A stretch of DNA of 64,000 nucleotides from Cyanidioschyzon merolae (Eukaryota): assembly GCA_000091205.1 (NCBI GenBank), contig AP006486.2. The stretch is one strand, 5' to 3'. Shown here piece by piece: positions 1-64,000 of the stretch. Position numbers and translations under genes: made by a program. Below the pieces are notes generated by a model. The model did no database searches and was not told where the DNA came from. It worked only from the letters and a program-made list of their open reading frames with translations. The first letter of the stretch is position 1. The number at the start of each line of letters is the position of its first letter.

Positions 1-99
1 CGTGCTATTTGATCAACAAGTCCAGTATTTGAGCTCTATTTGCGCAAACGGTGTCAGTTACCAGACGATAAACGCAACCTCTGCAGTGCAGGCTTCCAT

Positions 100-190
100 T
101 TCTCACGACTAGTGCAACCACCTCCATCACCAGCACCACCAGCATCACCACCAGCAGCAGTAGCAGCAGCGGTAGCCGCAGCACGACCAC
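100..190. repeat. Imperfect trinucleotide low-complexity tract (CAC/CAG/CAGCAG)
   Basis: Visible run 'caccagcaccaccagcatcaccaccagcagcagtagcagcagcggtagccgcagc'; both-strand ORFs over it are compositional artefacts. Confidence 0.6.
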
Positions 191-338
191 GTCCAGAACA
201 ACGTGTGGTCTGCGAGCGTACGCCAAGTGGGTGGCTTTTCCCTCTTGTGCAGTTTTTGGAGCTCCAGCTCCACGAACATTTCTACGCGAACAGGTTCCGT
301 TCGTCGAAGCTACGGAGCAGTAGCGACACAGCTCACCT

Positions 339-641
339 TCAAAGGTTTAGATAGTTTGCGACGCTGAGCAACTGCAGTGACTTCTCCTCCGGTACCGGGA
401 AGCGCGGCAACTCTGTCCCATACCAGTTGCACTCACACTGTCGGTAATAGTAGACGTAGTCTAGACACCATTCGAGCAGCTCCTCCTCGATATCGTTGAA
501 AGTTATGCAGCGCTCACGCTCTTCGCGAAACCCTGACTCCAGCATAGAGCGTAGCGTCTCGGAGACGGTTGCACAGTGGTAGTGCACGTAGAAGCAGCGC
601 CCACTTGCACCGACGATTTTCACATAGTCCGTAGGTTGCAT
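339..641 (-). CDS. Elongin C-like (Skp1/BTB-fold family) protein
   Basis: 100-aa ORF 'YVKIVGASGRCFYVH...CITFNDIEEELLEWCLDYVYYY...LPRFPVPEEKSLQLLSVANYLNL' is collinear with Elongin C (YVKLISSDGHEFIV...[24 protein letters not shown]), including the C-terminal hydrophobic LxxAANxL motif. Confidence 0.7.
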   Translation of the reverse strand: MQPTDYVKIVGASGRCFYVHYHCATVSETLRSMLESGFREERERCITFNDIEEELLEWCLDYVYYYRQCECNWYGTELPRFPVPEEKSLQLLSVANYLNL

Positions 642-2061
642 CCCATAAACCCGGCCGAGACCCTGCTATACGACTTTTTCGACTCGGTCCGTATTCGTCG
701 AGCAAACCACAGCAACCACTTGGATCTGCTCGGCAACTGCGGCGACTCGGCAGCAACGCCAACCCGTTGAGAAAAGTGTGTCTAGCAAAGTTACCAGCAG
801 CAGCTGCGTTCTTACTGCATTCGCTTCGGCATATGGATCATCCAAGTGACACCTCTGTCAGCATAAGATCGAGGAAGTCCACTTGCGTGGCCCGGTCGTA
901 GACCACAGAGTTTTGTTGTCCTCACATGATTACCAGCACCAGCCTCAGTATTCTTCTCCAACCGATTCCTTTCCCTTCGTCTCGTCTCCGGTTTCCAATA
1001 CACCGGTCTGTAGTCTCCCCAGCTCTATTGCCGGCTGTCGGAAGATGTTGCGGGTAAGGTTCAAGTCCCGATTCCGTCGTTCCCGGCTATTGTGGACGCG
1101 CTCCATGGAGAGACGGAAGTTGCGATCTATGTTTCGGTTCCTGTTTTCATCTTGTTTGTACACAATATCAGTGGACGTTCCTCAGGGGTGACATTTGAAT
1201 GTGGTCAGATGTTCGCCTATGTCTACAGCATCTCCTGATCGTCCTCCTCTTGGAGGCACCTCCGTGTATCGCGTGAACGCTTGCTTCATCATCGCTCTGC
1301 ACATGCCGTTGGCTTGTTCGGTAGGCTCCGCTGGATGCGCTCCTTGGGTTCCAGGTCAGGTGCCATGCGGAAGGATGACGGGCTTCTTCTGGGCGTTCCC
1401 GTCAACGAGTATGGTGTCCGTTGCACACGCAAGCGCACGCTGTCCCATTCGATAGAAGATTTTATGAGCGCGAGGTTGTTCGTATTGAATCCAGTGCCAG
1501 ACGGCGAATGCAGGCTGAAGATCAAGTCGAGAAATCTCGACTCGTCTGGACACCCCCTTTGTACAAAGCGATGATGCGCTCTCCACGAACGGCAATTGTT
1601 GCCGCTTCGACAAGCGATACTTGTTCTCGGTAGATGGTTTTGAATCCATTATCCCTCTGTGCGCTAAGAAGCACCGGACCGACCTGCGTGTATTCCTTCT
1701 ATTCCATGTTTTGTGCAGCACGGAAACCGGTCTCTCACGAAAATGGTCAGTTTTCCAGAATGAAAAGCAATACCAACGTTTCACTTGAAATCCTTCTATT
1801 CAGTGTTCAGCGGAGCAGGTAGACGAGTGCATCAGGTATTCATACGATAGCGTTTGGAGACTCGCACGCGCGCCCCATTTCCATACACCACTTCAGCTCC
1901 TTTTTGTCTCGCTTTGTGCGGACTTGCGCGAGCCAGGTACGATACCGTACCGAAAGCCGCTGTGGAAGCGTCGTATAGGACGCTCCCGGCACTGCCTTGC
2001 TAACGTCCCGAGCTCGAAGGCTGCTCGGAAGCAGGTACCTGGTACCTCCAGGCCAACGGCA

Positions 2062-2889
2062 ATGTTGGGCGTGATTGGTGGCACGTCGCTGTTCCACTCA
2101 CAGCGCTTTGCGGGCTTTGACAGACGACACGTCCATACACCATACGGGGAGGTCGTCTGCTATTGCGACAGTACAGAACCGTCTCTGGTATTCTTGCAGC
2201 GGCACCATGCGGACGCTCATCGTGGTGTTGACGCGTATACGCCTCCACACCGTATAAACCATCGTGCAAACCTGTACGCCTTAAAGCAAGTCGGCGTGGA
2301 CCGCTGTGTAGGTGTCTACAGTGTCGGATCTCTGAACCCCGCAATTCGAGTAGGGACCTGTGTGCTTACCCACGACTTTTGCTCCCTCGCGCAACTCTGT
2401 CGGGCGGAAACGTTTTATGACGAGGACATGCGAGGCCACGCAGTCATCCGCTTTGATCAGATGCTTCGCGACCGAGTTCTGACGTCGCTCAAGGATCTGT
2501 CTGCTGCTTCCCAGATTGGCGATTCGAAGACAGCAGAAACGTCGTCTAAGCAGTCGTTTGTCATGGCTTCAACGGCTTCTGCAGCAATGAGTTTCCACGA
2601 CGGTGGCGTTTACGTGCAAACCGCTGGACCCCGCTTCGAGACACCTGCCGAGGTTCGCATGCTGCGAACGTTCGGAGACGTGGTAGGTATGACTGGTGCC
2701 TCCGAGGCCGTCTGCTGTGGCGAGCTGGGAATCCCCTACATGCAAGTCTGCTTTGTCGATAACCTGGCGAATGGTCTGATCAGTGGAGCAGAACAAACGG
2801 AGATTGCTGAATTTCACGACAATGTGAAGGCTAATCTCAAACGCGTAGAGGTAATTATTGACCGAGTGATTGAGACGTTGCGACATTGA
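2062..2889 (+). CDS. 5'-methylthioadenosine / purine nucleoside phosphorylase (PNP_UDP_1 family, MTAP-like)
   Basis: The ORF spans 1924..2889; the probable start is the Met at 2062 ('MLGVIGGTSL', the family's N-terminal G-rich phosphate loop). 'HTPYGE...LQRHHADAH...NHRANLYALKQVGVDRCVGVYSVGSLNP' and 'VQTAGPRFETPAEVRMLRTFGDVVGMTGASEA' match MTAP/PNP signature regions. The stop is TGA. Confidence 0.8.
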   Translation: MLGVIGGTSLFHSQRFAGFDRRHVHTPYGEVVCYCDSTEPSLVFLQRHHADAHRGVDAYTPPHRINHRANLYALKQVGVDRCVGVYSVGSLNPAIRVGTCVLTHDFCSLAQLCRAETFYDEDMRGHAVIRFDQMLRDRVLTSLKDLSAASQIGDSKTAETSSKQSFVMASTASAAMSFHDGGVYVQTAGPRFETPAEVRMLRTFGDVVGMTGASEAVCCGELGIPYMQVCFVDNLANGLISGAEQTEIAEFHDNVKANLKRVEVIIDRVIETLRH

Positions 2890-4453
2890 GCGCTGTAACC
2901 TGGGCAGGGTATTGCAAGGTCTCGCGCTATCTCGCTTGAACGCCTCGTATGAGTCGTTCACCCGTAGAACGCTTTGAAATGGTGTCGAAACTGGAGCTTG
3001 TCGGATTATACGAGCGCTCCTTTTATAATGGAATGCTTGGTGCGAAAAAAGTATCAAGTGACTGCGCATTGCTGGATATTCGAGCACGATGACAAATAGA
3101 TCATGGCCGTGACAAGCGGCATTCGGACCGGCAACGCGGCAGCTGAGATTGTCTATGGCGCCGAATGCATACAGACTTGCTCTACCAGTTCTTTTAGATC
3201 GAAAGAACATGCGTTCAAGGATATTCGTTCGTTCCATTGAATTTGGGGCTCATCGACAAGTGCCCGCTCAGGCGGAAGCATTCGCAGAGGAGCCATACCT
3301 CCATGCAAACGCTTGCGAGCATGCGTACGGTTTCGTGCACGAATACATGCATACGCTCACAGAAAAACTCAGACAAATGCATATGAATACTAGCCCCGAT
3401 GCGTTGATACATGAGCATCTACCCGTGCACGTGCATACACGAACGTTCACCGCCGTGTACCTCGCTGCAGAAAAGACAAGTGCCTAACGTGCTTGATGGC
3501 GTTTGGCATCGAGGGTTCACCTCTCGGAAAGCATCGCATGCAGCCGGTGATCCGAAACGGATTCCAAAAGTCTCTGGATTCAGAGATACCAATATCAGGA
3601 AACTCTCTGTCGATCAACCGCAAGCAAGCAAGATTGTGCTTTGCAGCGTCGCTGTGCTCCATCAAGATCCATAAACATTTGCTCAACTCCATTATACCGT
3701 TGTTGTTGCATGATGCGAGACATTCACGTAGCGTATCCGCAAGCAAACGCGAGGTTTTTACAGTCTAGAACCCAGCCGGGGCATCGTTCGCGGCAATATT
3801 GGGCACTCAGGCTCCTGTGCTGACGCAGACCAGACTCTCGGTGTCGAGCTGCTACGCACACCCCGCGTATAACATAACATATGAGACAGGTACACATCTG
3901 TTTGCTCCATGCACGCCGGATGTAACCAAGGTCCCCACTGATGCGTGCTGGTCATTGGTCGTCGGGAAATCGATCACCATTACCACCATCATGATCATCA
4001 TTTTCAGCACTTGTCCGCTGGAGAATTGCTCGGCTCTTCTGTCCACGCATGCGGCAGCGTGCACTGCGCAGGGCCTGTAGAGACCATCACCCTACACGCA
4101 AATACTGAAAGCCTCGATCCCATCTTGGTCCACGCGAACGTTCTTACGTACGACCCGTGCACATGCAGGCGCCATTGTATTCACTGAATGAAACGAGTAC
4201 GAGCGGCGCGCGTGAACGCTCATCATTCCTTTCACGAAACTGGGGAAGCTGTGGACCAGGAGCCACGTCCAAGGCCAAGCGCCACCCGATTCAGTGTTTC
4301 GCATCTTGCCTCTTTCGATATCAAGCCTTGGGAAATGCGATCAGAGCGGACGCTCATCCGAACTCCACCCTTTGCAGTTCATGTCATGGGTGTGTACGTC
4401 CCGCGTCCAGAGAGATACCTCACAAACTGAAGGTGATCAGCGTGCGTCTCGCT

Positions 4454-5944
4454 CTAGTTCCGTGAAGCGTGTCGTGTGGTAGCAGCATAGCTGCCGTCCT
4501 CACCTCGCTGAGACCCCAGCGTGCGTATGCGCTGGTGCCAGTGTCGGATACGCTCAACGAGTTTCGCTTGCGAAATCGTCTGCAGTACTCCATCGTGGAC
4601 CACCCGGCGAGCACCTATCCAAACATCCGTCACTTGGTCCGGTCCCGCTCCATAAACCAAAGCCGAACACACATCGTGCACAGGCATTGTTGAGAGGCCA
4701 TCTGCAACTCGTACGGCAATGAAATCGGCTGCCTTGCCAGGTTCCAAGGAACCCAGCAAGTGGTCCAGTCCCAGTGCTCGGGCGCCTTGAATCGTCGCCA
4801 TACGCAGCACCTGATAGGCCGTAAGGCAATCGCTGCGACCTGTACTTCCTTTGGCCAAGAGCGCTGCAAGGCGCATCTCAGCCCACATGTCGAGTCGGTT
4901 GTTACTGGCAGCGCTGTCCGTTCCGAGGGCGACGTTGATGCCGGCGTCCAGCATCTTGGTAAGCGGAAAAACACCACTGCCCAGTTTCAAATTCGACGCT
5001 GGACAGTGCACGACCGAGGCACCTCTCCTGCGCACCAGCTCGATATGCGCATCCGTCACATGCACCATGTGCACAAGAGTCCAGTTTGCAGCCAACAGGC
5101 CGAGTCGCTCTAAGTTGTCCAGTGGCGCACCTGCAAACTCGCTGCGGTGGCAGACAAGTACCCCACGATCCAGCGTTTGACTCGCCTTCACCTCCGCAGC
5201 TGTCTCGTGCATGTGGATGTGCACCCGTCGGCCTTCATCCATCGCTCGTTTCCCGACCTCACGGAGGATTTCCTCTGATACCGAGTAAGTTGCATGGGGC
5301 GCGTAGCTGCTTTCCATTAAGGGAATCTCCCGGTGGGGATTTTCTGGCGAGTCCTTTAGGGTGCCTTCTGCGATGATCTGCGTCAAGCGGCTCGCTTTTT
5401 GAAAGTATTCTTCTGGGCCAGAGCCGTAGCGGCTCGGAAAGTCCACCACGACCATGCCGAGCACTGCACGCATGCCGGCTTCCCGGCACACTTGCGCGGT
5501 GACCTCTGGATACCAGTACATATCGTTTAGGGTGGTGCAACCGCTTCGCAGCAGTTCCGCAACCGCCAGCATGCTACCGTCACGAACAAAGTGCTCGTCG
5601 ACCAGTTCGCGTTCCAGTGGCCAGATCACGCTACGCAGCCAGGTGTCTAGCGCTTGATCGTCTCCAAGTCCTCGAAACAGGCTCATGGCAGCGTGTGTGT
5701 GCGCGTTGATCAGACCAGGAAGCAGAGCGTGCTCAGAGAGGCACACTCGCTCGGCGCTGGGGTACCGCTTCCACGCCTCTTCTCGCGGAAGAACGGCCGC
5801 TATCCGGTCACCCTCTAGAACAAGCGCGTGATCTTCCAGCCATAGCGGCTCGTTGGCATGGGTTTCATCCCATACTGGAAGCAGCCACCGCGCAGCTACC
5901 ACTTGTTGAGCGACGGAACGAGCGCTCCCACGAACCAGGGCCAT
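4454..5944 (-). CDS. Metal-dependent amidohydrolase of the MTA/SAH deaminase (MtaD / TRZ-ATZ) family
   Basis: 496-aa ORF with the family hallmark 'LINAHTHAAMSLFRGLGDDQALDTWLRSVIWPLE' (HxH metal ligands plus the RG..DD..L..WL..IWP.E motif). Downstream are 'HIHMHETAAEV' (metal-binding His) and 'ALGTDSAASNN' (catalytic Asp). Confidence 0.8.
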   Translation of the reverse strand: MALVRGSARSVAQQVVAARWLLPVWDETHANEPLWLEDHALVLEGDRIAAVLPREEAWKRYPSAERVCLSEHALLPGLINAHTHAAMSLFRGLGDDQALDTWLRSVIWPLERELVDEHFVRDGSMLAVAELLRSGCTTLNDMYWYPEVTAQVCREAGMRAVLGMVVVDFPSRYGSGPEEYFQKASRLTQIIAEGTLKDSPENPHREIPLMESSYAPHATYSVSEEILREVGKRAMDEGRRVHIHMHETAAEVKASQTLDRGVLVCHRSEFAGAPLDNLERLGLLAANWTLVHMVHVTDAHIELVRRRGASVVHCPASNLKLGSGVFPLTKMLDAGINVALGTDSAASNNRLDMWAEMRLAALLAKGSTGRSDCLTAYQVLRMATIQGARALGLDHLLGSLEPGKAADFIAVRVADGLSTMPVHDVCSALVYGAGPDQVTDVWIGARRVVHDGVLQTISQAKLVERIRHWHQRIRTLGSQRGEDGSYAATTRHASRN

Positions 5945-8900
5945 TCGAGAGCGAGTGCCCTACAAACTATTGCAACCGCAACGCACCGCCTGTCGAGGAA
6001 TGAGCGCTTTCGTTCAACGCTTCCCGTAACAGCACAGGGGTATGGATCTAGCTGGTGAAGTCGCACGAAAGCCTGGTTAATGGCGGCTTGTCTAATGGAG
6101 CTGAGAGGTATCGGTCGGTGTAGCGAAGAAGTCGCCGTTTGGCTAGCGCTCCTGCGGACAATCGCAAATTCGCTGTTTCGTGAAAACGATCGTGTGGCAT
6201 CCCGAGGGATGAAAAGTGGTTGCCTCTGTATGCGGCAACTCGAGTGCCTTGCAGCTTTTTGCAACCATAGGGACATCAGCAAGCATATGCCGTGCATACC
6301 ACGCCAGGATAGAATCCCAAGATAAAGAATGTTGTATGGTAGAATCCAAGGGTTCTGCAGCGAGAACAGCTCTCTATGCATACCAGTGAACTTTCGAAAT
6401 CTGGTACCCACATGCATTTTTTGTTTCTGTTTGTTGTTCTCGCAAGTATTCAATGGAAGGAATGTATCCTGCAGCTCGTAGAAAGGCCATGGAGAGCCTT
6501 GATGCTGTCGCTGCTCCCCAGAAGAGAACGGTCTTGGTTGTTCAGGTCAATCATTCTACCGAAAAAACGTGGCTTGACGAGACCACAAGTCTCGAAGTCT
6601 CCACTCTGGACGTCGTGAACTCATAACAGAGCTTGCCCAGTCCGATGTACTCGACTGCCTCCTTGTCAATCCATTCTTGGCTTCCGTTCTCTACCATATC
6701 CTATGAAAGGAGCCGCAGGATTTAGAGATTCCGTACGGTTCGTATGAAGGGTGATGAAGAGATTCAGTTGAATAGTGAAAGCGCACGCTTCCACCCGAGA
6801 GTATCGCGTACGGATCAACAAGCTATTGATTTCTTACTGAAGCACCAGCACTTTTCACAGGAGGAACTGGTGTTTGTCCAACTCGACCAGACTCCATCCG
6901 AGAGAAACTGGAGTCATGTATACGGATTGTCAGAGAGGGATAAACCAGTTTACGAACGGCGAGCAACGGCGAGCACATTGGAAACATGCGCCCTAGCGGC
7001 AATCGCGTCTTGTGGTAGACTAGAGATCGCGAAACTGACATGATCGTTGGACATCTCATTCTTTTCCAGAAGCTTTCTGTGGCTTCTCGTCGGCGCATAC
7101 ATCTGTGGTGCTCGTAGACACCGTCGTTTTCTATCGCTCTTTAGCGGTCATGGAGTACTCGACTGAGACTGGCCTTCAGCTGATAATTTTCGATCTGGCC
7201 TCCTCTGCCCTGCTGAATCGAGTCGAGGGCGTCTTCGCTGGTATCCACCTCCATTTTGACGCTCACGGATCAATGAACGAGTCTTTCGCATCCGCCATAC
7301 CGTCCTCCAACCAATCATTTTCAATGTTCACCAGCCCAGACCTGTGTTGCTGCGCATTTGCTCATGCACGGGAGGAAGCGCAGGGCCGCGCTTCGGTCTG
7401 CAGGCGTGCTTACAACGCGGAAGGTGAGGAAAACTTGCCCGAGGAATAACAGACACTTTCATAGAACAGCTTGTTTCGGTCCTACCGTCTAACCAGTGCA
7501 TATTCATCCCGGGGTAAAGGAGGGATACAGCGTATAGCATCCACATACACACCGTGCCGGCCCGTAGAGGAGAAGGAGAAGAAACCAATAGACAGAGAAG
7601 AGAAGCATCTTCACGAAAGGAAGATACAATGGAGCACAAACGATGAACTCATGACGCGGAAAGACCAATCTGCAATCGGTGTCAAGGCCTGCTATCAAAA
7701 CACAACTTCGGCATGTATCTTCCGAAACGTACGCTGCAGGACGCCAGTAGGATTCGCGTATCTTCGCTTACCCTGACACGTCTCATCAAGCATCTATTCG
7801 TAGCAGCACTGGACGCATGGCTGCCAGCTTTCACAACCCTACCGAGGTTCTCGATGAAACCTTCAAGCGACGACTGAAATCCGAGACAGAAAACGCACTA
7901 CGGCCTGATCAGCGGTTGAGCGCTGTGGAGAGGCGTTTTCCAGAATAGCTTGACGCGTCACCGCGTCGAGAAGAACCTCGCCTGCACCGGTACCAAGGGG
8001 TACCGACGCATTCTCAAGAGCCAAATCCATATGCGGGTCAATATCGAGCGCTTTATGCGACATTGGCACACGTGTATTTTGGGCGTTCGGCTCGCTGTAG
8101 CCTGGTCTTGCAAACCCCGAAAAGTGCAAACATATGGGAGGGATTCTTGGAGTGTCGATGGAAACGGGTGACGAGCTTGTGTTCGCGGAAGACATCGAGG
8201 CTGTTGCGAGTTCGGAAACGATGTCACAACGAGAACGAGAGTCGCTCCGCATCACTCAACTTGATGGTGCTGCTTTCGGCCTCGCTGCGGCGATATGCAT
8301 ATCCAAAGCATTTCTGGAACTCGATAGCCGCTTTGCTAGCGCCCTGTTATGCTATCTTTTCCTGAACAGAGTTATACAAAACGAAAGTGACGCTCATCCC
8401 GAATCTGAGGCGCCAGCTAGCCGCCTCACGCGTCCTGGCGAAGCGATCCCTATATACTACATCAAGGCTCACTGTATCACTGCAGGCACGTTCGTAACGT
8501 GCTGTATGGCCTCTTCGACGAGCTGCGACTGGCCCCTGCAGCCCAGCATCAAGAATTCGACGAGCTTCACGAAGGGCATTACGTTCGCTCGCTCGAGGTT
8601 TCACGTTTACTCGGAAGAGATGGGAAAAATTTTACAGGGACGATATAGACCAACGACATATCAGTCTATGCCTACTTTGTGACACCTATACATGAGTCTA
8701 GCAACCAGAATCCTTCGCAACCTTTCAAGGTAGATGCAGAGAATCACTTTCTGGTGAGCGTGGATCCCACGTCTAGCAAAATCATCGCCGTCGCCGTCCC
8801 TCTACATCAAGAGAACGGAGCCAAAGACCTGAAACCGAAACAGATCATATTCCTCAACTTTTTTAGAGCTCGGTACCATTCAGTGTCAGACGTGATGGAC

Positions 8901-9057
8901 CCCAAGAAGCAAACGAACATATGGAATGACGGTGACGGGACATGTTTCGATTCTCTGACCACCGTATCCAGCTGATCGGTGTATGCTTTGTAGGCTTCAG
9001 TCCGAGCGCGTATGAACGTCCAAACGGATCGTGCTAACGATATCCTCCAGAAGTATA

Positions 9058-9235
9058 CGAGGCCGCTAGAAGTGTACAACGGATACGGTTGCACACAGGC
9101 AAGAGGCATCCATTTTGCAGCGTGTTCATTGAATCGGAAAAAAAGAAGTTACCGAGGCCGCTAGAAGTGTACAACGGATACGGTTGCACACAGGCAAGAG
9201 GCATGCATTGTGCAGCGTGTTTATTGAATCGGATC
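9058..9235. repeat. Local tandem duplication (about 2 x 100 bp)
   Basis: 'gaggccgctagaagtgtacaacggatacggttgcacacaggcaagaggcat.cattttgcagcgtgtt.attgaatcgga' occurs twice head-to-tail; overlapping minus-strand ORFs share 'MPLACVQPYPLYTSSGL'. Confidence 0.7.
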
Positions 9236-10185
9236 AAGATAGTACTGAAAAGCCTCTTCGTTAGGTGGTAGCCTACGGCACTGGACGTTCTGTGACGCGC
9301 AAGAACTACACTCCCGCTGGTTCAGCGGCAGCGCACAACGAGTACGCGGACCGATACAGCACGTTCGCAGTCAAAGCGTTTTGAATGACATCAGCGCATC
9401 GCGAGCACAGGTGCAAGCTGAAACAGTTCACGAAGACGATCGTGAACCAGACCCGCGTTTCTGAAATGGTGAACAGTCCGATGACCGATCCTCAAGTACC
9501 GGAGCAGTCGAAGCTAACAAGCTTGCTTCGGTGCGATTCCACCCGCAAGTGCAGGCGAAAGCGCACGCTGCACTGACACTTGAACTCTTCGATGAACGGA
9601 CGGGAAAGTATCGAGCATCGGGAGCATCCGGTGGGTTTGTACACGTCGCACTCGCGAGTGAACCGCCTAGCGCTCAGAGTTGGCATCGTTTTGCAAAGTC
9701 GAGCACGTACGATGAGAGAAACATAAGCAATGGCCAGGAGAAAGGCGAACGGGTACCCGTTTGGGGCAACGTTCCGATATGGTTTGTTCCAGGAATCCAA
9801 TAAGGCTAGAGCGCCGTACATAAACATAAGGCACGGTTTTCCTAGGCAATTTCTGAATGACAATGTTGTCCCATCCTTCCAAGACGCCAAACCGACTGCA
9901 CCAGTTGACCCAAAGACAAGTCGCTTGGTTTCGAAAGCCTCCAGAGATTCTGCGGCTGCTCCTGTGCTTATTACGGTTGTCTAAACAGTATGCCGATGAA
10001 TCTTTGAATGAAGCGACGACATGACAATGACTAGAATACAGTGCACCGTCGATGGTGCACTCCAAGCAGTGCCGCTGTGAGCGCAGCGCCATGCCGCGTC
10101 CCCATTGGAACAACGATGCATTTTCTGATCAGGTTACACGCTTCGGCTGCATAGATGCAGGACATAGACCAAAGATTTTTACAGC

Positions 10186-12450
10186 TCAGCGAAGCTGTTC
10201 GCTACCAATGAGACCGGTGGCTTGGCGCGCGCGGCGCTGCAGCTGCACACGCCTACTGTGCTCGGCCTGCAACCGCTGAGCAGCAAAGACCTCCTGTCGG
10301 CGTCGGAGCACTCTCCCGGTTGCTCGCAGCTCACGTCGGAACTGCTGACGCAGTTTCTTATCCTCATCGGTTTGCTGGCTGGAACTGCGCCCCGCTCGGT
10401 CCATGTCCAGCCGCGGATTCAGCAACTTGGGCTCGTTCGCGCGATAGCGATGCCGCGGAGCTGTCGGCAGTGAACGCTCTGCTTTTTGTAGCGCTGCGGT
10501 GTATCGCTTGCACCAGGGCGGCAGGTCCGTGTCCATCACCAGAAACAATTCCCGCAAAGACGACTGTAATGCGACACCGAGCGGCAGCTGGAGGTACCGC
10601 TGCATCTGTGCGTTCTGTTCCAGTTGCTCGCAGAGTGTCCCTGTGGCGAGCGACAACAACGCCGGGTCGACCACGGCAGTGCTCGCTGGTACCGCGCACT
10701 GGTACAAGTGATCCAGAGCCTCCGAGGCGGATGTATCACGGGTGACACTGTTCTCGATGAGTCCATGGCGATCTGCGAACGACTTTGTGGACTGGCGAAA
10801 GAGCCGCAAGAGATCCAGCAACGCGCGCAGGAAAGCGTACGCATCGGGGTGGAGTCGTCCCGAGGCCAGCACCAAGCCATCGATCCATAAGTGTGCCAGG
10901 ACGATCAGCAAAGCCAGTGAGCGCCAAGTCGAGGGCGGCATTTCTGCGGTCACCGGATGCGAACCTGTCTGGGCGTCTAATGCCAGTGTCATACTGCCAA
11001 AGAACTCGCTGAGAAGCAGGGCGAGCGGTGCGGTTACCGGATGCCGAGATTGCTGCTTCGGAAACAGCCGACACAGTGCCTGCATGACTAGTGCCGCTGA
11101 CCAGAGTCGTCGCCAGCCAGCCTCTTCACAAGTCCAATGCATCCACTGATCTGGTGCAATACGCAGCAATTCCTCCAATCGTCTGAGCTGGTGCAGTGCC
11201 CACTGTCCGAGCGTGGCAGCAACATGACTACCGTGGTCACTGATCTCCATATCGGAAGCGGCGTTGCCAGCACCGACAGACACCAGACCTGGGGGTGATG
11301 CTTTCGCTGGCGAGGCAGATCGTGGACGCCATCTCCCGCCCAGAAAACGAGCGGCTTCCTCGTCAATCTTTGCGAGGCAGGTATCGAGTGCGGGGTTCTC
11401 ACGAATCGGCGGCATTTGTTGCCAGAGCTGCTCCAACGCGTGAAGCTGATGAGCCAGGGCCGAGTGCGCGTCTGCACCAGCAGCGTGCTGTGCGAGCGAG
11501 TCGCTGTGTGATTCATCGGGATCGGCATCGGAACTGAGCGAGTCAGGGTCCATTGGAAGCAACGGAGTTCCGTTCGCGTCTTCTGAAAGAAGCTTCTGGC
11601 TCATCGGTGTAGATTCAACAGAGAAAGTATCGTTGGTTAGCTCTTTTGCTGCAAGCAGGCCCAATGCGCGCTCTTGCCGCCGAGTTTCTTTGATGGACTC
11701 TGGTTCGGCGGGCTTCGAGCGGGGCTCCTCAGCTAGCTGCTGAAGCATCAGATCGTATTCATCCAGCGTTGCAACGGGTACGGTCGGGTGAGCATCTGCG
11801 TTCGCTGCGTCATTTTTGTTGGTGGATTTCCTTCGTACGAGCTGGTCGCTAAGCTCGCGGAACACTGCATCCAGACGTTCTGTTTGCTGCTCGTGAAGCA
11901 GGCGCTCCAACTGCCGCTCTTTTTTGACCCGTTCGCGCTGCAGTGCCCAGTTCTCCATGAGGTCTCTAAACCGAGGTTTTGAACGGGACGTTTCCGAGTC
12001 GCCGCCGGAATCATTCGTCTCGGTTGCAGCGAGCAGGTCAACTGCCCCGCCTACGTCCCCAGAACTATCGCTGCGATCGTCAGGGAGCGCATCAAACGAA
12101 TCCAAGGTCAAGTCAGTCTTATGTCGCTTGCGATCGAGCGTTCGGCCCGACTTGGCTGCATCGAGCAAAGGTTTCCCGTGATGCGTCAACGTCGTTGGGA
12201 CGCCACGATCCTCCTCGAGTTCCACCGGTGAGTCATCGCTGCCTTCGACACTATCCAGCTGGAAACGCTTCCGATCCCGTGAGTACTGTGACACCCGCCC
12301 CAACCGGGAGGGTTTATTCGAATCCCGGGTTCCCCGGAAAGCGGCATTTTCTCTGCTGGGCAGCGAGTTTCCCAGGGCGTTTCGTTTGGCGTCGAGCGTC
12401 CGCTCTCGTTTCCGGACGCCACGATTTATAAATCGATCAAAGAGGTTCAT
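10186..12450 (-). CDS. Hypothetical protein (754 aa), no recognisable domain
   Basis: 2.26-kb uninterrupted ORF on the minus strand. Acidic/Ser-rich N-terminal half and Leu/Ala-rich C-terminal half; no motif I can assign. Confidence 0.5.
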   Translation of the reverse strand: MNLFDRFINRGVRKRERTLDAKRNALGNSLPSRENAAFRGTRDSNKPSRLGRVSQYSRDRKRFQLDSVEGSDDSPVELEEDRGVPTTLTHHGKPLLDAAKSGRTLDRKRHKTDLTLDSFDALPDDRSDSSGDVGGAVDLLAATETNDSGGDSETSRSKPRFRDLMENWALQRERVKKERQLERLLHEQQTERLDAVFRELSDQLVRRKSTNKNDAANADAHPTVPVATLDEYDLMLQQLAEEPRSKPAEPESIKETRRQERALGLLAAKELTNDTFSVESTPMSQKLLSEDANGTPLLPMDPDSLSSDADPDESHSDSLAQHAAGADAHSALAHQLHALEQLWQQMPPIRENPALDTCLAKIDEEAARFLGGRWRPRSASPAKASPPGLVSVGAGNAASDMEISDHGSHVAATLGQWALHQLRRLEELLRIAPDQWMHWTCEEAGWRRLWSAALVMQALCRLFPKQQSRHPVTAPLALLLSEFFGSMTLALDAQTGSHPVTAEMPPSTWRSLALLIVLAHLWIDGLVLASGRLHPDAYAFLRALLDLLRLFRQSTKSFADRHGLIENSVTRDTSASEALDHLYQCAVPASTAVVDPALLSLATGTLCEQLEQNAQMQRYLQLPLGVALQSSLRELFLVMDTDLPPWCKRYTAALQKAERSLPTAPRHRYRANEPKLLNPRLDMDRAGRSSSQQTDEDKKLRQQFRRELRATGRVLRRRQEVFAAQRLQAEHSRRVQLQRRARQATGLIGSEQLR

Positions 12451-12639
12451 ACCTTAAGCTATGCGCTGAAGGTTGTAACCTACAGTAAAGTTGCTTGGGG
12501 CCTAACAAAGACTTCAGCGCTGCACGGGTGCGTCGCAAACGCTGCACGAAAAAAGATGCATTAAGGACTGGACAACAATGTGTGTGCGCATCAACTTAGC
12601 GCCTGCACGACGGGCACCGTCTGAAGGCGTGTTTTATGG

Positions 12640-12860
12640 GCTGTATCATTTCGGTACAGACGCTTCCTGCTGAAGCGTACACTGCTATGTATAGGTGCAA
12701 CGGCAATAGCGACGGACGCCAGTCGTTCCTATACTGTGGTCATGATATGACGGGCTGGTATCGTTGCGTTGGAAACGCTTCCTCTTGCTGAGTACGCCAG
12801 TGACCAAAGGTGCACCGCCCGTGCCGACGGAAGCCGGTCAATGCTATACTGAGGTCATGA
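12640..12860. repeat. Diverged tandem duplication (about 2 x 110 bp) upstream of the 754-aa gene
   Basis: 'acgcttcct.ctgaagcgtac...gacggacgccagtcgttcctatactgtggtcatgatatgacgggctgg' is followed by a diverged second copy '...gacggaagccggtcaatgctatactgaggtcatgatcgggc'. Confidence 0.5.
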
Positions 12861-14150
12861 TCGGGCTTTACTCTGTGCGACTAATTACAGAAGCATCCAC
12901 TTGCTCGCTCTATCAACAGAGCGAGATCCCTCTTCTGCATTCTCTAGTCTCCGGGAAGTAGCACCCCGCATTCATTATTGGAGAAATGCTTTTTCTGTCG
13001 TTACGTCCTCGTTTGGGAAATCTGCCTCATTCGATTCCACCACCAAAAACCAATGATGCCAGCCTGCTCGTAATGGCAACTCAGCGTTGCTCACTGGTCC
13101 CGAGAATGCGATTTACAGCGGGTGTTTCCTAAACTGCAAAGATCATTTGGCGACTGTGGAGCCCGTGCGCTCAGCCAGACTCTTTCAAACCCCTATTCGT
13201 GGTGGATGAGTGTTGTACGTATGGAATTGAAGCACTAGTTCCAGCTCCGAAACATGTATACGTGCCCTTCACAGACGCTGGACTGCTTCCCTGCTGAGAA
13301 ACAGTAGAGCAGAGTAACCTCGAATGCACTAGAAAGCTCCATAGTATCGATGCCGCATGCGTGGATGTTGCGAGTCCAGGACTCGTCAAGAGTACACGTG
13401 GTGAGGCTTGTGCACACGCCAGCCGCTTCGCCTGGCGTGTCTCAGCAAGGAATCGTTTTCTGACTAACAACGAATTTGACGGTTTCGCTGGTTTCGAGCA
13501 ACCAACAAACTGGTCCAGCTTTCGAAACAGTCCTAGCGCAGAACATCAGCAGGTCCGCACCTACATTACAGCGCTGCATCGGAGAGCGCGTCACGCACCG
13601 TGTCGCTCCCAGGTACGACGTCCTGCTTGGAGCCACAGAAACGAAATACGCGCTCTCAGCGCGGTATCGGAGTGTGTGGCAATGAGCCCGCACTCTGGGA
13701 GCGCATGCTTTCCGCGGTACAGCATCGCCAAGCGCTTCCAGCCGGAGCCGCCCACCTGATAGATGTACCAGCTGATAGACAGCGTCCATGTTGCTCGCAG
13801 AGCTGCAAATCATGAAGCACATGCTACACGGCTGCAATCGCTTGGACGCTCGTGTTCCAGCAGGGCAGGAAATAGTTTCGTGTTCGCATGTACCCGTCGA
13901 TACTCTGCGAAGAGTCTTTGAACCGAAAGAAAAATGATTGGACGGGGTATATCATTTATGTTTCAAGCAAGCGAGCTCTAGAAAACAGCGAAACTGCAGC
14001 TGGCCTGCCCGTCGACACGGAGCGCGACCCCGCACGCTTTAGTGCCCGTAACGAAAACCGGCCCGCACGGACTCGGAGGACGTGGCGCCTGCAGTTAGCC
14101 GCAGAGTCCCTACAACGATGTGGACATTCCTGGTTCGATATGGACATTGC

Positions 14151-14366
14151 CTAGAAACCCTCCTTCTTGCCTGTTCCCGTCACTAGGCTGTACATGCCGT
14201 TTCCGAGCGCAACGACCCCTACCAGTGCCACGCCGACCATTAACAGGTTTACATAACGGTCTCCAGGACGTACTTGATGTGTAAACCGCCCCTCTCTCTT
14301 CGCTTTCTGAATCTCCGCCATTAGTTCCGGAACACGATTCTTGTTTTTCGTGAGCTCCATTCCCAA
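14151..14366 (-). CDS. Small single-pass membrane protein (71 aa), hypothetical
   Basis: ORF 'MGMELTKNKNRVPELMAEIQKAKREGRF...NLLMVGVALVGVVALGNGMYSLVTG' has a charged N-terminus and one hydrophobic helix; no family assignment. Confidence 0.3.
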   Translation of the reverse strand: MGMELTKNKNRVPELMAEIQKAKREGRFTHQVRPGDRYVNLLMVGVALVGVVALGNGMYSLVTGTGKKEGF

Positions 14367-14741
14367 TAGAGAGCGCTACCGGTCAACGCTTGGCCCACAG
14401 CGAACGAACGCTGTCACTTGACGCCTTGCTGGGCGCCTGCCGCCCGTAGCAGATCGCCGCCCAGCGAGGCCGCGGATCGCGTGCCATCTGCTCCGTCCAG
14501 ATCCCCGGGGGCGGCAGGCGGACATCCATCAACGGACGGCCGCGTCCATTGTGTAACTTTAGGTATATATCTGGATATAATATATCCTTTAGGAATCCTG
14601 AGGACATATCCATGTCGCTGGTCTGAGGTACGGGATCGCCATTCAACTGCGTTACATGAGGGAGGCTTCGTGCGTTTCGCTGGCCCGGATAGTGACTTCG
14701 AGTGACCTGCGCGTTTTCTCGGGCAACGAGCCGCAGCAGGT

Positions 14742-15848
14742 TTGCTTCCACTCATGGACGCGAAATGGAGTCCTGTGGACCTAAATCGCGGGCCTCAGAT
14801 GATGCGGCCTGTTCAAAGTGCATTTCTTTCAACCGCAACACCCACAGTGCCTGTGCGTTTGCTGCCGAACCTGACACTCGTGCAGCGCTCTCGCAGTCGC
14901 GCACTAGACGCACTCCATTTGATCACACTCAGAACCCGCTGCATCTGGCCTTGGAATATGTCTGCAGCGCCTGGTGCGAACGAAGGCGACCCAGCGACGA
15001 AGAGCAACTCCGCGAACCGTTTTAATTCTAAGCGAACAGAACCCAGTTTGTTAAACTTGTTCAGTTGGGGAGAGTTGGATGATTCACGTGCGGGAACCGA
15101 GAACGACGATGAAGATGATGGCTACGACGATATTTCATCCGACAGTGATGTGGATCCAGTTCTCGACCGTGGACGCGTGTTCGGTGCTTGGTTAGACAAC
15201 CAGGTTCTGAGACTGGATCGGATCCAGAGCGCTGCGATGCAAGCACCGGGCCAGACGCTACAAGAGCGAGCCGAGCGGGCTTTCGCGCGAGGCGTACAAG
15301 CTCTAACTGACGGTCACTATGCCACAGCGAGCGATGCCATCTTCCAGGCATCCGCATTGCCTGGACAGCAGACTCGACTTGGCGGCGAATATCTGCTCTG
15401 GCTTGCCCAGGCACTCGATGCTCAGGGCAAGAATGCGCGCGCTCAAGAGGTTCTCCGACGCCTGCAGTATCACAAAGACAGAGACGTGCGCCAGGTAGCT
15501 GAGAGTCTATTGTTTATCCTGCAGGCACCGCGGCTGCGTCTCGGCCCAGAGTCTTTCGTGAAAATCGACCTCGACGCCCTCTTGAATCAGAATCGGGCAC
15601 GCGATATTCCCGGGTGGAAGAAGAGGCAACGGAGATACCGGTTCGGAAGCGGCTCCTCTGCAGCGCTCGCTGGCACTGGCAAGCGCCGCAGAGAGCCGAC
15701 GAAATATTCCCTAGAATGGTTCACGTCGCAGGAGAGCGTCTCTGCGGAGGAACTTGAACGCGCGAACCAAGCATCACGCGCGGCTATGCTTGCATCGTCC
15801 GGTGTTATGCTGCTCATTCTGTTTATGCTACGTTTTCTCGGAAGGTAG
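14742..15848 (+). CDS. Hypothetical protein with a TPR-like helical repeat and a C-terminal transmembrane anchor
   Basis: 368-aa ORF; a later Met ('MSAAPGANEG') may be the true start. Acidic tract 'ENDDEDDGYDDISSDSD'; TPR-like 'AERAFARGVQALTDGHYATASDAIFQASAL...LLWLAQALDAQGKNARAQEVLRRL'; hydrophobic C-terminus 'VMLLILFMLRFLGR'. Confidence 0.4.
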   Translation: MLPLMDAKWSPVDLNRGPQMMRPVQSAFLSTATPTVPVRLLPNLTLVQRSRSRALDALHLITLRTRCIWPWNMSAAPGANEGDPATKSNSANRFNSKRTEPSLLNLFSWGELDDSRAGTENDDEDDGYDDISSDSDVDPVLDRGRVFGAWLDNQVLRLDRIQSAAMQAPGQTLQERAERAFARGVQALTDGHYATASDAIFQASALPGQQTRLGGEYLLWLAQALDAQGKNARAQEVLRRLQYHKDRDVRQVAESLLFILQAPRLRLGPESFVKIDLDALLNQNRARDIPGWKKRQRRYRFGSGSSAALAGTGKRRREPTKYSLEWFTSQESVSAEELERANQASRAAMLASSGVMLLILFMLRFLGR

Positions 15849-16799
15849 CGCAAAGCCCGCCTATTTGCTCCAAGACTGAGCGTTTCGTTGTGCGGTGGAG
15901 CCACGGAATCCAACATTTCTATTTGTTCGCTTGTACACGGACATGATAAGTACGATTTACACACACCAGCGCTATGCAACAAGCGAGGCATTCGCATACG
16001 AACGATGTCCAGTATATCGGTCTAAACATCGAAAGATACTCGGTTCGGAGGATATTTAGCGGATGCAGTATGCAACGGTGCACCGCACGAGCGCAGCACA
16101 AGGTCCAGCCATTTCATATGTTTGCGCCGATGTTCCGCTTGAGTCACCAAGGAAAGGAACACCTGGTTTATTCGTGAGCCACTCGGTTGACCACTTACCA
16201 CAGCACGCTTCCTCGGCCGCAGACAGGCAAGCGATCTCGGGTATCGATGCGACTTGCTGAAGACAAAGTCGACCACTTGAATAGGTCCAAACCAGCCAGC
16301 TGCGGAGAGACTGGTCGGTCCCGTTCAGCCAGGCTTTCTTTGCGTGAGTTTCTGAGGTACACCCCACGCCCACCCTACACTGTTGAAGCTATTTGGCATA
16401 ACTTGAGCGTCCCAGTTGGACAGCAGAACACCAATAGACACGCGAAATTGAACCACGGCCGGCCGGGTCTCTGTCACGGAAGCTTGACGCGGTGACTGCG
16501 CTGGGTCTCCTATGAGGAACCGGTCGGACGACCACGAGCGATCCGTTCCACGATAGCACCGTCTGCCAGGACGTCAACAGCTAAGCGAAGCGTGCGCACG
16601 AGCGCATCCAGTCTCTCGTCGAAGCGCTCTAGCTGGGCTTCGAGCACCCGCAGCGCTACCACTGTGCGCTGGTACGCCGCTGCCGCCTGCCGTAGACACT
16701 CCGTTTCTCGTTGTAGCTGCTTCTCCCAACTGGCAGGCGATCCCTCCGTCGTCGACGTCTCCGCTGCCATGGAGAACACGCACACACCGACAACGAATG

Positions 16800-19395
16800 C
16801 CTTTTACAAGAAAAAACGTTGCTGCCGCAAGTGGTATAGTAGTGGCGACAAACGCACCGTAGACAAGGAGTCTTCAGCCGACGTGCAGACGCATCTCAGT
16901 CTTTCTCGACCGGCCACCCACTACTTCTTCCAACATTTTTTCATATAGTTCGAGTTTGAGAGGTTGTCCAACAAAATTCTATCTCGTCCACTCTGGAAGT
17001 CTATTCTCCAGCACCGCACGTCTCCTTATATTGATAGCGGCATTAATGTCTCGGTTCACAAACTCCATCCGTTTCTTGCCATCACTGGATGTACTTAATA
17101 ATGCGAGTAGTCCACGAACTTTCGCTCTCCTTTCCATTTGCTCCTCCGTCAACGGTCCGTGCTTTGCTATTTCCTCAGGGCTCCGCTAATACTTTTCCAT
17201 CTCGACCCTCTGAAGTGTACACCCCAGTTCATGGTGTGTATACGATGTTCGGAAGTCATCTACGGGTATCGTAACGAAACGCCGTGCGCACTCCTTGCAC
17301 GTTTTTGTCGTTGGAGCTGGTGTAATGCCTTTTTTCGACGCCCAGCGCCCTGCTCCATACGCTACTACGAGCCTCTGACTTTCATTCTCCCTCAGGGCGC
17401 TCAACTGATTGAAAAAGTTCGAGAACGCCCGCTGCTTCCCACAATACAAATTCATACGCAAACGAGCCCACCGGGGCTTGGTGGATTCTTTCCACAGGGC
17501 ATCCCAATGAGCAGCGCGAACTTCCATGAACTCCCGAAATGCTTCAAAGTCGGTTCCTCGGCTCGTCACCTCGCTCAAAGCTTCCAGGTGATCCCTCACT
17601 CCTGACTTCTAGGTCTCATTTTGTTTCCTCGCATTCATTATACCGGAATCCCGGTAGGATCTCGCTCTCGGGAACTTGAAAACTCGCATGTCTTTATGAC
17701 GTAAATTGTCGTCGACACTATCTTCCGCACGCTTGGGTACAGCGACGGTTATGATATTTGTGTTTCCGGGGTCCGCGCCAACGACAAAGCCGTTATCGTG
17801 CACTTTCTGTGTTGCACGATCCACCTCCTTCTTTTCTCGATGCTTCGCCGCGTCAACGACAAAGCCGTTATCGTGCACTTCGTGTGTCGCAGGATCCTCC
17901 TTCTTCGTACCTTCATCCTTCGCCACGGGCGGAGCTGGACGATCTGTCTTTAAGCGCCGATAGTGTACAGACATGGCTACTCCATCGTTTTCGATCATCC
18001 CAGTGAATACCTTTCGCTTGCTCACTTTCAGACGTTTGAAATCGACGAAATTCTTCTTCCAGTGCGTCTCCCGGCTTTCGCCGGAGAACTCCTCCCTGCT
18101 GACATTGAACTCCGGACTGATCTCCCTCATGATGCCGTAAAGGACGCCTGAATCGATAGTCACGAAATGTGACCTGATGTTGCACATTGGAACCACGTTG
18201 AAGCGCTTCCCCATTAGGAAAGCCTTCCGCCTCTCCCACTCTTCATTTGTCTCCTCATTCAGCTTCATTTCCGCCTTGCGTTCCAGCTCTCCGTCCAGCA
18301 ACACGAAATAGCGCAGGGCGAGGCGATAGTATCTTTCCTTATCTTTTTTCGACTCTGATAGCTTGTCTGTTGGACTCAGCAGCCCCAGTACCGCACGATG
18401 CTCTTCTACAACCGCACGGATGACAGAAGCTTCATTCGTGCTCTCGTTTGACGCCTTCTCTCCGACGAATTCGATCTCCTGTTCATGCTTGCGATCGTTC
18501 GTGACGCCATTGGTAATCGCCCATTTTCCTTTGCGAGCGATGCCAGGGTACAGCGCAAACACGGCGCGTATCATGAAGCGTTCGAGGTTCATAGTAAAAT
18601 GGTTCTTCAGGTTCCTGATGTACTTCATCGCTCCGTATGTGTAAATGCACCAGTCAATTTTGTATCGAGTACCGTCGAAGCTCTAAAAGGGATGTTTTTC
18701 GTGGAGGGCATGCACTAGCACATTTTCCCTCGGCGCTTCCGCTGTACCAAGCATCAGGTGTCGAATAAAGGTCTTATCGAGAAACCCGTCCGGAATCCCG
18801 ACCGTTTCCATCTGCGCCACGTCGCGATACATCTCCCTCGCCATATGCATCAGTCCTGAAGACGCCTTGACAATACTCTTGGAGTATGACGCAACACTGT
18901 TTTCGATAGCGTCTCGCAGCTTTTCCCTGTACGGATCCTTGATATTTTTAAGAAGACAGACTTTCACCACCTTCTTGTCGCACAGTCGTCTTTCGTGCCG
19001 CCTTCGACGCAGAGCGTCCCACTTTCAGTCCTTCTTCTCTTCCTTTTCTTCTGGACTTGGCACTGTTTTTCTGTTTTTTCTGGCAGCCCGCGACACTGGG
19101 CCTCCAGGATCATCGACTTGCTTTTCATAACTTCCTTTTTTTTGTTTTTTTTTGGAAAACAACGCTCCCTCCAACGCCTCTGATATAAACAGCGAGGAAA
19201 ACTTGAATAAACCAAACTGAGGGTTGAAATATAACTGAACTGAAAAGTACACTCTGCTATGACTTTAACGCAAATGCAACTTGTACTTGAGAGCAACACG
19301 CTCAAGATCGCGATCCCGTTTCCCTTCAACGACGACATGCGCGTCGTATCTCATGCCTGCCAGATATGGAGGTGCGCGTATCGACCGCGATGCCC
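16800..19395 (-). mobile_element. TnpB/Fanzor-like (IS605-OrfB-type, OMEGA nuclease) element, copy 1
   Basis: Minus-strand ORF fragments encode a Lys-rich NLS-like N-terminus (KKKQKKG...RKNRK), RuvC-I '[16 protein letters not shown]' (Asp near 17770), the zinc finger 'CKECARRF...SYTHHELGC', and RuvC-III 'RDINAAINI' (after the in-frame TAG at 17186-17188). About 180 bp of conserved 3' UTR reaches a sharp homology boundary near 16803 shared with three other loci. A subterminal palindrome 'cgacgacatgcgcgtcgt' lies at the 5' end (about 19335-19352). Confidence 0.7.
16980..19252 (-). pseudogene. Fanzor/TnpB-like nuclease gene, disrupted (frameshifts plus in-frame TAG) or intron-containing
   Basis: The coding potential is split over ORFs 19025..19252, 18683..18970, 17609..18628 and 17186..17599, then continues after the TAG to the stop at 16980-16982. 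The frame order differs from copy 3, so at least one copy is frameshifted. Confidence 0.55.
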
Positions 19396-19399
19396 CCTG

Positions 19400-20560
19400 G
19401 CACTGTATGGGCCGAGGGGCCCACCATGCGCACCCGGTTCAGTCGGATATCCATGCAGACCCCAACGCACCGCAAGAACACTTGGATGAAATCGATGCAG
19501 ATTTGGCTGAAGCGACGGTTATGCGAAAACACGCTCGAATCGTTCCCCAGAAATGTAGAAGGCTCCTACCGCCTCAAGCGAACTGTTCGAACAACCATAT
19601 GGGAACGTAGACACGGAACCAGTCGCGCCAGTAACGCCCGCCTTGACTCTATACCGGAACTACAACCTAGCATACACATGCGAGTACTGGTGGGAGGCGC
19701 TGGAGTTCCCGGGACTTGCTCGCGGTATCCAGTGGCTCGCCAAAATCCGCGTTGGTGGTTGCTGACTACCAGCACCTGCGCTAAACCATATAGGAACACT
19801 GGAATCGCAGTGGGAATCACACTGTCCCTGCTGTGGAAACGATAAACCCGAGACGCTGACATATTTAGGCTTACAGTGCGCGCGCTGGAAGCAGGAGCGC
19901 AGCGAGCTCCTTGAAGGACGGCATCAGCCGGGTATCACCGTGATAGTCGAAGGCCGGACACTCACTTTGAGTGCAGCACTGGCAACTGATGGTCCGCTAA
20001 CGGAGCCTCAGCGCTCATTCGTGGCCAACAGACTCACGTGCTACCTTCCAAGCGGAAGGTCTAGCGAATCGGACGCGCACACGGGTTTAGTATGCTTTCT
20101 GCGCCTATCCACTGTGGTGAGCGTCAAGCACAAACCCGCATTGCCAACCGACAACAACGCGTTCCATGCATGATCACGAAGGAGAGAGACGACTCCCAGA
20201 ATATATCTTAACGGCCAAGTGTCTCCAGCGTGTCGTGCCGCGAAGGCAAGCTTGCATCCGCAGACCGTCCGAGCACAAACTGACGACGAGACCCGATTCT
20301 ACGTCGGGTGAAGCACCCCTCGAGCCGACGCCCTCTGTGGTATGGAAAAGCCGTTCTAGCTCGATAAACTCTCTGCCCCAGCGGTTCAAGCGCAAAGGCG
20401 GATATGGAACGGCAGGTATTAGGTACCCACGACAGGACGTATGAGACGATCAGTATCTCCAAGAAGAAGTATAGGTAATGTAACTTGGAGGGAGGGGGCT
20501 TTATGGATATATTACCGCGCGCTGAAGTAAAACGCAAAACAAAAGAGAACGAAAAGAAAA
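19400..20560 (+). mobile_element. 5'-truncated non-LTR retrotransposon (LINE) remnant with a CCHC tail and A-rich 3' end
   Basis: Frame-2 translation around 19820-20173 gives 'HCPCCGNDKPETLTYLGLQCARWKQERSELLEG', the C..C...ET..[HY]L..C..W..ER zinc knuckle typical of LINE ORF2 C-termini. The 3' roughly 270 bp (20290-20560) is homologous to the 3' part of the SINE-like family and ends in 'aaaacgcaaaacaaaagagaacgaaaagaaaaag'. Confidence 0.35.
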
Positions 20561-20599
20561 AGCGCACAATAGGAGAATGCTGGCCCAAGTAAACGTCTT

Positions 20600-23125
20600 A
20601 TCAATAGAAAAATTGCCGTCGTTGAAGGGAAACGGGATCGCGATCTTGAGCGTGTTGCTCTCAAGTACAAGTTGCATTTGCGTTAAAGTCATAGCAGAGT
20701 GTACTTTTCAGTTCAGTTATATTTCAACCCTCAGTTTGGTTTATTCAAGTTTTCCTCGCTGTTTATATCAGAGGCGTTGGAGGGAGCGTTGTTTTCCAAA
20801 AAAAACAAAAAAAAGGAAGTTATGAAAAGCAAGTCGATGATCCTGGAGGCCCAGTGTCGCGGGCTGCCAGAAAAAACAGAAAAACAGTGCCAAGTCCAGA
20901 AGAAAAGGAAGAGAAGAAGGACTGAAAGTGGGACGCTCTGCGTCGAAGGCGGCACGAAAGACGACTGTGCGACAAGAAGGTCGTCAAAGTCTGTCTTCTT
21001 AAACATATCAAGGATCCGTACAGGGAAAAGCTGCGAGACGCTATCGAAAACAGTGTTGCGTCATACTCCAAGAGTATTGTCAAGGCGTCTTCAGGACTGA
21101 TGCATATGGCGAGGGAGATGTATCGCGACGTGGCGCAGATGGAAACGGTCGGGATTCCGGACGGGTTTCTCGATAAGACCTTTATTCGACACCTGATGCT
21201 TGGTACAGCGGAAGCGCCGAGGGAAAATGTGCTAGTGCATGCCCTCCACGAAAAACATCCCTTTTAGAGCTTCGACGGTACTCGATACAAAATTGACTGG
21301 TGCATTTACACATACGGAGCGATGAAGTACATCAGGAACCTGAAGAACCATTTTACTATGAACCTCGAACGCTTCATGATACGCGCCGTGTTTGCGCTGT
21401 ACCCTGGCATCGCTCGCAAAGGAAAATGGGCGATTACCAATGGCGTCACGAACGATCGCAAGCATGAACAGGAGATCGAATTCGTCGGAGAGAAGGCGTC
21501 AAACGAGAGCACGAATGAAGCTTCTGTCATCCGTGCGGTTGTAGAAGAGCACCGTGCGGCACTGGGGCTGCTGAGTCCAACAGACAAGATATCAGAGTCG
21601 AAAAAAGATAAGGAAAGATACTATCGCCTCGCCCTGCGCTATTTCGTGTTTCTGGACGGAGAGCTGGAACGCAAGGCGGAAATGAAGCTGAATGAGGAGA
21701 CAAATGAGGAGTGGGAGAGGCGGAAGGCTTTCCTAATGGGGAAGCGCTTCAACGTGGTTCCAATGTGCAACATCAGGTCACATTTCGTGACTATCGATTC
21801 AGGCGTCCTTTACGGCATCATGAGGGAGATCAGTCCCGAGTTCCATGTCAGCAGGGAGGAGTTCTCCGGCGAAAACCGGGAGACGTACTGGAAGAAGAAT
21901 TTCGTCGATTTCAAACGTCTGAAAGTGAGCAAGCGAAAGGTATTCACTGGGATGATCGAAAGCGATGGAGTAGCCATGTCTGTATAGTATCGGCGCTTGA
22001 AGACAGATCGTCCAGCTCCGCCCGTGGCGAAGGATGAAGGTACGAAGAAGGAGGATCCTGCGACACACGAAGTGCACGATAACGGCTTTGTCGTTGACGC
22101 GGCGAAGCATCGAGAAAAGAAGGAGGTGGATCGTGCAACACAGAAAGTGCACGATAACGGCTTTGTCGTTGGCGCGGACCCCGGAAACACAAATATCATA
22201 ACCGTCGCTGTACCCAAGCGTGCGGAAGATAGTGTCGACGACAATTTACGTCATAAAGACAAGCGTCTGCTGATGTTGTCAAGAGCTAGATATTACCGGG
22301 AATCCGGTATAATGAATGCGAGGAAGAAAATCGTTTCATGGAATTCAGGAATGAAAGATCACCTGGAAGCTTCGAGCGAGGTTACGAGCCGAGGAGCCGA
22401 CTTTGAAGCATTTCGGGAGTTCATGGAGGCTCGCGCTGCTCATTGGGATGCCCTGTGGAAAGAATCCACCAAGCCCCGGTGGGCTCGTTTGCGTATGAAT
22501 TTCTGTTGTGGGAAGCAGCGGGCGTTTTCGAACTTTTTCAATCAGTTGAGCGCCCGGAGGGAGAATGAAAGTCAGAGGCTCGTAGTAGCATACGGAGCAG
22601 GGCGCTGGAAGACCCAAAAGGGACTATGCCAGCTCCAACGACAAAAACGTGCAAGGAGTGCGCACGGCGTTTCGTTACGATGCCCGTAGATGACTTCCGA
22701 ACATCGTATACACACCATGGACTGGGGTGTACACTCCAGAGGGTCCAGATGGAAAAGTATTAGCGGAGCCCTGAGGAAATAGCAAAGCACGGACCTTTGA
22801 CGGAAGAGCAAATGGAAAGGAGAGCGAAAGTTCGTGGACTACTCGCATTATTAAGTACATCCAGTGATGGCAAGAAACGGATGGAGTTTGTGAACCGAGA
22901 CATTAATGCCGCTATCAATATAAGGAGACGTGCGGTGCTGGAGAATAGACTTCCAGAGTGGACGAGATAGAATTTTGTTGGACAACCTCTCAAACTCGAA
23001 CTATATGAAAAAATGTTGGAAGAAGTAGTGGGTGGCCGGTCGAGAAAGACTGAGATGCGTCTGCACGTCGGCTGAAGACTCCTTGTCTACGGTGCGTTTG
23101 TCGCCACTACTATACCACTTGCGGC
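20600..23125 (+). mobile_element. TnpB/Fanzor-like element, copy 2 (inverted relative to copy 1, about 97-98% identical)
   Basis: Same ORF set on the plus strand: 'MKYIRNLKNHF...', RuvC-I '[10 protein letters not shown]' (Asp at 22177-22179), and 'RDINAAINIRRRAVLENRLPEWTR' (Asp at 22899-22901). The 5' end is about 25 bp shorter than copies 1 and 3; the homology boundary is near 20625. Confidence 0.7.
20699..22968 (+). pseudogene. Fanzor/TnpB-like nuclease gene, disrupted
   Basis: Nonsense TAG at 21985-21987 (copy 1 has 'cac' His). A frameshift near 22610 replaces 'ASKKGITPAPTTKTCKECARRF' with 'KTQKGLCQLQRQKRARSA'. The in-frame TAG is at 22751-22753. Confidence 0.6.
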
Positions 23126-23194
23126 AGCAACGTTTTTCTTTCGAAAGGCGTTCGCTAGCAGCCTTCGATGATGCGTTCTTCGGGAACAGCTGCG

Positions 23195-23880
23195 TTTTTT
23201 TTTCTGATGAAAAAATGGTTAGATTCACTATGGATCCCAGAATTCGGAATGGATAATGGCTTTCGGGAAAGCGTCCACGATGAAGCGCCTACCTTCAAGT
23301 TCTATCACGCATACTTCCTCTCGGATATACTGGTCGTTTCGTATATTCTATCGTGCGCCGAGCCTGCCGTGAACACCCGCCGTAGCGCTTATACCACTGA
23401 AGCAGATGCCACACGGAGACAGAACGGCTTTGCCATACCACTGAAGGCATCGACTCGAGGCGTGGTTCCTCCGACGTGGGGTCGGAGTACATAATATATC
23501 TGGGAGCCTGTAAGCTGCGCAGACAGACGCACTGCCTGTGGCAGCGCGGAGCGATCTACAAGGAGTCCACTGTGACCACGGAGACGCCCAGACGCAGCAT
23601 CCTGCTCCAAGTCCCCGAATGAAATGCGTTGCGGACGAGTTGTGCAGGTATCGCCACAAAACCTGCCATTGGAGGAAGCATGAAGCACTAGCTAGCCCCG
23701 AAGACTCGTCCGGCTCGCGGGACCTTCCGCCTAGAAGGTAAAGTTTCGAAGATGCGGAAACTTTCCCCCTTTTCCATGAGTCATATCAAGGTCGAAAGAA
23801 ACTGTTATCGAGTTGCTAGTCAGTTGTTAGTTTCTGTTCTTTCGTCTCTAGGAGAAAGCTCGCTGCTCACGGTCGGGCAC
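23195..23880 (-). mobile_element. SINE-like non-autonomous retroposon, copy A (about 0.68 kb) with A-rich tail
   Basis: Collinear (about 85% identity by eye) with 29325..29990 and, in reverse, 49770..50455. The tail on the element strand is 'catcagaaaaaaa' (plus-strand T-run at 23203-23210). Confidence 0.5.
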
Positions 23881-24251
23881 AACTCGAGGGCCCACCAGTT
23901 CGAAAACTGGCTATTGCTGCTGCTGCCCCTATGCAACGCGCTGGAGTGCGCTCGCTCTACAACCTCCTGTCCGCGCCCTTGGCCAAAACTGACCACCTGT
24001 GATCAACGCGCGATCGCAGCGTTGTGTGGTTGCGTCGCTTCGCGAGGAAGCGCGCAGGCCCACGACCCGTGTGCGGATGACGCCGACATTGAGATCGCGC
24101 TCGCGATGGCGATCGCAAACAGACTTCAGGGCTCGCCGTTGTGCTCGCGACTCTGTTTCGTGAACAAAGCCTGCGCACTTAGCACGCTCATTTTATATCG
24201 ATTCATTTAGGAGCGCCAGCAGTGATCTAGAAGGAGAATAGAAGCGCTACA

Positions 24252-25328
24252 ATGTTGAGGTGCGACTTTTGTGAGACGACGGAGACGCCATTATGGCGCG
24301 CGGGCCCTCGCGGACCCAAGACTCTGTGTAACGCCTGTGGCGTGAAGTGGAAAAAGGGGAAGCTTGATGGCTTCGGTCCCGGTGCCTGTAATGTGCCCAG
24401 AACGCACACGGGAAAGAGGCATCCGCGAGCGGTATATGGAAGACCTCGTCGAGCAGGTGCCGTCGCGGATGCGCTGGAACTGCCTTCCCCGGAACGCAGC
24501 CTCAGCAAGTTCCGGGGAAGCGTCCGTCCGGGTTGGTATGTGCCGTCCGAACTCGAGTACTCTGGCAGAATTCAACACCCGAGGCGGAGTAGCTCGCCGC
24601 CTGAAACACGCTGTGCGTACGTTGACGTTGATCGTGAGGACTCAGCACCGGTCGTGCGAGAGCAGTTTGCGCCCTCTGTTTTCGCACCCAGTATTCCTTG
24701 TCGCGGAGAGAGCGCGCCTCTTAATATTGTGCGAAAGGATGCAGGTCGTGGTCCCGGAACACAACATACAACGTTACCGGCGGACCACTTGATTCGTGAG
24801 TCGCTGTTCGTTCGCGTCGATAGTGAACGGGCGTTGGCGTCGGACCCCATTGGGTATCCAGCGGCGATACCGTCCTGGGATGACGTCTCCATTGAATCGC
24901 TCTCCGAGGATGGTGACGGTGCCGACAACTACCATGACTTGGAGCTGAACCTGCCCGAACAAATGCCTCTGCCCGACGCTGCGCATACAAGTACGCACGT
25001 CCTCGGAGGTGAGCATGACTGGCGTCACGCCCAAGGCGCTGCATCTGGGGAAACTGCCTTGCCACTGCCACTGCCGCTGGCACCCGCGAAAGGCTCACTA
25101 ACGAAAACCATGGAACGTGAGCCTGTGGATGCTGCTACCAAAGGTGTCCGTCTGCTCCTAGATGCAGCGCGGTACGTGGAGTACGCGAGCAGCCCGCTCT
25201 CGTCGCAGTGGTCACCCCTGAGATCGGCATCGTCCAGCGCTCCGCCGTATCACCAGGCTGGTACCTCGTCCCCGAACCGTCTCACACCATCCTATCTAAC
25301 ACCAATGGTGCTGGAGAAGGACTGGTAA
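24252..25328 (+). CDS. GATA-type zinc-finger transcription factor
   Basis: The N-terminus 'CDFCETTETPLWRAGPRGPKTLCNACGVKWKKGKL' is a canonical C-x2-C-x17-C-x2-C GATA finger including the TPLWR and LCNACG motifs; the rest is low-complexity Ser/Pro/Ala-rich. Confidence 0.7.
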   Translation: MLRCDFCETTETPLWRAGPRGPKTLCNACGVKWKKGKLDGFGPGACNVPRTHTGKRHPRAVYGRPRRAGAVADALELPSPERSLSKFRGSVRPGWYVPSELEYSGRIQHPRRSSSPPETRCAYVDVDREDSAPVVREQFAPSVFAPSIPCRGESAPLNIVRKDAGRGPGTQHTTLPADHLIRESLFVRVDSERALASDPIGYPAAIPSWDDVSIESLSEDGDGADNYHDLELNLPEQMPLPDAAHTSTHVLGGEHDWRHAQGAASGETALPLPLPLAPAKGSLTKTMEREPVDAATKGVRLLLDAARYVEYASSPLSSQWSPLRSASSSAPPYHQAGTSSPNRLTPSYLTPMVLEKDW

Positions 25329-25364
25329 CGCATGTGAGTGGGTATTCGCCTGCCCCGCCGAGCG

Positions 25365-25540
25365 GATCATTGTCCATGGACGAGGCGTTCGGCGTACGTC
25401 ATCAGATGTGCAGCGTTTAACGCGAACGACGAGAGCACCTCCCGCGCTTCCGCGAAGGGAAGCATTGTCCACGGACAAGGCGTGTGCGGATGCGTCATCA
25501 GTTATGCAGCGCTTTACGGCAACGGTGCGAGCACGTCGCA
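25365..25540. repeat. Diverged tandem duplication (2 x about 85 bp) just after the GATA gene stop
   Basis: '..cattgtcca.ggac.aggcgt...cgtcatcag.t.tgcagcg.tt.acg..aacg..gagcac' occurs twice consecutively. Confidence 0.45.
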
Positions 25541-27641
25541 CCCGAGTCCCGTAGGTGCGCCTGTGTCGTGTGCGTTTACGAATGCGCATCCGTGACATTC
25601 GTGTCCCGCGTTACCGTCAGACACGCACACACGAAGCGTGTTGCCACTGAGCTGCCGTGCAATAGCGGCACGCTCTTCTAATCTCTAATCCTTAACCTTT
25701 TGAAACAACTGAAACTTTCAACCTCATTTCTATTTTACCCACACACGGTCTCCTGACATGAACTACAAATGTGATGTGGTCAAAAGAAGACGCATTCAGT
25801 CAGAAATATCGCTGATATGCGAGCGCCGACTTGGTACTAGTGCCGACGCTGTGCGTACCTCGACAGTGGACAGGCAGGGAGGCACACGGAGGTCATGTTG
25901 AACACAAATGCCGTGGCGGTATGGTGTTCGACTCCTGCCACCCGCTGGTCTCTTATCGAGGCCGCACTGATGCTGCTTGCCTGTTCGCGTCGTCGGTGCG
26001 TGCGCCGAGCGGCGGCAAAGCCTGTGCTTCGTATGTAACTTAGATTGAACGCATACCCGCAGATATCAAGTATGCTAACTCGTTTAACAGTAAAACTCAC
26101 CGAGTGTCTCTTGAACGAGTGCTGTTCTGTTCATCGCGCTGCGCATGGACTTGTTCTGGGAACGCTGCGTACCGCTCTTGACCACAGACATGCGGCTGTA
26201 TGGTGCGATACGCAGCGGACATCATCGCAGAGACAGTGTCCTAGATATTGGTAAAAGACAGTGATCACATCGGAGGCAGCTTCTAGTATCGCAGCGCAAG
26301 GGCGATGATCGCAGCGGGGGCGCATCCCGCAGGGCAGCACGAAGTTTGACCGAGAAACTGCTGGTGTGTGACTAGCCTCTCTCCGCATACACTCCAGGCC
26401 ATTAAGCAACGGGTCACGAACACCTGCAAAAACGATCGATTTTAGAGCTGTGCTTGAAGGCCATCGCCCCAGGCCCTGGACACGACTACTCGCAGAACTG
26501 CATAACCGGGACCGAAGAGAACCTGCTCCAGCATAATGTTCGGGTCATCGGTGTTTGTTGACAAGTCGGCGGTGGCTCGAGCTGCTCCATCAGTCCGTTC
26601 AGGAAGCTTCGCTCGCGACGTGTGTCCCGGGAAGCGATCGAACAGCCCTTCATTACAGAACGTTCACTTCCAGGCTTCCAAACTCGATATCGCGGTGGCA
26701 AGAGTGATCAGTGATGTACGTTCCACTGGCGCCGTTCTTGCCCCGTTGGCGCTACCAGCGACACACGAAAAACCACCTGTGGCGTTCTGCAGCAACGCCT
26801 GCTGTATCGGAAGTGCATGGCTTTAAACGAACGCGAAGCGTTACCAGGTGAGGTTTCATTGCAGCTCACGGGCTCGATGTTCTCGAGCAGCCTCGAGCCG
26901 TACGAGCGATCGCGACGAGCAGTCAAAACGAGACTGTGTTGCCTGGCTGCGAGGGGCGGCGTTCGTTCGGATTCCCTCGTTCAAAACACTACTGAACGCG
27001 ACTCTGCGTTTACCATCGGACGAAATCGCAGGCATTCGTTGAAGTTTATAAGAATGCTCGATGGGAGCGCATACTCCTGCTCTATTGCCAAGGTGTTCAT
27101 TGCCCAAGGCGATGGATGCTTTCTTCGCGAGCGCCAACGTCCACAACGAATGCACGTGCGTTTGTTGCGCATCGCCCGAAGCGTAGGTTGTCCCACACGC
27201 GGCTGCAGTTCGCAACAAAAATCGCCACAGACCCCTGTCGAACGTCTGTCAGAGAGATGGACTGGAAGCGCCGGCAAAGGCCAGCAGCAATCCCGCATCC
27301 GAACGAGACCTGCTAGCTTCATGAGTCTTAGATCAGGAGTCACCACGACGACTTCGGGCAGCGTGACCGCGCTATCCAAGCTTGCCGATGCGTCATCGCG
27401 TCAAAAGTGAGCGTCTTTGCTGCACACGATGCTCATGGCTTATGTCTGCAACACATTCGATTAGGACAGCTTCGCAAGCACCAGCTACGCACATCACCAC
27501 CGCATAACTGCAGTACAATAGGCAGCGAATCGCATGCCAGGCCGCTTATCGACCCAGCTATGCTTCTGTCTACTGCAGAGGCCATGGATCAGAACTCGCT
27601 GGAGTCTGGGCAGCGCCTTTGCTGGTGACTGCACCATGCCA

Positions 27642-29183
27642 CTACGGGATCTCCTCGGGGAGCACCGGGGACGCTGCCCCGAACACCCTTTGGATGTAGT
27701 CATTATCGAATCCTTGAAAAATTTGCTCACGTTCTGCAGTTGCCTTTGAACTGCCAATGCCAGCCTCTGGCACTGCATGTTCTGAATTGTCCGAAAGCGT
27801 GGTGTCTGTAGCGCATGTATGCCGACCAAGCGACAAGTGATGGCGACGAGCGCCGTGCTCACGTAGTGCCGCTTCAATGAGGGCTGGATTGGAACGCTCT
27901 TCTTTCTTGAATTTGTTCTTGATTTGTTTTCGGTTTCGATTGGGAAAGAGCTGCTCAATCATAGAATAGTTTTGACCGAAAGCTCGTAGCGCACGATAGA
28001 AAAGCGCAGTCTCCTCAGGCGGCCAGCGCTCACAAGAGGCGCGATTCGTGAAGGACGCAATGGTCGCAGCACCGCGGCGAGGCGCTCCAGTATGCGTTTC
28101 AACAGAGATGTTCTCGTTCTCTGCTGGACGCTGCTCGCTCGTTATGGCAGTGCGCAGAAGTCTCTGCTGCTCAGCGCGTATCGCTCGACGGTGGCGCTGG
28201 ACACGGCGCTGCAGATCGCACTCGACCGACGCTGGACCCGAAGCCGCTGACGCCATCGAAGCGTTACCTCCCACCGCACCAGCATGATCTGAATGCTGTT
28301 CAGGGTGCACGCTTTCTTGTCCAGCATCAGCGTGCGCATCCGCCACATGCGAAGCGGTGACGACTAACGAGCGCTCATCCAGGACAAGGTTGCCGCGATT
28401 ATCTAAGCGGACCTGTGGTGCAAGAACGACGGTATCTGCACCAGGGATCCGTCGGTCGAGCCTGTCGGATTGTGTGTCCTCCACGATAGCAGGCGATTCA
28501 TAGAGTCGTTCAGGAACCAACACATCACGTGTGGCTGGTGCCCCTGATACACCGCCTTGCCTAGGCGATGGGCCCTCGGTCTCTGCGGGTATCTGCAACC
28601 CGATGTCTTTCGCAGACGCTTCCGCAACTGTTTCTTCAGAGCCAGGTGAGCAGTGTGCGGTACCCGTACGGTTGTCAGCCTGTCGTCGACGGCGGTCCAC
28701 AGTTGGAGTGCGGTTGACGGGGCGCTGGCGGCTTCGTACGAGTTCTCGGATCCCTAGAGAGAGAGGATCAACGCTCATGGCTCCCGTATAACTTTTCTCA
28801 GCGTCTACTGCGCTTGCATCACTTGGTCGCGAGTGGCCCAGGCTGCTTCCGCCCGTCATTCGCGTGCGTTCAACATCCTGCACGAACCGAGACAACGGCG
28901 GAGAGACTAGCAGCCGTGTCATACCGCCCTGTTCAGAGACAGCTTCAGCGTCCAAATAGTCGTCCGAGCCGACATCAACTTCGGGGACGCTGCGTTGACC
29001 CGGAACTACGTGACTTGCGACCTCCGAGTGAGGAGCTTCGTTGACTCCCACAGTGCCGCTGGACGGGTGCGTGTTCGGCGACCTTGGGGTCTGCCGCGGC
29101 ACACGCCGTTGGCGCTTTCGCGAAGCACCCTCTGGCGGTAGTGAGGCTACCAACTCGATATTTTCAGTTGGTGAAGTCGACAT
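27642..29183 (-). CDS. SANT/Myb-domain protein, Bdp1-like (TFIIIB B'' subunit-type SANT)
   Basis: The 513-aa ORF contains 'ERWPPEETALFYRALRAFGQNYSMIEQLFPNRNRKQIKNKFKKEERSNPALIEAAL', which fits the Bdp1-type SANT (Myb_DNA-bind_7) signature W..EE..Fy.al..fG.d...I..lFp.R.RkQiKnKfkkEe..nP. The remainder is disordered and Ser/Arg/Pro-rich. Confidence 0.55.
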   Translation of the reverse strand: MSTSPTENIELVASLPPEGASRKRQRRVPRQTPRSPNTHPSSGTVGVNEAPHSEVASHVVPGQRSVPEVDVGSDDYLDAEAVSEQGGMTRLLVSPPLSRFVQDVERTRMTGGSSLGHSRPSDASAVDAEKSYTGAMSVDPLSLGIRELVRSRQRPVNRTPTVDRRRRQADNRTGTAHCSPGSEETVAEASAKDIGLQIPAETEGPSPRQGGVSGAPATRDVLVPERLYESPAIVEDTQSDRLDRRIPGADTVVLAPQVRLDNRGNLVLDERSLVVTASHVADAHADAGQESVHPEQHSDHAGAVGGNASMASAASGPASVECDLQRRVQRHRRAIRAEQQRLLRTAITSEQRPAENENISVETHTGAPRRGAATIASFTNRASCERWPPEETALFYRALRAFGQNYSMIEQLFPNRNRKQIKNKFKKEERSNPALIEAALREHGARRHHLSLGRHTCATDTTLSDNSEHAVPEAGIGSSKATAEREQIFQGFDNDYIQRVFGAASPVLPEEIP

Positions 29184-29324
29184 GTCACCCTGCAGCTGAA
29201 AGCACAGGCGAAACGGCGCTTTCCTGAACCGCTACCAGCCACGTAGATACAGCACTTTGAGCATTGAAAAAGTAAGGCTGCGGGCGCCTGCCGCAGTGCC
29301 GGTGCGCTGGCTCTGTTATCCCTT

Positions 29325-29990
29325 TTTTTCGATGACGAAACGTTTATATGGACCGTGGATCCCAGATTGCTGAATCCATACAGGCTTTCGGGAATGTTTC
29401 CATTATGCAGGGCAATACTCCCAAGTTCCGTCACGTATACTTCCTTTCGGATATACTGGTCGTGTTGTACATGCTATCGTTCACAGAGTACCCGCTGTGA
29501 GCGCTCGCCGTAGCGCCTTTACCGCTGGTGCGGATGAAGCGCGGAGACGGAACGGCGTTGGTATGCCCATAGACATGTAGGCTCGAGGCATGGTGCACCT
29601 GATACGGTGTCGGAGTACGTAGTAATTCTGGGAGCCTGCAAACTGCGTAGACAGACCTACTGCCTGCGGTACCGGGAGGCGATAAACTAGGAGTCCACCG
29701 CGACCGGGGTGATATCCAGATGCAGCTTAACTGCCCCTAGTCCTGGAATAAACTGCACTGCGGACGAGTTGCTCAGATCTCACTGAGGCACGAGGCACAG
29801 TGGGGAGCAAGAAGCGCAAGCGCGGCAAACTCGTCCGGCTCACGGGACCTTCCGCCTGGAAGGTAAACTAGCGATAATACGGAAACCTTTTCCCCTTTTA
29901 CCGTCTACGTTAGAGAGGGAAAGAAATCGCTATCTCGTTCCTAGTTCGTGGTTCGTCTCTGTTCTCTTTTCTATCCCACATCAATCTATG
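29325..29990 (-). mobile_element. SINE-like retroposon, copy B
   Basis: Homologous to copy A over its full length ('ggatcccagattgctgaatcc...', 'gtccggctcacgggaccttccgcctggaaggtaaac...'). A-rich tail on the element strand (plus-strand 'ccttttttt' at 29325-29333). Confidence 0.5.
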
Positions 29991-30049
29991 ATACCGAATC
30001 GCAGCTCGAGACGCTTCAGCGGTAGACATGTTCAATACACTTGGTGCGG

Positions 30050-30290
30050 TGTGCCTGCATGCTAGGGTGCGTTATTCGGATATGAACGTGTGTCTCTTGC
30101 ACCTCTGGCGGGTATTTTCACGAACGCTACCTGGGGAGGTTTCGAGCACCTGCACGCCACGATGCAGTGTTCCGATACCTGGGTTTACCTTTTGGCACCT
30201 CGTGGACGCATTTCCATGCACCCTTCACGGGCAGGTTTCGTGCAATTGCATGCTATGGCGTGGTGCTGGAATGCAAAAACGTGTCATTTG
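30050..30290. repeat. Degenerate minisatellite (about 7 units of about 28-35 bp, core 'tgcacctc.gg...')
   Basis: Recurrent 'ttgcacctctggcgg', 'gagcacctgcacgcc', 'tggcacctcgtggacg', 'atgcacccttcacggg', 'ttgcatgctatggcg' units. The ORF 30028..30330 over it is probably an artefact. Confidence 0.4.
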
Positions 30291-31657
30291 TGTCGTATGT
30301 CGGGGCTGTATACACGAGATCTGTTCATGACTGCAGATAAAGCGCGGTTTATGGCTCGCTATGCGATTACGTTCCCGTATCCGGAAGCGTTTGGCGAAAG
30401 CCCCGTTCGAACTTCGCTAACAGCGCAGGATGCCCATGACTTGTGTTTGCGGAGAACTCGTTCGTTCTGTCTGTCTCCGCAAGTCTCCCGGCAGATGCAT
30501 ACGAACATGGATTCTTGGCCGCTGCACCATATGGAATTTCCCGACGAATGCACCATCTGATGTAGAGCTCTTCTCGGATCGAGTTTCGCGAACGAGTCGC
30601 TCCACGACGTCCCAGACAGCTTTGTACGACTAGAAGAGTGTTGGAGCATCTTGCAGTCCAGAGAGATGTTCCCGTATCATGACCAAGCAACACGGCGCCC
30701 TCATGGAGCAAGTCGAAGTGCTCACCTCTAGCGCACGCTCTCCTGTGCGCCCCCTGGTACTTGCAACGCTCGTTCGCTCGAGTCCAGCGATGGATGCTGC
30801 TGTCTCACATGTACCTCACAAGCGAATCTCCGCTGCCTTGTCTGGGCGTCTCGAATGCGATGCTCGACGCTTTAGCGCCGAATCGTAGGTGCCAGTCGGG
30901 CACCGCCCGGTAATCCGCTCGGACTATGCGTTATGCGTCTCGTCAATCTAAACGAGGACCATTGCAATACGCTTGGAACTGCTGCACGGGTCAAGTGATG
31001 TGCCACGGTCAGCGCCGACCTGGGACTCGCTCCAAGCCACTTGTCCGTGTTGCATCGATCAGCGCTCATGCCGTGCACACGATGCTACCCCGAATTCCTA
31101 TTACACGCTTCATTTGGACGACCAGTGAGCATCCAAACAGCCGCTCACTTCAGGCTCTGGTGAATCCTCCGTACAAGGGGCGCTTGCACGACGATTTCTT
31201 TTCGCACTGGAAGAGCGGTCGGCCTCGTGACCCTGTTCGCTCGTTAGTCGACCAGTTGCTCAGGACCAGCACCCATCAGATGTCAACAAGACGTCACCTT
31301 CAGGGAATACCAAGCCCGTAGACCAACACATTCTGCAGGGAGTACCGAGCGCAGAGTATTTCTGATTAAAGCTTGCCTTACAAATGCCCAATGCATAGCT
31401 TCGTTGTATGAGGACACCAGCTTCTGCAAGGCGTGCTCCAGTCAGAAAGATTCTGCTTTGGGTACGCCATACACAAAAGCCCACTGCATAGCTTCATCCT
31501 ACAAGAAGGGCTGTCACGACGGCCTTGCGTCTGTTCTGGCAGCAGCGTCGGGTGCGCAACGTTGCGTCGTGGTGCGGTAGGGCCGCAAAGAACAGCAACG
31601 AAGGCTGTGCTTGGGGGGTTTTTTATCCCGGCAAAGAGCTCTTTTCGAGATTGGAAT

Positions 31658-33004
31658 ATGGCCTCTCCTCCAGTGACTGACTGGGCTGAGGATGAGGTGG
31701 AAGGGTTCGGAAGAAGCTATGAGGAAAGGCGAGGTCTATGGATGGGCGTTGGTGCGAAGTCACGTGGCGAGACCGTTGCTGGGCGTTCGGGCGTCGCTAC
31801 AGACGTTCATCTGGCACCGGAGCGCTCGTCCCAGTCTCATGGGGAGCACGCTTCTGTCCATGCCGCTGAAAGCACTGAGATCAAGCATAGCACTGTTCGT
31901 TCCACGCTTCCAGGATCTGCAAAAGTGGCAAGCGCACGTAAGGATCCCGGCAGCGCGCACCAGAGGGAGGGAAGAGCTGCGTCTTCCTGCCCACAGGAGG
32001 GCAGGAAGACGCGCTCGCCTGCACGGACGGGTATGCGGCAAGGTCTCGACGAAGCCTTTGGGCGTATATCCGTGCGCGCGGAATCACTGAATCCTCAACC
32101 CGCCGCAACAAAGAATGAAACAACAAACGGCGCACAGCAGGGAGCGCCTCCCGAGCCTGACGTCACGGAAGTGGATGCCTTGAATGCCCGCATCGTGAAG
32201 AATGCTCGAGACGAGGCCGAAGGGACCGAGCAGCTTCTGCGTGAAGACAGGGAGCGAGAGACGCGCTCGAGGCGTTTGTTTCCCACCGAGCCTCCCTACA
32301 GAGCGTACGTTGGTCACGTACCCGCTGGGGTCCAGGAGGATCAGATCCGACAACTGTTCCATGGTTGCCAAATCAGTCGTATCCGATTTCTGCGTCGAGC
32401 GCCTCTGGCACCGGAAAGCGGTAGCAAGGACCCAGGTGGAAACGCATCAGAGCTGGACTCGGGCACAAGCACGAAACACACAGTCGTCCGCGCTGCATTT
32501 GTGGATTTTGCAAACGCGGAATCCCTTTCCGATGCGCTGAAACGTCACGGCACCCTAATCGACGAATGTGCAGTTGTTGTGGACATTGCGCAATACGCCG
32601 GGAACCCAGCAACAGCGGATGCTTCTGGCTCAACGCGCACTGCACACAGAGGGCGGCATTCGTATCGAACACCCTCAGCAGCGCCTTCGGAACGTGTGGA
32701 CTCGCGGTTTGCAGGCCAGCACCGACGGGGAAACGCGCCCACCATACCTTTGAAAGGCGCAGCACTTGGGCATCATGTGAACGGCACTGGACGCACCGGA
32801 GCCAGCGCCCAAGGATCGCGGAGAGCTCGGGCCTCGCGTCAGGGATGGGTGCACGTAACAGACGGTCTCCGCCCGCAGATACTCAGAGAGCAGGACGGGA
32901 AGGCTTCTGCAGCACCTGACAAATCCAGTGGGTCCATATTGGCCCGGAACGACTTTGCAGTGCTGGCCTCGCTTGATTCGAGTTTGTCTGACGACGATGA
33001 ATGA
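31658..33004 (+). CDS. RRM-containing protein, eIF4B/eIF4H-like
   Basis: The ORF spans 31433..33004; the probable start is at 31658 ('MASPPVTDWAEDE', the W-[AS]-D-E N-terminal motif of eIF4B). RRM 'YRAYVGHVPAGVQEDQIRQLFHGCQISRIRFLRR...VRAAFVDFANAESLSDALKRHGTLIDECAVVVDIAQ' is collinear with the eIF4B/4H RRM (Y.AfvGNLP....e.i..fF.gl.IsaVRL.R....AfVeF...esl..AL). Arg/Asp/Glu-rich (DRERE) region downstream. Confidence 0.55.
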   Translation: MASPPVTDWAEDEVEGFGRSYEERRGLWMGVGAKSRGETVAGRSGVATDVHLAPERSSQSHGEHASVHAAESTEIKHSTVRSTLPGSAKVASARKDPGSAHQREGRAASSCPQEGRKTRSPARTGMRQGLDEAFGRISVRAESLNPQPAATKNETTNGAQQGAPPEPDVTEVDALNARIVKNARDEAEGTEQLLREDRERETRSRRLFPTEPPYRAYVGHVPAGVQEDQIRQLFHGCQISRIRFLRRAPLAPESGSKDPGGNASELDSGTSTKHTVVRAAFVDFANAESLSDALKRHGTLIDECAVVVDIAQYAGNPATADASGSTRTAHRGRHSYRTPSAAPSERVDSRFAGQHRRGNAPTIPLKGAALGHHVNGTGRTGASAQGSRRARASRQGWVHVTDGLRPQILREQDGKASAAPDKSSGSILARNDFAVLASLDSSLSDDDE

Positions 33005-33734
33005 AACAAACGACGCCGTACCTCGCTAGATTCTGTGCATGGCGGTGGACCGCAGCATGCTACTGGTGCCGCGCGGTGCTGGCGAACGCTCCGATGTCGT
33101 CGTTAGTCGTTGTCGTTGGAGCAGCAGCTGCGAGGCGCGCAGCGGAAGCAAAACCCGTGGATGCTTCTTGCCCATTTTACTGGATAAAGCAGGAATAGAA
33201 GATCATGCATCGGGCACCGCATGCCCCGAGTTTCTTGTTCGAGTCCCAAAGTCCGCCGGCACGCTGCGCATGTCCATTGTATTGCGGCACAAGTGAGCTT
33301 GCATCCTCATCCACGCCTTGAATCAAACAATGGTTATCATGTTGCAACGGGTTCACAACATGCGTATCACGTACACCACCAGTGTCGCAGATTCGAAAAG
33401 AGACGAACGGCAAGAGGCGTGCCCGCTTCCGCGACTCCAGTTGCGCACCTATACACTGCTGTATAGGAAATGCGGGAATTGTAAAGTATTCTATCCCAGC
33501 TGCTGGCTAGCGTCCTCTATCGATCGTGCCAATGTATCGATCTCAGTGTCTGTCCAGAGACCAGCCAGTTCAGCGGCATCCGCGCTATACCATCGTGCGA
33601 GACGCATCGACCGGGATGGATTCAAGCCCGGAGAGCGCACTGGATGCCTAAAAGAAATCATCGAGTAGACAAATTGAATCGAGGATAGCGGTCTTTGTTC
33701 TAACAAAATAAAATGGCGAGAGAACCCGACCTGT

Positions 33735-34545
33735 ACAGAGCAGTCTGCATCCGGGCCAGAAAAGGCATACGCATCCCAGCCTGCAGTGTCGTGCATTTCC
33801 GATAATCCGAATTACACATAGAGCAGTCTGCATCCCGACCAGAAAAGGCATACGCATCCCAGCCTGCAGTGTCGTGCATTTCCGATAATCCGAATTACAC
33901 ATAGAGCAGTCTGCATCCGGGCCAGAAAAGGCATACGCATCCCAGCCTGCAGTGTCGTGCATTTCCGATAATCCGAATTACACATAGAGCAGTCTGCATC
34001 CCGACCAGAAAAGGCATACGCATCCCAGCCTGCAGTGTCGTGCATTTCCGATAATCCGAATTACACATAGAGCAGTCTGCATCCGGGCCAGAAAAGGCAT
34101 ACGCATCCCAGCCTGCAGTGTCGTGCATTTCCGATAATCCGAATTACACATAGAGCAGTCTGCATCCCGACCAGAAAAGGCATACGCATCCCAGCCGGCA
34201 GTGTCGTGCATTTCCGATAATCCGAATTACACATAGAGCAGTCTGCATCCCGACCAGAAAAGGCATACGCATCCCAGCCTGCAGTGTCGTGCATTTCCGA
34301 TAATCCGAATTACACATAGAGCAGTCTGCATCCCGACCAGAAAAGGCATACGCATCCCAGCCTGCAGTGTCGTGCATTTCCGATAATCCGAATTACACAT
34401 AGAGCAGTCTGCATCCGGGCCAGAAAAAGCATACGCATCCCAGCCTGCAGTGTCGTGCTTTTCCGATAATCCGAATTACACATAGAGCAGTCTGCATCCG
34501 GGCCAGAAAAAGCATACACATCCCAGCCTGCAGTGTCGTGCATTT
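33735..34545. repeat. 83-bp tandem satellite, about 10 units, two alternating variants
   Basis: Unit 'cagtctgcatcc[g/c]g[g/a]ccagaaaaggcatacgcatcccagcctgcagtgtcgtgcatttccgataatccgaattacacatagag' repeats with an exact 83-bp period (ORF starts at 33812, 33895, 33978, 34061, 34144 all 83 bp apart). The array generates the chained 77-aa 'MHDTAGWDAYAFSG...' artefact ORFs. Confidence 0.9.
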
Positions 34546-34699
34546 GCAATGGAGTCACAGGGGCGCTGCCTATGATAGGGAGTGGGGCGCGTTCGTGGAG
34601 CATCCGCGAGGAAATGTTGAGCGCTTCTATTCGCTTTTTTATGGGTGCGCTTCTCAGGGCCCACCATATCGGACACAATCGTAGAGTGGTGAGGGCCTT

Positions 34700-35464
34700 T
34701 TGGAGTCGTCGTTGATGTCGACCTCTCCGATCCTTTTGAAACTGGTCATCCTGGGTGACTCTGGAGTAGGCAAGACTTCGTGTCTGGAGCGTTTCGTTAA
34801 TCGACGCTTCTCGCTGCAGTACAAGGCCACCATCGGAGCCGATTTTTTAACGAAAGAACTGGAACTTTTTGACGATAGCCCCTGCGACGAAGGCGTCACT
34901 GCTCCCAAAGAAAAAACAGGAACGTCGGAGCCTGGAGGCGCTGGTGTAGCGACTTGCGAGTTCAGCACCGAAGCGTGCGGAAGAAGACGGCAAGTGTGTC
35001 TGCAAATCTGGGATACGGCCGGACAAGAACGATACCAGTCACTTGGTGCTGCATTCTATCGTGGTGCAGACGGTTGCGCCCTCATGTTCGACTTTAGCGA
35101 GGCCAGTTCGCTCGCGAGTGTAACGTCGTGGCGCGAAGAGTTTCTGTTGCTAGCGGCACCACCAGCTGCGTCTACGTTTCCATTTGTGCTTCTGGGAAAC
35201 AAGGTCGACCTTGTGCGCTCCCAAACATCGGTATACGAAGCCACTCGCGAGCATGCGCTTTCGTGGTGTGCCGCTCATCACGCGATACCATTTTTTGAGA
35301 CCAGCGCTCTCGAGAATACGGGCATTGACCGAGCCATGACGACGCTGGCGCGAACAGCGCTTCTCTATCACGAACAGGTGCACAAAGCAGCCGGCTATGA
35401 ACCAGATGCCATTCTCGATTCCCTGCAAAACAACCGGGCGGCAGCGAATAACTGCGCGTGTTAG
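34700..35464 (+). CDS. Rab7-type small GTPase (Ypt7-like) with C-terminal CXC prenylation motif
   Basis: Collinear with Rab7 across all G-boxes: '[15 protein letters not shown]', '[14 protein letters not shown]', '[30 protein letters not shown]', 'LLGNKVDL', 'FFETSALEN'. Ends '...NNCAC' + TAG. Carries a roughly 37-aa insertion between the switch I region and 'WDTAGQ'. Confidence 0.85.
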   Translation: [254 protein letters not shown]

Positions 35465-38400
35465 TATCCTTTCCGCTGTCATTCGCGTGTGTATTTGTGT
35501 CTTCTGCACAGTCATTGCGCCACTTGATGGATCCACTTAGGGCGCAGAGACGCTAAATTGCTCACAGTGCTCGCGAATGATGTACTGGCAGCAGCTGTGC
35601 GGGGCACAAGACGCCGCAGGTGTTCATCCTACTCATTAGGTGACTGGAGGCACCTTTACTGCTTGTTCGGCGGATGTTGCTGGGCGATTCCTACTGGTTA
35701 GTAGCACCTCACCTTATTCGCTACGAGATGCAGATCAAAAATTGCCCAGATCAGTGAGTATGCTTCTCTAAATTGCCCCTAGAACGTTGTTCGATTGCAG
35801 CGGCATCGCTTCGAGTGCAACACACGTTTGCCCCTGTGTTCGTTGGCGACGTTTGTGTCTCTCGATCAGCACTGGTATTGAGAGTGAGTGAATGCATTGG
35901 TACCATTCAGGATGCATCCATGGCGAGCGATACTCAACCTGAAGGGCGCGTGTAGATGAACGAATATGCTGCATTTTTGTGTATGGAGTCGCGTACGTTC
36001 TCCCATTGGTAGTCACAGGTCAGATGGTGGCCCGTAAGTGCCTTAATGGATGGAATGTGCATCGGATTTGGTTTTAGAGTTGACGCCCAAACGCATGTGG
36101 CGAATTCGTTCTATCTCTCTGTGCTGATCGCGGAGCAGCGCATCCAGCGTCACAACAAGCGCCTACGGCAAGCTCGGCACCTAAAGAGTCGTTAGTCTTG
36201 CAGGCTGCGCGCTGCCAGTGATCGTATTTGCCGCGCTTTGCATGGCTCAGTTGAAGCACCACCTGCTCACGGCACGAGTGAGCGCAAGCGTGTCACCCGA
36301 TCAGCTTCTGGAGATTGGTAGGCATAGGAGGCGCCGACGGGTCCTGCTCTGCATATGCAGGTTACCTTAGCCCGAGCGATGACCACTTACGAGACGCCGT
36401 CATGTGTGCGGAGGATCGTTCGCAAAGCGGTTGCCTTCCAAAGCATGCGCATTTGTTTGTGGTACGCTATTTGGCAACAACATGCTGCGCCCATGTTCGG
36501 CACCGATCTGCGGCAGCGATGCACTCGAGTCCCAAAATCCCATGGATGCTCGCTGCGGTCAAAGTCGTATCGACCGCACGTCCAGGGGCCTCTTGTACAT
36601 AAGTGAATATTCGCCCTCGGATTGCAGCACAAGCATTCGGTGTGATCGAACTGAGGGCCATTTCATGACATCTGTCCAGAACCAAACCTGAGAGCGAGTT
36701 TGCGCCTGATCATCCCGCATTCGCAATCAACGGGAATGCGAGCGTCTGCGTTTCGTTCCGAACTCGCCTTTGTATTCCATTTTGATGATCGCCGCTGCGA
36801 CGCACAGAGCTTCAGGAGCTACAAGGACCTGAGCCTTGGTCCTCGTTGGCCCGATATGATAACACTGCGATGCGTTGCGTAATCCATTTGTACTGGGTGC
36901 TCGCAAGGCATCGCAGCCGGATGCCTGGAGGCCGTGCGTCTCGTGCACCTGACCGAATCCCGCGCCGAGTTGGCCACGGAGGCATCTGCAGCATTGCTTC
37001 CCGAATCACACCTGCTAATATTCATCGGATAAATCGTGCTCCGTACGAGACGCTCTCTCCTTGCCCGTGTTTCTCCACGCGCACAACCCGAGGAATGCGA
37101 TGCTGGTGAACGGTTCCCACCGGGAACTCGTATACGGAGACGAGTTTCGCGAGTCAGTCAGGGCAACTGCTGTTGACGAACCTTAAGTTTGCCGCGGTGG
37201 CCCTTGTGTTCTCAACATCTGCATCGACACCAGCATGCAACATGTCCACGACGATCGCACATCGTTCCAGCGCGATGCAGCAACATAGGAAAAGCGCCCA
37301 AGTTCTAACCGTCGCTTTAGATTAAGAACGAACGCTGAACTGCTCGCACTATCCCAGATTTTTGATTTATGGCCTTATTCTTTTAAATATACGTTCTCTG
37401 CGTTCCAAATGTAGTGATGAGGGCTACGGTACTCAAACGTCGATTTACGCGTCTCGAGCATGCTTACGGATCGGCACCTTTGACATTTTGCGCCAAGAAT
37501 CTGTGACGAAACTGGAATCAAGATGATTCGCGATGTCGTCGAGCCAGGGTCCGTAAAACAGCCGGTATCTTTATCCGATTCAGAAGCAGAACCCTACACT
37601 CTTCTCCATTCCACGTATTTGGCATGCTCTTATCGCGTATCCTCCAAGTTTTCGATCGTTCTGTTTCAAGTCAACTCGTGCGCGGAAATTCGCGCCCCTC
37701 GGCTTGTTACGGGAAAATACTCAGCGTCGTTCCTTGACGAATCCCTCCCAAGCTTATGCCAAATCTTCACTAAATTTGTCACGTCTAGTCAGCGACGCAG
37801 CTCGATGGACGAATTTGTCTCTCATTGTGGCCATGGACGAGCCAGCATACCAGAGTAGCACCACGACGGCTCTCACGGGAGATGCTCACAGAGGCTCCGA
37901 TCTCTTCTATTCGCACGGAAAAAGGTTTTGGAATCGAACTGTAGGATTCGTATCGATCACTCGCCATTGGGGCATGCGTCACCGCTTGGATCAAACGGAG
38001 CATTGACGATTCGAAGCTTCTCGTCTTGATGTCCAGTATGGGTCTCCTACTCGTGCTACTTTCATCATAGAGAACATTGCGTTCCTGAAATCATCCGCCG
38101 AACGGAATGCGCAGTGCACGCACGTGCGACGCAGCGCGTACTTGCCGATGAGATTGCTCACAACAATTCCGTGATCGGACAGTACAGACCGGACGCGGAC
38201 ACGCACCCAGCCATCCATAGGAGAGTTTGAGACACGTCAAGGCCGTGTACCGTGCGGTGAAGAATGCCTCCAGGCACCAGAGGACGTCCCTCAAAACAGA
38301 AGTTTGTACCGCCGATTTGACGACACTCGAGCACATGCAGGTGTCACTGCGACGAGCGGCACACCGAGCCTGTGCACAAAGCACACATCAATTGAAAAAC

Positions 38401-39067
38401 AAAGTCTAGATCGCAACTTCCGTCTATCCATGCTGGGCAACAGTAGCAGCTGGAAGCAGCGTCATGGGGCTCTGCACCCTGCTGTTACCACCCTTCGGCT
38501 GCTGATTAAGGTTTCTGGCAGAACGGAAAGACTGGAGCACTCAAAGTCCGAGATGTGAGAGTGAGGTGAAGGAACCATTCGCAGAGAAAACCCACATAGG
38601 CTGCTGTCCAAGAAACTGGTACGAGACTCAAACTTGGGCATGCTTTCCCGAAGAAAGTGCATCGACGATTGGCCTCCCGGGGGAATGCGCTGAGGCGTGC
38701 GGCGCGCACGCATCAGCGCCCTCGTGACGCGCATCCGTGCGCAACACCGCGCCAACGCCCGCCATTCGTTCGGCGCACTGCCTCTGCGCAGCAGCAGCGG
38801 CGATGAGCAGCAGCAGCAGCAGCAGCTCCAGGAACAGATTAGGCCTCTAGAGCGCTTGCGCTGCGTTTCGTTGATTCGCGTGTGGCGGGTCTTACGAGCC
38901 GGTCGTATTGTTCTCCTTGCCTGGTAGTATATTCTAGGTAGGCAAGGCTGTGATCTTTCGTTTGAGACCTATCAAAGGAACAGATCGGTGATACGAAGAG
39001 AAGAGAAAGCACCAGCGGTACGATCACAGTTGATCGCTAGCACCGACTTTACCAGCGTGACAGATAT

Positions 39068-41863
39068 TTGCGGGGTGGGTACGAAAACGGACGCCACACG
39101 AGCAACGTGGACGGATCAATCACTAGCATGCCATTCGAACGGAAACATCGCACAGCATCATTTCAGGATCTGGCGGTGGGCGTTGTCTCACCGCCGGAAA
39201 TGCGGCCGCAGCCGCTGGCTGTGAGTGGATCCACTACTCCCGTCGGAGTCGAGAGTCTGAGCAAAGTCTTGGGAACGATCGAGCTGAGTCCGGAGGAGGA
39301 GGAACGTCGCCGGCAGCTGCTCTGGTCGCTTATGTCATCGTACCTGGCACGCGACGTTTCATCCATTCAGAAGTACATCGTGAACCATCTGGAGTATTCA
39401 CTGGCGCGGACCAGGTACAACTTCGATCGCTCTGGTGCGTACTACGCGACGGCGCTTTCCGTGAGGGATCGCCTGATCGAAGCATGGAATGATACACAGC
39501 AGTATTTTACGGAGAAAGATTGTCGTCGCATGTACTACTTATCTTTGGAGTTTCTCATGGGTCGTTTCCTTGACAATGCGCTGATCAACCTGGGACTTCG
39601 AGAGCAGTACAGGGAGGCGCTCATCGAGCTTGGCTTTGACCTGGACGAGGTGGAAGCCGAGGAGCGAGAGCCAGGACTCGGTAACGGTGGCCTCGGAAGG
39701 CTCGCCGCCTGTTTCCTTGACTCGGTGGCAACGCTAAACTACCCAGGCTGGGGCTACGGTATTCGTTATCGCTACGGCATGTTCGAGCAGCGGATCAAGA
39801 ACGGGTATCAAATTGAGTTGCCAGACTTTTGGTTGACGCGCGGTAATCCCTTCGAGATTGAGCGCCTCGATGTGACCTATCCCGTGTATTTTGGAGGCAG
39901 CGTGAGTCAGTTCACTGACAATAAGGGAAACTTGCGCTTCAAATGGGAGCCAGCCGAGGCCGTGTTGGCGGTGGCATTCGATGTTCCTGTGCCCGGGTAT
40001 GATACATACAATTGCATCAATCTGCGCTTGTGGGACAGTAAGCCTGCGCGTGAGTTCGATCTTAGCTCTTTCAACGTTGGCGACTATTATAAGATTCTTG
40101 AAATGCGGCAGACGAGTGAGACGCTCTCCGCCGTCCTGTACCCGAACGATAGCACTGAAGCAGGCAAGGAGCTGCGCCTCAAGCAACAGTATTTCTTCGT
40201 TTCGGCGACGCTGCAGGACATCATTCGGAGGTTCCTGAAGAAGGACCGACCACTCACGCAACTTGCCGAAAAAGTGTGCATTCAGCTGAACGACACGCAT
40301 CCGACGATCGGGATTGTTGAAATGATGCGCCTTCTCCTGGACGAGTACGCATTGGGCTGGACGGATGCGTGGAAAACCGTCAAAGCGGTGTTCTCGTACA
40401 CGAATCACACGGTGCTGCCGGAGGCCTTGGAAAAGTGGCCTGTGCCACTCATGGAACGGCTCTTGCCTCGCCACATGCAGCTCATCTTCGAAATCAACTT
40501 TCGTCATCTCCAGGAGTATGCTCGTCTAAGCAACAACGATGGCCATCTGTTGGAGCGAGTGAGCATCATCGAGGAGGGTTTTCCAAAAATGGTGCGCATG
40601 GCCCAGCTGGCCGTCGTTGGCTCACATACTGTCAATGGTGTCGCGGAAATACACTCGGAACTCGTGCGAACCCGTCTCTTCCCTGATTTTAACCGCTTCG
40701 AGCCGAAAAAGTTTGTGAACATCACAAACGGTGTGACCCCTCGACGCTGGATACTGGAAGCAAATCCCGCCTTGAGTGCGGTGTTTTCCCGCTGGACGGA
40801 GAGCGATGAATGGATTTTGGATTTGAACCAGATCCGCCAGTTGGAACAGTACGCCGAGAACCCTGACCTGCAACGGGAATTTTTCGAAGCCAAAAAGGAA
40901 AATAAGCGGCGTCTCGCTGAATACATTCGAGAAAAGAATGGCGTCCACGTGGATGTGAATGCCCTCTTCGACATCCAGGTCAAGCGAATTCACGAGTACA
41001 AGCGCCAGTTGTTGAATATTCTCGGTGTGATTGCGCGCTACAATTTGATCAAGTCGGGCAAGCGTGATCTCGTGCCGCGGGTCTTCATCTTCGGAGGCAA
41101 AGCAGCGGCTGGTTACGCACAAGCCAAGCGCATCATTCGTCTCATTAATGGTGTAGCAGACGTGGTCAACAATGATCCAGATGTTGGCGACCTCCTGAAA
41201 GTTGTATTTCTCGAAAACTACAGCGTGTCTCTTGCCGAGATCATCATTCCGGCGAGCGACATTAGCGAGCATATATCGACTGCCGGCATGGAGGCGTCAG
41301 GAACGAGCAACATGAAGTTTGTGATGAACGGCGGTCTCATCATCGGCACTATGGACGGAGCGAACATTGAAATCCGAGAAGAAATCGGGCCGGAGAACAT
41401 CTTTATTTTCGGTCTGTTGGCTCAAGAAGTTGACCAGGCGCGCAATGAACTCAAGTACCATGGCTGGAAATGTACCGATGGGCGCTTCCAGAACGCACTG
41501 GGTCAGCTCAGTCGCGGTATGTACTGCGGTCAAGACACTTTTCAGGAAATTGTACGAGCCCTCGATCCAGCCAACGACTACTACCTGATCAGTCGCGACT
41601 TTACCTCGTATATGGAAGCCCAGGATCGCGTCGACGCTGCCTATAGGGACCAGCGCTCGTGGCTGGCTAAGTGTATTGTGAGCACGGCTCGCATGGGTAA
41701 GTTCAGTTCTGATCGCAGTATCCATGAGTACGCGGAGCGCATTTGGCGCATTGAGCCATGTGCCTATACACCGTCCAGCATCACATACAAGGAACCAGTT
41801 GAGGGTGTCTCAGAGCCCACCGCAGACGGTACAGCGCCGAAGACGACGCTCCGAGGAACGTAA
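39068..41863 (+). CDS. Glycogen (alpha-1,4-glucan) phosphorylase, GT35
   Basis: 931-aa ORF; the true start may be an internal Met ('MPFERKHRTAS', about 39128). Diagnostic blocks 'EPGLGNGGLGRLAACFLDS', 'QLNDTHPTIGIVEMMR', 'TNHTVLPEALEKW', 'RVFIFGGKAAAGY' and the PLP-lysine region 'ISTAGMEASGTSNMKFVMNGGLIIGTMDGANIEI'. Stop is TAA. Confidence 0.9.
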   Translation: MRGGYENGRHTSNVDGSITSMPFERKHRTASFQDLAVGVVSPPEMRPQPLAVSGSTTPVGVESLSKVLGTIELSPEEEERRRQLLWSLMSSYLARDVSSIQKYIVNHLEYSLARTRYNFDRSGAYYATALSVRDRLIEAWNDTQQYFTEKDCRRMYYLSLEFLMGRFLDNALINLGLREQYREALIELGFDLDEVEAEEREPGLGNGGLGRLAACFLDSVATLNYPGWGYGIRYRYGMFEQRIKNGYQIELPDFWLTRGNPFEIERLDVTYPVYFGGSVSQFTDNKGNLRFKWEPAEAVLAVAFDVPVPGYDTYNCINLRLWDSKPAREFDLSSFNVGDYYKILEMRQTSETLSAVLYPNDSTEAGKELRLKQQYFFVSATLQDIIRRFLKKDRPLTQLAEKVCIQLNDTHPTIGIVEMMRLLLDEYALGWTDAWKTVKAVFSYTNHTVLPEALEKWPVPLMERLLPRHMQLIFEINFRHLQEYARLSNNDGHLLERVSIIEEGFPKMVRMAQLAVVGSHTVNGVAEIHSELVRTRLFPDFNRFEPKKFVNITNGVTPRRWILEANPALSAVFSRWTESDEWILDLNQIRQLEQYAENPDLQREFFEAKKENKRRLAEYIREKNGVHVDVNALFDIQVKRIHEYKRQLLNILGVIARYNLIKSGKRDLVPRVFIFGGKAAAGYAQAKRIIRLINGVADVVNNDPDVGDLLKVVFLENYSVSLAEIIIPASDISEHISTAGMEASGTSNMKFVMNGGLIIGTMDGANIEIREEIGPENIFIFGLLAQEVDQARNELKYHGWKCTDGRFQNALGQLSRGMYCGQDTFQEIVRALDPANDYYLISRDFTSYMEAQDRVDAAYRDQRSWLAKCIVSTARMGKFSSDRSIHEYAERIWRIEPCAYTPSSITYKEPVEGVSEPTADGTAPKTTLRGT

Positions 41864-41895
41864 ACATCAAGTCCCGAGGGTGACGCGGAAACCGC

Positions 41896-42291
41896 TCAGC
41901 GACCAAGCGACTCGAGCTCGCCACCTCGTCGCGTGGTCTCGTCGATGACCTCCTTCATCGCTACCAAGTAGTTCACGCGACGCAACTTGCGCAGATCTTT
42001 TCTCAGAAGAAACCTCAGGTCACTCACATCGGGGTACTTTCGGCCACGCGTGTTCGCAACTTCAACACAGCGCTGCACGACAGCGGTGAGGTACGTCCGC
42101 AACAAGTCCTCGACAAGCTCAGCCGTATCACGCCGCGGCTGCCGCGCATCCCCGAAACCGTACAGCATCTGGCGAATTTCATTCTGGAATAAGCGCTTCG
42201 AAGCGTCTTCTTCGGGGTCGTTCGCGAAAAAAGCATCCCAGTCGTTTCCATCGCTGGACTGCATCGCACTCGCCGACTCGGTTCCTAGCAC
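41896..42291 (-). CDS. TFIID subunit TAF13 (histone-fold)
   Basis: 'KRLFQNEIRQMLYGFGDARQPRRDTAELVEDLLRTYLTAVVQRCVEVANTRGRKYPDVSDLRFLLRKDLRKLRRVNYLVAMKEV' matches the TAF13 histone-fold family (F..E...MMYGFGD..P....v.l.e.iv..yi......a.......k....D..FllRkD.kK..Rv..LL). Tail-to-tail with the phosphorylase gene at a 33-bp spacing. Confidence 0.75.
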   Translation of the reverse strand: MLGTESASAMQSSDGNDWDAFFANDPEEDASKRLFQNEIRQMLYGFGDARQPRRDTAELVEDLLRTYLTAVVQRCVEVANTRGRKYPDVSDLRFLLRKDLRKLRRVNYLVAMKEVIDETTRRGGELESLGR

Positions 42292-42903
42292 GAGGCCGCT
42301 GCCTAGACAACGCGACGTACGCAGATACTGTAAGCAATAATAGTGCTGATGCTGCCACTAACGAACCTCGAGCGCGTGTCAGGGCGCATACACGTCGTTA
42401 ACGTACCGCGGTGGCAGGCACGGCGAGCTTGGCGTATGCGCGATACGTAAATACATGCTGCGTTGGATAGCGACTCTGCTGCCGCATGGCGACGCTTTCA
42501 TCAGATGCGGCGCTGCTGGGAAGAAGGCCGTATCCGGTGCATCTGGATGGTAGTTTTGTATAATAATAGGCTTAAATGTCGTTGCGTTCAAAGGATGTGC
42601 AATCTTTCTGGAAGAAATGGAATATATGGGACAAAAAAGTACGGAAGGAAAAGCATCTTTAGGTCCATATATGAATAGATTGGACACTGCATTTCCTGGG
42701 TCCAATAACGCCATCGAACAAAATGGATATATCGGACAAAACATGTACGGAACGTGAAGCACCGTTCCCTACGTCATCAACACTAGACCTCGTGTTCTCT
42801 CGCCGATGCTCCGGAGCTATATGTACGGGATCGGGCGTGCGCCTGCGCGTTCCTCTTCTGGACAGGGCAGCATCTCGGTAGCAACTACTGCAGTGACTCA
42901 CGC

Positions 42904-43698
42904 GTGATGGTGTTTGTTGCACCTGTTCTACGACACGTGAGCAAGCACCGGGCAAGGAGCAAGCGACTGGTGCGCGCAAGCGTCAGCACGACGGAATGGT
43001 ACGTGCCGGCGACACTGGCCCCCAGGGTGTCGGTGAATAACACCCAGAATCTTCGCAACTGGAGCGCGCCAGTGCGAACCGTTCGCGTCCCTGTGGCTAC
43101 GGTAGGCGTTGGTTCCGTTGAACAGCACCAAAAGCACCTCGGACACCGCATAGCGTTTTGGCTTCGGCGCGAGACCCGTCTGCCGGACTGGGCTACCTTG
43201 ATGTTGGTGTCAGCGCTTCCTGTTGTTGAGCTACGCGGTGGCGTGCCGGTAGGGCTCTGGCTCGGTTTGTCGCCGGCCGAGACTTTTCTCTTCTGCGTTA
43301 TCGGCAACATGCTTCCAATACCGTTTCTAGTTTTTGGTCTTCGACACGAGCGGATGCGTCGCCTCGCGCGCCCCCTGTTGGACTCTGTGGCGCGGCGCCT
43401 GCCGAGTCATGCGAATACCCCGTCGAGTCAGGCGCTGGCCCTGGCCTTGTTTGTTGGCGTACCATTGCCGGGCACTGGAGCGTGGTCTGGCGCTATTGCC
43501 GCGTTCCTTCTGCAAATGGACATCTGGCTTGCGCTGGTCTCCATCGCGGCGGGCGTCGCGATCGCTGGCTGCATCATGATTGCACTCGTTCTAATGGGAC
43601 GCATCGGTGGACTCATTGTCGCGTTTGCGCTTTTAGGAGTTGGTGCTAGTGCGCTGTGGCGCATGCTGAAACCACCGTCGTCGGCGGAAAACTCGTGA
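42904..43698 (+). CDS. Polytopic membrane protein, 'small multidrug export' (PF06695/COG2426)-like
   Basis: 'LMLVSALPVVELRGGVPVGLWLGLSPAETFLFCVIGNMLPIPFLVFGL' and 'LALALFVGVPLPGTGAWSGAIAAFLL' resemble the conserved PIiElRGaiPlG...GN.lP and GvPlPgTGaWtGa blocks of that family. The true start is probably an internal Met ('MLVSALP', about 43198). Confidence 0.45.
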   Translation: MMVFVAPVLRHVSKHRARSKRLVRASVSTTEWYVPATLAPRVSVNNTQNLRNWSAPVRTVRVPVATVGVGSVEQHQKHLGHRIAFWLRRETRLPDWATLMLVSALPVVELRGGVPVGLWLGLSPAETFLFCVIGNMLPIPFLVFGLRHERMRRLARPLLDSVARRLPSHANTPSSQALALALFVGVPLPGTGAWSGAIAAFLLQMDIWLALVSIAAGVAIAGCIMIALVLMGRIGGLIVAFALLGVGASALWRMLKPPSSAENS

Positions 43699-46600
43699 CA
43701 TCAACGCCGCCGCATCTGAGTGGGTAAGGTCAGCAAGCTGCGTCCGCCTTTTGGCTGTTGGATCGCACCCAGTGGCATCATGGAGCTGTTCGGGACGATA
43801 TTTTGCTCTGATGCCAAGGGAGCACTCCTGGACACCGTGTGCGACTAGACAGTGGTGTCTGTACCGTCCGAGCGCGGAGCTTGTTTGCACCGACGTCTTA
43901 GACGGTGGTGTGCGAAAACGGTGATGTGGTGGTGGACGGCTTCTTGCGTCGTATAGCGGTACCGCCACTGACCCATTTACAAATATTCCAGCGGAAACGC
44001 AGGCCGATACAAAGTCAAGTATCGGAGCTCGGCTCGCTGCGTACGCATTACATTGTGCAAGCCTGGAGCGTCATGGTGGCTGTTCTCGCGCTTGCTCTGC
44101 GTTACGTCCGTGGACATTCCCAATCGGGGCACTGGAGCTGCAAATGCAACTTTGCAAGAATCCTTTTCGGTTTTGGGAGGCGATGGCGGGCGCTAACACG
44201 AGCATCTGGGGCCGAAAAAGTGCTTTTTAAGCATTTATCTACCAGCATCAGGGACACAAAGTGCACGCGACCTTATGAGCACACACCCCCGGATGGCGAT
44301 AGAGAGAGAGCATTGAACGCCAGTCGGCACGGTACTCTGCGACCTGTACGCTGTGGGCGTTACGAACGATCCCCGGTTCCTGGGCGATTCGACGCCCCGT
44401 GACTGGTGGTATGGGCGTCCAAGGCTGGCCTTGGCGGATCCGTTAGCCTCCGCCCTGTGCCTGGAACCTGCTGCCGTCGTAGTGCTGTTGCGCGATGCGT
44501 CTTGGGGCACGAGTACTCCAGAGGCGAGCGGTCTCCGTTCTGTCACGTGTGCGGCCAGCTGTGCATCGTTCGTTACGTGGAGAAGCTGCATTCAGAAGTG
44601 CAAGGAATCTTCTGAGGCGTGCAGCTCGATTCATAAGATTTAGGTGTCCACGGGGGATATGCATAGTGGAACTGTGAGCCACGGGCTGTCAGCTCCAAGC
44701 GTACGGCGTTGAGCACGGGCCCACAAGCGACGCGGCCATCTGTTTGATCTGATATGCACTCCTGAGTCGTCTGATCTTTTGAAGTCCAAGCAAAGTCGAC
44801 GCATCTACAGGGAATCTGACGCACGGACCTGAAATGCGGTCAATTTTGATGCAACCGAAGATTCTGGCTGGATGCGTTGGTGCTACAGCGTTAGAAATAC
44901 CGATGTGGTGCCTTGGTTCGCGATTCTAGGTTGCTTGCCTCGCAAGCAGGCATCGAGAGCACAGCGGTAGCCTTGTTCACGGTATGTAACTGCTCTAGAA
45001 TGCGAAGCGAGCGCAACTGCTGGCTGTTCACCGTAAGCAAACCAAATGATGTTCCGTGGATCCATAGCAGAGCGTCTGCCCGAGCAGGCAGCGTGACATC
45101 ATTGCGATCTGGATGTAACATGCTGGAGAACGATCCCTGAAGTCCCAAGGAGCGCTGGCCTCGACCTGGCTGCTGCCCAGATTGCTGGAATGCCGCGGTC
45201 TGCATGCCGCTTCTGCTTCTATATCAAACTTAAAAACGATCAGGTCATCCTGGCTTGCTCGAGTGTATACGCTAACGAGTGGACCTCATCCCATTGTCAT
45301 CAACAACAGCTTTTGAGATGTTTTTCAGCGACTTGTTCCTTTCCCTCTCTGTTTTCTTCGGATTTGAATACGTCGGACTCTCTTGTCAATCCAGCTTCAA
45401 TTTTAGCGGGCGAAGTATGTTCACACTAGCATTACCAGCTTGATTTCACTGTTCCTGGCTGTTGTCTAATCGTTTCATGCGCAGACGCAGATTGCGATGA
45501 TCGCTTCGCTTGGCGCTTGCACCTTCTCTGGGCGTATTCTCGATGCGCCCCTCACAGCAGTGACACTTAACTGTCGTAAGATATTCCCCAATGTCCAGCA
45601 CACGTCCTCCACCGAGGGCCATTCAGTGGCTCGCAAATGTATTTCTCTTCGCTTGGTACATGCCCTTGGCGAGCACAGAGGGCTCGCCTGGATGCGATCC
45701 TTCGGTTTCGATTCAAGAGCTGCACCCTGCGATCACTCGTTTCTGCAGTGCGGTACCGTCGGCGACTAGGTTGCCCGCTGCACCTGCAAACGCACAAGGG
45801 CCCATTCGATGCAAGCACTGTGGAATGTGATGTTGTCCGTGAAGGAACGACGCTCAGAATGAAAATCCATGGTGGAATAGGTATTGAGAAGAGTCGATCG
45901 GTTTATGCGCCCGAAATGCAAAAAGTTAGTGCACACTTTAGAAGAAATTATTGTTGCAGCTGTGCAAGTCCGAGTACAAGGCACTTCTACATACAAGCAA
46001 AAGAGACCGGATCTTCTGCATGCATAGATTTCGAGGGGTATCATGCTGCCGTGGAATGCCGTTCAGTGGATGCCCACAAAGAAAGAAAGATTTGTGCCTC
46101 GAGCTTGAACGGTTATAACAACGTTGCATGTGCAGAGAACATGCGACGTGAGCGTTCCATGTTGTCGATAGCCGACGTCGAGATTAATTCCCGTCAATTC
46201 AGGGCCCTGTATTGCTGCACCCACGAGATGCCTTGATACGCATAGATCGAAAAGCGTGCAGAGTGTCTGATTTTAGATTGCTGTATGAAACGAAGGGGGA
46301 AGCGTGGAGGCTCTTTCGTTTCCGCTAAAAAATGATATGGATGATATCCTTCATGAGACCTCGATCAAGGGCGTTGCGAATCATCTTGATCCCGGTGCAG
46401 AAACGAATTTCAGCGGCAAAGCGTCGACCTAGTCACTCCGAAAAACGACCAAGAATCCTAAAAATATGCGTACATTAGTTATCGTTTCTTACTGCATTCA
46501 AATGTCGAGAGTGTTCACTTATAAAGTGTTCGGAAAAATCGAATGCAAGGATAAAAGCGAGCGGTTTACTGTCCCATGAAAAAATATGACGGAAATGTCG

Positions 46601-47479
46601 CCAGCCTTGCAGTTCTCCACGCTAGAGAGGGCCCGTGCCTTACTTGGCAACCAAGTCGAGCGCGAAGCACGCTTGGCTACCTCCATTCCTGTCCTCGAGA
46701 AACGCAACCAGAGTTGCACTGCGGCGTTCGGAAGAATCCGAATGACGGCCGCCTCCAGATTCGTCACCCGCCACAATGGCATCGCTGGGGGCGCTGCATC
46801 GCCTCCTTGAGCGTCACCCGGCGGCTTGCACGCTCGGACCTGGAAGAAATCGCTTCAAGCGTTACGGTCTGCTGGTTGGTGCTCGGCTGTTCTGTGGTCC
46901 AGAGAATACCGCAAATCCCAGGTCGTTGAAGGCAATTACTGGCCCGGTCACGTGTCAGTGGGAACCGGTTCGATGTCTGCGCGCTTTGCTGCAGGCGATC
47001 TTTACACCAGGCGACGCCGAAAACATCGTCCTCGGTAAGCACTATCAAGCAGACTCTCGCTGCCTCATGAAACTCGCTGTCCAAGAGGCATGCAACAATC
47101 AGAAGCGTATAATTGTGTGTCCCCAAGCAGAAGCAGGCAGACTGACAATTACCAGCCACCTCGTTTCGCGCTTTGCTGGGGATGTGCTCGCAACAAAGCA
47201 CTGCTACCCCAGCGCCGCCGGGCTCCGGAAGCTCCACAGAGTTGTCTCCAATCGACATGGTGAATGTTCACCACTGTGCAACGGAGGACACGATAAGCGC
47301 AGCCTTGCGCCAATTCATCGTTGGTGTCTTGATGGAAGATGGCGTGTGAAATGCTGGTGGCATATCGAGAATGAGATCCAGGCCGCATTGCCCAGCGGTA
47401 TCCGCACGCACTGCCTAGAGAAAAGGCTGCACAAAGAATCGCGTTCACGCGCCTTATTCTTGGCCGGATGGAGAGCATG

Positions 47480-48391
47480 TTAGAAGCAGATCATCACAGC
47501 AATGGACTCGAGAAAGAGCAACGTTGCCACAGACAAGCACGCCATTCCCTGTACAGCAAGATACGGATTCAAACTAGGACGGATAAATGCGTACTGGCAT
47601 CCTGGTACGTTTCTACCAACTGGTCCACACAGAGGCGGAGCGGTCCCATCGCTAGCTCGATAGAACCCGCTGCACTGATAAATGTGCTGGAACAGACACC
47701 GGAGTTCCGGTCTCGTATCCCGCCAAGCAGCAAGCTCAGCTGACTCATCGCCTGCAGCATACACGATGCATAGCGCCGCCAGTAGCGCTAGCAGAACTGC
47801 GCAGAGCAGCGAGACTGTTCGGTAGAGAATACGCCAAGCATACTGTCTCGGAACAAGCGCACTTACGATCGCAAGCAGCAGCGTCAAGCTCCCGAGAACC
47901 ACGTACACAACTCCTTGTCCCAGGAACGCCCGGTATAGTCCGTTCCAGGCCAGTCGATTGACGAGTGCGTCCCCACTCTGCACCTGATTGTAGATGCCGA
48001 GACCAAGCACGGCTCCGGATGCAAGCGCCAAGTACGCGAGGAAGGCCGCCCGGTGCGCCGAAAAGCGTCGTCGACTGTTGTGCTTTCTCGGAGTCGTTAC
48101 CGCAACACTTGCTCTTTGTTGTGGTTGTTCTCCCTCCTGGGAAGCAGCGTTACTTTGTAAACCAAGGAGACCTTCCAAGTCGGCAAACCCGTGCGGGTCT
48201 CCATCAAGAGGCGGTGCAGAGGCAGCCTCGAGCTTCATGGGAGACCTGCGCAAAGTCCCCGAATCGACTCGATTGAAGATAAAATTGGCGCTGAACGTTT
48301 CTTTTCTGTTCCAGCGATGCATCCACAGCGTGTGCAGTCGGTGCCTGAACGCGACGAGGAGCAGTACGAGCTCCGTAAAAGTGTGAAGCAA
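47480..48391 (-). CDS. Four-TM membrane protein with tetraspanin-like topology
   Basis: Four hydrophobic helices: 'FLAYLALASGAVLGLGIY', 'VVYVVLGSLTLLLAIVSALV', 'LLCAVLLALLAALCIVYAAG', 'MACLSVATLLFLESIAVMICF'. A Cys-containing loop 'CLFQHIYQCSGFYRAS...PLCGPVGRNVPGC' lies between TM3 and TM4. The probable start is an internal Met ('MKLEAAS', about 48235). CSG replaces the CCG motif. Confidence 0.35.
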   Translation of the reverse strand: MLHTFTELVLLLVAFRHRLHTLWMHRWNRKETFSANFIFNRVDSGTLRRSPMKLEAASAPPLDGDPHGFADLEGLLGLQSNAASQEGEQPQQRASVAVTTPRKHNSRRRFSAHRAAFLAYLALASGAVLGLGIYNQVQSGDALVNRLAWNGLYRAFLGQGVVYVVLGSLTLLLAIVSALVPRQYAWRILYRTVSLLCAVLLALLAALCIVYAAGDESAELAAWRDTRPELRCLFQHIYQCSGFYRASDGTAPPLCGPVGRNVPGCQYAFIRPSLNPYLAVQGMACLSVATLLFLESIAVMICF

Positions 48392-49769
48392 GGCTTAGTT
48401 CAGCTTGAACGCCATCATGGTGGGTTTTCCCAGGGCGCAAGGGCCCACGAGCGCAAGGAACGGGAGGTACACAAGGGAGGACACGGACGCGGTGGCGCCC
48501 CTGGCAGCCTCGACGAGGAGATTTCTCGTGTTCTGAAAAAGAGTGGAGGAAAAGCTGAGGAGGCGCTGCGAATTGCACAGGAAGACGAAGAACCGTACGC
48601 GGAAGGAGAAGCTGAGGACGATGCTGAGGATGCGCACGCCGCAGAAGCCACAGGCACGGAGCCACTTGAGAACGGGTCCCTGGACGCTTCCGCACCGAGC
48701 AGTGCAACACCGGGGGAGAGCGTGCCGTAGAGACTATCGGACGTGTAGTTGGTCGGTGTCGCTGCGCCGGGAGTGTTCGTCGCGTTAGGAATGTTGGGGG
48801 AGTCTTGAGCTGCAACAGCAAAACGAGTCACTCGGGAGGTCTCAGTTCTGGTCGCGGGTCGACTGCGAGTGCTATTGAGAGCTCTGCACGTAAGTGTCAA
48901 ACATGTTCCGGAAACGGGCCAGTGGGACGACTTTTGCAACTCCTGGGCTTTGCGGTGTCTAGTATAGCGTTGTTTTCGGAACGGTCTCGAGACAGAAAGG
49001 GTTCGGCAATTCTAGTAGCAACAACCTGAATTGGACATACTGGACACGAGGCTGGCGCTCGCGGTTAACTGTTCGGAACATACGAATAGAAGAACAGTAA
49101 ACAATCTTTTACGAGTTGAGTGCGTTTCCCGGGCTATTGATGTAGCTCTCGAAATGATTGAAACGTCAGAGCACAGCATATATACTTGAGCGAGAGCCGC
49201 GCCCGCCGAGGATCCTCCGTGGATTCGAGGCCCTCCCATGAGATGCTTCAAGCGCTGAGACGTTGGCGAGACGCGGCGGCCGTGTGTAGAAATGATTCAC
49301 TAGGGAGCTTTCCAGGTCATTTTCATCATCGACAAAGAGGTTCGGAACGTTTTATGCTCAGAGTTTTTCCCGATTATCATGTCAGGGTCATGAATGGTTG
49401 TTCGCGGAAACTGTCTCGCCAGCAGGCGCGAAGATGACCTGAGAGACGAGCGTTGCAGCACGCCGAAGACTACTGGAGCCAATCTTCGACCGGTTCTCAT
49501 CACGTCGATGACTGTGCATGAACACATCTGGAATTCTGTAGCAGCGCAGTGCTTTCATGCGTTTCTGACGACGGAACCAAGAGGGCAACATCAGTAAAGG
49601 ATCTGTCGAAACTACAGGCCCGCGTCACGCTCGATGCTCTGCATATTTCGATATGTGGCATGGAGTCCATGCATCCCAATGCAAGTCCATTGATTGGTCG
49701 ACTCCGTATCTGATGCTTTTGTGGGAATATGCAAGTGGCATCCGTGCAAAACCTCCGGAACTGGAGCGG

Positions 49770-50455
49770 GTTGAGTGTGAAATTGCACCTAGGGTGCTGA
49801 CAAGCGACAAGCGCGGCATCGACGACTGCGAGAAAGAACTGAAACGAACCACTGACTAGCAGCTCGATAACAGTTTCTTTCGACCTTGATAGCAATCGAT
49901 GAAATCGGGAAAAGTTTCCGAATCTTCGAAAGTTTATCTTCCAGACGGAAGGTCCAGCGGTCCGGACGAGTCTGCGGGGCTAGTGCTTCATGCTTCCTCC
50001 AGTGCAAGGTGCTATGGCGAGACCTGCGTAGCTCGTCTGCAACACAAGCAATCGGGAAGTAGGGAAAGGAAGCCGCGCCTGGGCGTCGCCCTTGTCGCAG
50101 TGGACTCCTGGTAGATCGGTTCGCCCTGGCGCGGGCTCCCAGAACGATGATGTACTCCGACCCCGTGTCGGATGAGCCCTGCCTCGAGACGACGCCCTCA
50201 GTGGTCTTGCAAAGCCGCTACGTCTCAGTGCAGCATCTGCTTCAGCAGTATATCAGCGCTACGGAAGGTGCTCGCGGCAGGTACTCGGCGCAGGATAGAA
50301 CATACGAAACGACCAGTATATCCGAGACCAAGTATGCGTTATGGAACTTGGAGGTAGATGCCTTATGGCGGACGATTCCCCGGGAGCCATTATCGATTTC
50401 GAGTTCTGGGATCCATGGTCAATTGTCCACGGATTGTCATCGAAAAAAGAAATCG
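49770..50455 (+). mobile_element. SINE-like retroposon, copy C (plus orientation)
   Basis: The reverse complement of 49790-49900 matches the 5' region of copies A and B ('atcaaggtcgaaagaaactgttatcgag.tgctagtcagt'). The 3' end is '...gagttctgggatccatggtcaattgtccacggattgtcatcgaaaaaagaaa'. Confidence 0.5.
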
Positions 50456-50591
50456 ACCGCTGTGATCGAAGCGCTCGGGCCGAGGCGAGGCGCGATCTCG
50501 AATGCGGCGCGATCCAAGCGCTATGAGTATATATATAAATTTAGACGGTTGCATCGCCACCGGCATGGCGCGGTGTGCGCCAAGCAGAGAT

Positions 50592-50704
50592 CCAGTGATA
50601 GCTCACTCGCTTCCCATGCGAGGCTACGAGTTGGTAGAGCATTCGGCTGTAGTGGTACTTTGCATCTACCGAAGGGTCCCTGGTTCGAGTCCGGGTCACT
50701 GGAA
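50592..50704 (+). tRNA. tRNA-Tyr(GUA) gene with a canonical 15-nt intron and an additional 23-24-nt insertion in the D-loop; possibly a pseudogene
   Basis: Hand-folded: acceptor 'ccagtga'/'tcactgg' (7 of 7 pairs); 'ta'; D-stem 'gctc'..'gagc' with D-loop '...agttggta' preceded by an extra 'ctcgcttcccatgcgaggctacg'; anticodon stem 'ttcgg'/'ccgaa'; loop 'ctGTAg' (U33, anticodon GUA, purine 37); intron 'tggtactttgcatct' 1 nt 3' of the anticodon; variable loop 'gggtc'; T-arm 'cctgg ttcgagt ccggg'; discriminator A. A pol III terminator 'ttttttt' follows at 50707-50713. The architecture is near-identical to known tRNA-Tyr genes (…TAGCTCAGTTGGTAGAGC…CTGTAG[intron]…GGTTCGA.TCC…). Confidence 0.55.
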
Positions 50705-51389
50705 GATTTTTTTCGAAACTTGAGAATCTCGGGATCTGCTCGAAACCACTGCCTAGGTAAGTCATTTTCTGAATCGGGACTCTGCAGCAACTAGCCGATC
50801 CCCGAAAAATTTACAATTCTTGTTCGCAGCCTGCGCAAGGATACTTGCGTCCCGGCAGACGCTTGTCCCTTCCGCAAGCTCCAACGAGAGTGCCTGGAGG
50901 AATCATGTTACAGTCCGTCAAACATTCTAGGATCACCGGGTGCCGGGCATTTGGATAGTGCAAGGCCGCTGGATGCGTCTTTGCGAATTCTGTACACTCA
51001 CAGAATGGCTTCGCGTTTTGTTGATTCGTATCATATCCAGGCGCACAGTACGACACATGTGAGGAACGTGGACACAAGGCCGGAACCTGTGGAAAGAACG
51101 AATTTCCCGCGACTCCTGGGAGAATCTGCGCGGCATAAGAACAGCTTTGATTTCGCCGCACCACCAACCAGATGAGGACACACGGAGCAGTTGGCCGGCA
51201 GGTTTGTCCCGATCGCCGGATCTTCTTACAATGTAAACTTGGAGACTCGACAAAAAACCTTGCCCCCATTATGCGCTGCAATATATTAGAACAGGAGCCG
51301 TTCGCTAATTGCTCAACCGCGGTCTGTATTCGTTTATCCTGAATAACGATTCATTGGTTCCGGCACACACCTCGAAAGGAGGCACCGCC

Positions 51390-54145
51390 GCCTCCAAACA
51401 CCTCTCGAAAGTTCAACGACGTCACCGTTGTACAGTAGTGGCGAGTGACCCGCCCTAGACAAGAAGTCTCCGACTGCTATGCAGACGCCTCCGCGTCTTT
51501 CTCGACCGGCCAACTACTACTGCATCCAACTTTTTCTCATATACTTCGACTTTGAGAGGCTGTCCAACTATGTTCTCTCTTGTCGACTCTGGAGGTGTTT
51601 CCTCCAGCACTGCACATCGCCTTGTATTGATAGCGGCGATAAAGTACCGGCCCACAAACTCCATCCGTTTCGTGCCCCCGTTGGTTGTACTTACTAGCGT
51701 GAGTAGTCCACGAACTTTCGCTCTCCTTTCCACTTCCTCCTCCGTCAGCGGTCCGTACTTTGCTATTTCCTCAGGGCTCCTCTGGCAATTTTCCATTTCG
51801 ACCCTCTGAAGTGTGCACCCTAGCTCGTGTTGTGTGTAGGAGGTTCGGAACAGATCTATCGGTTTTGCAACGAAAAGCCTTGCGCACTCCTTGAACACCC
51901 TCGTCGTTGGAGCTGGCTTAGTGCCTTTCTTGGGCGCCCAGCGCCCTGCTCTGTATGCTGCTACTAGCCTCTGATTTTCACCCTCGTTCAAGGCGCTCAA
52001 CTGATTGAAAAAATTCGCGAACGCTCGCTACTTACCACAATACAGATTCATTCGCAAACGAGTCCATCGGGGCTTTATATACTCCTCCCACACCGCATCC
52101 CAATGCACAATGCGAACTTCCATGAATATTCCGAAAAGATTCAAAGTCCGCTCCACGGCTCGTCACCTTGCTCATAGCTTCCAGGTGCTTCTTCAGTCCA
52201 GCATTCATATCTCGATTTTCTTCCACTCATTCAATATACCGGATTCTCGATAGTATGTCGCTCTCGAGAACCTCAAAAGGCGCATATCGTTCTGACGAAA
52301 GTAACCGTCAGTAACATCTTCCGCGCGCTTGGGTACAGCGATGGTTACGATATTTGTGTTTCCGGTGTCCCCGCCAACGAAAAAGTCGATATCTTGCACT
52401 TTCTGCGTCACAGGATCCACCTCCTTCTTCTCTTCATGCTTCGCCGCGCCAACCATAACGTGGTTATCCTGCACTTTCTGTGTGGCAGGATCCGCCTACC
52501 TCTCATCTTCATCCTTCACCGCGCCAACGACAAGGTCGTTATCCTGCACGTTCTGTGTCGCAGGTTCCGCCCCCTTCTCATCTTGATCCTTCACCGCGTC
52601 AACAACAAGTTCGTTATTCTCCACCTCCTGCGTTGCAGGATCAGACTCCCCCTTTTCTTCATCCTTCGTGACGGGCGCAGCCGAGGGAGGGACTGGCCGA
52701 TCTTTCTTCAACCACCGATAGTGTACAGACATGGCTACTCCATCGGTTTCGATCATCCCTGTGAATACCTTTTATTTGCTGACTTTCACACGTTTGAAAT
52801 CGAAGATATTCTTCCACAAAGGCTCCCGGATTTCACCGGTGAGGTCCTCCCTGTTAACATTGAACTCCGGACTGATCTCCCTCATGATGCCGTAAAGGAC
52901 GCCTGAATCGATAGTCACAAAATGTGACTTGATGTTGCTCATTAGAACCACGTTGAAGCGCTTCCCCATTAGGACAGCCTTCCGTCTCTCCCATTCTTCA
53001 TTTCTTCCTCAAACAGCTTCATCTCCGCCTTCCGCTCGAGCTCCCGGTCCAGAAACACAAAATACCGCATTATGAGATAATAGTATCTTTCCTTATCTTT
53101 TTTCGACTCTGATATCATATCTCTTGGATTCGCCAACCACAGTACCGCACGTTGCTCTTGTCTAGCCGCACGGATCGCAGAAGCTTCGTTCGCGCTCTCG
53201 TTTACGCCTTCTCTCTGACAAATTCGACCTCATCTTCACGCTTGCGATCTTTCGTGATGGCCTTGATAGTCGCCCGTTTTCCATTGCGAGATAGGCCCGG
53301 GTAGAGTGCAACCACGGCACGTAACATAAAACGTTCGAGGTTCACTGTCAAATGGTCCTTCAGATTCGTGGGGTACTTCATGGGCCCATATGAGTGAACA
53401 TCCCGGTAACCCCAGTATCGAGTACCACTGAAGCTGTAAAAGGGATGTTTTTCGTGGAGGGCATGCACCCGCTCATTTTCCTTCCGAGCTTCCTCTGTGC
53501 CAAGCATCAGCTGACTAACAAAGGTCTTGTCGAAAAAATCTTTCGGAATCTCTACCGTTTCCATGTGGGTCACGTCGCGATCCATCTCCCTCGGCAAATG
53601 CATCAGTCCTGACAACGCGTTGACAATACTCTTGGAGTAAGAGGCCACATGTTTTTCGATAGCGTCTCGCAACTTACCCTGTAGGGATCCTTGATATGTC
53701 CAAGAAGGAAGGTTTTCACCACCTTCTCGTTGTAAAGTCGACTTTCTTGCCGCCTTCGATGTAGGGCCTCCTGCTTTCGGTTCTTCAGCTCTTCCTTTTC
53801 TTCAGGACTCGGCACTGCTTTTTGTTCTTTTCTGGCAGCCGGCGACCTTGGACCTCCAGGATCGTGGGCTTGCTTTTTCATAAATTTCCTTTTCTTGTTT
53901 TTTAAAGATAACGCTCTTTGAACGCTTCTGTTAGATACTGCGCAAAACACTTGACTAGACTTGTTTGAAGCTTGAAACGAAAATGAACAGAAACACTGTA
54001 CTTTGCTAGGACCTGAACGGAAATTTAACTTTTTTCCAGCTGAACAACACGCTAGAGATCATAATCACGTTTCCCTTCAACAGCGGCACGCGCGTCGTGT
54101 CTCATGTCTGTCTGATCTCCGAGGTGCACTCACCGAGCGCGATGC
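51390..54145 (-). mobile_element. TnpB/Fanzor-like element, copy 3 (diverged, nuclease-dead)
   Basis: Minus-strand ORFs 53603..53950 (NLS-like 'KNKKRKFMKKQAHDPGGP...'), 53202..53672, 52496..52756, 52205..52474 (RuvC-I '[17 protein letters not shown]') and 51455..52000 (zinc finger 'TSYTQHELGCTLQRVEMENCQ'). It reads through the position that is TAG in copies 1 and 2, but the RuvC-III motif has degenerated to 'GRYFIAAINT' (Asp->Tyr, tac at 51644-51646). 5' and 3' terminal blocks are homologous to copy 1. Confidence 0.65.
51455..53950 (-). pseudogene. Fanzor/TnpB-like nuclease gene, frameshifted and catalytically degenerate
   Basis: At least two frame changes relative to copy 1 (for example 'DPYRVSCETLSKNMW' versus copy 1 'DPYREKLRDAIENSV') and the RuvC-III D->Y substitution. 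Extra internal ATQ.V.DN.[LF]VV[DG]A repeats. Confidence 0.6.
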
Positions 54146-54837
54146 CTGCACCGCGCGAGACGCCTCAGCGATCGATGAAGGACACGTGTTCGACAACCCG
54201 CCTTGGCACATGCTTGTACGCATCGCACTGCAGCTGAAATAAACTATCGTAGATCGGAAATTGACGTAGAACGATCTCCTGCTATAGACTCTGTCGCTGG
54301 TGCCGACGCTACTGCCCATCGCAGTACCGCCCCGACATACAAGGGGCTGTTGGGGCCTGACACAAAACCCCTCGACGCTTCTATCAAAAGCGTAGCGTTC
54401 TCTGCAGCTTCCGCTTGTGTGGATGAGTTGTGCATCAATCTTCTCGTTAGGAATTTCATTTGTTTTATTGATCGTAACCAAACAAGGTAAGGTAGTATTC
54501 CTGGACTCGTATATGCGTCTGTTCGTGATGCTTGTTATGCATGCCGCACGGACGCTGCAATGAGGAAATGACCTGAATTGTGCTTCGATCTTGCGTCATA
54601 CGCTGGTACTGATGGCAGTTCAAGCCATTTGCATGCTATCGTCTTTGTCCAAGTTATGGTGCTTGCTACTCTCCCGGATCCGGTGATCTTGGTAGAGGCA
54701 TCGCATACATAGAGTGTCTATACTTAGCATTCCATTTGACCGACGCATCCGCCAAAAGCACATACTGTATTCTGATCTACTCTATAAGATTAGTTTCAAG
54801 AGCCTAACCCGAACATCGAGCCCGGAAGCGACAAAGC

Positions 54838-54950
54838 GAACAACGAATGCCTTTGAGAAAAACGCTGCCGCCCGCGGTGTACAATAGTGCCGAATGACCT
54901 GCCCTAGACATGAAGTCTCCAACTGACGTGCAGACGTTTGCAAAAAATAC
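54838..54950 (-). repeat. Solo 3'-terminal fragment of the Fanzor-like element (no ORF attached)
   Basis: 'acaacgaatgcctttgagaaaaacgctgccgcccgcggtgtacaatagtgccgaatgacctgccctagacatgaagtctccaactgacgtgcagacg' aligns with the 3' boundary block of copy 1 (16785-16890) and copy 3 (51400-51480), then diverges. Confidence 0.55.
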
Positions 54951-55527
54951 AGAGCACCGTAGGAAATTTCCTTATGCCTCCTCTACGGTATTCGTCGGAG
55001 AGCTGTGGTGAAGTCCATTTACGATCGTTGTGATTTCTGAGCGCAGCACTGCGGAACCCTTGGCACTACGTACTGGTGAAGTTGTTGTTCGAAATGGTCT
55101 GAGTTCTGCCTAGTTTCTGAAAAGGCATTGAGCGCTTGTGCTAGTTGCGCTGAACGCTAGACAATCTACGGGAGATTTAGCTCGGACTCTGGACAATTGA
55201 CGGGCGATCACTCGTGCCGCTACGCAAAAGAGGTTTTTGACTGGATACGCACACTTACGCGATCGATTCTAGCCGATGACGTGATCGGCAGCTTTCGCAC
55301 CGGAGACGACCTAACCCGAGAAAGTACAAGGCATGTTTGTCTCTGATCCGCTGTACCGGGGCTAAAGAGTAGTTCGCTCACCTGCTGTAAGTAGAGCACC
55401 GTTTCCGCTGGGTACCGAACATGACAGGTGCTTCACAGCTGGACATCGTCACCACTGCCAGCGTCCGCTTCCTTTGGTAATGCAGCGTTCGCCTGTAGCG
55501 CGCCGGCATCGTATGCTGCATCTTCGT

Positions 55528-56535
55528 ATGGGCCCGAAACAGTCGCAGATCGCCGTGGTCACTGGCGCGTCCTCTGGGGTCGGTCTGTATGCAGCTCACG
55601 CTCTGATCAACAAGGGCAACTGGCACATCGTCATGGCATGTCGTGACGTCGACCGGGCGGAGCGCGCAGCAAACAGCGTAAACCTTCCAAAGGACGCCTA
55701 TACAGTGCTGCATTGTGATCTGGCTGATTTCGCCTCTGTACTAAAGTTTGTGAAAGGGCTATCGAGTGTGGCGCGCGTCGATCACCTGGATGCCCTGATC
55801 TGCAATGCCGCAATCTGGCATCCGCGGGTCAAGAAACCGCGTTTCACGGTGGACGGCATCGAGAAAACCATGCAGGTATGCCATCTGAGCCATTTGCTTC
55901 TATGTCGGGAGCTGTTGCCGAAGCTGAAAATATCGCGCGGGCGCATTGTGTTTCTGACGACTCAGACACACTCGCCGGATTCGCTGCCGGGAAAGATCCC
56001 CCCGCAGGCTCGTCTCGGGGATTTATCTGGTCTAGCCGCGGGGCTTGATCCGCAGACGACGGACATGGTAGAAAGTGGCCCGTTTCAGCCCACAAAAGCT
56101 TTCAAAGACGCCAAAGCCGAGAACGTGTTGACAATGAAGGCGCTCAGTGATCGATACGGCCGCGACGGGGTGACCTCTGTGGCGATTTTCCCGGGATGTG
56201 TCGCCGAAAGCAACCTCTTCCGCGAAAAGCGTGGCTGGTTCCGGTACGTATTCTTCCCGATTCTTCAGAAGTATATCACTCGGCAATACGTTCCGAATGA
56301 TGAGGCCGGCCGCCGTGTAGCCGAAGTGGCGACCCAGGGACAGTTCTCGGACGCGGGCTCGTATTGTCAGTGGCGTGGCAAATATACGGAAGGTCGAGAG
56401 AAGACGAAATCGCAGGTTATTGAACCAACGTACGAAATCGACAAGGCAGATCAGCTATACGAACTGAGTCTTGATCTGATCGACCAGGCGTTACGGAGGC
56501 GAGGCCTCAAGTCGACTATCTTGGCCCCTGTCTAA
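55528..56535 (+). CDS. Short-chain dehydrogenase strongly resembling light-dependent protochlorophyllide oxidoreductase (LPOR-like), catalytic Tyr replaced by Phe
   Basis: The ORF spans 55474..56535; the likely start is 55528 ('MGPKQSQIAVVTGASSGVGLYAAHALINKGNWHIVMACRDVDRAERAA'). It is collinear with LPOR: 'ITGASSGLGLATAKAL..G.WHVIMACRD..KAERAA', 'LD.L.CNAA.Y.PTAKEP.FT..G.E..VG.NHLGHFLL', 'GDLRGLAGGL', 'YPGCIA.T.LFREH...F...FP.FQKYIT.GYVSE.EAG.R.A.VV'. The YKDSK catalytic motif reads 'AFKDAK' here (ttc at about 56113). Confidence 0.75.
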   Translation: MGPKQSQIAVVTGASSGVGLYAAHALINKGNWHIVMACRDVDRAERAANSVNLPKDAYTVLHCDLADFASVLKFVKGLSSVARVDHLDALICNAAIWHPRVKKPRFTVDGIEKTMQVCHLSHLLLCRELLPKLKISRGRIVFLTTQTHSPDSLPGKIPPQARLGDLSGLAAGLDPQTTDMVESGPFQPTKAFKDAKAENVLTMKALSDRYGRDGVTSVAIFPGCVAESNLFREKRGWFRYVFFPILQKYITRQYVPNDEAGRRVAEVATQGQFSDAGSYCQWRGKYTEGREKTKSQVIEPTYEIDKADQLYELSLDLIDQALRRRGLKSTILAPV

Positions 56536-59323
56536 GGTTTGTTAGTGATGAAAATGAGATGCGGCTTCGGAGCACAGACCGCTGCTTCTAGAACAGATGT
56601 AAGAGCAACAGCGTAACGATGAGACGACACCCCACTGTCACAATCGGATATTGAACGGATGGGTGGGCACTCCTCCTGATGTAGAGAACCAAAATTGCTT
56701 CGCGAGTCATGAAGCGTACTGCAATAGTGATTAATATAGCTATAGCTATGACCTACTTCGCATCGAATGCGCCAGAGTATGCTAAAATCGGTCGTCCGTG
56801 AGTGTAGAGCATATGTGCGGCCACTGCAGATAGCGTATCCGCTATGGAGTGTACGCGAAAGCGTTCAGAATTAGGGACATTTATTGTTGAATCTCATCGT
56901 GTGACCTGGTACTGAATATGAAATGCATCCGATTCTTTTTCTCCGGCCGTGAGACAGATGCATGGAATCAGGATTTTCCTGGTCCCTAGGAGCTGCCTGG
57001 GGACAGGGGATGCTATGAGTGCCCTCTTCCGAATTTGAATGGATTCTACGAGTTTCAGAGCGGTCTCTCATGTTATATTAGTGGGTCGTACCTTCCGGGC
57101 AGTGCGCTAGGACATGTCATTAGTCTGCGACAGCCGAGCGACAGCCATCGAGTGGCGGGCTAGAAGAAGCTAGATTACTACGGCACGGTGCTGACCAACA
57201 CAGCCTTCCCCGTGTGTACTGGGAAAGCGGTGCCGAAGAGGAGCAACGTAGGTCGTGTTTGAACACCGCCACTACGGGGAGGAAACGGGATGTACGATCT
57301 CCACAGATTTTACCCTTTCGAGGCAGATTCTGCCAAGAAGGCGAATCGTCAAATTGAAGGATGATTTCGGCTTTCAACTTCTACTCTGGGGGATTAATTG
57401 CGAATATCTAGTTGCGAGCATGTATTTAGCTTCTGTTTTCTTTTTTCTTTGGATACAGTAGGGCAAGCAGGTGAACCACGCAAGCAGCCCGCATGTTAGA
57501 TTGCGAAAAATATTGCAGAAGCGGGATCGTAGCATGAAGAAGCTCTAAACTCCAGATTGCGCCTTCGCATGCGAGAACATCCAAATAAACTCCGATGAAG
57601 CCGTAGCAGCGAGCCATCGAACACAGAACAATGCGAGAGGCCCAAGGAATGGATCATGGCTCCGCTCACTGACAGAGCCGGTGATCGTGCCTCCCGCGAA
57701 TCATTGGACAAAAGAGAACAAGGAATCCAGGGCAATATGTCTGGGGAGAGCGTTCAAGAAAAAAGGATATGTACTGGGCAATGTGCTGTATGAAAAGCAC
57801 ATTGCGAGACAGGTGCTGGCATCATTGCCTGAGCACGGTTGAAGTTCGACATAGAATTTGTCCGTAGACTTGGTCGCCAAGTCTCGCTGTTTGCTCGATA
57901 ACTATGCGGAGATTTTCGTGGATCCTGCTGGGAAGACTGTCGGATCGCCAAAGGTGTATATGGTACTTATAAATTGCCCGCTACTCAACTAAACAGTTAC
58001 GGAACGACGCCTCTGGGAATACAATTGTTCATGATGCTAGGCACCGTCTTGAAAAAGCAGCTACACATTCAGCGACTCTGATCAAGCAGGCAAACATGAT
58101 CTGATTTCAGTTCTCGAGCCCCCAGACGTTGGACCATTGTCTTGGCTGCTGCCAAAAGACCAATTCAGACTAGAGCATTTTCAAAGTTCAACAAGTTCCC
58201 ACTCCGAAATGCGAGCATGGATATTCATTGGTGTCATGACGCCCTTGGCGGGTTACGGATCGAGGCCGACATTCATGTAGACAGTGTCATCTGAAGCAAC
58301 AGAGCTCTCTTTCCGGGGCGGGGATGTAAACATACACTCCACGGAGGATTTTTCGGTATATTGGATGAAACGTGAGGAAGTCTCCGATTGTGAAAGTATT
58401 CTACGCGGATCATTGGTCTGCGCCAGCCCTGCAAATGCATGGTGATGCAAGGCTTGCCAGCGGCAGTTGAAATACATGCTCAAAGCTTACGCCGAATACG
58501 GTTAGATGAAGAAGTGACTTACGAGTTCCCACTTCGTGGGTTGATAGCTGAAGCATGGGTACGGACATGTGCGGGTGTTTTCGAGCAACGAGGCAGGGTC
58601 CCGAATCAGAGACCACATTCCTCGCGAGCAATATTGTTTAGTTTTCCTCGCAATAGAAATATTGGAGCTCACTAGTTAATGTTTCTTATCTAAGACAAAT
58701 ACCAATGGTACAGACCTACATAAACCTCCCAACTACTCAGCTTGGCTATCACCACGAGAACAGGACTGCAACACAATAAGTCTAACACGGAATATTTCCA
58801 CTACAATCGTCTTCCTAAAATATAAAATAGAAAATACGCCTTAGAGATTCATCTGCCTTTCAGGTGGAAGACGAACCTCAGCAACCGATAGTTCGTTATT
58901 CGCTATCCTTCTTACCCCAAGCCATAGTCTGTTGAGCCCTGCTGACTCGCACCTGGAAGGAGCAGTACTCGGGAGTTACTCATTCCAATGAAATCCCACT
59001 AGCCTATATATAGCTTTCAGTACCTCTCTCAACTTGGATATTTCGGACTATGAACCCCGAAATCCCTACGTCCGTTACGCTCCAGTCTCGACATCAACGT
59101 GAATTCTTCATCGCATCATGATGACTCCAATTCAAATTCCTCTGCAGTGCGCGCGCGCGTTTCGCGTTTTTGGCGCTATCACGTTGTGCGTTGTTGTATT
59201 GGCTTTCACAACACACGGCGGTTACGTTCGTGTTGACCATATCGAAAAAACAATAGTGAAGATATATTCACGCAAGAAAGAACAAATATCCGTATTTATT
59301 GGACTGAGAGAGCGTCGAACGAG

Positions 59324-62080
59324 ATGTTTCGAGCTCGCTCTCTGGCGCGTGGCCTGGGAGTTGCTGGTTGTCTATTGTTGGCGGCGACGTTTTCCGTGTC
59401 GGTTGTAGCTGCGTTGTCGCCTGTGAGTACGGTTAGCTGGACCTGGATAGGTGGAGAGACGGGCACAGGTAAGTATGGAAAGTATGGAACGTTGAACGAG
59501 ACGTCTCCAGAGAGTGTCCCTGGTGGACGTCAAAATCCAGCAGCCTGGGTCGGAAGTTCGAGCTTGGTATACTTGTTTGGCGGGTTTGGGAATGGAAACA
59601 CAACAGGGGGCTACCTCAACGATTTTTGGAGCTTCAACCTCACATCACTCGAGTGGATGTGGATAGGCGGCTCTTCAGACGTCAACAAACAAGGAGTATA
59701 TGGCACACTCGGCATAAGCAGCCCAGCCAATATACCTGGCAGTCGTTATGCAAGCGCATATTGGCAGGCGGACGAGCAGCACTTCTGGTTGTTTGGTGGT
59801 TTCGGCTCTGATGTGAACGGTAATGAGGGCGAACTGAACGATATGTGGCGGTACGATACTGAAACGGGAATCTGGACGTGGTTCAGTGGGAATGATACTA
59901 TTAACGCCAATCCAGTCTATGGACCGAAGGATATCTACAGTCAAATTTACAACCCCGGAGGCCGATATAGCGCGGCATTCTGGCTAGGCACGGACGGTCT
60001 GTTTTGGATTTTTGGTGGTGTGGGTATTGCGGGGGATTTTCTGTCAGATCTTTGGTCATTCAACCCTGTGACATTCGTATGGGCATACAGAGGCGGATCA
60101 CAACTTGTTAACCAGCCCGGTAACTATAGCGCACCTGGCGTGGCGAGCAACTCAAATGCCCCAGGTGCGCGCGGCGCCTCGTATACATGGACAGATTTTG
60201 AAGGAAATCTCTGGTTGTTCGGTGGCGCTGGCTACGGAAACAGCACAGCACGAGGACCAGGGGACTTGAATGATCTCTGGGTCTACAACATAAGCCAATC
60301 CGTATGGATTTTTATCACAGGGAATACCACTATTAGTAATCCAGGATCGTATGGAACTCTCGGTGCTTTCTCCCCAACCAGTTACCCAGGTGCAAGAGAC
60401 TCAGGCGTGAGTTTTGTGGATTCTTTTGGTAATCTACAGCTGTTTGGCGGTGAGGGATTCGCTAATACAAGCGAATCCTTTGGCAATTTGAACGATCTTT
60501 GGGTATTTGATATCACGCTTGGTCAGTGGGCGTGGATCAATGGCAGCCAAAGTGCGGATGCTCTTTCAGTATATGGAGTTTTGAACGAGTCCAGCTCGAG
60601 TGTTGTACCTGGCGGTCGCTATGGACCAGCTTTCTGGAATACAAGTGGGACCGATCCGATCCTATTTGGCGGATTTGGATACTCAAACACTAGCAGACCT
60701 GGCTATCTCAATGATGTTTTCGCACTGCGTGAAACGTTCTTTACGCCTACCTCTACGCCTACGCCAACATCAACGCCAACTGCTACATCGACCCCAACAT
60801 TCTCGGCAACCGCTTCATCTACGGCTACATCTACGATAACAGCAACCGTAACCTCGACGTTCACACTGACGCCAACGCCTACATCTACTCCGGTGTGCAC
60901 CAATGAGATCTGCGGTTCCCCGGGACAGTACACGAACCAGGACGCTTGCGAGCAAGTCGGATGCTGCTTCAACGCCCAGACGAACGCGTGCACCCTGAAG
61001 AGCGTCGCAGCGGCGTGCAGCGCTGTTCCAGTGACACAGCGCGTCCCCTGCGGCTGGAGCTACATCTATCCCGACGAGTGCACTGCGATACCGGGATGCT
61101 GCTGGCAGCCCACAGCGAACGGCATCCTCGCGCCCTGGTGCTACTACGACATCGACCATGCACCCCAGGCTTCTGTAGCGCTACAGGAGGTGCAGGCACC
61201 GGTTCCCGTCTGCCCGTCACCGGGAGCGCAGCGGCAGCCGTGCGGCAACGCGGGTATCAACCAGTTTACCTGCTATGAACAGGGCTGCTGCTACGACTCG
61301 CAGGCGCAGAACCAGTGGGTGCAGAACGGCAAGCAGCAGAGTGACTTTACGTCGAACCCGTACTGCTTCCAGCCCGAGAAGACGTGCGCGGTGGGTGAGT
61401 TTGAGCGCCAGCCGTGCACGAACGCGGTGAATCAGAACCAGCAGCTGACCAACAATAACATCAACAATAACCAGTTTGTGCGTCTGCTGAACACGCTGCT
61501 GTACGGAGAGCAGCACGGGACGCAGCGCACGAGCTACGCGCCGCAGCAGTGTCTGGAGGCTGGTTGCTGCCTGGGGCTCGGCAACGAGTGCTTCCAGCCG
61601 GTAACCGAGTACGTGTGCCAGACCTACGGGTATGTGTCGAACTCGCTGAGCGGCACGACCGGCAACGTATCGAACTCGAGCTATATTCCGTGTGGCCCGG
61701 AGTGCTGCAACGCCGAGACGCAGAACTGCACGTACATCCCGTTCAGCAACAACAATAACCAGCAGCAGCAGCAGCTGCAACTGCAGCAACAGCAGCAGCA
61801 ACAACAGGTGCTGCTGCCGTCGTTCTGTGTGTGCAAGGACCCTACAAAGCAGTGCGGGACGTACCTGATCCCTTCGGATAACCTTGTGAACAAGATGCGT
61901 TGCTGCCGCGCTGACGAGGAGTGCATCAACAACCAGTGTGTCGTGATTAGTTCAACACCGACTCCGAGTCCCGTGGCTGCGACAGCGACACCCTCTGCGA
62001 CGGTGTCTGCGACAGCTTCTGCGGCGGTGTCTGCGAGTGCGTCAACATCGGTTTCGGGTTCAGCTTCAGTTTCTGCTTGA
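59324..62080 (+). CDS. Secreted mucin-like protein: signal peptide + Kelch-type beta-propeller + Thr/Pro linker + multiple trefoil(P-type)-like Cys modules + Ser/Thr/Ala-rich C-terminus
   Basis: N-terminal 'MFRARSLARGLGVAGCLLLAATFSVSVVA' (signal-peptide-like). Six to seven repeats of 'W.W[IF].G....N..YG' and 'GGR...A.W......[LW][LI]FGG' (Kelch/galactose-oxidase-type blades). 'TPTSTPTPTSTPTATSTPT...' linker at about 60740-60900. Modules such as 'CSAVPVTQRVPCGWSYIYPDECTAIPGCCWQP' and 'CPSPGAQRQPCGNAGINQFTCYEQGCCYD' follow the trefoil pattern C-x-R-x-C-G...C...GCC[WFY]. A poly-Q/N tract and a C-terminal 'SATVSATASAAVSASASTSVSGSASVSA' tract are also present. Confidence 0.8.
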   Translation: MFRARSLARGLGVAGCLLLAATFSVSVVAALSPVSTVSWTWIGGETGTGKYGKYGTLNETSPESVPGGRQNPAAWVGSSSLVYLFGGFGNGNTTGGYLNDFWSFNLTSLEWMWIGGSSDVNKQGVYGTLGISSPANIPGSRYASAYWQADEQHFWLFGGFGSDVNGNEGELNDMWRYDTETGIWTWFSGNDTINANPVYGPKDIYSQIYNPGGRYSAAFWLGTDGLFWIFGGVGIAGDFLSDLWSFNPVTFVWAYRGGSQLVNQPGNYSAPGVASNSNAPGARGASYTWTDFEGNLWLFGGAGYGNSTARGPGDLNDLWVYNISQSVWIFITGNTTISNPGSYGTLGAFSPTSYPGARDSGVSFVDSFGNLQLFGGEGFANTSESFGNLNDLWVFDITLGQWAWINGSQSADALSVYGVLNESSSSVVPGGRYGPAFWNTSGTDPILFGGFGYSNTSRPGYLNDVFALRETFFTPTSTPTPTSTPTATSTPTFSATASSTATSTITATVTSTFTLTPTPTSTPVCTNEICGSPGQYTNQDACEQVGCCFNAQTNACTLKSVAAACSAVPVTQRVPCGWSYIYPDECTAIPGCCWQPTANGILAPWCYYDIDHAPQASVALQEVQAPVPVCPSPGAQRQPCGNAGINQFTCYEQGCCYDSQAQNQWVQNGKQQSDFTSNPYCFQPEKTCAVGEFERQPCTNAVNQNQQLTNNNINNNQFVRLLNTLLYGEQHGTQRTSYAPQQCLEAGCCLGLGNECFQPVTEYVCQTYGYVSNSLSGTTGNVSNSSYIPCGPECCNAETQNCTYIPFSNNNNQQQQQLQLQQQQQQQQVLLPSFCVCKDPTKQCGTYLIPSDNLVNKMRCCRADEECINNQCVVISSTPTPSPVAATATPSATVSATASAAVSASASTSVSGSASVSA

Positions 62081-63579
62081 GTATGCGCGTTGACGTTTAC
62101 GTCGTTTAAGGTCTATATCATGTCTATGCTGATCCTCTGTTATGACAATGTTGCAGACATGTACACAAGATCGGTGAATACGAATGAATGAACGAACGAA
62201 CGAACGAATGAATGCGGCTACAGATGTGCGCGGAGAGCACTCTGAAATCCTGCCGAGGGGGCGTGATTCAGAGGCGATACACATGGAACGACGGGGCAGG
62301 AATTCTCTCTCGGAACCTAAAGGAATGATTACCTATGAGCACGAGCGCGCCTATGACTATCGCTTTTTCGGCCACGTCGCTGAGTTGCAAAACTTTGCCT
62401 TCGTTGCCCCGGAAACCCGGTGCACAGGTTGCGACTAGCGAGTTTTGTGCGACGACGCAAACGGATGTAAGCATTGTAGGATTGATGTACTAGCTCGCAT
62501 TCTGTCCACGACTAGTAGTTCCAGAGCAAGTGCGGTTCGATCCGTGCAACTGAACATTTCACCAGAATACGGTATCCCTAGGGTAAGCGTACATATCAAT
62601 GAATCCATTTCATCTGCAGCAGCGTCGCTGAGTAAGCAAGTCGCAGAGTTACCAGCATCAGAGCGCATGTACAGCTCTAGCATCGAAAGCGCATATTGCC
62701 TGCTCCAAATGCGGAAGGGTCGTCTCAGAAGTTCTCAGACTCTTGCCTGCTGTCTGTTGGACAAAACGTGTACAAAAACGACTGTAGCGCACTGTTGGGA
62801 TCCAGTCCCCGATTTGGGCTTGTTGTCGAGAAAATGACTCCAAGCAGAGGGCGCAAGTAAGCTATAAGACCATGGACATGTCGCAAGCGTGCTAAATCGT
62901 AGAGGCAAGATAGAGCGCACAGCGAGATCCAGAGGGCGAATCTAGCCAAAGTGAGAGTTACCGCAGCACGGCGAGCAGAGTTGAAGGCAACCTGAGCGCT
63001 TTCTTTCTGTAACCGTACCTATCGATTATGTGCAAGGTGGTTGCGAGATGCCCTATGATTGAATCTACTGCTGATGAATGGAGGCTTGTCCTCCGGCCAA
63101 GGGAGCAACCGAGATGCAGAATATGATGTATCGACTAAAGAAGGTCTCAAGCTTCACGATTGACACAGTCGCGGATTCTTTTATCATATGGACGCCATCG
63201 CAGCAATATCTGAACGGGGCGGCCACCGACTAATAGTGTAAAGGATTGAGGTGCTTTTCGCAGACATGATCTTAATAAGCGACGGCAACCTGGATGCTGA
63301 CCTGAACTAGCGAGACCCTGCAGTGCCGACCAGGATCGCTTTGAGTGTAGACGGAAGGCAACAATAGCCGGCGCGATCGGGGCTCTTGGTTGTTGACGGT
63401 GTTTTCGTTGGTTGACCCGGGTCGCATGTGTCTCAAGAGACGGCGTGCGTTGTGCTCTGGCACGCTTGCGAGCACCGGTGCGACGGATCTAAGATGCAAC
63501 CCTAGGCAGAAAGGGTACCAGAGGTGTCATGATGATAGCCGAATGATAGTACCAGCAGTGGACGGGCGGAACAGCAAAT

Positions 63580-63996
63580 TTACGCTTCATTCGTTGCGGC
63601 CATGAAGTAGGTGCTTGCTGATGTGGCGAATGGATCGCTAATGCAGTAGTTTGTCATAGTCAATAGACTTGGCATATTGAAAGTGGTCAAAAGAGCTTGT
63701 CTGTCTGCTTCATGATAGTTGGAATGGTGATGTTGGATCGATAGCGGTAGCCACTTGAAAAATGCATGATCAGGCATCTTGTGCAGCGATAGCAGCCTGG
63801 CATCGAGCATAAACGCAAGACCTTGGATAGCAGCTTGCAGTCTGGCGATGTAAAGGAGGTTCTGGTGATGATCCAGTTCGACAGCAGAGATGGAGATATC
63901 TCTGGAAGAGGATACCGGAATCAGAGCAAAGATTCCGGATTCTCGAGAAACGGCGGCCAGGGAGGCAGACCCATCGATGAAGATGAAGGCTTTCAT
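63580..63996 (-). other. Possible RNase H-like fragment of a retroelement at the window edge
   Basis: ORF 'MKAFIFIDGSAS...GIFALIP...ISISAVELDHHQNLLYIARLQAAIQGLAF' loosely resembles an RNase H core ('f.DGS...G.g.......s..aEl.A...aL'). It is truncated by the window end, so the assignment is weak. Confidence 0.25.
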
Positions 63997-64000
63997 GACA

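What the first reader, a model, noticed from the sequence alone, without database searches (positions are those of the whole stretch)
55528..56535. LPOR-like dehydrogenase with catalytic Tyr->Phe substitution
The protein is collinear with light-dependent protochlorophyllide oxidoreductase from the GASSGLG NADPH loop through the C-terminus. The alignment includes the LPOR-specific insertion region ('GDLSGLAAGLDPQTTDMVESGPF' compared with LPOR 'GDLRGLAGGLNG...MIDGG.F'). The SDR catalytic YxxxK motif reads 'FKDAK' (Phe at about 56113). In LPOR and SDRs generally the Tyr is the proton donor, so this protein is predicted to bind NADPH but not perform classical SDR catalysis. If the host is non-photosynthetic, retention of an LPOR-like fold would be notable in its own right.
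Basis: partly seen in the sequence, partly recalled or inferred. Interest (0 to 1): 0.6.

Follow-up and report, generated by a model that had tools for sequence, protein, structure and literature searches.

The report
Decaying subtelomeric copy of chlorophyll enzyme
This is a third, already annotated copy of the light-dependent chlorophyll-synthesis enzyme LPOR at a chromosome end of the red alga Cyanidioschyzon merolae; it has lost its chloroplast-targeting leader and its catalytic tyrosine and is most likely a gene on its way to becoming a pseudogene, so it is ordinary rather than a new kind of enzyme.

Summary
ORF 55474-56535(+) is collinear with LPOR (TIGR01289 E 1e-89; solved LPORs E 1e-72). 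Its YxxxK motif reads FKDAK, with Phe codon TTC at 56101-56103.

The host is photosynthetic. The window is the right end of chromosome 4 of Cyanidioschyzon merolae 10D. The ORF from ATG 55480 is the annotated protein BAM79241.1, 'NADPH:protochlorophyllide oxidoreductase'.

The gene lies in a published subtelomeric 'POR,KT' element. Strain 10D also has two 403-aa intact paralogues, on chromosomes 7 and 14. Both keep the Tyr and a roughly 68-aa leader.

In the window copy:
- The ancestral start codon is GTG.
- An in-frame TAA at 55363-55365 cuts off the leader.
- Protein change is 14-15 residues against 0-4 in the intact paralogues.
- dN/dS against the family consensus is 0.39, against 0.02 for a functional copy.
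- Replacements hit positions invariant in 102 LPORs.

The Phe belongs to a haplotype shared with environmental copies that all carry premature stops. The locus is a recombination mosaic.

Best reading: a decaying, non-functional or crippled subtelomeric paralogue. Interest is low. The only new point is that this 'intact' POR annotation is doubtful.

The parts
55480..56535 (+). CDS as annotated in C. merolae 10D (351 aa, BAM79241.1 / XP_005535527.1, 'NADPH:protochlorophyllide oxidoreductase').
   Evidence: An exact-sequence look-up finds this product on the 513,455-bp chromosome.
55528..56535 (+). Region homologous to the mature LPOR domain (335 codons plus stop). It has no stop or frameshift.
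   Evidence: Searches give the LPOR matches. Given 33 random substitutions, the probability of no stop is 0.35, so the open frame alone is not informative.
55324..55527 (+). Remnant of the roughly 68-codon plastid-leader coding region, in frame with the mature part. The ancestral ATG is now GTG (55324-55326). A new ATG sits at codon 4 (55333). This region is far more diverged from the functional copy (dS 0.37, dN 0.23) than the mature part is.
   Evidence: Searches give the sequence and translation. One search gives the alignment to the 403-codon reference. One search gives the divergence.
55363..55365 (+). In-frame TAA at codon 14 of the ancestral reading frame. It cuts the leader off from the enzyme domain.
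   Evidence: The same stop occurs in metagenome copies L037 (99.8% identical here) and L012, so it is not a sequencing error.
56101..56103 (+). TTC, Phe in place of the catalytic Tyr. The codon is TAC in functional copies, a single A-to-T change. It is codon 260 in the 403-codon numbering.
   Evidence: Tyr is present in 102 of 102 other LPORs.
56113..56115 (+). AAA, the conserved Lys of YxxxK, retained.
56017..56121 (+). Haplotype tract (codons 232-266) shared with broken 'F-type' copies. It carries synonymous markers at codons 232, 234 and 259 together with G242D, G247D, D250E, Y260F and A266E.
   Evidence: One search lists which loci share each change. Those loci all have premature stops.
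55828..55830 (+). D169V, a replacement unique to this copy. The other unique replacements are R144K, N219D, E255Q (56086-56088), S344A and Y348C (56365-56367). There are no unique synonymous changes.
49530..59300 (.). Multi-copy subtelomeric element around the gene, with a mosaic structure. 49.5-55.0 kb is 97-99.8% identical to L010 (95.8% in the last sliding window). 55.1-55.5 kb is 99-99.8% identical to L037. The CDS is a 95-97% patchwork. 56.7-58.7 kb is 97-99% identical to L021.
59324..62080 (+). Neighbouring Kelch + trefoil ('KT', trefoil factor) gene, the usual partner of POR in C. merolae subtelomeres. It is probably CMD191C.
   Evidence: Pfam finds Kelch and Trefoil domains. The translation shows a signal-peptide-like N-terminus. 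Cho 2023 Suppl. Dataset 5 lists chromosome 4 end 499384-513437 as 'POR,KT' and names 'Chr04_CMD191CT-KT'.

Best explanation
The feature is the chromosome-4 right-end subtelomeric paralogue of the light-dependent protochlorophyllide oxidoreductase (POR/LPOR) gene of Cyanidioschyzon merolae 10D.

POR genes in this alga sit in duplicated elements next to the telomeres. These elements recombine with each other and leave many dead copies.

This copy is still an open 335-351-codon frame, but it no longer works as LPOR:
- The ancestral start codon is lost and a stop at codon 14 removes the plastid leader. Any product would start at an internal Met and probably stay outside the plastid, away from protochlorophyllide (inferred).
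- The Tyr that polarises and protonates the C17-C18 bond is Phe. In cyanobacterial POR this change abolishes the hydride-transfer intermediate while leaving binding intact (shown for Y193F, inferred here).
- The sequence has been drifting under relaxed constraint (shown).

Chlorophyll synthesis is carried by the intact 403-aa paralogues on chromosomes 7 and 14 (inferred from their intact sequences and from the absence of plastid chlL/N/B).

The Phe arrived as part of a sequence tract shared with overt pseudogene copies, most likely by ectopic gene conversion (inferred from the mosaic).
For: Identity of the locus:
- Four window proteins are exact C. merolae 10D chromosome-4 proteins.
- The 351-aa product is BAM79241.1.

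Subtelomeric context:
- Nozaki 2007 places POR (P) and trefoil factor (T) genes in homologous elements next to the telomeres (PMC1955436).
- Cho 2023 Suppl. Dataset 5 lists chromosome 4 end 499384-513437 as 'POR,KT'.
- The same dataset marks pseudogenised <P> at ten other chromosome ends.

Lesions:
- The start codon is GTG and there is a TAA at codon 14.

Relaxed constraint:
- Against the family consensus the functional copy has Sd 19 and Nd 1 (omega 0.02).
- The window has Sd 15 and Nd 18 (omega 0.39).
- That lies inside the 0.23-0.77 range of the other metagenome copies, most of which carry stops or frameshifts.
- The window-unique changes are 6 non-synonymous and 0 synonymous. P is 1e-8 to 6e-5 if omega is 0.02-0.1, and 0.13 if neutral.
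- In the relative-rate test the window has 14-15 unique residues against 0-4 in the intact paralogues, p = 0.0002-0.01.
- Replacements fall at sites invariant or nearly so in 102 LPORs: Y260F, D250E, E255Q, S344A, Y348C and A266E.

The Phe haplotype:
- Every other F-type copy has premature stops.

Intact paralogues:
- P0132 and P0133 differ from each other at only 4 of 335 residues and keep Tyr and the leader.

Effect of the substitution:
- Y193F POR binds substrates but shows no hydride-transfer intermediate (PMC4531822).
Against: - The 335-codon mature region has no stop or frameshift. This is only weak evidence, because the chance of that after 33 random substitutions is 0.35.
- An internal Met (MGPKQ) conserved in all family members, and the ATG at 55480, could start translation.
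- Omega of 0.39 is below 1, so part of the divergence accrued under selection or was imported from functional copies by conversion.
- The genome annotation and Cho 2023 both treat this copy as an intact POR gene.
- No expression or protein data could be examined here.
- The other chromosome ends of 10D could not be read with these tools. The recombination partners shown are therefore environmental relatives, not 10D's own copies.
Confidence: 0.75

Rival explanations
1. A working but weakened LPOR isoform. It is translated from ATG 55480 or 55528, imported through the short Arg-rich N-terminus (MQRSPVARRHRMLHLR), and still reduces Pchlide slowly, with the proton supplied by water or another residue.
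For: - The mature frame is open, and the NADPH loop, the Lys, the PGC cysteine and the LPOR insertion are all retained.
- It is annotated as POR and listed without pseudogene brackets by Cho 2023.
Against: - The 68-aa leader with the N-terminal 'FVS' motif seen in the intact copies and other red-algal LPORs is cut off.
- Y193F POR shows no hydride-transfer intermediate.
- Constraint is relaxed and invariant residues are replaced.
- Two intact paralogues make it dispensable.
Confidence: 0.1
2. A neofunctionalised, non-catalytic paralogue: a cytosolic NADPH- or tetrapyrrole-binding protein (sensor, chaperone or scaffold) that exploits the binding-competent but inactive Tyr-to-Phe state.
For: - Y193F POR still forms the ternary complex.
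- The frame is open.
- The Phe haplotype recurs in several copies.
- Subtelomeres are known places of gene diversification (PMC9812998, PMC5405695).
Against: - All other carriers of the Phe haplotype are broken by stops, so the haplotype is not being preserved.
- The window-unique changes look neutral, not directed.
- No orthologous Phe-type intact gene was found in Cyanidiococcus or other red algae.
Confidence: 0.07
3. A sequencing or assembly artefact: a single A-to-T error turning TAC into TTC, or a chimeric assembly of repeats.
For: The locus lies in a repeated region that is hard to assemble. The CDS has no near-identical partner among the fetched loci.
Against: - The Phe codon with linked synonymous markers recurs in five independent metagenome contigs and two protein clusters.
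- The codon-14 stop recurs in L037 and L012.
- The 10D genome was finished to 100% by Sanger sequencing of all ends (PMC1955436).
Confidence: 0.02

Closest known systems
C. merolae 10D intact POR paralogues: BAM79708.1 (chromosome 7 right end, P0133) and BAM81403.1 (chromosome 14 right end, 'chloroplast precursor', P0132)
   Same: - They belong to the same gene family and the same kind of subtelomeric element.
- They are 94-95% identical over the mature 335 residues (17-21 differences).
- They share the Cyanidiales-specific features, such as KDAKAAN instead of KDSKVCN.
   Different: - The intact copies are 403 aa with a roughly 68-aa leader (MQALFVSVPLYQER...).
- They have Tyr in YKDAK.
- They differ from each other at only 4 residues.
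- The window copy lacks the leader, has Phe, and has 14-15 private replacements.
Pseudogenised POR copies (<P>) in C. merolae subtelomeres (Cho et al. 2023, Suppl. Dataset 5) and the broken environmental copies L006-L032
   Same: - They share the subtelomeric repeat context and the mosaic recombination.
- They show a similar omega against the family consensus (0.23-0.77 against 0.39).
- The window shares the Phe haplotype with L006, L007, L013, L022 and L027.
- The window shares the codon-14 stop with L012 and L037.
   Different: The window copy has no stop or frameshift inside the mature domain, so annotators call it a gene.
Canonical LPOR (TIGR01289; solved structures 6L1H, 6RNV, 7JK9)
   Same: - Full-length collinear SDR fold.
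- GASSG NADPH loop.
- LPOR insertion.
- Catalytic Lys.
- PGC cysteine.
   Different: - The catalytic Tyr is replaced.
- Several invariant residues are replaced.
- It scores 300.9 bits, under the curated cut-off of 331.35. The intact Cyanidiales LPORs also fall under it, at 300-315 bits.
Engineered Y193F POR of Thermosynechococcus elongatus (Heyes et al. 2015, PMC4531822)
   Same: The same residue change occurs at the same motif position.
   Different: That protein is a laboratory point mutant in an otherwise optimal enzyme. Here the change is one of many in a drifting copy.

Membership tests
LPOR (light-dependent protochlorophyllide oxidoreductase, TIGR01289 / EC 1.3.1.33) | End-to-end match to the LPOR profile above the curated cut-off. 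| tested here: inconclusive
   The match covers profile positions 2-312 of 315 at E 1.2e-89, but 300.9 bits is below the 331.35 cut-off. The intact Cyanidiales LPORs score 300-315 bits and also fall below it. The shortfall is therefore mostly a lineage effect. The window copy is about 10 bits lower than its paralogues.
LPOR (light-dependent protochlorophyllide oxidoreductase, TIGR01289 / EC 1.3.1.33) | N-terminal Gly-rich NADPH-binding loop (TGASSGxG) and the NAA motif. | tested here: met
   VTGASSGVGL and ICNAAIW align to solved LPORs.
LPOR (light-dependent protochlorophyllide oxidoreductase, TIGR01289 / EC 1.3.1.33) | LPOR-specific insertion of about 30 residues ahead of the YxxxK motif. | tested here: met
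   GDLSGLAAGLDPQTTDMVESGPF aligns with GDLRGLAGGLNG..MIDGGDF of Arabidopsis PORB.
LPOR (light-dependent protochlorophyllide oxidoreductase, TIGR01289 / EC 1.3.1.33) | Catalytic Tyr of YxxxK. | tested here: not met
   The residue is Phe (TTC at 56101-56103). Tyr is present in 102 of 102 other LPORs and in all intact Cyanidiales copies.
LPOR (light-dependent protochlorophyllide oxidoreductase, TIGR01289 / EC 1.3.1.33) | Catalytic Lys of YxxxK and the conserved active-site Cys (PGC). | tested here: met
   FKDAK keeps the Lys, and FPGCVA keeps the Cys.
LPOR (light-dependent protochlorophyllide oxidoreductase, TIGR01289 / EC 1.3.1.33) | Plastid targeting leader (nuclear-encoded algal and plant LPOR). 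| tested here: not met
   The ancestral ATG is now GTG and there is a TAA at codon 14. Only about 16 residues remain ahead of the mature domain in the annotated product. No targeting predictor was available.
LPOR (light-dependent protochlorophyllide oxidoreductase, TIGR01289 / EC 1.3.1.33) | Light-dependent Pchlide-to-Chlide activity. | not testable with these tools
   This needs a recombinant enzyme assay. Published Y193F data predict loss of photochemistry.
Subtelomeric duplicated POR/KT element of Cyanidioschyzon (Nozaki 2007; Cho 2023) | Position in the terminal 10-20 kb of a chromosome, next to a Kelch+trefoil gene. | tested here: met
   The window proteins are chromosome-4 proteins. The KT ORF is at 59324-62080. 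The literature gives chromosome 4 end 499384-513437 as 'POR,KT'. No telomere repeat lies inside the window, so the distance to the telomere is estimated, not read.
Subtelomeric duplicated POR/KT element of Cyanidioschyzon (Nozaki 2007; Cho 2023) | Homologous copies at other loci. | tested here: met
   34 metagenome loci share 76-99% identical DNA over window positions ~49.5-59.3 kb and 60.9-62.0 kb, most of them at contig ends. The other chromosome ends of 10D itself could not be fetched.
Pseudogene (unprocessed, duplicated) | Disabling lesion relative to the ancestral reading frame. | tested here: met
   Start-codon loss plus a stop at codon 14. There is no lesion in codons 69-403.
Pseudogene (unprocessed, duplicated) | Relaxed selective constraint compared with functional paralogues. 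| tested here: met
   Omega is 0.39 against 0.02. Unique changes are 6 non-synonymous and 0 synonymous. The relative-rate test gives p = 0.0002-0.01.
Pseudogene (unprocessed, duplicated) | No functional transcript or protein. | not testable with these tools
   No expression data were accessible. Published work reports H3K27me3 enrichment and repression at C. merolae subtelomeres in general (PMC5405695), but this gene was not found in the supplements held.

The most novel reading that the evidence does not exclude
The chromosome-4 copy is expressed from the internal Met as a leaderless, catalytically dead LPOR. It acts outside the plastid as an NADPH- or tetrapyrrole-binding protein, for example buffering or sensing protochlorophyllide or haem-pathway intermediates. 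That would be a natural 'Y193F' LPOR co-opted for a non-enzymatic role.
Probability: 0.06. Interest if true: 0.6.

Novelty: already known. Interest (0 to 1): 0.15.

Why it matters
It matters little beyond annotation hygiene. C. merolae 10D is usually credited with three POR genes (Hunsperger 2015; the genome annotation), and it has no plastid chlL/N/B. LPOR is therefore its only route to chlorophyll.

This analysis suggests that only two of the three are credible enzymes. That is relevant to anyone designing POR knockouts or counting chlorophyll-pathway genes in this model alga.

The locus is also a clean small example of how subtelomeric recombination spreads inactivating haplotypes between gene copies.

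Tried and rejected
- **Non-photosynthetic or stramenopile host.** Rejected: the window is C. merolae 10D chromosome 4.
- **Conserved synteny with the single-copy LPOR locus of a more distant Cyanidiales relative.** L001 has ABC transporter and DSPc genes upstream, and Hc1 and TPT genes downstream. None is shared with the window.
- **Exact look-ups of the 335-aa product, the KT product and the 10D paralogues in the contig index.** All returned nothing. One look-up was wasted on a mis-set minus-strand coordinate.
- **Telomere repeat AATGGGGGG x2.** Absent from the window and from all loci, so the distance to the telomere could not be read directly.
- **Literature searches by accession (M1UP90, BAM79241) and by CMD19x gene id.** Both found nothing. 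The supplements of the H3K27me3 paper do not mention POR.
- **The open reading frame as evidence of function.** Rejected as uninformative, because the probability of no stop by chance is 0.35.
- **Structure prediction and fold search.** Not run. At 45% identity to solved LPORs the fold is not in question.

Full report
**1. The observation**

The ORF 55474..56535(+) is present. From Met 55528 it encodes 335 residues.

- Pfam sees only a generic SDR N-terminal half (adh_short, E 4e-21).
- The NCBIfam equivalog model TIGR01289 (LPOR) matches end to end at E 1.2e-89 and 300.9 bits.
- The solved LPOR structures of Arabidopsis PORB, Thermosynechococcus and Synechocystis match at E 1e-72 to 1e-62 over residues 8-318. 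The match includes the LPOR-specific insertion.
- In these alignments 'KAYKDSK' of LPOR faces 'KAFKDAK'.
- The Phe codon is TTC at 56101-56103. The Lys codon of the motif is at 56113-56115.

**2. Whose gene it is**

The closest database relatives (71-95% identity) were unnamed metagenome proteins. The next group, at about 55% identity, were red-algal LPORs such as those of Chondrus and Gracilaria.

- Listing the members of the best cluster showed two 403-aa proteins of Cyanidioschyzon merolae 10D. BAM81403.1 is named 'chloroplast precursor' and lies on a chromosome of 852,727 bp. BAM79708.1 lies on a chromosome of 584,452 bp.
- The Cyanidiococcus orthologue also appeared in a neighbouring cluster.
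- Exact look-ups of four other window ORFs returned C. merolae 10D proteins BAM79229, BAM79230, BAM79233 and BAM79234. All are on the 513,455-bp chromosome.
- The ORF read from ATG 55480 (351 aa) is exactly BAM79241.1 / XP_005535527.1, annotated 'NADPH:protochlorophyllide oxidoreductase'.

The window is therefore the right arm end of chromosome 4 of a photosynthetic red alga, and the gene is already annotated as POR. The other window ORFs are ordinary eukaryotic genes, including glycogen phosphorylase, a Ras-family GTPase, a GATA factor and Nop14.

**3. Context: a known subtelomeric gene family**

- Nozaki et al. 2007 (PMC1955436) reported up to 20-kb homologous elements next to the telomeres of C. 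merolae. The gene content of these elements includes P (POR), T (trefoil factor), H (hedgehog) and L (LDH).
- Cho et al. 2023 (PMC9812998, Supplementary Dataset 5) list for Cyanidioschyzon 'chromosome 4 end, 499384-513437: POR,KT'.
- It lists '<P>' (defined there as pseudogenised) at 1E, 4S, 5S, 6S, 8S, 8E, 11S, 18S, 18E and 19E.
- In the window the POR ORF is followed by a 918-aa Kelch + trefoil ORF at 59324-62080, as that description requires.
- Hunsperger et al. 2015 (PMC4337275) count three por genes in C. merolae 10D and no plastid chlL/N/B.

**4. The locus is one copy of a recombining repeat**

A scan of metagenome contigs returned 34 loci with POR copies, most of them at contig ends.

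- DNA homology extends well beyond the gene, over window positions ~49.5-59.3 kb and 60.9-62.0 kb.
- A 400-bp sliding comparison shows a mosaic:
  - 49.5-55.0 kb is 97-99.8% identical to L010, falling to 95.8% in the last sliding window.
  - 55.1-55.5 kb, covering the promoter and leader, is 99-99.8% identical to L037 but only 83% to L010.
  - The mature CDS has no near-identical partner. It is best matched at 95-97% by different loci in turn.
  - 56.7-58.7 kb is 97-99% identical to L021.
- This pattern is what ectopic recombination and gene conversion between chromosome ends would produce.

**5. Lesions**

All copies were aligned to a functional 403-codon reference (L004 189-1400, which is P0001) and read in its frame.

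- Nearly every environmental copy has stops or frameshifts.
- In the window copy the ancestral start codon is GTG (55324-55326), codon 4 is ATG, and codon 14 is TAA (55363-55365).
- The upstream 68 codons are otherwise recognisably the leader of the intact proteins. Compare MQALFVSVPLYQER... with VQGMFVSDPLYRG*...
- The same stop is found in L037 and L012, so it is real.
- The leader region is much more diverged from the functional copy (dS 0.37, dN 0.23) than the mature part (dS 0.115, dN 0.025). This again points to a different origin for that segment.
- Codons 69-403 carry no stop or frameshift. Simulation shows that 33 random substitutions would leave the frame open 35% of the time.

**6. 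Constraint**

- Against the family consensus the functional reference has 19 synonymous and 1 non-synonymous differences (omega 0.02).
- The window copy has 15 synonymous and 18 non-synonymous differences (omega 0.39).
- That lies within the 0.23-0.77 range of the other metagenome copies, most of which carry stops or frameshifts.
- Changes found in no other copy are six non-synonymous (R144K, D169V, N219D, E255Q, S344A, Y348C) and zero synonymous.
- The probability of that split is 1e-8 to 6e-5 if omega is 0.02-0.1, and 0.13 under neutrality.
- In the mature domain the two intact 10D paralogues differ at 4 of 335 residues. The window copy differs from them at 17-21.
- With Cyanidiococcus or P0007 as outgroup, the window lineage has 14-15 private replacements against 0-4 for the intact copies (p = 0.0002-0.01).
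- The replaced sites include positions that are invariant or nearly so in 102 other LPORs:
  - Y260F: Tyr in 102 of 102.
  - D250E: Asp in 99 of 102.
  - E255Q: Glu in 97 of 102.
  - S344A: Ser in 98 of 102.
  - Y348C: aromatic in all (Trp in the 102 LPORs, Tyr in the Cyanidiales copies).
  - A266E: Cys in all 102, Ala in Cyanidiales.

**7. The Phe itself**

- TTC at codon 260 travels with synonymous markers at codons 232, 234 and 259, and with G242D, G247D, D250E and A266E.
- This haplotype is shared with L006, L007, L013, L022 and L027 and with protein clusters P0008 and P0136.
- Each of those copies has premature stops, and the stops are at different places.
- The Phe is therefore neither a sequencing error nor a private innovation. 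It is a marker of a dead or dying sub-lineage, and part of it has been pasted into the chromosome 4R copy.
- Experimentally, Y193F POR of T. elongatus still forms the Pchlide-NADPH ternary complex, but the hydride-transfer intermediate is not formed (PMC4531822).

**8. Mechanism**

Shown:
- LPOR ancestry.
- Subtelomeric repeat context.
- Loss of the start codon and an in-frame stop ahead of the enzyme domain.
- Tyr replaced by Phe.
- Relaxed constraint.
- Mosaic structure.
- Intact paralogues elsewhere in the genome.

Inferred:
- Any product would lack a plastid leader and so would not meet its substrate.
- It would be photochemically inactive.
- The chromosome 7 and 14 copies do the work.
- Gene conversion from pseudogene copies delivered the Phe tract.

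I put 0.75 on 'non-functional, decaying paralogue', 0.10 on 'weakened but working LPOR', 0.07 on 'non-catalytic new function' and 0.02 on artefact.

**9. Membership and novelty**

- The copy belongs to the LPOR family by descent.
- It fails two defining features of a working LPOR, the catalytic Tyr and the leader.
- Its sub-threshold TIGR01289 score is mostly a Cyanidiales lineage effect, because intact copies score 300-315 bits.
- The gene, its subtelomeric position, its KT neighbour and the existence of POR pseudogenes in this genome are all published.
- What appears not to have been noted in the papers searched is that this 'intact' third POR has a truncated leader and a dead active site.
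- This is an annotation refinement, not a discovery. Interest is 0.15.

Noticed in passing
window 16794-19337 and 20614-23154: This is a large inverted repeat with 2.5-kb arms at 97% identity and a spacer of about 1.3 kb. Each arm is about 80% identical to 51427-54146, the part of the subtelomeric element just upstream of the POR copy, and to the same part of many metagenome loci. An internal copy of subtelomeric-element sequence therefore lies about 30 kb inside the chromosome arm. ORFs in the arms (17609-18628(-), 21322-21987(+), 21997-22689(+)) have no Pfam hit.
   Followed up: partly
window 33737-34545: Tandem array of an 83-bp unit with 9.7 copies and 97% matches, just upstream of the Ras-family GTPase ORF at 34700-35464.
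   Followed up: no
window 59324-62080: A 918-aa Kelch + trefoil ORF. It has a signal-peptide-like N-terminus, Thr/Pro/Ser-rich linkers, several Cys-rich trefoil-like modules and a poly-Gln run. This exact product is not in the protein collection, although the literature names a chromosome-4 KT gene CMD191C. The annotated start or model may differ.
   Followed up: partly
window 23197-23843, 29323-29965 and 49832-50423: A dispersed repeat of about 620-650 bp in three copies at 66-77% identity, one of them inverted. One copy sits at the inner edge of the subtelomeric element.
   Followed up: no
L006-L039 (JGI samples Ga0078972, Ga0080006, Ga0207433, Ga0209012, Ga0123519): In environmental Cyanidioschyzon populations nearly all recovered POR copies are pseudogenes with different stops and frameshifts. 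They lie at contig ends. Some share lesions across loci (for example stops at codons 12, 14, 353/354 and 359), which suggests that lesions are spread by conversion between chromosome ends.
   Followed up: partly
window 50800-55300 and 56540-59300: The flanks of the POR copy contain only fragmentary ORFs of less than 200 aa, and G+C is lower here (0.48 at 52-54 kb). This contrasts with the compact gene-dense rest of the window.
   Followed up: no

Follow-up and report, generated by a model that had tools for sequence, protein, structure and literature searches.

Genes encoding "trefoil factor" proteins have been reported from subtelomeric regions of Cyanidioschyzon merolae, a red alga of hot springs, where a T-P gene pair was drawn at the chromosome ends (Nozaki 2007, PMC1955436). 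The corresponding proteins were later described as K+T, with a Thr/Pro/Ala-rich linker between the Kelch and the trefoil domain (Cho 2023, PMC9812998). The K+T genes are subtelomeric, with 12 to 24 copies per genome in differing domain combinations. The Cyanidium copies are mostly more than 80% identical to each other, and the K domain was "identified as galactose oxidase" by the same authors (PMC9812998). Most recently, 13 of 15 TFF-like genes of Cz. merolae were reported to be expressed predominantly in walled diploid cells, and TFF-like proteins have proteome support in Cyanidiococcus (Plant Cell 2026, PMC13353863). A second set of genes, K+Hog, was expressed mainly in wall-less haploid cells, as opposed to the mainly diploid expression of K+TFF (PMC13353863). 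The published expression describes the family and not the single copy, and some members are haploid biased or nickel induced. The origin of the trefoil domain was called unclear, possibly convergent with that of the vertebrate trefoil factors (TFFs) (PMC13353863).

We analyzed a window of C. merolae DNA, the whole 64-kb stretch from contig AP006486.2, that contains one complete gene of this type (Table 1). Its product of 918 amino acids begins with a predicted signal peptide and a Kelch propeller, continues through a Thr/Ser/Pro linker into trefoil modules and N/Q tracts, and ends in a Ser/Ala/Thr tail; it thus shows the Kelch domain, trefoil domain, linker, and signal peptide by which Cho et al. 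(2023) defined K+T. The best full-length matches are Kelch+Trefoil proteins of Cyanidiococcus (CCYA04G1438, 68% identity, 95% coverage) and Cyanidium (CDCA06G1732, 44% identity, 92% coverage). An exact-sequence query against a collection of 15 billion sequences gave no match. An LPOR-like gene (300.7 bits) lies 2.8 kb upstream, which, in light of the published T-P pair at chromosome ends, fits the identity of the gene as K+T/"trefoil factor." The gene is 1.9 kb from the 3' end of the window; two copies of the telomere repeat motif AATGGGGGG were not found in the 64 kb, and a tblastn search of the protein against the window revealed no paralogue elsewhere in it. Judged by sequence, the gene is a member of the published Cyanidiales K+T/"trefoil factor" multigene family. 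The first-pass annotation of this DNA had put forward the domain combination as an unusual find, and in this respect it was anticipated by the earlier publications (Nozaki 2007; Cho 2023; Plant Cell 2026). The open reading frame and the architecture that it described are real, with the number of propeller blades the sole wrong detail. Its calls of a Kelch propeller, a mucin-type linker, and trefoil (P-type) modules hold up on the sequence, and its interpretation as a whole was supported in part.

Table 1. Features of the Kelch+Trefoil gene and its product, with positions in the 64-kb window
Feature	Residues	Position	Strand	Basis
Complete intronless Kelch+Trefoil (K+T) gene, stop included	918 aa	59324..62080	+	Uninterrupted ORF; full-length homologues
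Predicted signal peptide, cleavage after VVA	1-30	59324..59413	+	Basic n-region and most hydrophobic segment; orthologue N termini equivalent
Six-bladed Kelch beta-propeller, 13 N-glycosylation sequons, no Cys	39-472	59438..60739	+	Pfam, repeats, AlphaFold, Foldseek
Thr/Ser/Pro-rich mucin-type linker, probably O-glycosylated	473-523	60740..60892	+	Composition; tandem repeats
Cys module M1, short atypical trefoil-like, C-x4-C-x11-C-x4-CC-x7-C	525-556	60896..60991	+	Trefoil 17.9 bits, subthreshold
Cys module M2, canonical trefoil (P-type), C-x10-C-x9-C-x5-CC-x12-C	565-606	61016..61141	+	PF00088 45.6 bits, E=6e-12
Cys module M3, trefoil with enlarged third loop, C-x9-C-x9-C-x4-CC-x24-C	630-681	61211..61366	+	PF00088 30.7 bits, E=2.8e-7
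Cys module M4, degenerate trefoil, 44-aa N/Q-rich Cys2-Cys3 insertion, 6-aa third loop	688-756	61385..61591	+	Alignment
Cys module M5, unclassified five-Cys motif, C...CGxECCxxxTQxC	765-802	61616..61729	+	No Pfam family at E<=10
Asn4-Gln/Leu16 low-complexity tract	809-828	61748..61807	+	Partly (CAG)n-encoded; orthologue lengths vary
Cys module M6, unclassified seven-Cys motif, CxCKx6CGx15CCx5Cx4C	835-872	61826..61939	+	No Pfam family at E<=10
Ser/Ala/Thr/Val-rich C-terminal tail	876-918	61949..62077	+	S 33%, A 28%, T 16%

The N terminus, MFRARSLARGLGVAGCLLLAATFSVSVVA followed by A, shows a basic n-region and a cleavage-type motif between VVA and A, and its 19-residue segments are the most hydrophobic of the protein (Kyte-Doolittle values of 2.1 to 2.3), features that bear out the proposed signal peptide. 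Hydropathy analysis gave no second hydrophobic segment in the remainder of the 918 residues. The linker (about residues 472 to 523) is 44% Thr, 17% Ser, and 15% Pro and is encoded in part by imperfect 6/12/18-nt tandem repeats (60742 to 60835), in agreement with the (TPTS)n O-glycosylation-type linker of the first-pass annotation. The poly-Q/N and the Ser/Ala/Thr-rich tail that it listed are likewise present. N/Q tracts occupy residues 700 to 716 and 809 to 828, part of the second being encoded by a (CAG)n array detected by TRF at 61760 to 61800, and the DNA of the tail contains a 12/24-nt tandem repeat (61985 to 62036). Among orthologues, the tandem-repeat-encoded linker and N/Q tracts vary in length. 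A glycosylphosphatidylinositol (GPI) anchor, for which a check had been proposed, calls for a hydrophobic C-terminal signal downstream of a small-residue omega site. The last 19 residues have a mean Kyte-Doolittle value of only 0.84, versus 2.3 for the signal peptide, and the Cyanidium orthologue is without the tail; on these two grounds a GPI signal was rejected, and the tail is likewise of too low hydropathy for another membrane anchor. Within the propeller, N-glycosylation sequons are enriched, numbering 13 where shuffles of the same composition gave 5.9 +/- 2.1 (P=0.003), and 12 of the 13 are kept in the Cyanidiococcus orthologue. The predicted signal peptide, the sequon enrichment, and the linker composition support well the proposal of a secreted extracellular glycoprotein. 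The product would enter the secretory pathway, where the propeller may become heavily N-glycosylated and the Thr/Ser/Pro stalk probably O-glycosylated, and its destination would lie beyond the plasma membrane, where the glycoprotein, with neither a membrane nor a GPI anchor, would be soluble or associated with the wall.

The propeller consists of six repeats of 68 to 75 amino acids, starting at residues 39, 111, 184, 252, 327, and 402 and containing six WxWxxG and six LNDxW motifs. Kelch models of Pfam scored above their cutoffs (PF24681, 94 bits; Kelch_3, PF13415, 62 bits; Kelch_4, PF13418, 54 bits), and an AlphaFold model of residues 30 to 476 had a pLDDT of 95.9 and a pTM of 0.93, in agreement with a Kelch beta-propeller, which is a closed ring of six or seven four-stranded blades. 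The best Foldseek matches were the six-bladed Kelch domains of LZTR1, KLHDC2/3, ESP, and Keap1, at a probability of 1.0. The repeat count, the motifs, and the structural matches thus indicate six blades rather than the "roughly seven" first reported. The nearest nonalgal relatives of the propeller are bacterial proteins.

Galactose oxidase, an AA5-type radical copper oxidase, has seven propeller blades, a Tyr-Cys thioether cofactor, and Cu ligands. No cysteine occurs between residues 17 and 524 of the K+T protein, so a Tyr-Cys cofactor is not possible in its propeller. With six blades and no cysteine, identity with galactose oxidase was rejected, and the term "galactose-oxidase-like" is acceptable as a superfamily label only. 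An NanM/YjhT-type mutarotase was also rejected, the scores being far below the cutoffs (PF24996, 21.2 bits versus 45; TIGR03547, 21.5 versus 256). Neither galactose oxidase nor NanM appeared among the best 50 structural matches. These results make it highly improbable that the protein is a secreted carbohydrate-active enzyme, with a galactose-oxidase-type or NanM-type propeller and with trefoils serving as a carbohydrate-binding module as in GH31. In favor of such an enzyme are the published identification of the K domain as galactose oxidase (PMC9812998), the JGI label "N-acetylneuraminic acid mutarotase" on many of the bacterial relatives, and the occurrence of trefoils next to catalytic domains, namely, GH31 (in Piromyces, where there are six of them along with CBM26) and, in protein P0226, a peroxidase. 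The absence of cysteine, the low NanM/YjhT scores, and structural neighbors among six-bladed Kelch domains that bind proteins or ligands point instead to a noncatalytic propeller that would act as a ligand-binding head. Propellers of this type are otherwise those of proteins secreted by bacteria.

The trefoil fold has three loops and disulfides between cysteines 1 and 5, 2 and 4, and 3 and 6. The whole protein matched the Pfam Trefoil family (PF00088, curated gathering threshold of 21 bits) with 47.4 bits over three stretches, and each Cys module was also scanned individually against Pfam at E<=10. Of the at least three modules with trefoil spacing that had been claimed, M2 and M3 pass the PF00088 threshold and show the six-Cys spacing (approximately C-x9-10-C-x9-C-x4-CC-x10-C), while M1 falls below the threshold and both M1 and M4 deviate in spacing. 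M2 contains the motifs RxxCG (QRVPCG), GCCW, and PWCY and aligns to TFF3 (6v1c); M3 contains QRQPCG, GCCY, and PYCF. A phmmer search against the PDB retrieved TFF3 (6v1c, E=4e-5), TFF1, and spasmolytic polypeptide. For M1, Trefoil was the only Pfam match, and its six cysteines are kept in all eight aligned relatives. M4 on its own had no Pfam match (spacing 9-44-4-0-6), but its cysteines align one for one with those of a canonical trefoil that four distant relatives, P0168, P0187, P0151, and P0231, have at this place ("CGYPGI...VPWCYY," loops 9-9-4-20). The M5 and M6 motifs are conserved in Cyanidiococcus, Cyanidium, P0168, and P0187. None of the six modules matched a Pfam family other than Trefoil at E<=10. 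PAN/apple, CBM1, and EGF-like domains, which the first-pass annotation had named as the assignments that might displace trefoil, were accordingly rejected, and trefoil is preferred.

The mature protein has 36 cysteines, an even number, all of them conserved across the three genera and enough for 18 disulfides. An AlphaFold model of the Cys region (residues 520 to 880), made from an alignment of eight sequences only, had a mean pLDDT of 42. By alignment, the whole Cys region is a single conserved cassette of six modules, four trefoil derived and two unclassified, which is new here. Earlier accounts name just "kelch" and "trefoil"; what the present analysis resolves beyond them is the number of blades (six), the cassette of six modules, the degeneration of M4, and the two Cys modules that are not trefoils. 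If disulfide bonded, the cassette would form a compact, acid- and protease-resistant array of domains.

The side chains that contact sugar in the TFFs are Asp20 and Trp47 of TFF3 and Asn14 and Trp41 of TFF1, located before Cys2 and before Cys6, respectively (PMC7221086). The equivalent residues are Ile/Ala in M1, Pro/Trp in M2, Pro/Tyr in M3, and Pro/Glu in M4, such that M2 keeps the Trp but has Pro where the ligand Asp/Asn is expected, and the Asp/Asn plus Trp pair is complete in none of the trefoil-type modules M1 to M4. The pair (Asn or Asp plus Trp) is kept in the M4 module of distant relatives, the same module that has degenerated in the Cyanidiales. The first-pass annotation had regarded trefoils as metazoan modules that bind mucin glycans. 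That equation is not transferable to this protein, given that protists and a GH31 enzyme of Piromyces also have trefoils and that the ligand pair is absent, and the suggested surface adhesin or glycan-binding protein therefore stands as a hypothesis. A more specific proposal is that the protein is a TFF-like lectin, convergent with the vertebrate TFFs, whose trefoils bind terminal sugars of mucin-like surface glycans to give a cross-linked layer protecting against pH 0 to 4 (PMC13353863). In its favor, the sequences of M2 and M3 mark them as true trefoil domains, the presence of several modules would allow multivalency, and the habitat of the alga is acid. The TFFs are divalent mucin-cross-linking lectins, with TFF1 and TFF2 working at low pH (PMC7221086). 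Against these points, the sugar-contact pair is never complete, its sole keeper in distant relatives is degenerate here, and convergence is made unlikely by the evidence described below, so that we consider this proposal unlikely. A tether of lectin type is weakened by the same missing pair.

A profile of the algal M1 to M3 modules matched 129 proteins at E<=1e-3 among 1.84 billion in an exhaustive HMMER search, the sole method that found the distant relatives. When the Cys region or the cassette profile was used against a word-indexed database, only near-identical metagenome fragments and the trefoil-only gene of Cyanidium were recovered. PF00088 scored 45 to 354 bits in 18 of the 20 profile matches that were scanned, with P0134 and P0172 not assessed or negative. 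The profile retrieved bona fide animal multitrefoil proteins at E=1e-37 to 1e-17, and the named sources of matches were Clytia, Oculina, Lissotriton, Syngnathus, and Piromyces. Outside animals, trefoil domains occur in a GH31 enzyme of Piromyces sp. E2 (six trefoils plus CBM26) and in protist proteins. The cassette occurs without Kelch in Cyanidium CDCA10G3079 and in the microbial-eukaryote relatives P0168 and P0187, and in a protein of an MMETSP protist M1 to M4 accompany a haem peroxidase as a fusion. The cassette is thus an independent unit, present in other eukaryotes without Kelch or with a peroxidase, a finding that is new here. Conversely, the same propeller is joined in P0084 to a Hint autoprocessing module, at a junction between ...SGAK and CFPADA.

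Convergence of the algal trefoil with the TFFs appears unlikely. The Pfam E values (6e-12 and 3e-7), the reciprocal profile matches, and the trefoils of cnidarians, a fungus, and protists all suggest common ancestry, and the cassette in other microbial eukaryotes, together with the fungal and cnidarian trefoils, argues for homology and a premetazoan origin of the trefoil. A further scenario, which we regard as doubtful, is that an ancient "T cassette" of four trefoils and two novel Cys modules predates the Kelch fusion and is common to several microbial eukaryote lineages, so that the trefoil would be neither an animal invention nor a product of convergence in red algae. In the Cyanidiales, the cassette would have been joined to a bacterially acquired propeller, leaving one head with two stage-dependent tethers, the T cassette in walled diploids and Hint autoprocessing/lipidation in wall-less haploids.

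For the role of the protein, we lean, at slightly better than even confidence, toward an extracellular cell wall or matrix glycoprotein in which the propeller would be the head that binds and the Cys cassette a tether stable to acid. During the walled diploid stage, the cassette array would tether or cross-link the protein in the glycoprotein wall or matrix, a location that we infer from the predominance of walled diploids in the expression of 13 of 15 Cz. merolae TFF-like genes (PMC13353863). The family might alternatively supply variable surface molecules, diversifying in subtelomeres for cell-cell or cell-substrate recognition (gametes and mating, biofilms, or defense against viruses and bacteria), with the propeller as the variable face. 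This would agree with the subtelomeric location and the 12 to 24 copies per genome in differing domain combinations (PMC9812998), with the stage bias of K+Hog (haploid) and K+TFF (diploid) (PMC13353863), with the length-variable, tandem-repeat-encoded linker and N/Q tracts, and with a propeller that is 40 to 67% identical between genera versus 57 to 79% for the cassette. However, the similarity of the Cyanidium copies, mostly above 80% identity, is unlike a repertoire of the antigenic-variation type (PMC9812998). We judge such a recognition function distinctly improbable as the main explanation, and it overlaps the wall or matrix glycoprotein reading rather than excluding it.

As a discovery, the gene adds little, since the family has been annotated from the C. 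merolae genome papers onward and the K+T fusion has been in print since 2023. K+T genes are nonetheless among the most amplified in cyanidialean genomes and are stage specific, and the wall or matrix glycoprotein model, with its head, stalk, and tether, consists of separable parts that lend themselves to tests in C. merolae, an alga amenable to genetics. With its bacterial affinity, the propeller is also a candidate for inclusion among the gene transfers listed for these extremophiles.

Compared with known systems, the protein shows essentially no difference from the Cyanidiales K+T family of Cyanidioschyzon, Cyanidiococcus, and Cyanidium, which has the same end-to-end architecture. The K+Hog proteins of the same algae (Cyanidiococcus CCYA03G1141) have a paralogous propeller with 55 to 57% identity and the same Thr/Pro linker, but their C terminus is a Hint autoprocessing module (junction between AK and CFPADA) and not the Cys cassette. 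Secreted bacterial Kelch proteins from Chitinophagaceae, Holophagales, Verrucomicrobiota, and others are 33 to 41% identical over the six blades and share with K+T a blade of about 72 amino acids with the consensus WTWxxG...GxYGTxG...NxPGxR...LFGGxG...LNDLW; they usually have two propellers plus bacterial sorting domains (T9SS in many of them) or Ig-like domains and have neither trefoil nor Hint. M2 and M3 share with vertebrate TFF1, TFF2, and TFF3 the six-Cys spacing, R-x-x-C-G, GCC[WFY], [WY]-C-[FY], and significant similarity. The TFFs are peptides of 7 to 12 kDa, made of a single domain or of two, and bind GlcNAc-alpha-1,4-Gal as lectins through the Asp/Asn and Trp pair, whereas the K+T modules sit behind a propeller in a 918-residue protein and have an incomplete ligand pair in each. 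Trefoil domains are also found in the animal GH31 alpha-glucosidases GAA, MGAM, and SI, which resemble K+T in being larger secreted proteins, related to carbohydrates, in which trefoils have an accessory place. Those enzymes have a glycoside hydrolase domain; K+T is without one, and the partner of its trefoils is a Kelch propeller that we read as noncatalytic.

An uninterrupted 918-codon ORF encodes, in order, a signal-peptide-like N terminus, about 435 amino acids of Kelch-type repeats, a 52-residue Thr/Ser/Pro stretch (44% Thr, 17% Ser, and 15% Pro), a region with 36 cysteines in about 350 amino acids, and a Ser/Ala/Thr-rich C-terminal tail; two Asn/Gln tracts are also present. Translation and composition bear out the signal peptide, mucin-type linker, poly-Q/N, and Ser/Ala/Thr tail of the first-pass annotation. 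A GPI anchor, which had been considered for the C terminus, was ruled out together with any other membrane anchor, because the tail has a hydropathy of 0.84, versus 2.3 for the signal peptide, and is missing from the Cyanidium orthologue. A microsatellite lies about 100 nucleotides past the stop codon, and the 1.9 kb between it and the window end has no convincing ORF with a family match.

Features of the window and of the Kelch-trefoil protein (nt, window nucleotides; aa, protein residues)
Feature	Position	Strand	Evidence or remark
Long ORFs (four, 303-523 aa)	nt 14742-15848, 17609-18628, 31433-33004, 47480-48391		No Pfam match at E<=1e-3
Alpha-glucan (glycogen/starch) phosphorylase, 931 aa	nt 39068-41863	+	PF00343, 1039 bits; listed from TTG, real ATG start probably downstream
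Light-dependent protochlorophyllide reductase-like ORF, 353 aa	nt 55474-56535	+	TIGR01289, 300.7 bits, full length; slightly below bacterial equivalog cutoff of 331
Kelch-trefoil gene	nt 59324-62080	+	918 codons
(ACGA)/(ACGAATGAACGA)n microsatellite	nt 62180-62212
Kelch repeats (six, 68-75 aa each)	starts aa 39, 111, 184, 252, 327, 402
Cys module M1	aa 525-556		PF00088 alone, 17.9 bits (sub-threshold)
Cys module M2	aa 565-606		PF00088 alone, 45.6 bits
Cys module M3	aa 630-681		PF00088 alone, 30.7 bits
Cys module M4	aa 688-756		No Pfam match alone
Cys module M5	aa 765-802		No Pfam match alone
Cys module M6	aa 835-872		No Pfam match alone

The Cys modules had been read as trefoil domains, and this reading held. 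The Pfam Trefoil model (PF00088) scored 47.4 bits (cutoff, 21) over three stretches of the protein, and a PDB sequence search matched the vertebrate trefoil factor peptides TFF3 (6v1c, E=4e-5) and TFF1, as well as pancreatic spasmolytic polypeptide, to aa 563-614. Pfam scans of the single modules returned no PAN/apple, CBM1, EGF, or other family at E<=10, and with no competing family the proposed architecture is therefore confirmed. A profile of M1 to M3, built from seven algal sequences, gave 129 matches at E<=1e-3 in an exhaustive HMMER search over 1.84 billion representatives. Ranked below the algal sequences, it retrieved animal multi-trefoil proteins from the hydrozoan Clytia, the coral Oculina, newt, and pipefish (E=1e-37 to 1e-17), which score 214 to 354 bits with Pfam Trefoil, and a cluster that includes GH31 enzymes from Piromyces sp. 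E2, an anaerobic fungus; the representative of this cluster carries six trefoils, a CBM26, and a GH31 domain. The reciprocal retrieval of bona fide multi-trefoil proteins shows, by sequence comparison, that the modules of the algae are true homologues of trefoil domains and that the domain ranges more widely than animals and Cyanidiales: PF00088 occurs in the Piromyces cluster of GH31 enzymes and in proteins from protists or metagenomes, so its description as a metazoan module was too narrow. The published statement that TFFs outside Cyanidiophyceae occur in vertebrates only (PMC13353863) does not hold at the domain level either, given the Clytia, Oculina, Piromyces-cluster, and protist/metagenome domains. 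The profile also matched, in 16 stretches (E=4e-17), a 963-residue protein (P0134) on an ENA contig of 283 kb, with no Pfam match at E<=1e-3, only 4.8% Cys, and eight cluster members on one contig; a divergent family of repeats, or else wrongly called exons, could explain it.

All 36 cysteines are kept across the window protein and its Cyanidiococcus and Cyanidium orthologues. Five more distant proteins match the entire three-module profile in one stretch, and alignment places their modules in the same order as in the window protein. Two of them, P0168 and P0187, have M1 to M6 and begin with hydrophobic, signal-peptide-like segments; they share the M5 motif C...CGxECC..TQxC and the M6 motif CxCK.....CG...CC...C...C, neither of which has a Pfam family. 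M1 to M4 are present in P0151 and P0231, and also at the N terminus of P0226, an MMETSP protist transcript (locus L012 67-2289, JGI 3300017266), where a plant-type haem peroxidase domain follows (PF00141, 34.9 bits), a combination we have not seen described. In all five relatives M4 is a canonical trefoil (loops 9-9-4-20, CGYPGI...VPWCYY), and in Cyanidiales it has a 15- to 45-residue insertion and a shortened third loop; window M4 is thus best read as a degenerate trefoil invisible to Pfam. The distant relatives are eukaryotic. P0187 and P0151 are both from a single SRA run; their contigs have 69% GC, and the genes adjoin a cytosolic-type uL6 with the wheat ribosome entries 4v3p and 4v7e as its best PDB matches. 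P0231 lies on metagenomic contigs of 93 to 168 kb and 52% GC, where the surrounding ORFs are long, lack introns, and include Complex1_LYR, LdpA, and GH31. The P0231 gene, trefoil only, is 6 kb from the GH31 glycosidase gene (L001 17072-19750 and 10001-11236; JGI 3300041539 contig Ga0453586_000028); the precomputed Pfam domains of the latter include no trefoil, and the proximity is maybe coincidental. Cyanidium caldarium has a trefoil-only, non-subtelomeric copy, CDCA10G3079. Since the Cys region occurs Kelch-free (in Cyanidium, P0168, and P0187) or with other partners, it is a self-contained six-module cassette. A 389-residue metagenome gene call on a 1.6-kb contig (P0284), 86% identical to 41% of the cassette, has C2 and Ribosomal_L39 as precomputed Pfam domains and is probably a chimeric or frame-merged call with no real fusion.

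The Kelch assignment was upheld by several models above Pfam threshold (PF24681, 94 bits; Kelch_3, 62 bits; Kelch_4, 54 bits) and by an AlphaFold model of aa 30-476 (42 homologues in the alignment) with a pLDDT of 95.9 and a pTM of 0.93. The propeller, earlier described as roughly seven-bladed, has six repeats, and its top Foldseek PDB matches are six-bladed Kelch proteins (LZTR1, KLHDC2, KLHDC3, the plant epithiospecifier protein, Keap1, and designed six-blade proteins), at only 13 to 20% identity. The propeller contains no cysteine, which excludes the Tyr-Cys cofactor of galactose oxidase, and its six blades differ from the seven of that enzyme; NanM/YjhT mutarotase was rejected at 21 bits, against model cutoffs of 45 and 256. 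That the protein is a secreted enzyme is very improbable in view of its six blades, its Cys-free propeller, and these sub-threshold mutarotase scores. The propeller carries 13 N-glycosylation sequons, more than the 5.9 +/- 2.1 expected (P=0.003), and 12 of the 13 are kept in the closest orthologue.

Among the 120 best matches, algal orthologues set aside, every organism-named one is bacterial (Holophagales, Chitinophagaceae, Flavihumibacter, Phycisphaerales, Fulvivirga, and Sumerlaeota, for example), the remainder being unnamed metagenome proteins. The bacterial matches span the propeller only, at 33 to 41% identity, a similarity inflated by consensus-like repeats, and the propeller of the Cyanidium orthologue is also only 40% identical; many of the bacterial matches carry a Bacteroidota T9SS sorting domain. 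A prokaryotic genome scan gave full-length matches in Chitinophagaceae (40%), Verrucomicrobiota (38%), Eubacteriales (37%), and Ectothiorhodospiraceae (33%), and a blade consensus of about 72 amino acids is common to the algal propeller and the bacterial matches. With the closest eukaryotic Kelch domains by structure at 13 to 20%, a bacterial origin of the propeller by gene transfer is a reasonable hypothesis.

The best full-length homologue is Cyanidiococcus yangmingshanensis CCYA04G1438 (68% identity, 95% coverage), followed by Cyanidium caldarium CDCA06G1732 (44% identity, 92% coverage; UniRef name, P-type domain-containing protein), both Kelch plus trefoil, and the window gene is almost certainly a member of this Cyanidiales family. 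The exact protein had no match in a 15-billion-sequence collection; metagenome fragments 86 to 97% identical to it exist. In a Cyanidiococcus paralogue (P0084), the same propeller has a Hint module in place of the Cys cassette. The window, at about 54% GC, carries long ORFs that lack introns and encode proteins typical of eukaryotic nuclear genomes (Nop14, GATA and Myb factors, glycogen phosphorylase, and an amidohydrolase); its four Pfam-less ORFs may be lineage-specific genes or non-coding. The protochlorophyllide reductase-like ORF lies 2.8 kb upstream of the Kelch-trefoil gene, and a published map of C. merolae chromosome ends draws genes for trefoil factor (T) and protochlorophyllide oxidoreductase (P) together (PMC1955436). 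By inference, the window represents a chromosome end of Cyanidioschyzon merolae or a close relative; a telomere was not found within it.

The domain combination, which the first-pass annotation considered unusual, is real and already published. Nozaki et al. 2007 placed genes named trefoil factor and hedgehog at the termini of C. merolae chromosomes (PMC1955436). Cho et al. 2023 described subtelomeric duplications in Cyanidiales, the commonest being those of the genes kelch (K), trefoil (T), and hint (H), with 12 to 24 copies and K+T and K+H fusions through a Thr/Pro/Ala linker, and could assign no function to them (PMC9812998). A 2025 transcriptome paper found nickel-induced trefoil factor genes with a P-type trefoil and a Kelch propeller of about 500 amino acids. 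A 2026 Plant Cell paper reported that Cz. merolae has 15 TFF-like genes, of which 13 are mostly expressed in the walled diploid stage, called their origin unclear, and suggested convergence for acid protection (PMC13353863). The window gene thus belongs to an already known gene family. To this record we add a finer anatomy. The propeller has six blades and its affinities are bacterial; the Cys region is a cassette of six modules, among them a fourth trefoil hidden from Pfam and two new Cys motifs; and the residue pair by which TFFs bind their ligand has been lost. There is also evidence of cassette and trefoil domain beyond these algae, among microbial eukaryotes and in a fungus.

The earlier observation was thus confirmed, and its interpretation was supported in part. 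We lean modestly toward an extracellular wall or matrix glycoprotein, secreted and unanchored. Its six-bladed, non-catalytic propeller, densely covered with conserved sequons, would be a binding head, joined by the mucin-type stalk to a disulfide-knotted cassette that may serve as an acid- and protease-stable tether or cross-linker. Hint paralogues would tether the same head otherwise, by autoprocessing at a conserved Cys-Phe-Pro junction. The parts are reused modularly (cassette alone or with peroxidase, propeller with Hint), the family is amplified subtelomerically (PMC9812998), and K+TFF genes are expressed in the walled diploid and K+Hog (Kelch-Hint) genes chiefly in the wall-less haploid stage (PMC13353863). 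Much of the evidence behind this wall or matrix role is also compatible with a variable recognition or adhesion molecule, which we consider quite unlikely.

An acid-protection lectin of the TFF type is unlikely as well, the ligand pair being missing from the window modules. In TFF3 and TFF1, sugar is bound by Asp20/Asn14, directly before Cys2, and Trp47/Trp41, directly before Cys6, and mutation of either residue abolishes mucin binding (PMC7221086). The corresponding window residues are Ile/Ala in M1, Pro/Trp in M2, Pro/Tyr in M3, and Pro/Glu in M4, the complete pair occurring in none of the four; in the distant relatives, only M4, the very module degenerate in Cyanidiales, keeps Asn or Asp plus Trp. 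The residues present therefore do not support a lectin site identical to that of TFFs, and another ligand, or a mainly structural or tethering role of the Cys modules, is more likely.
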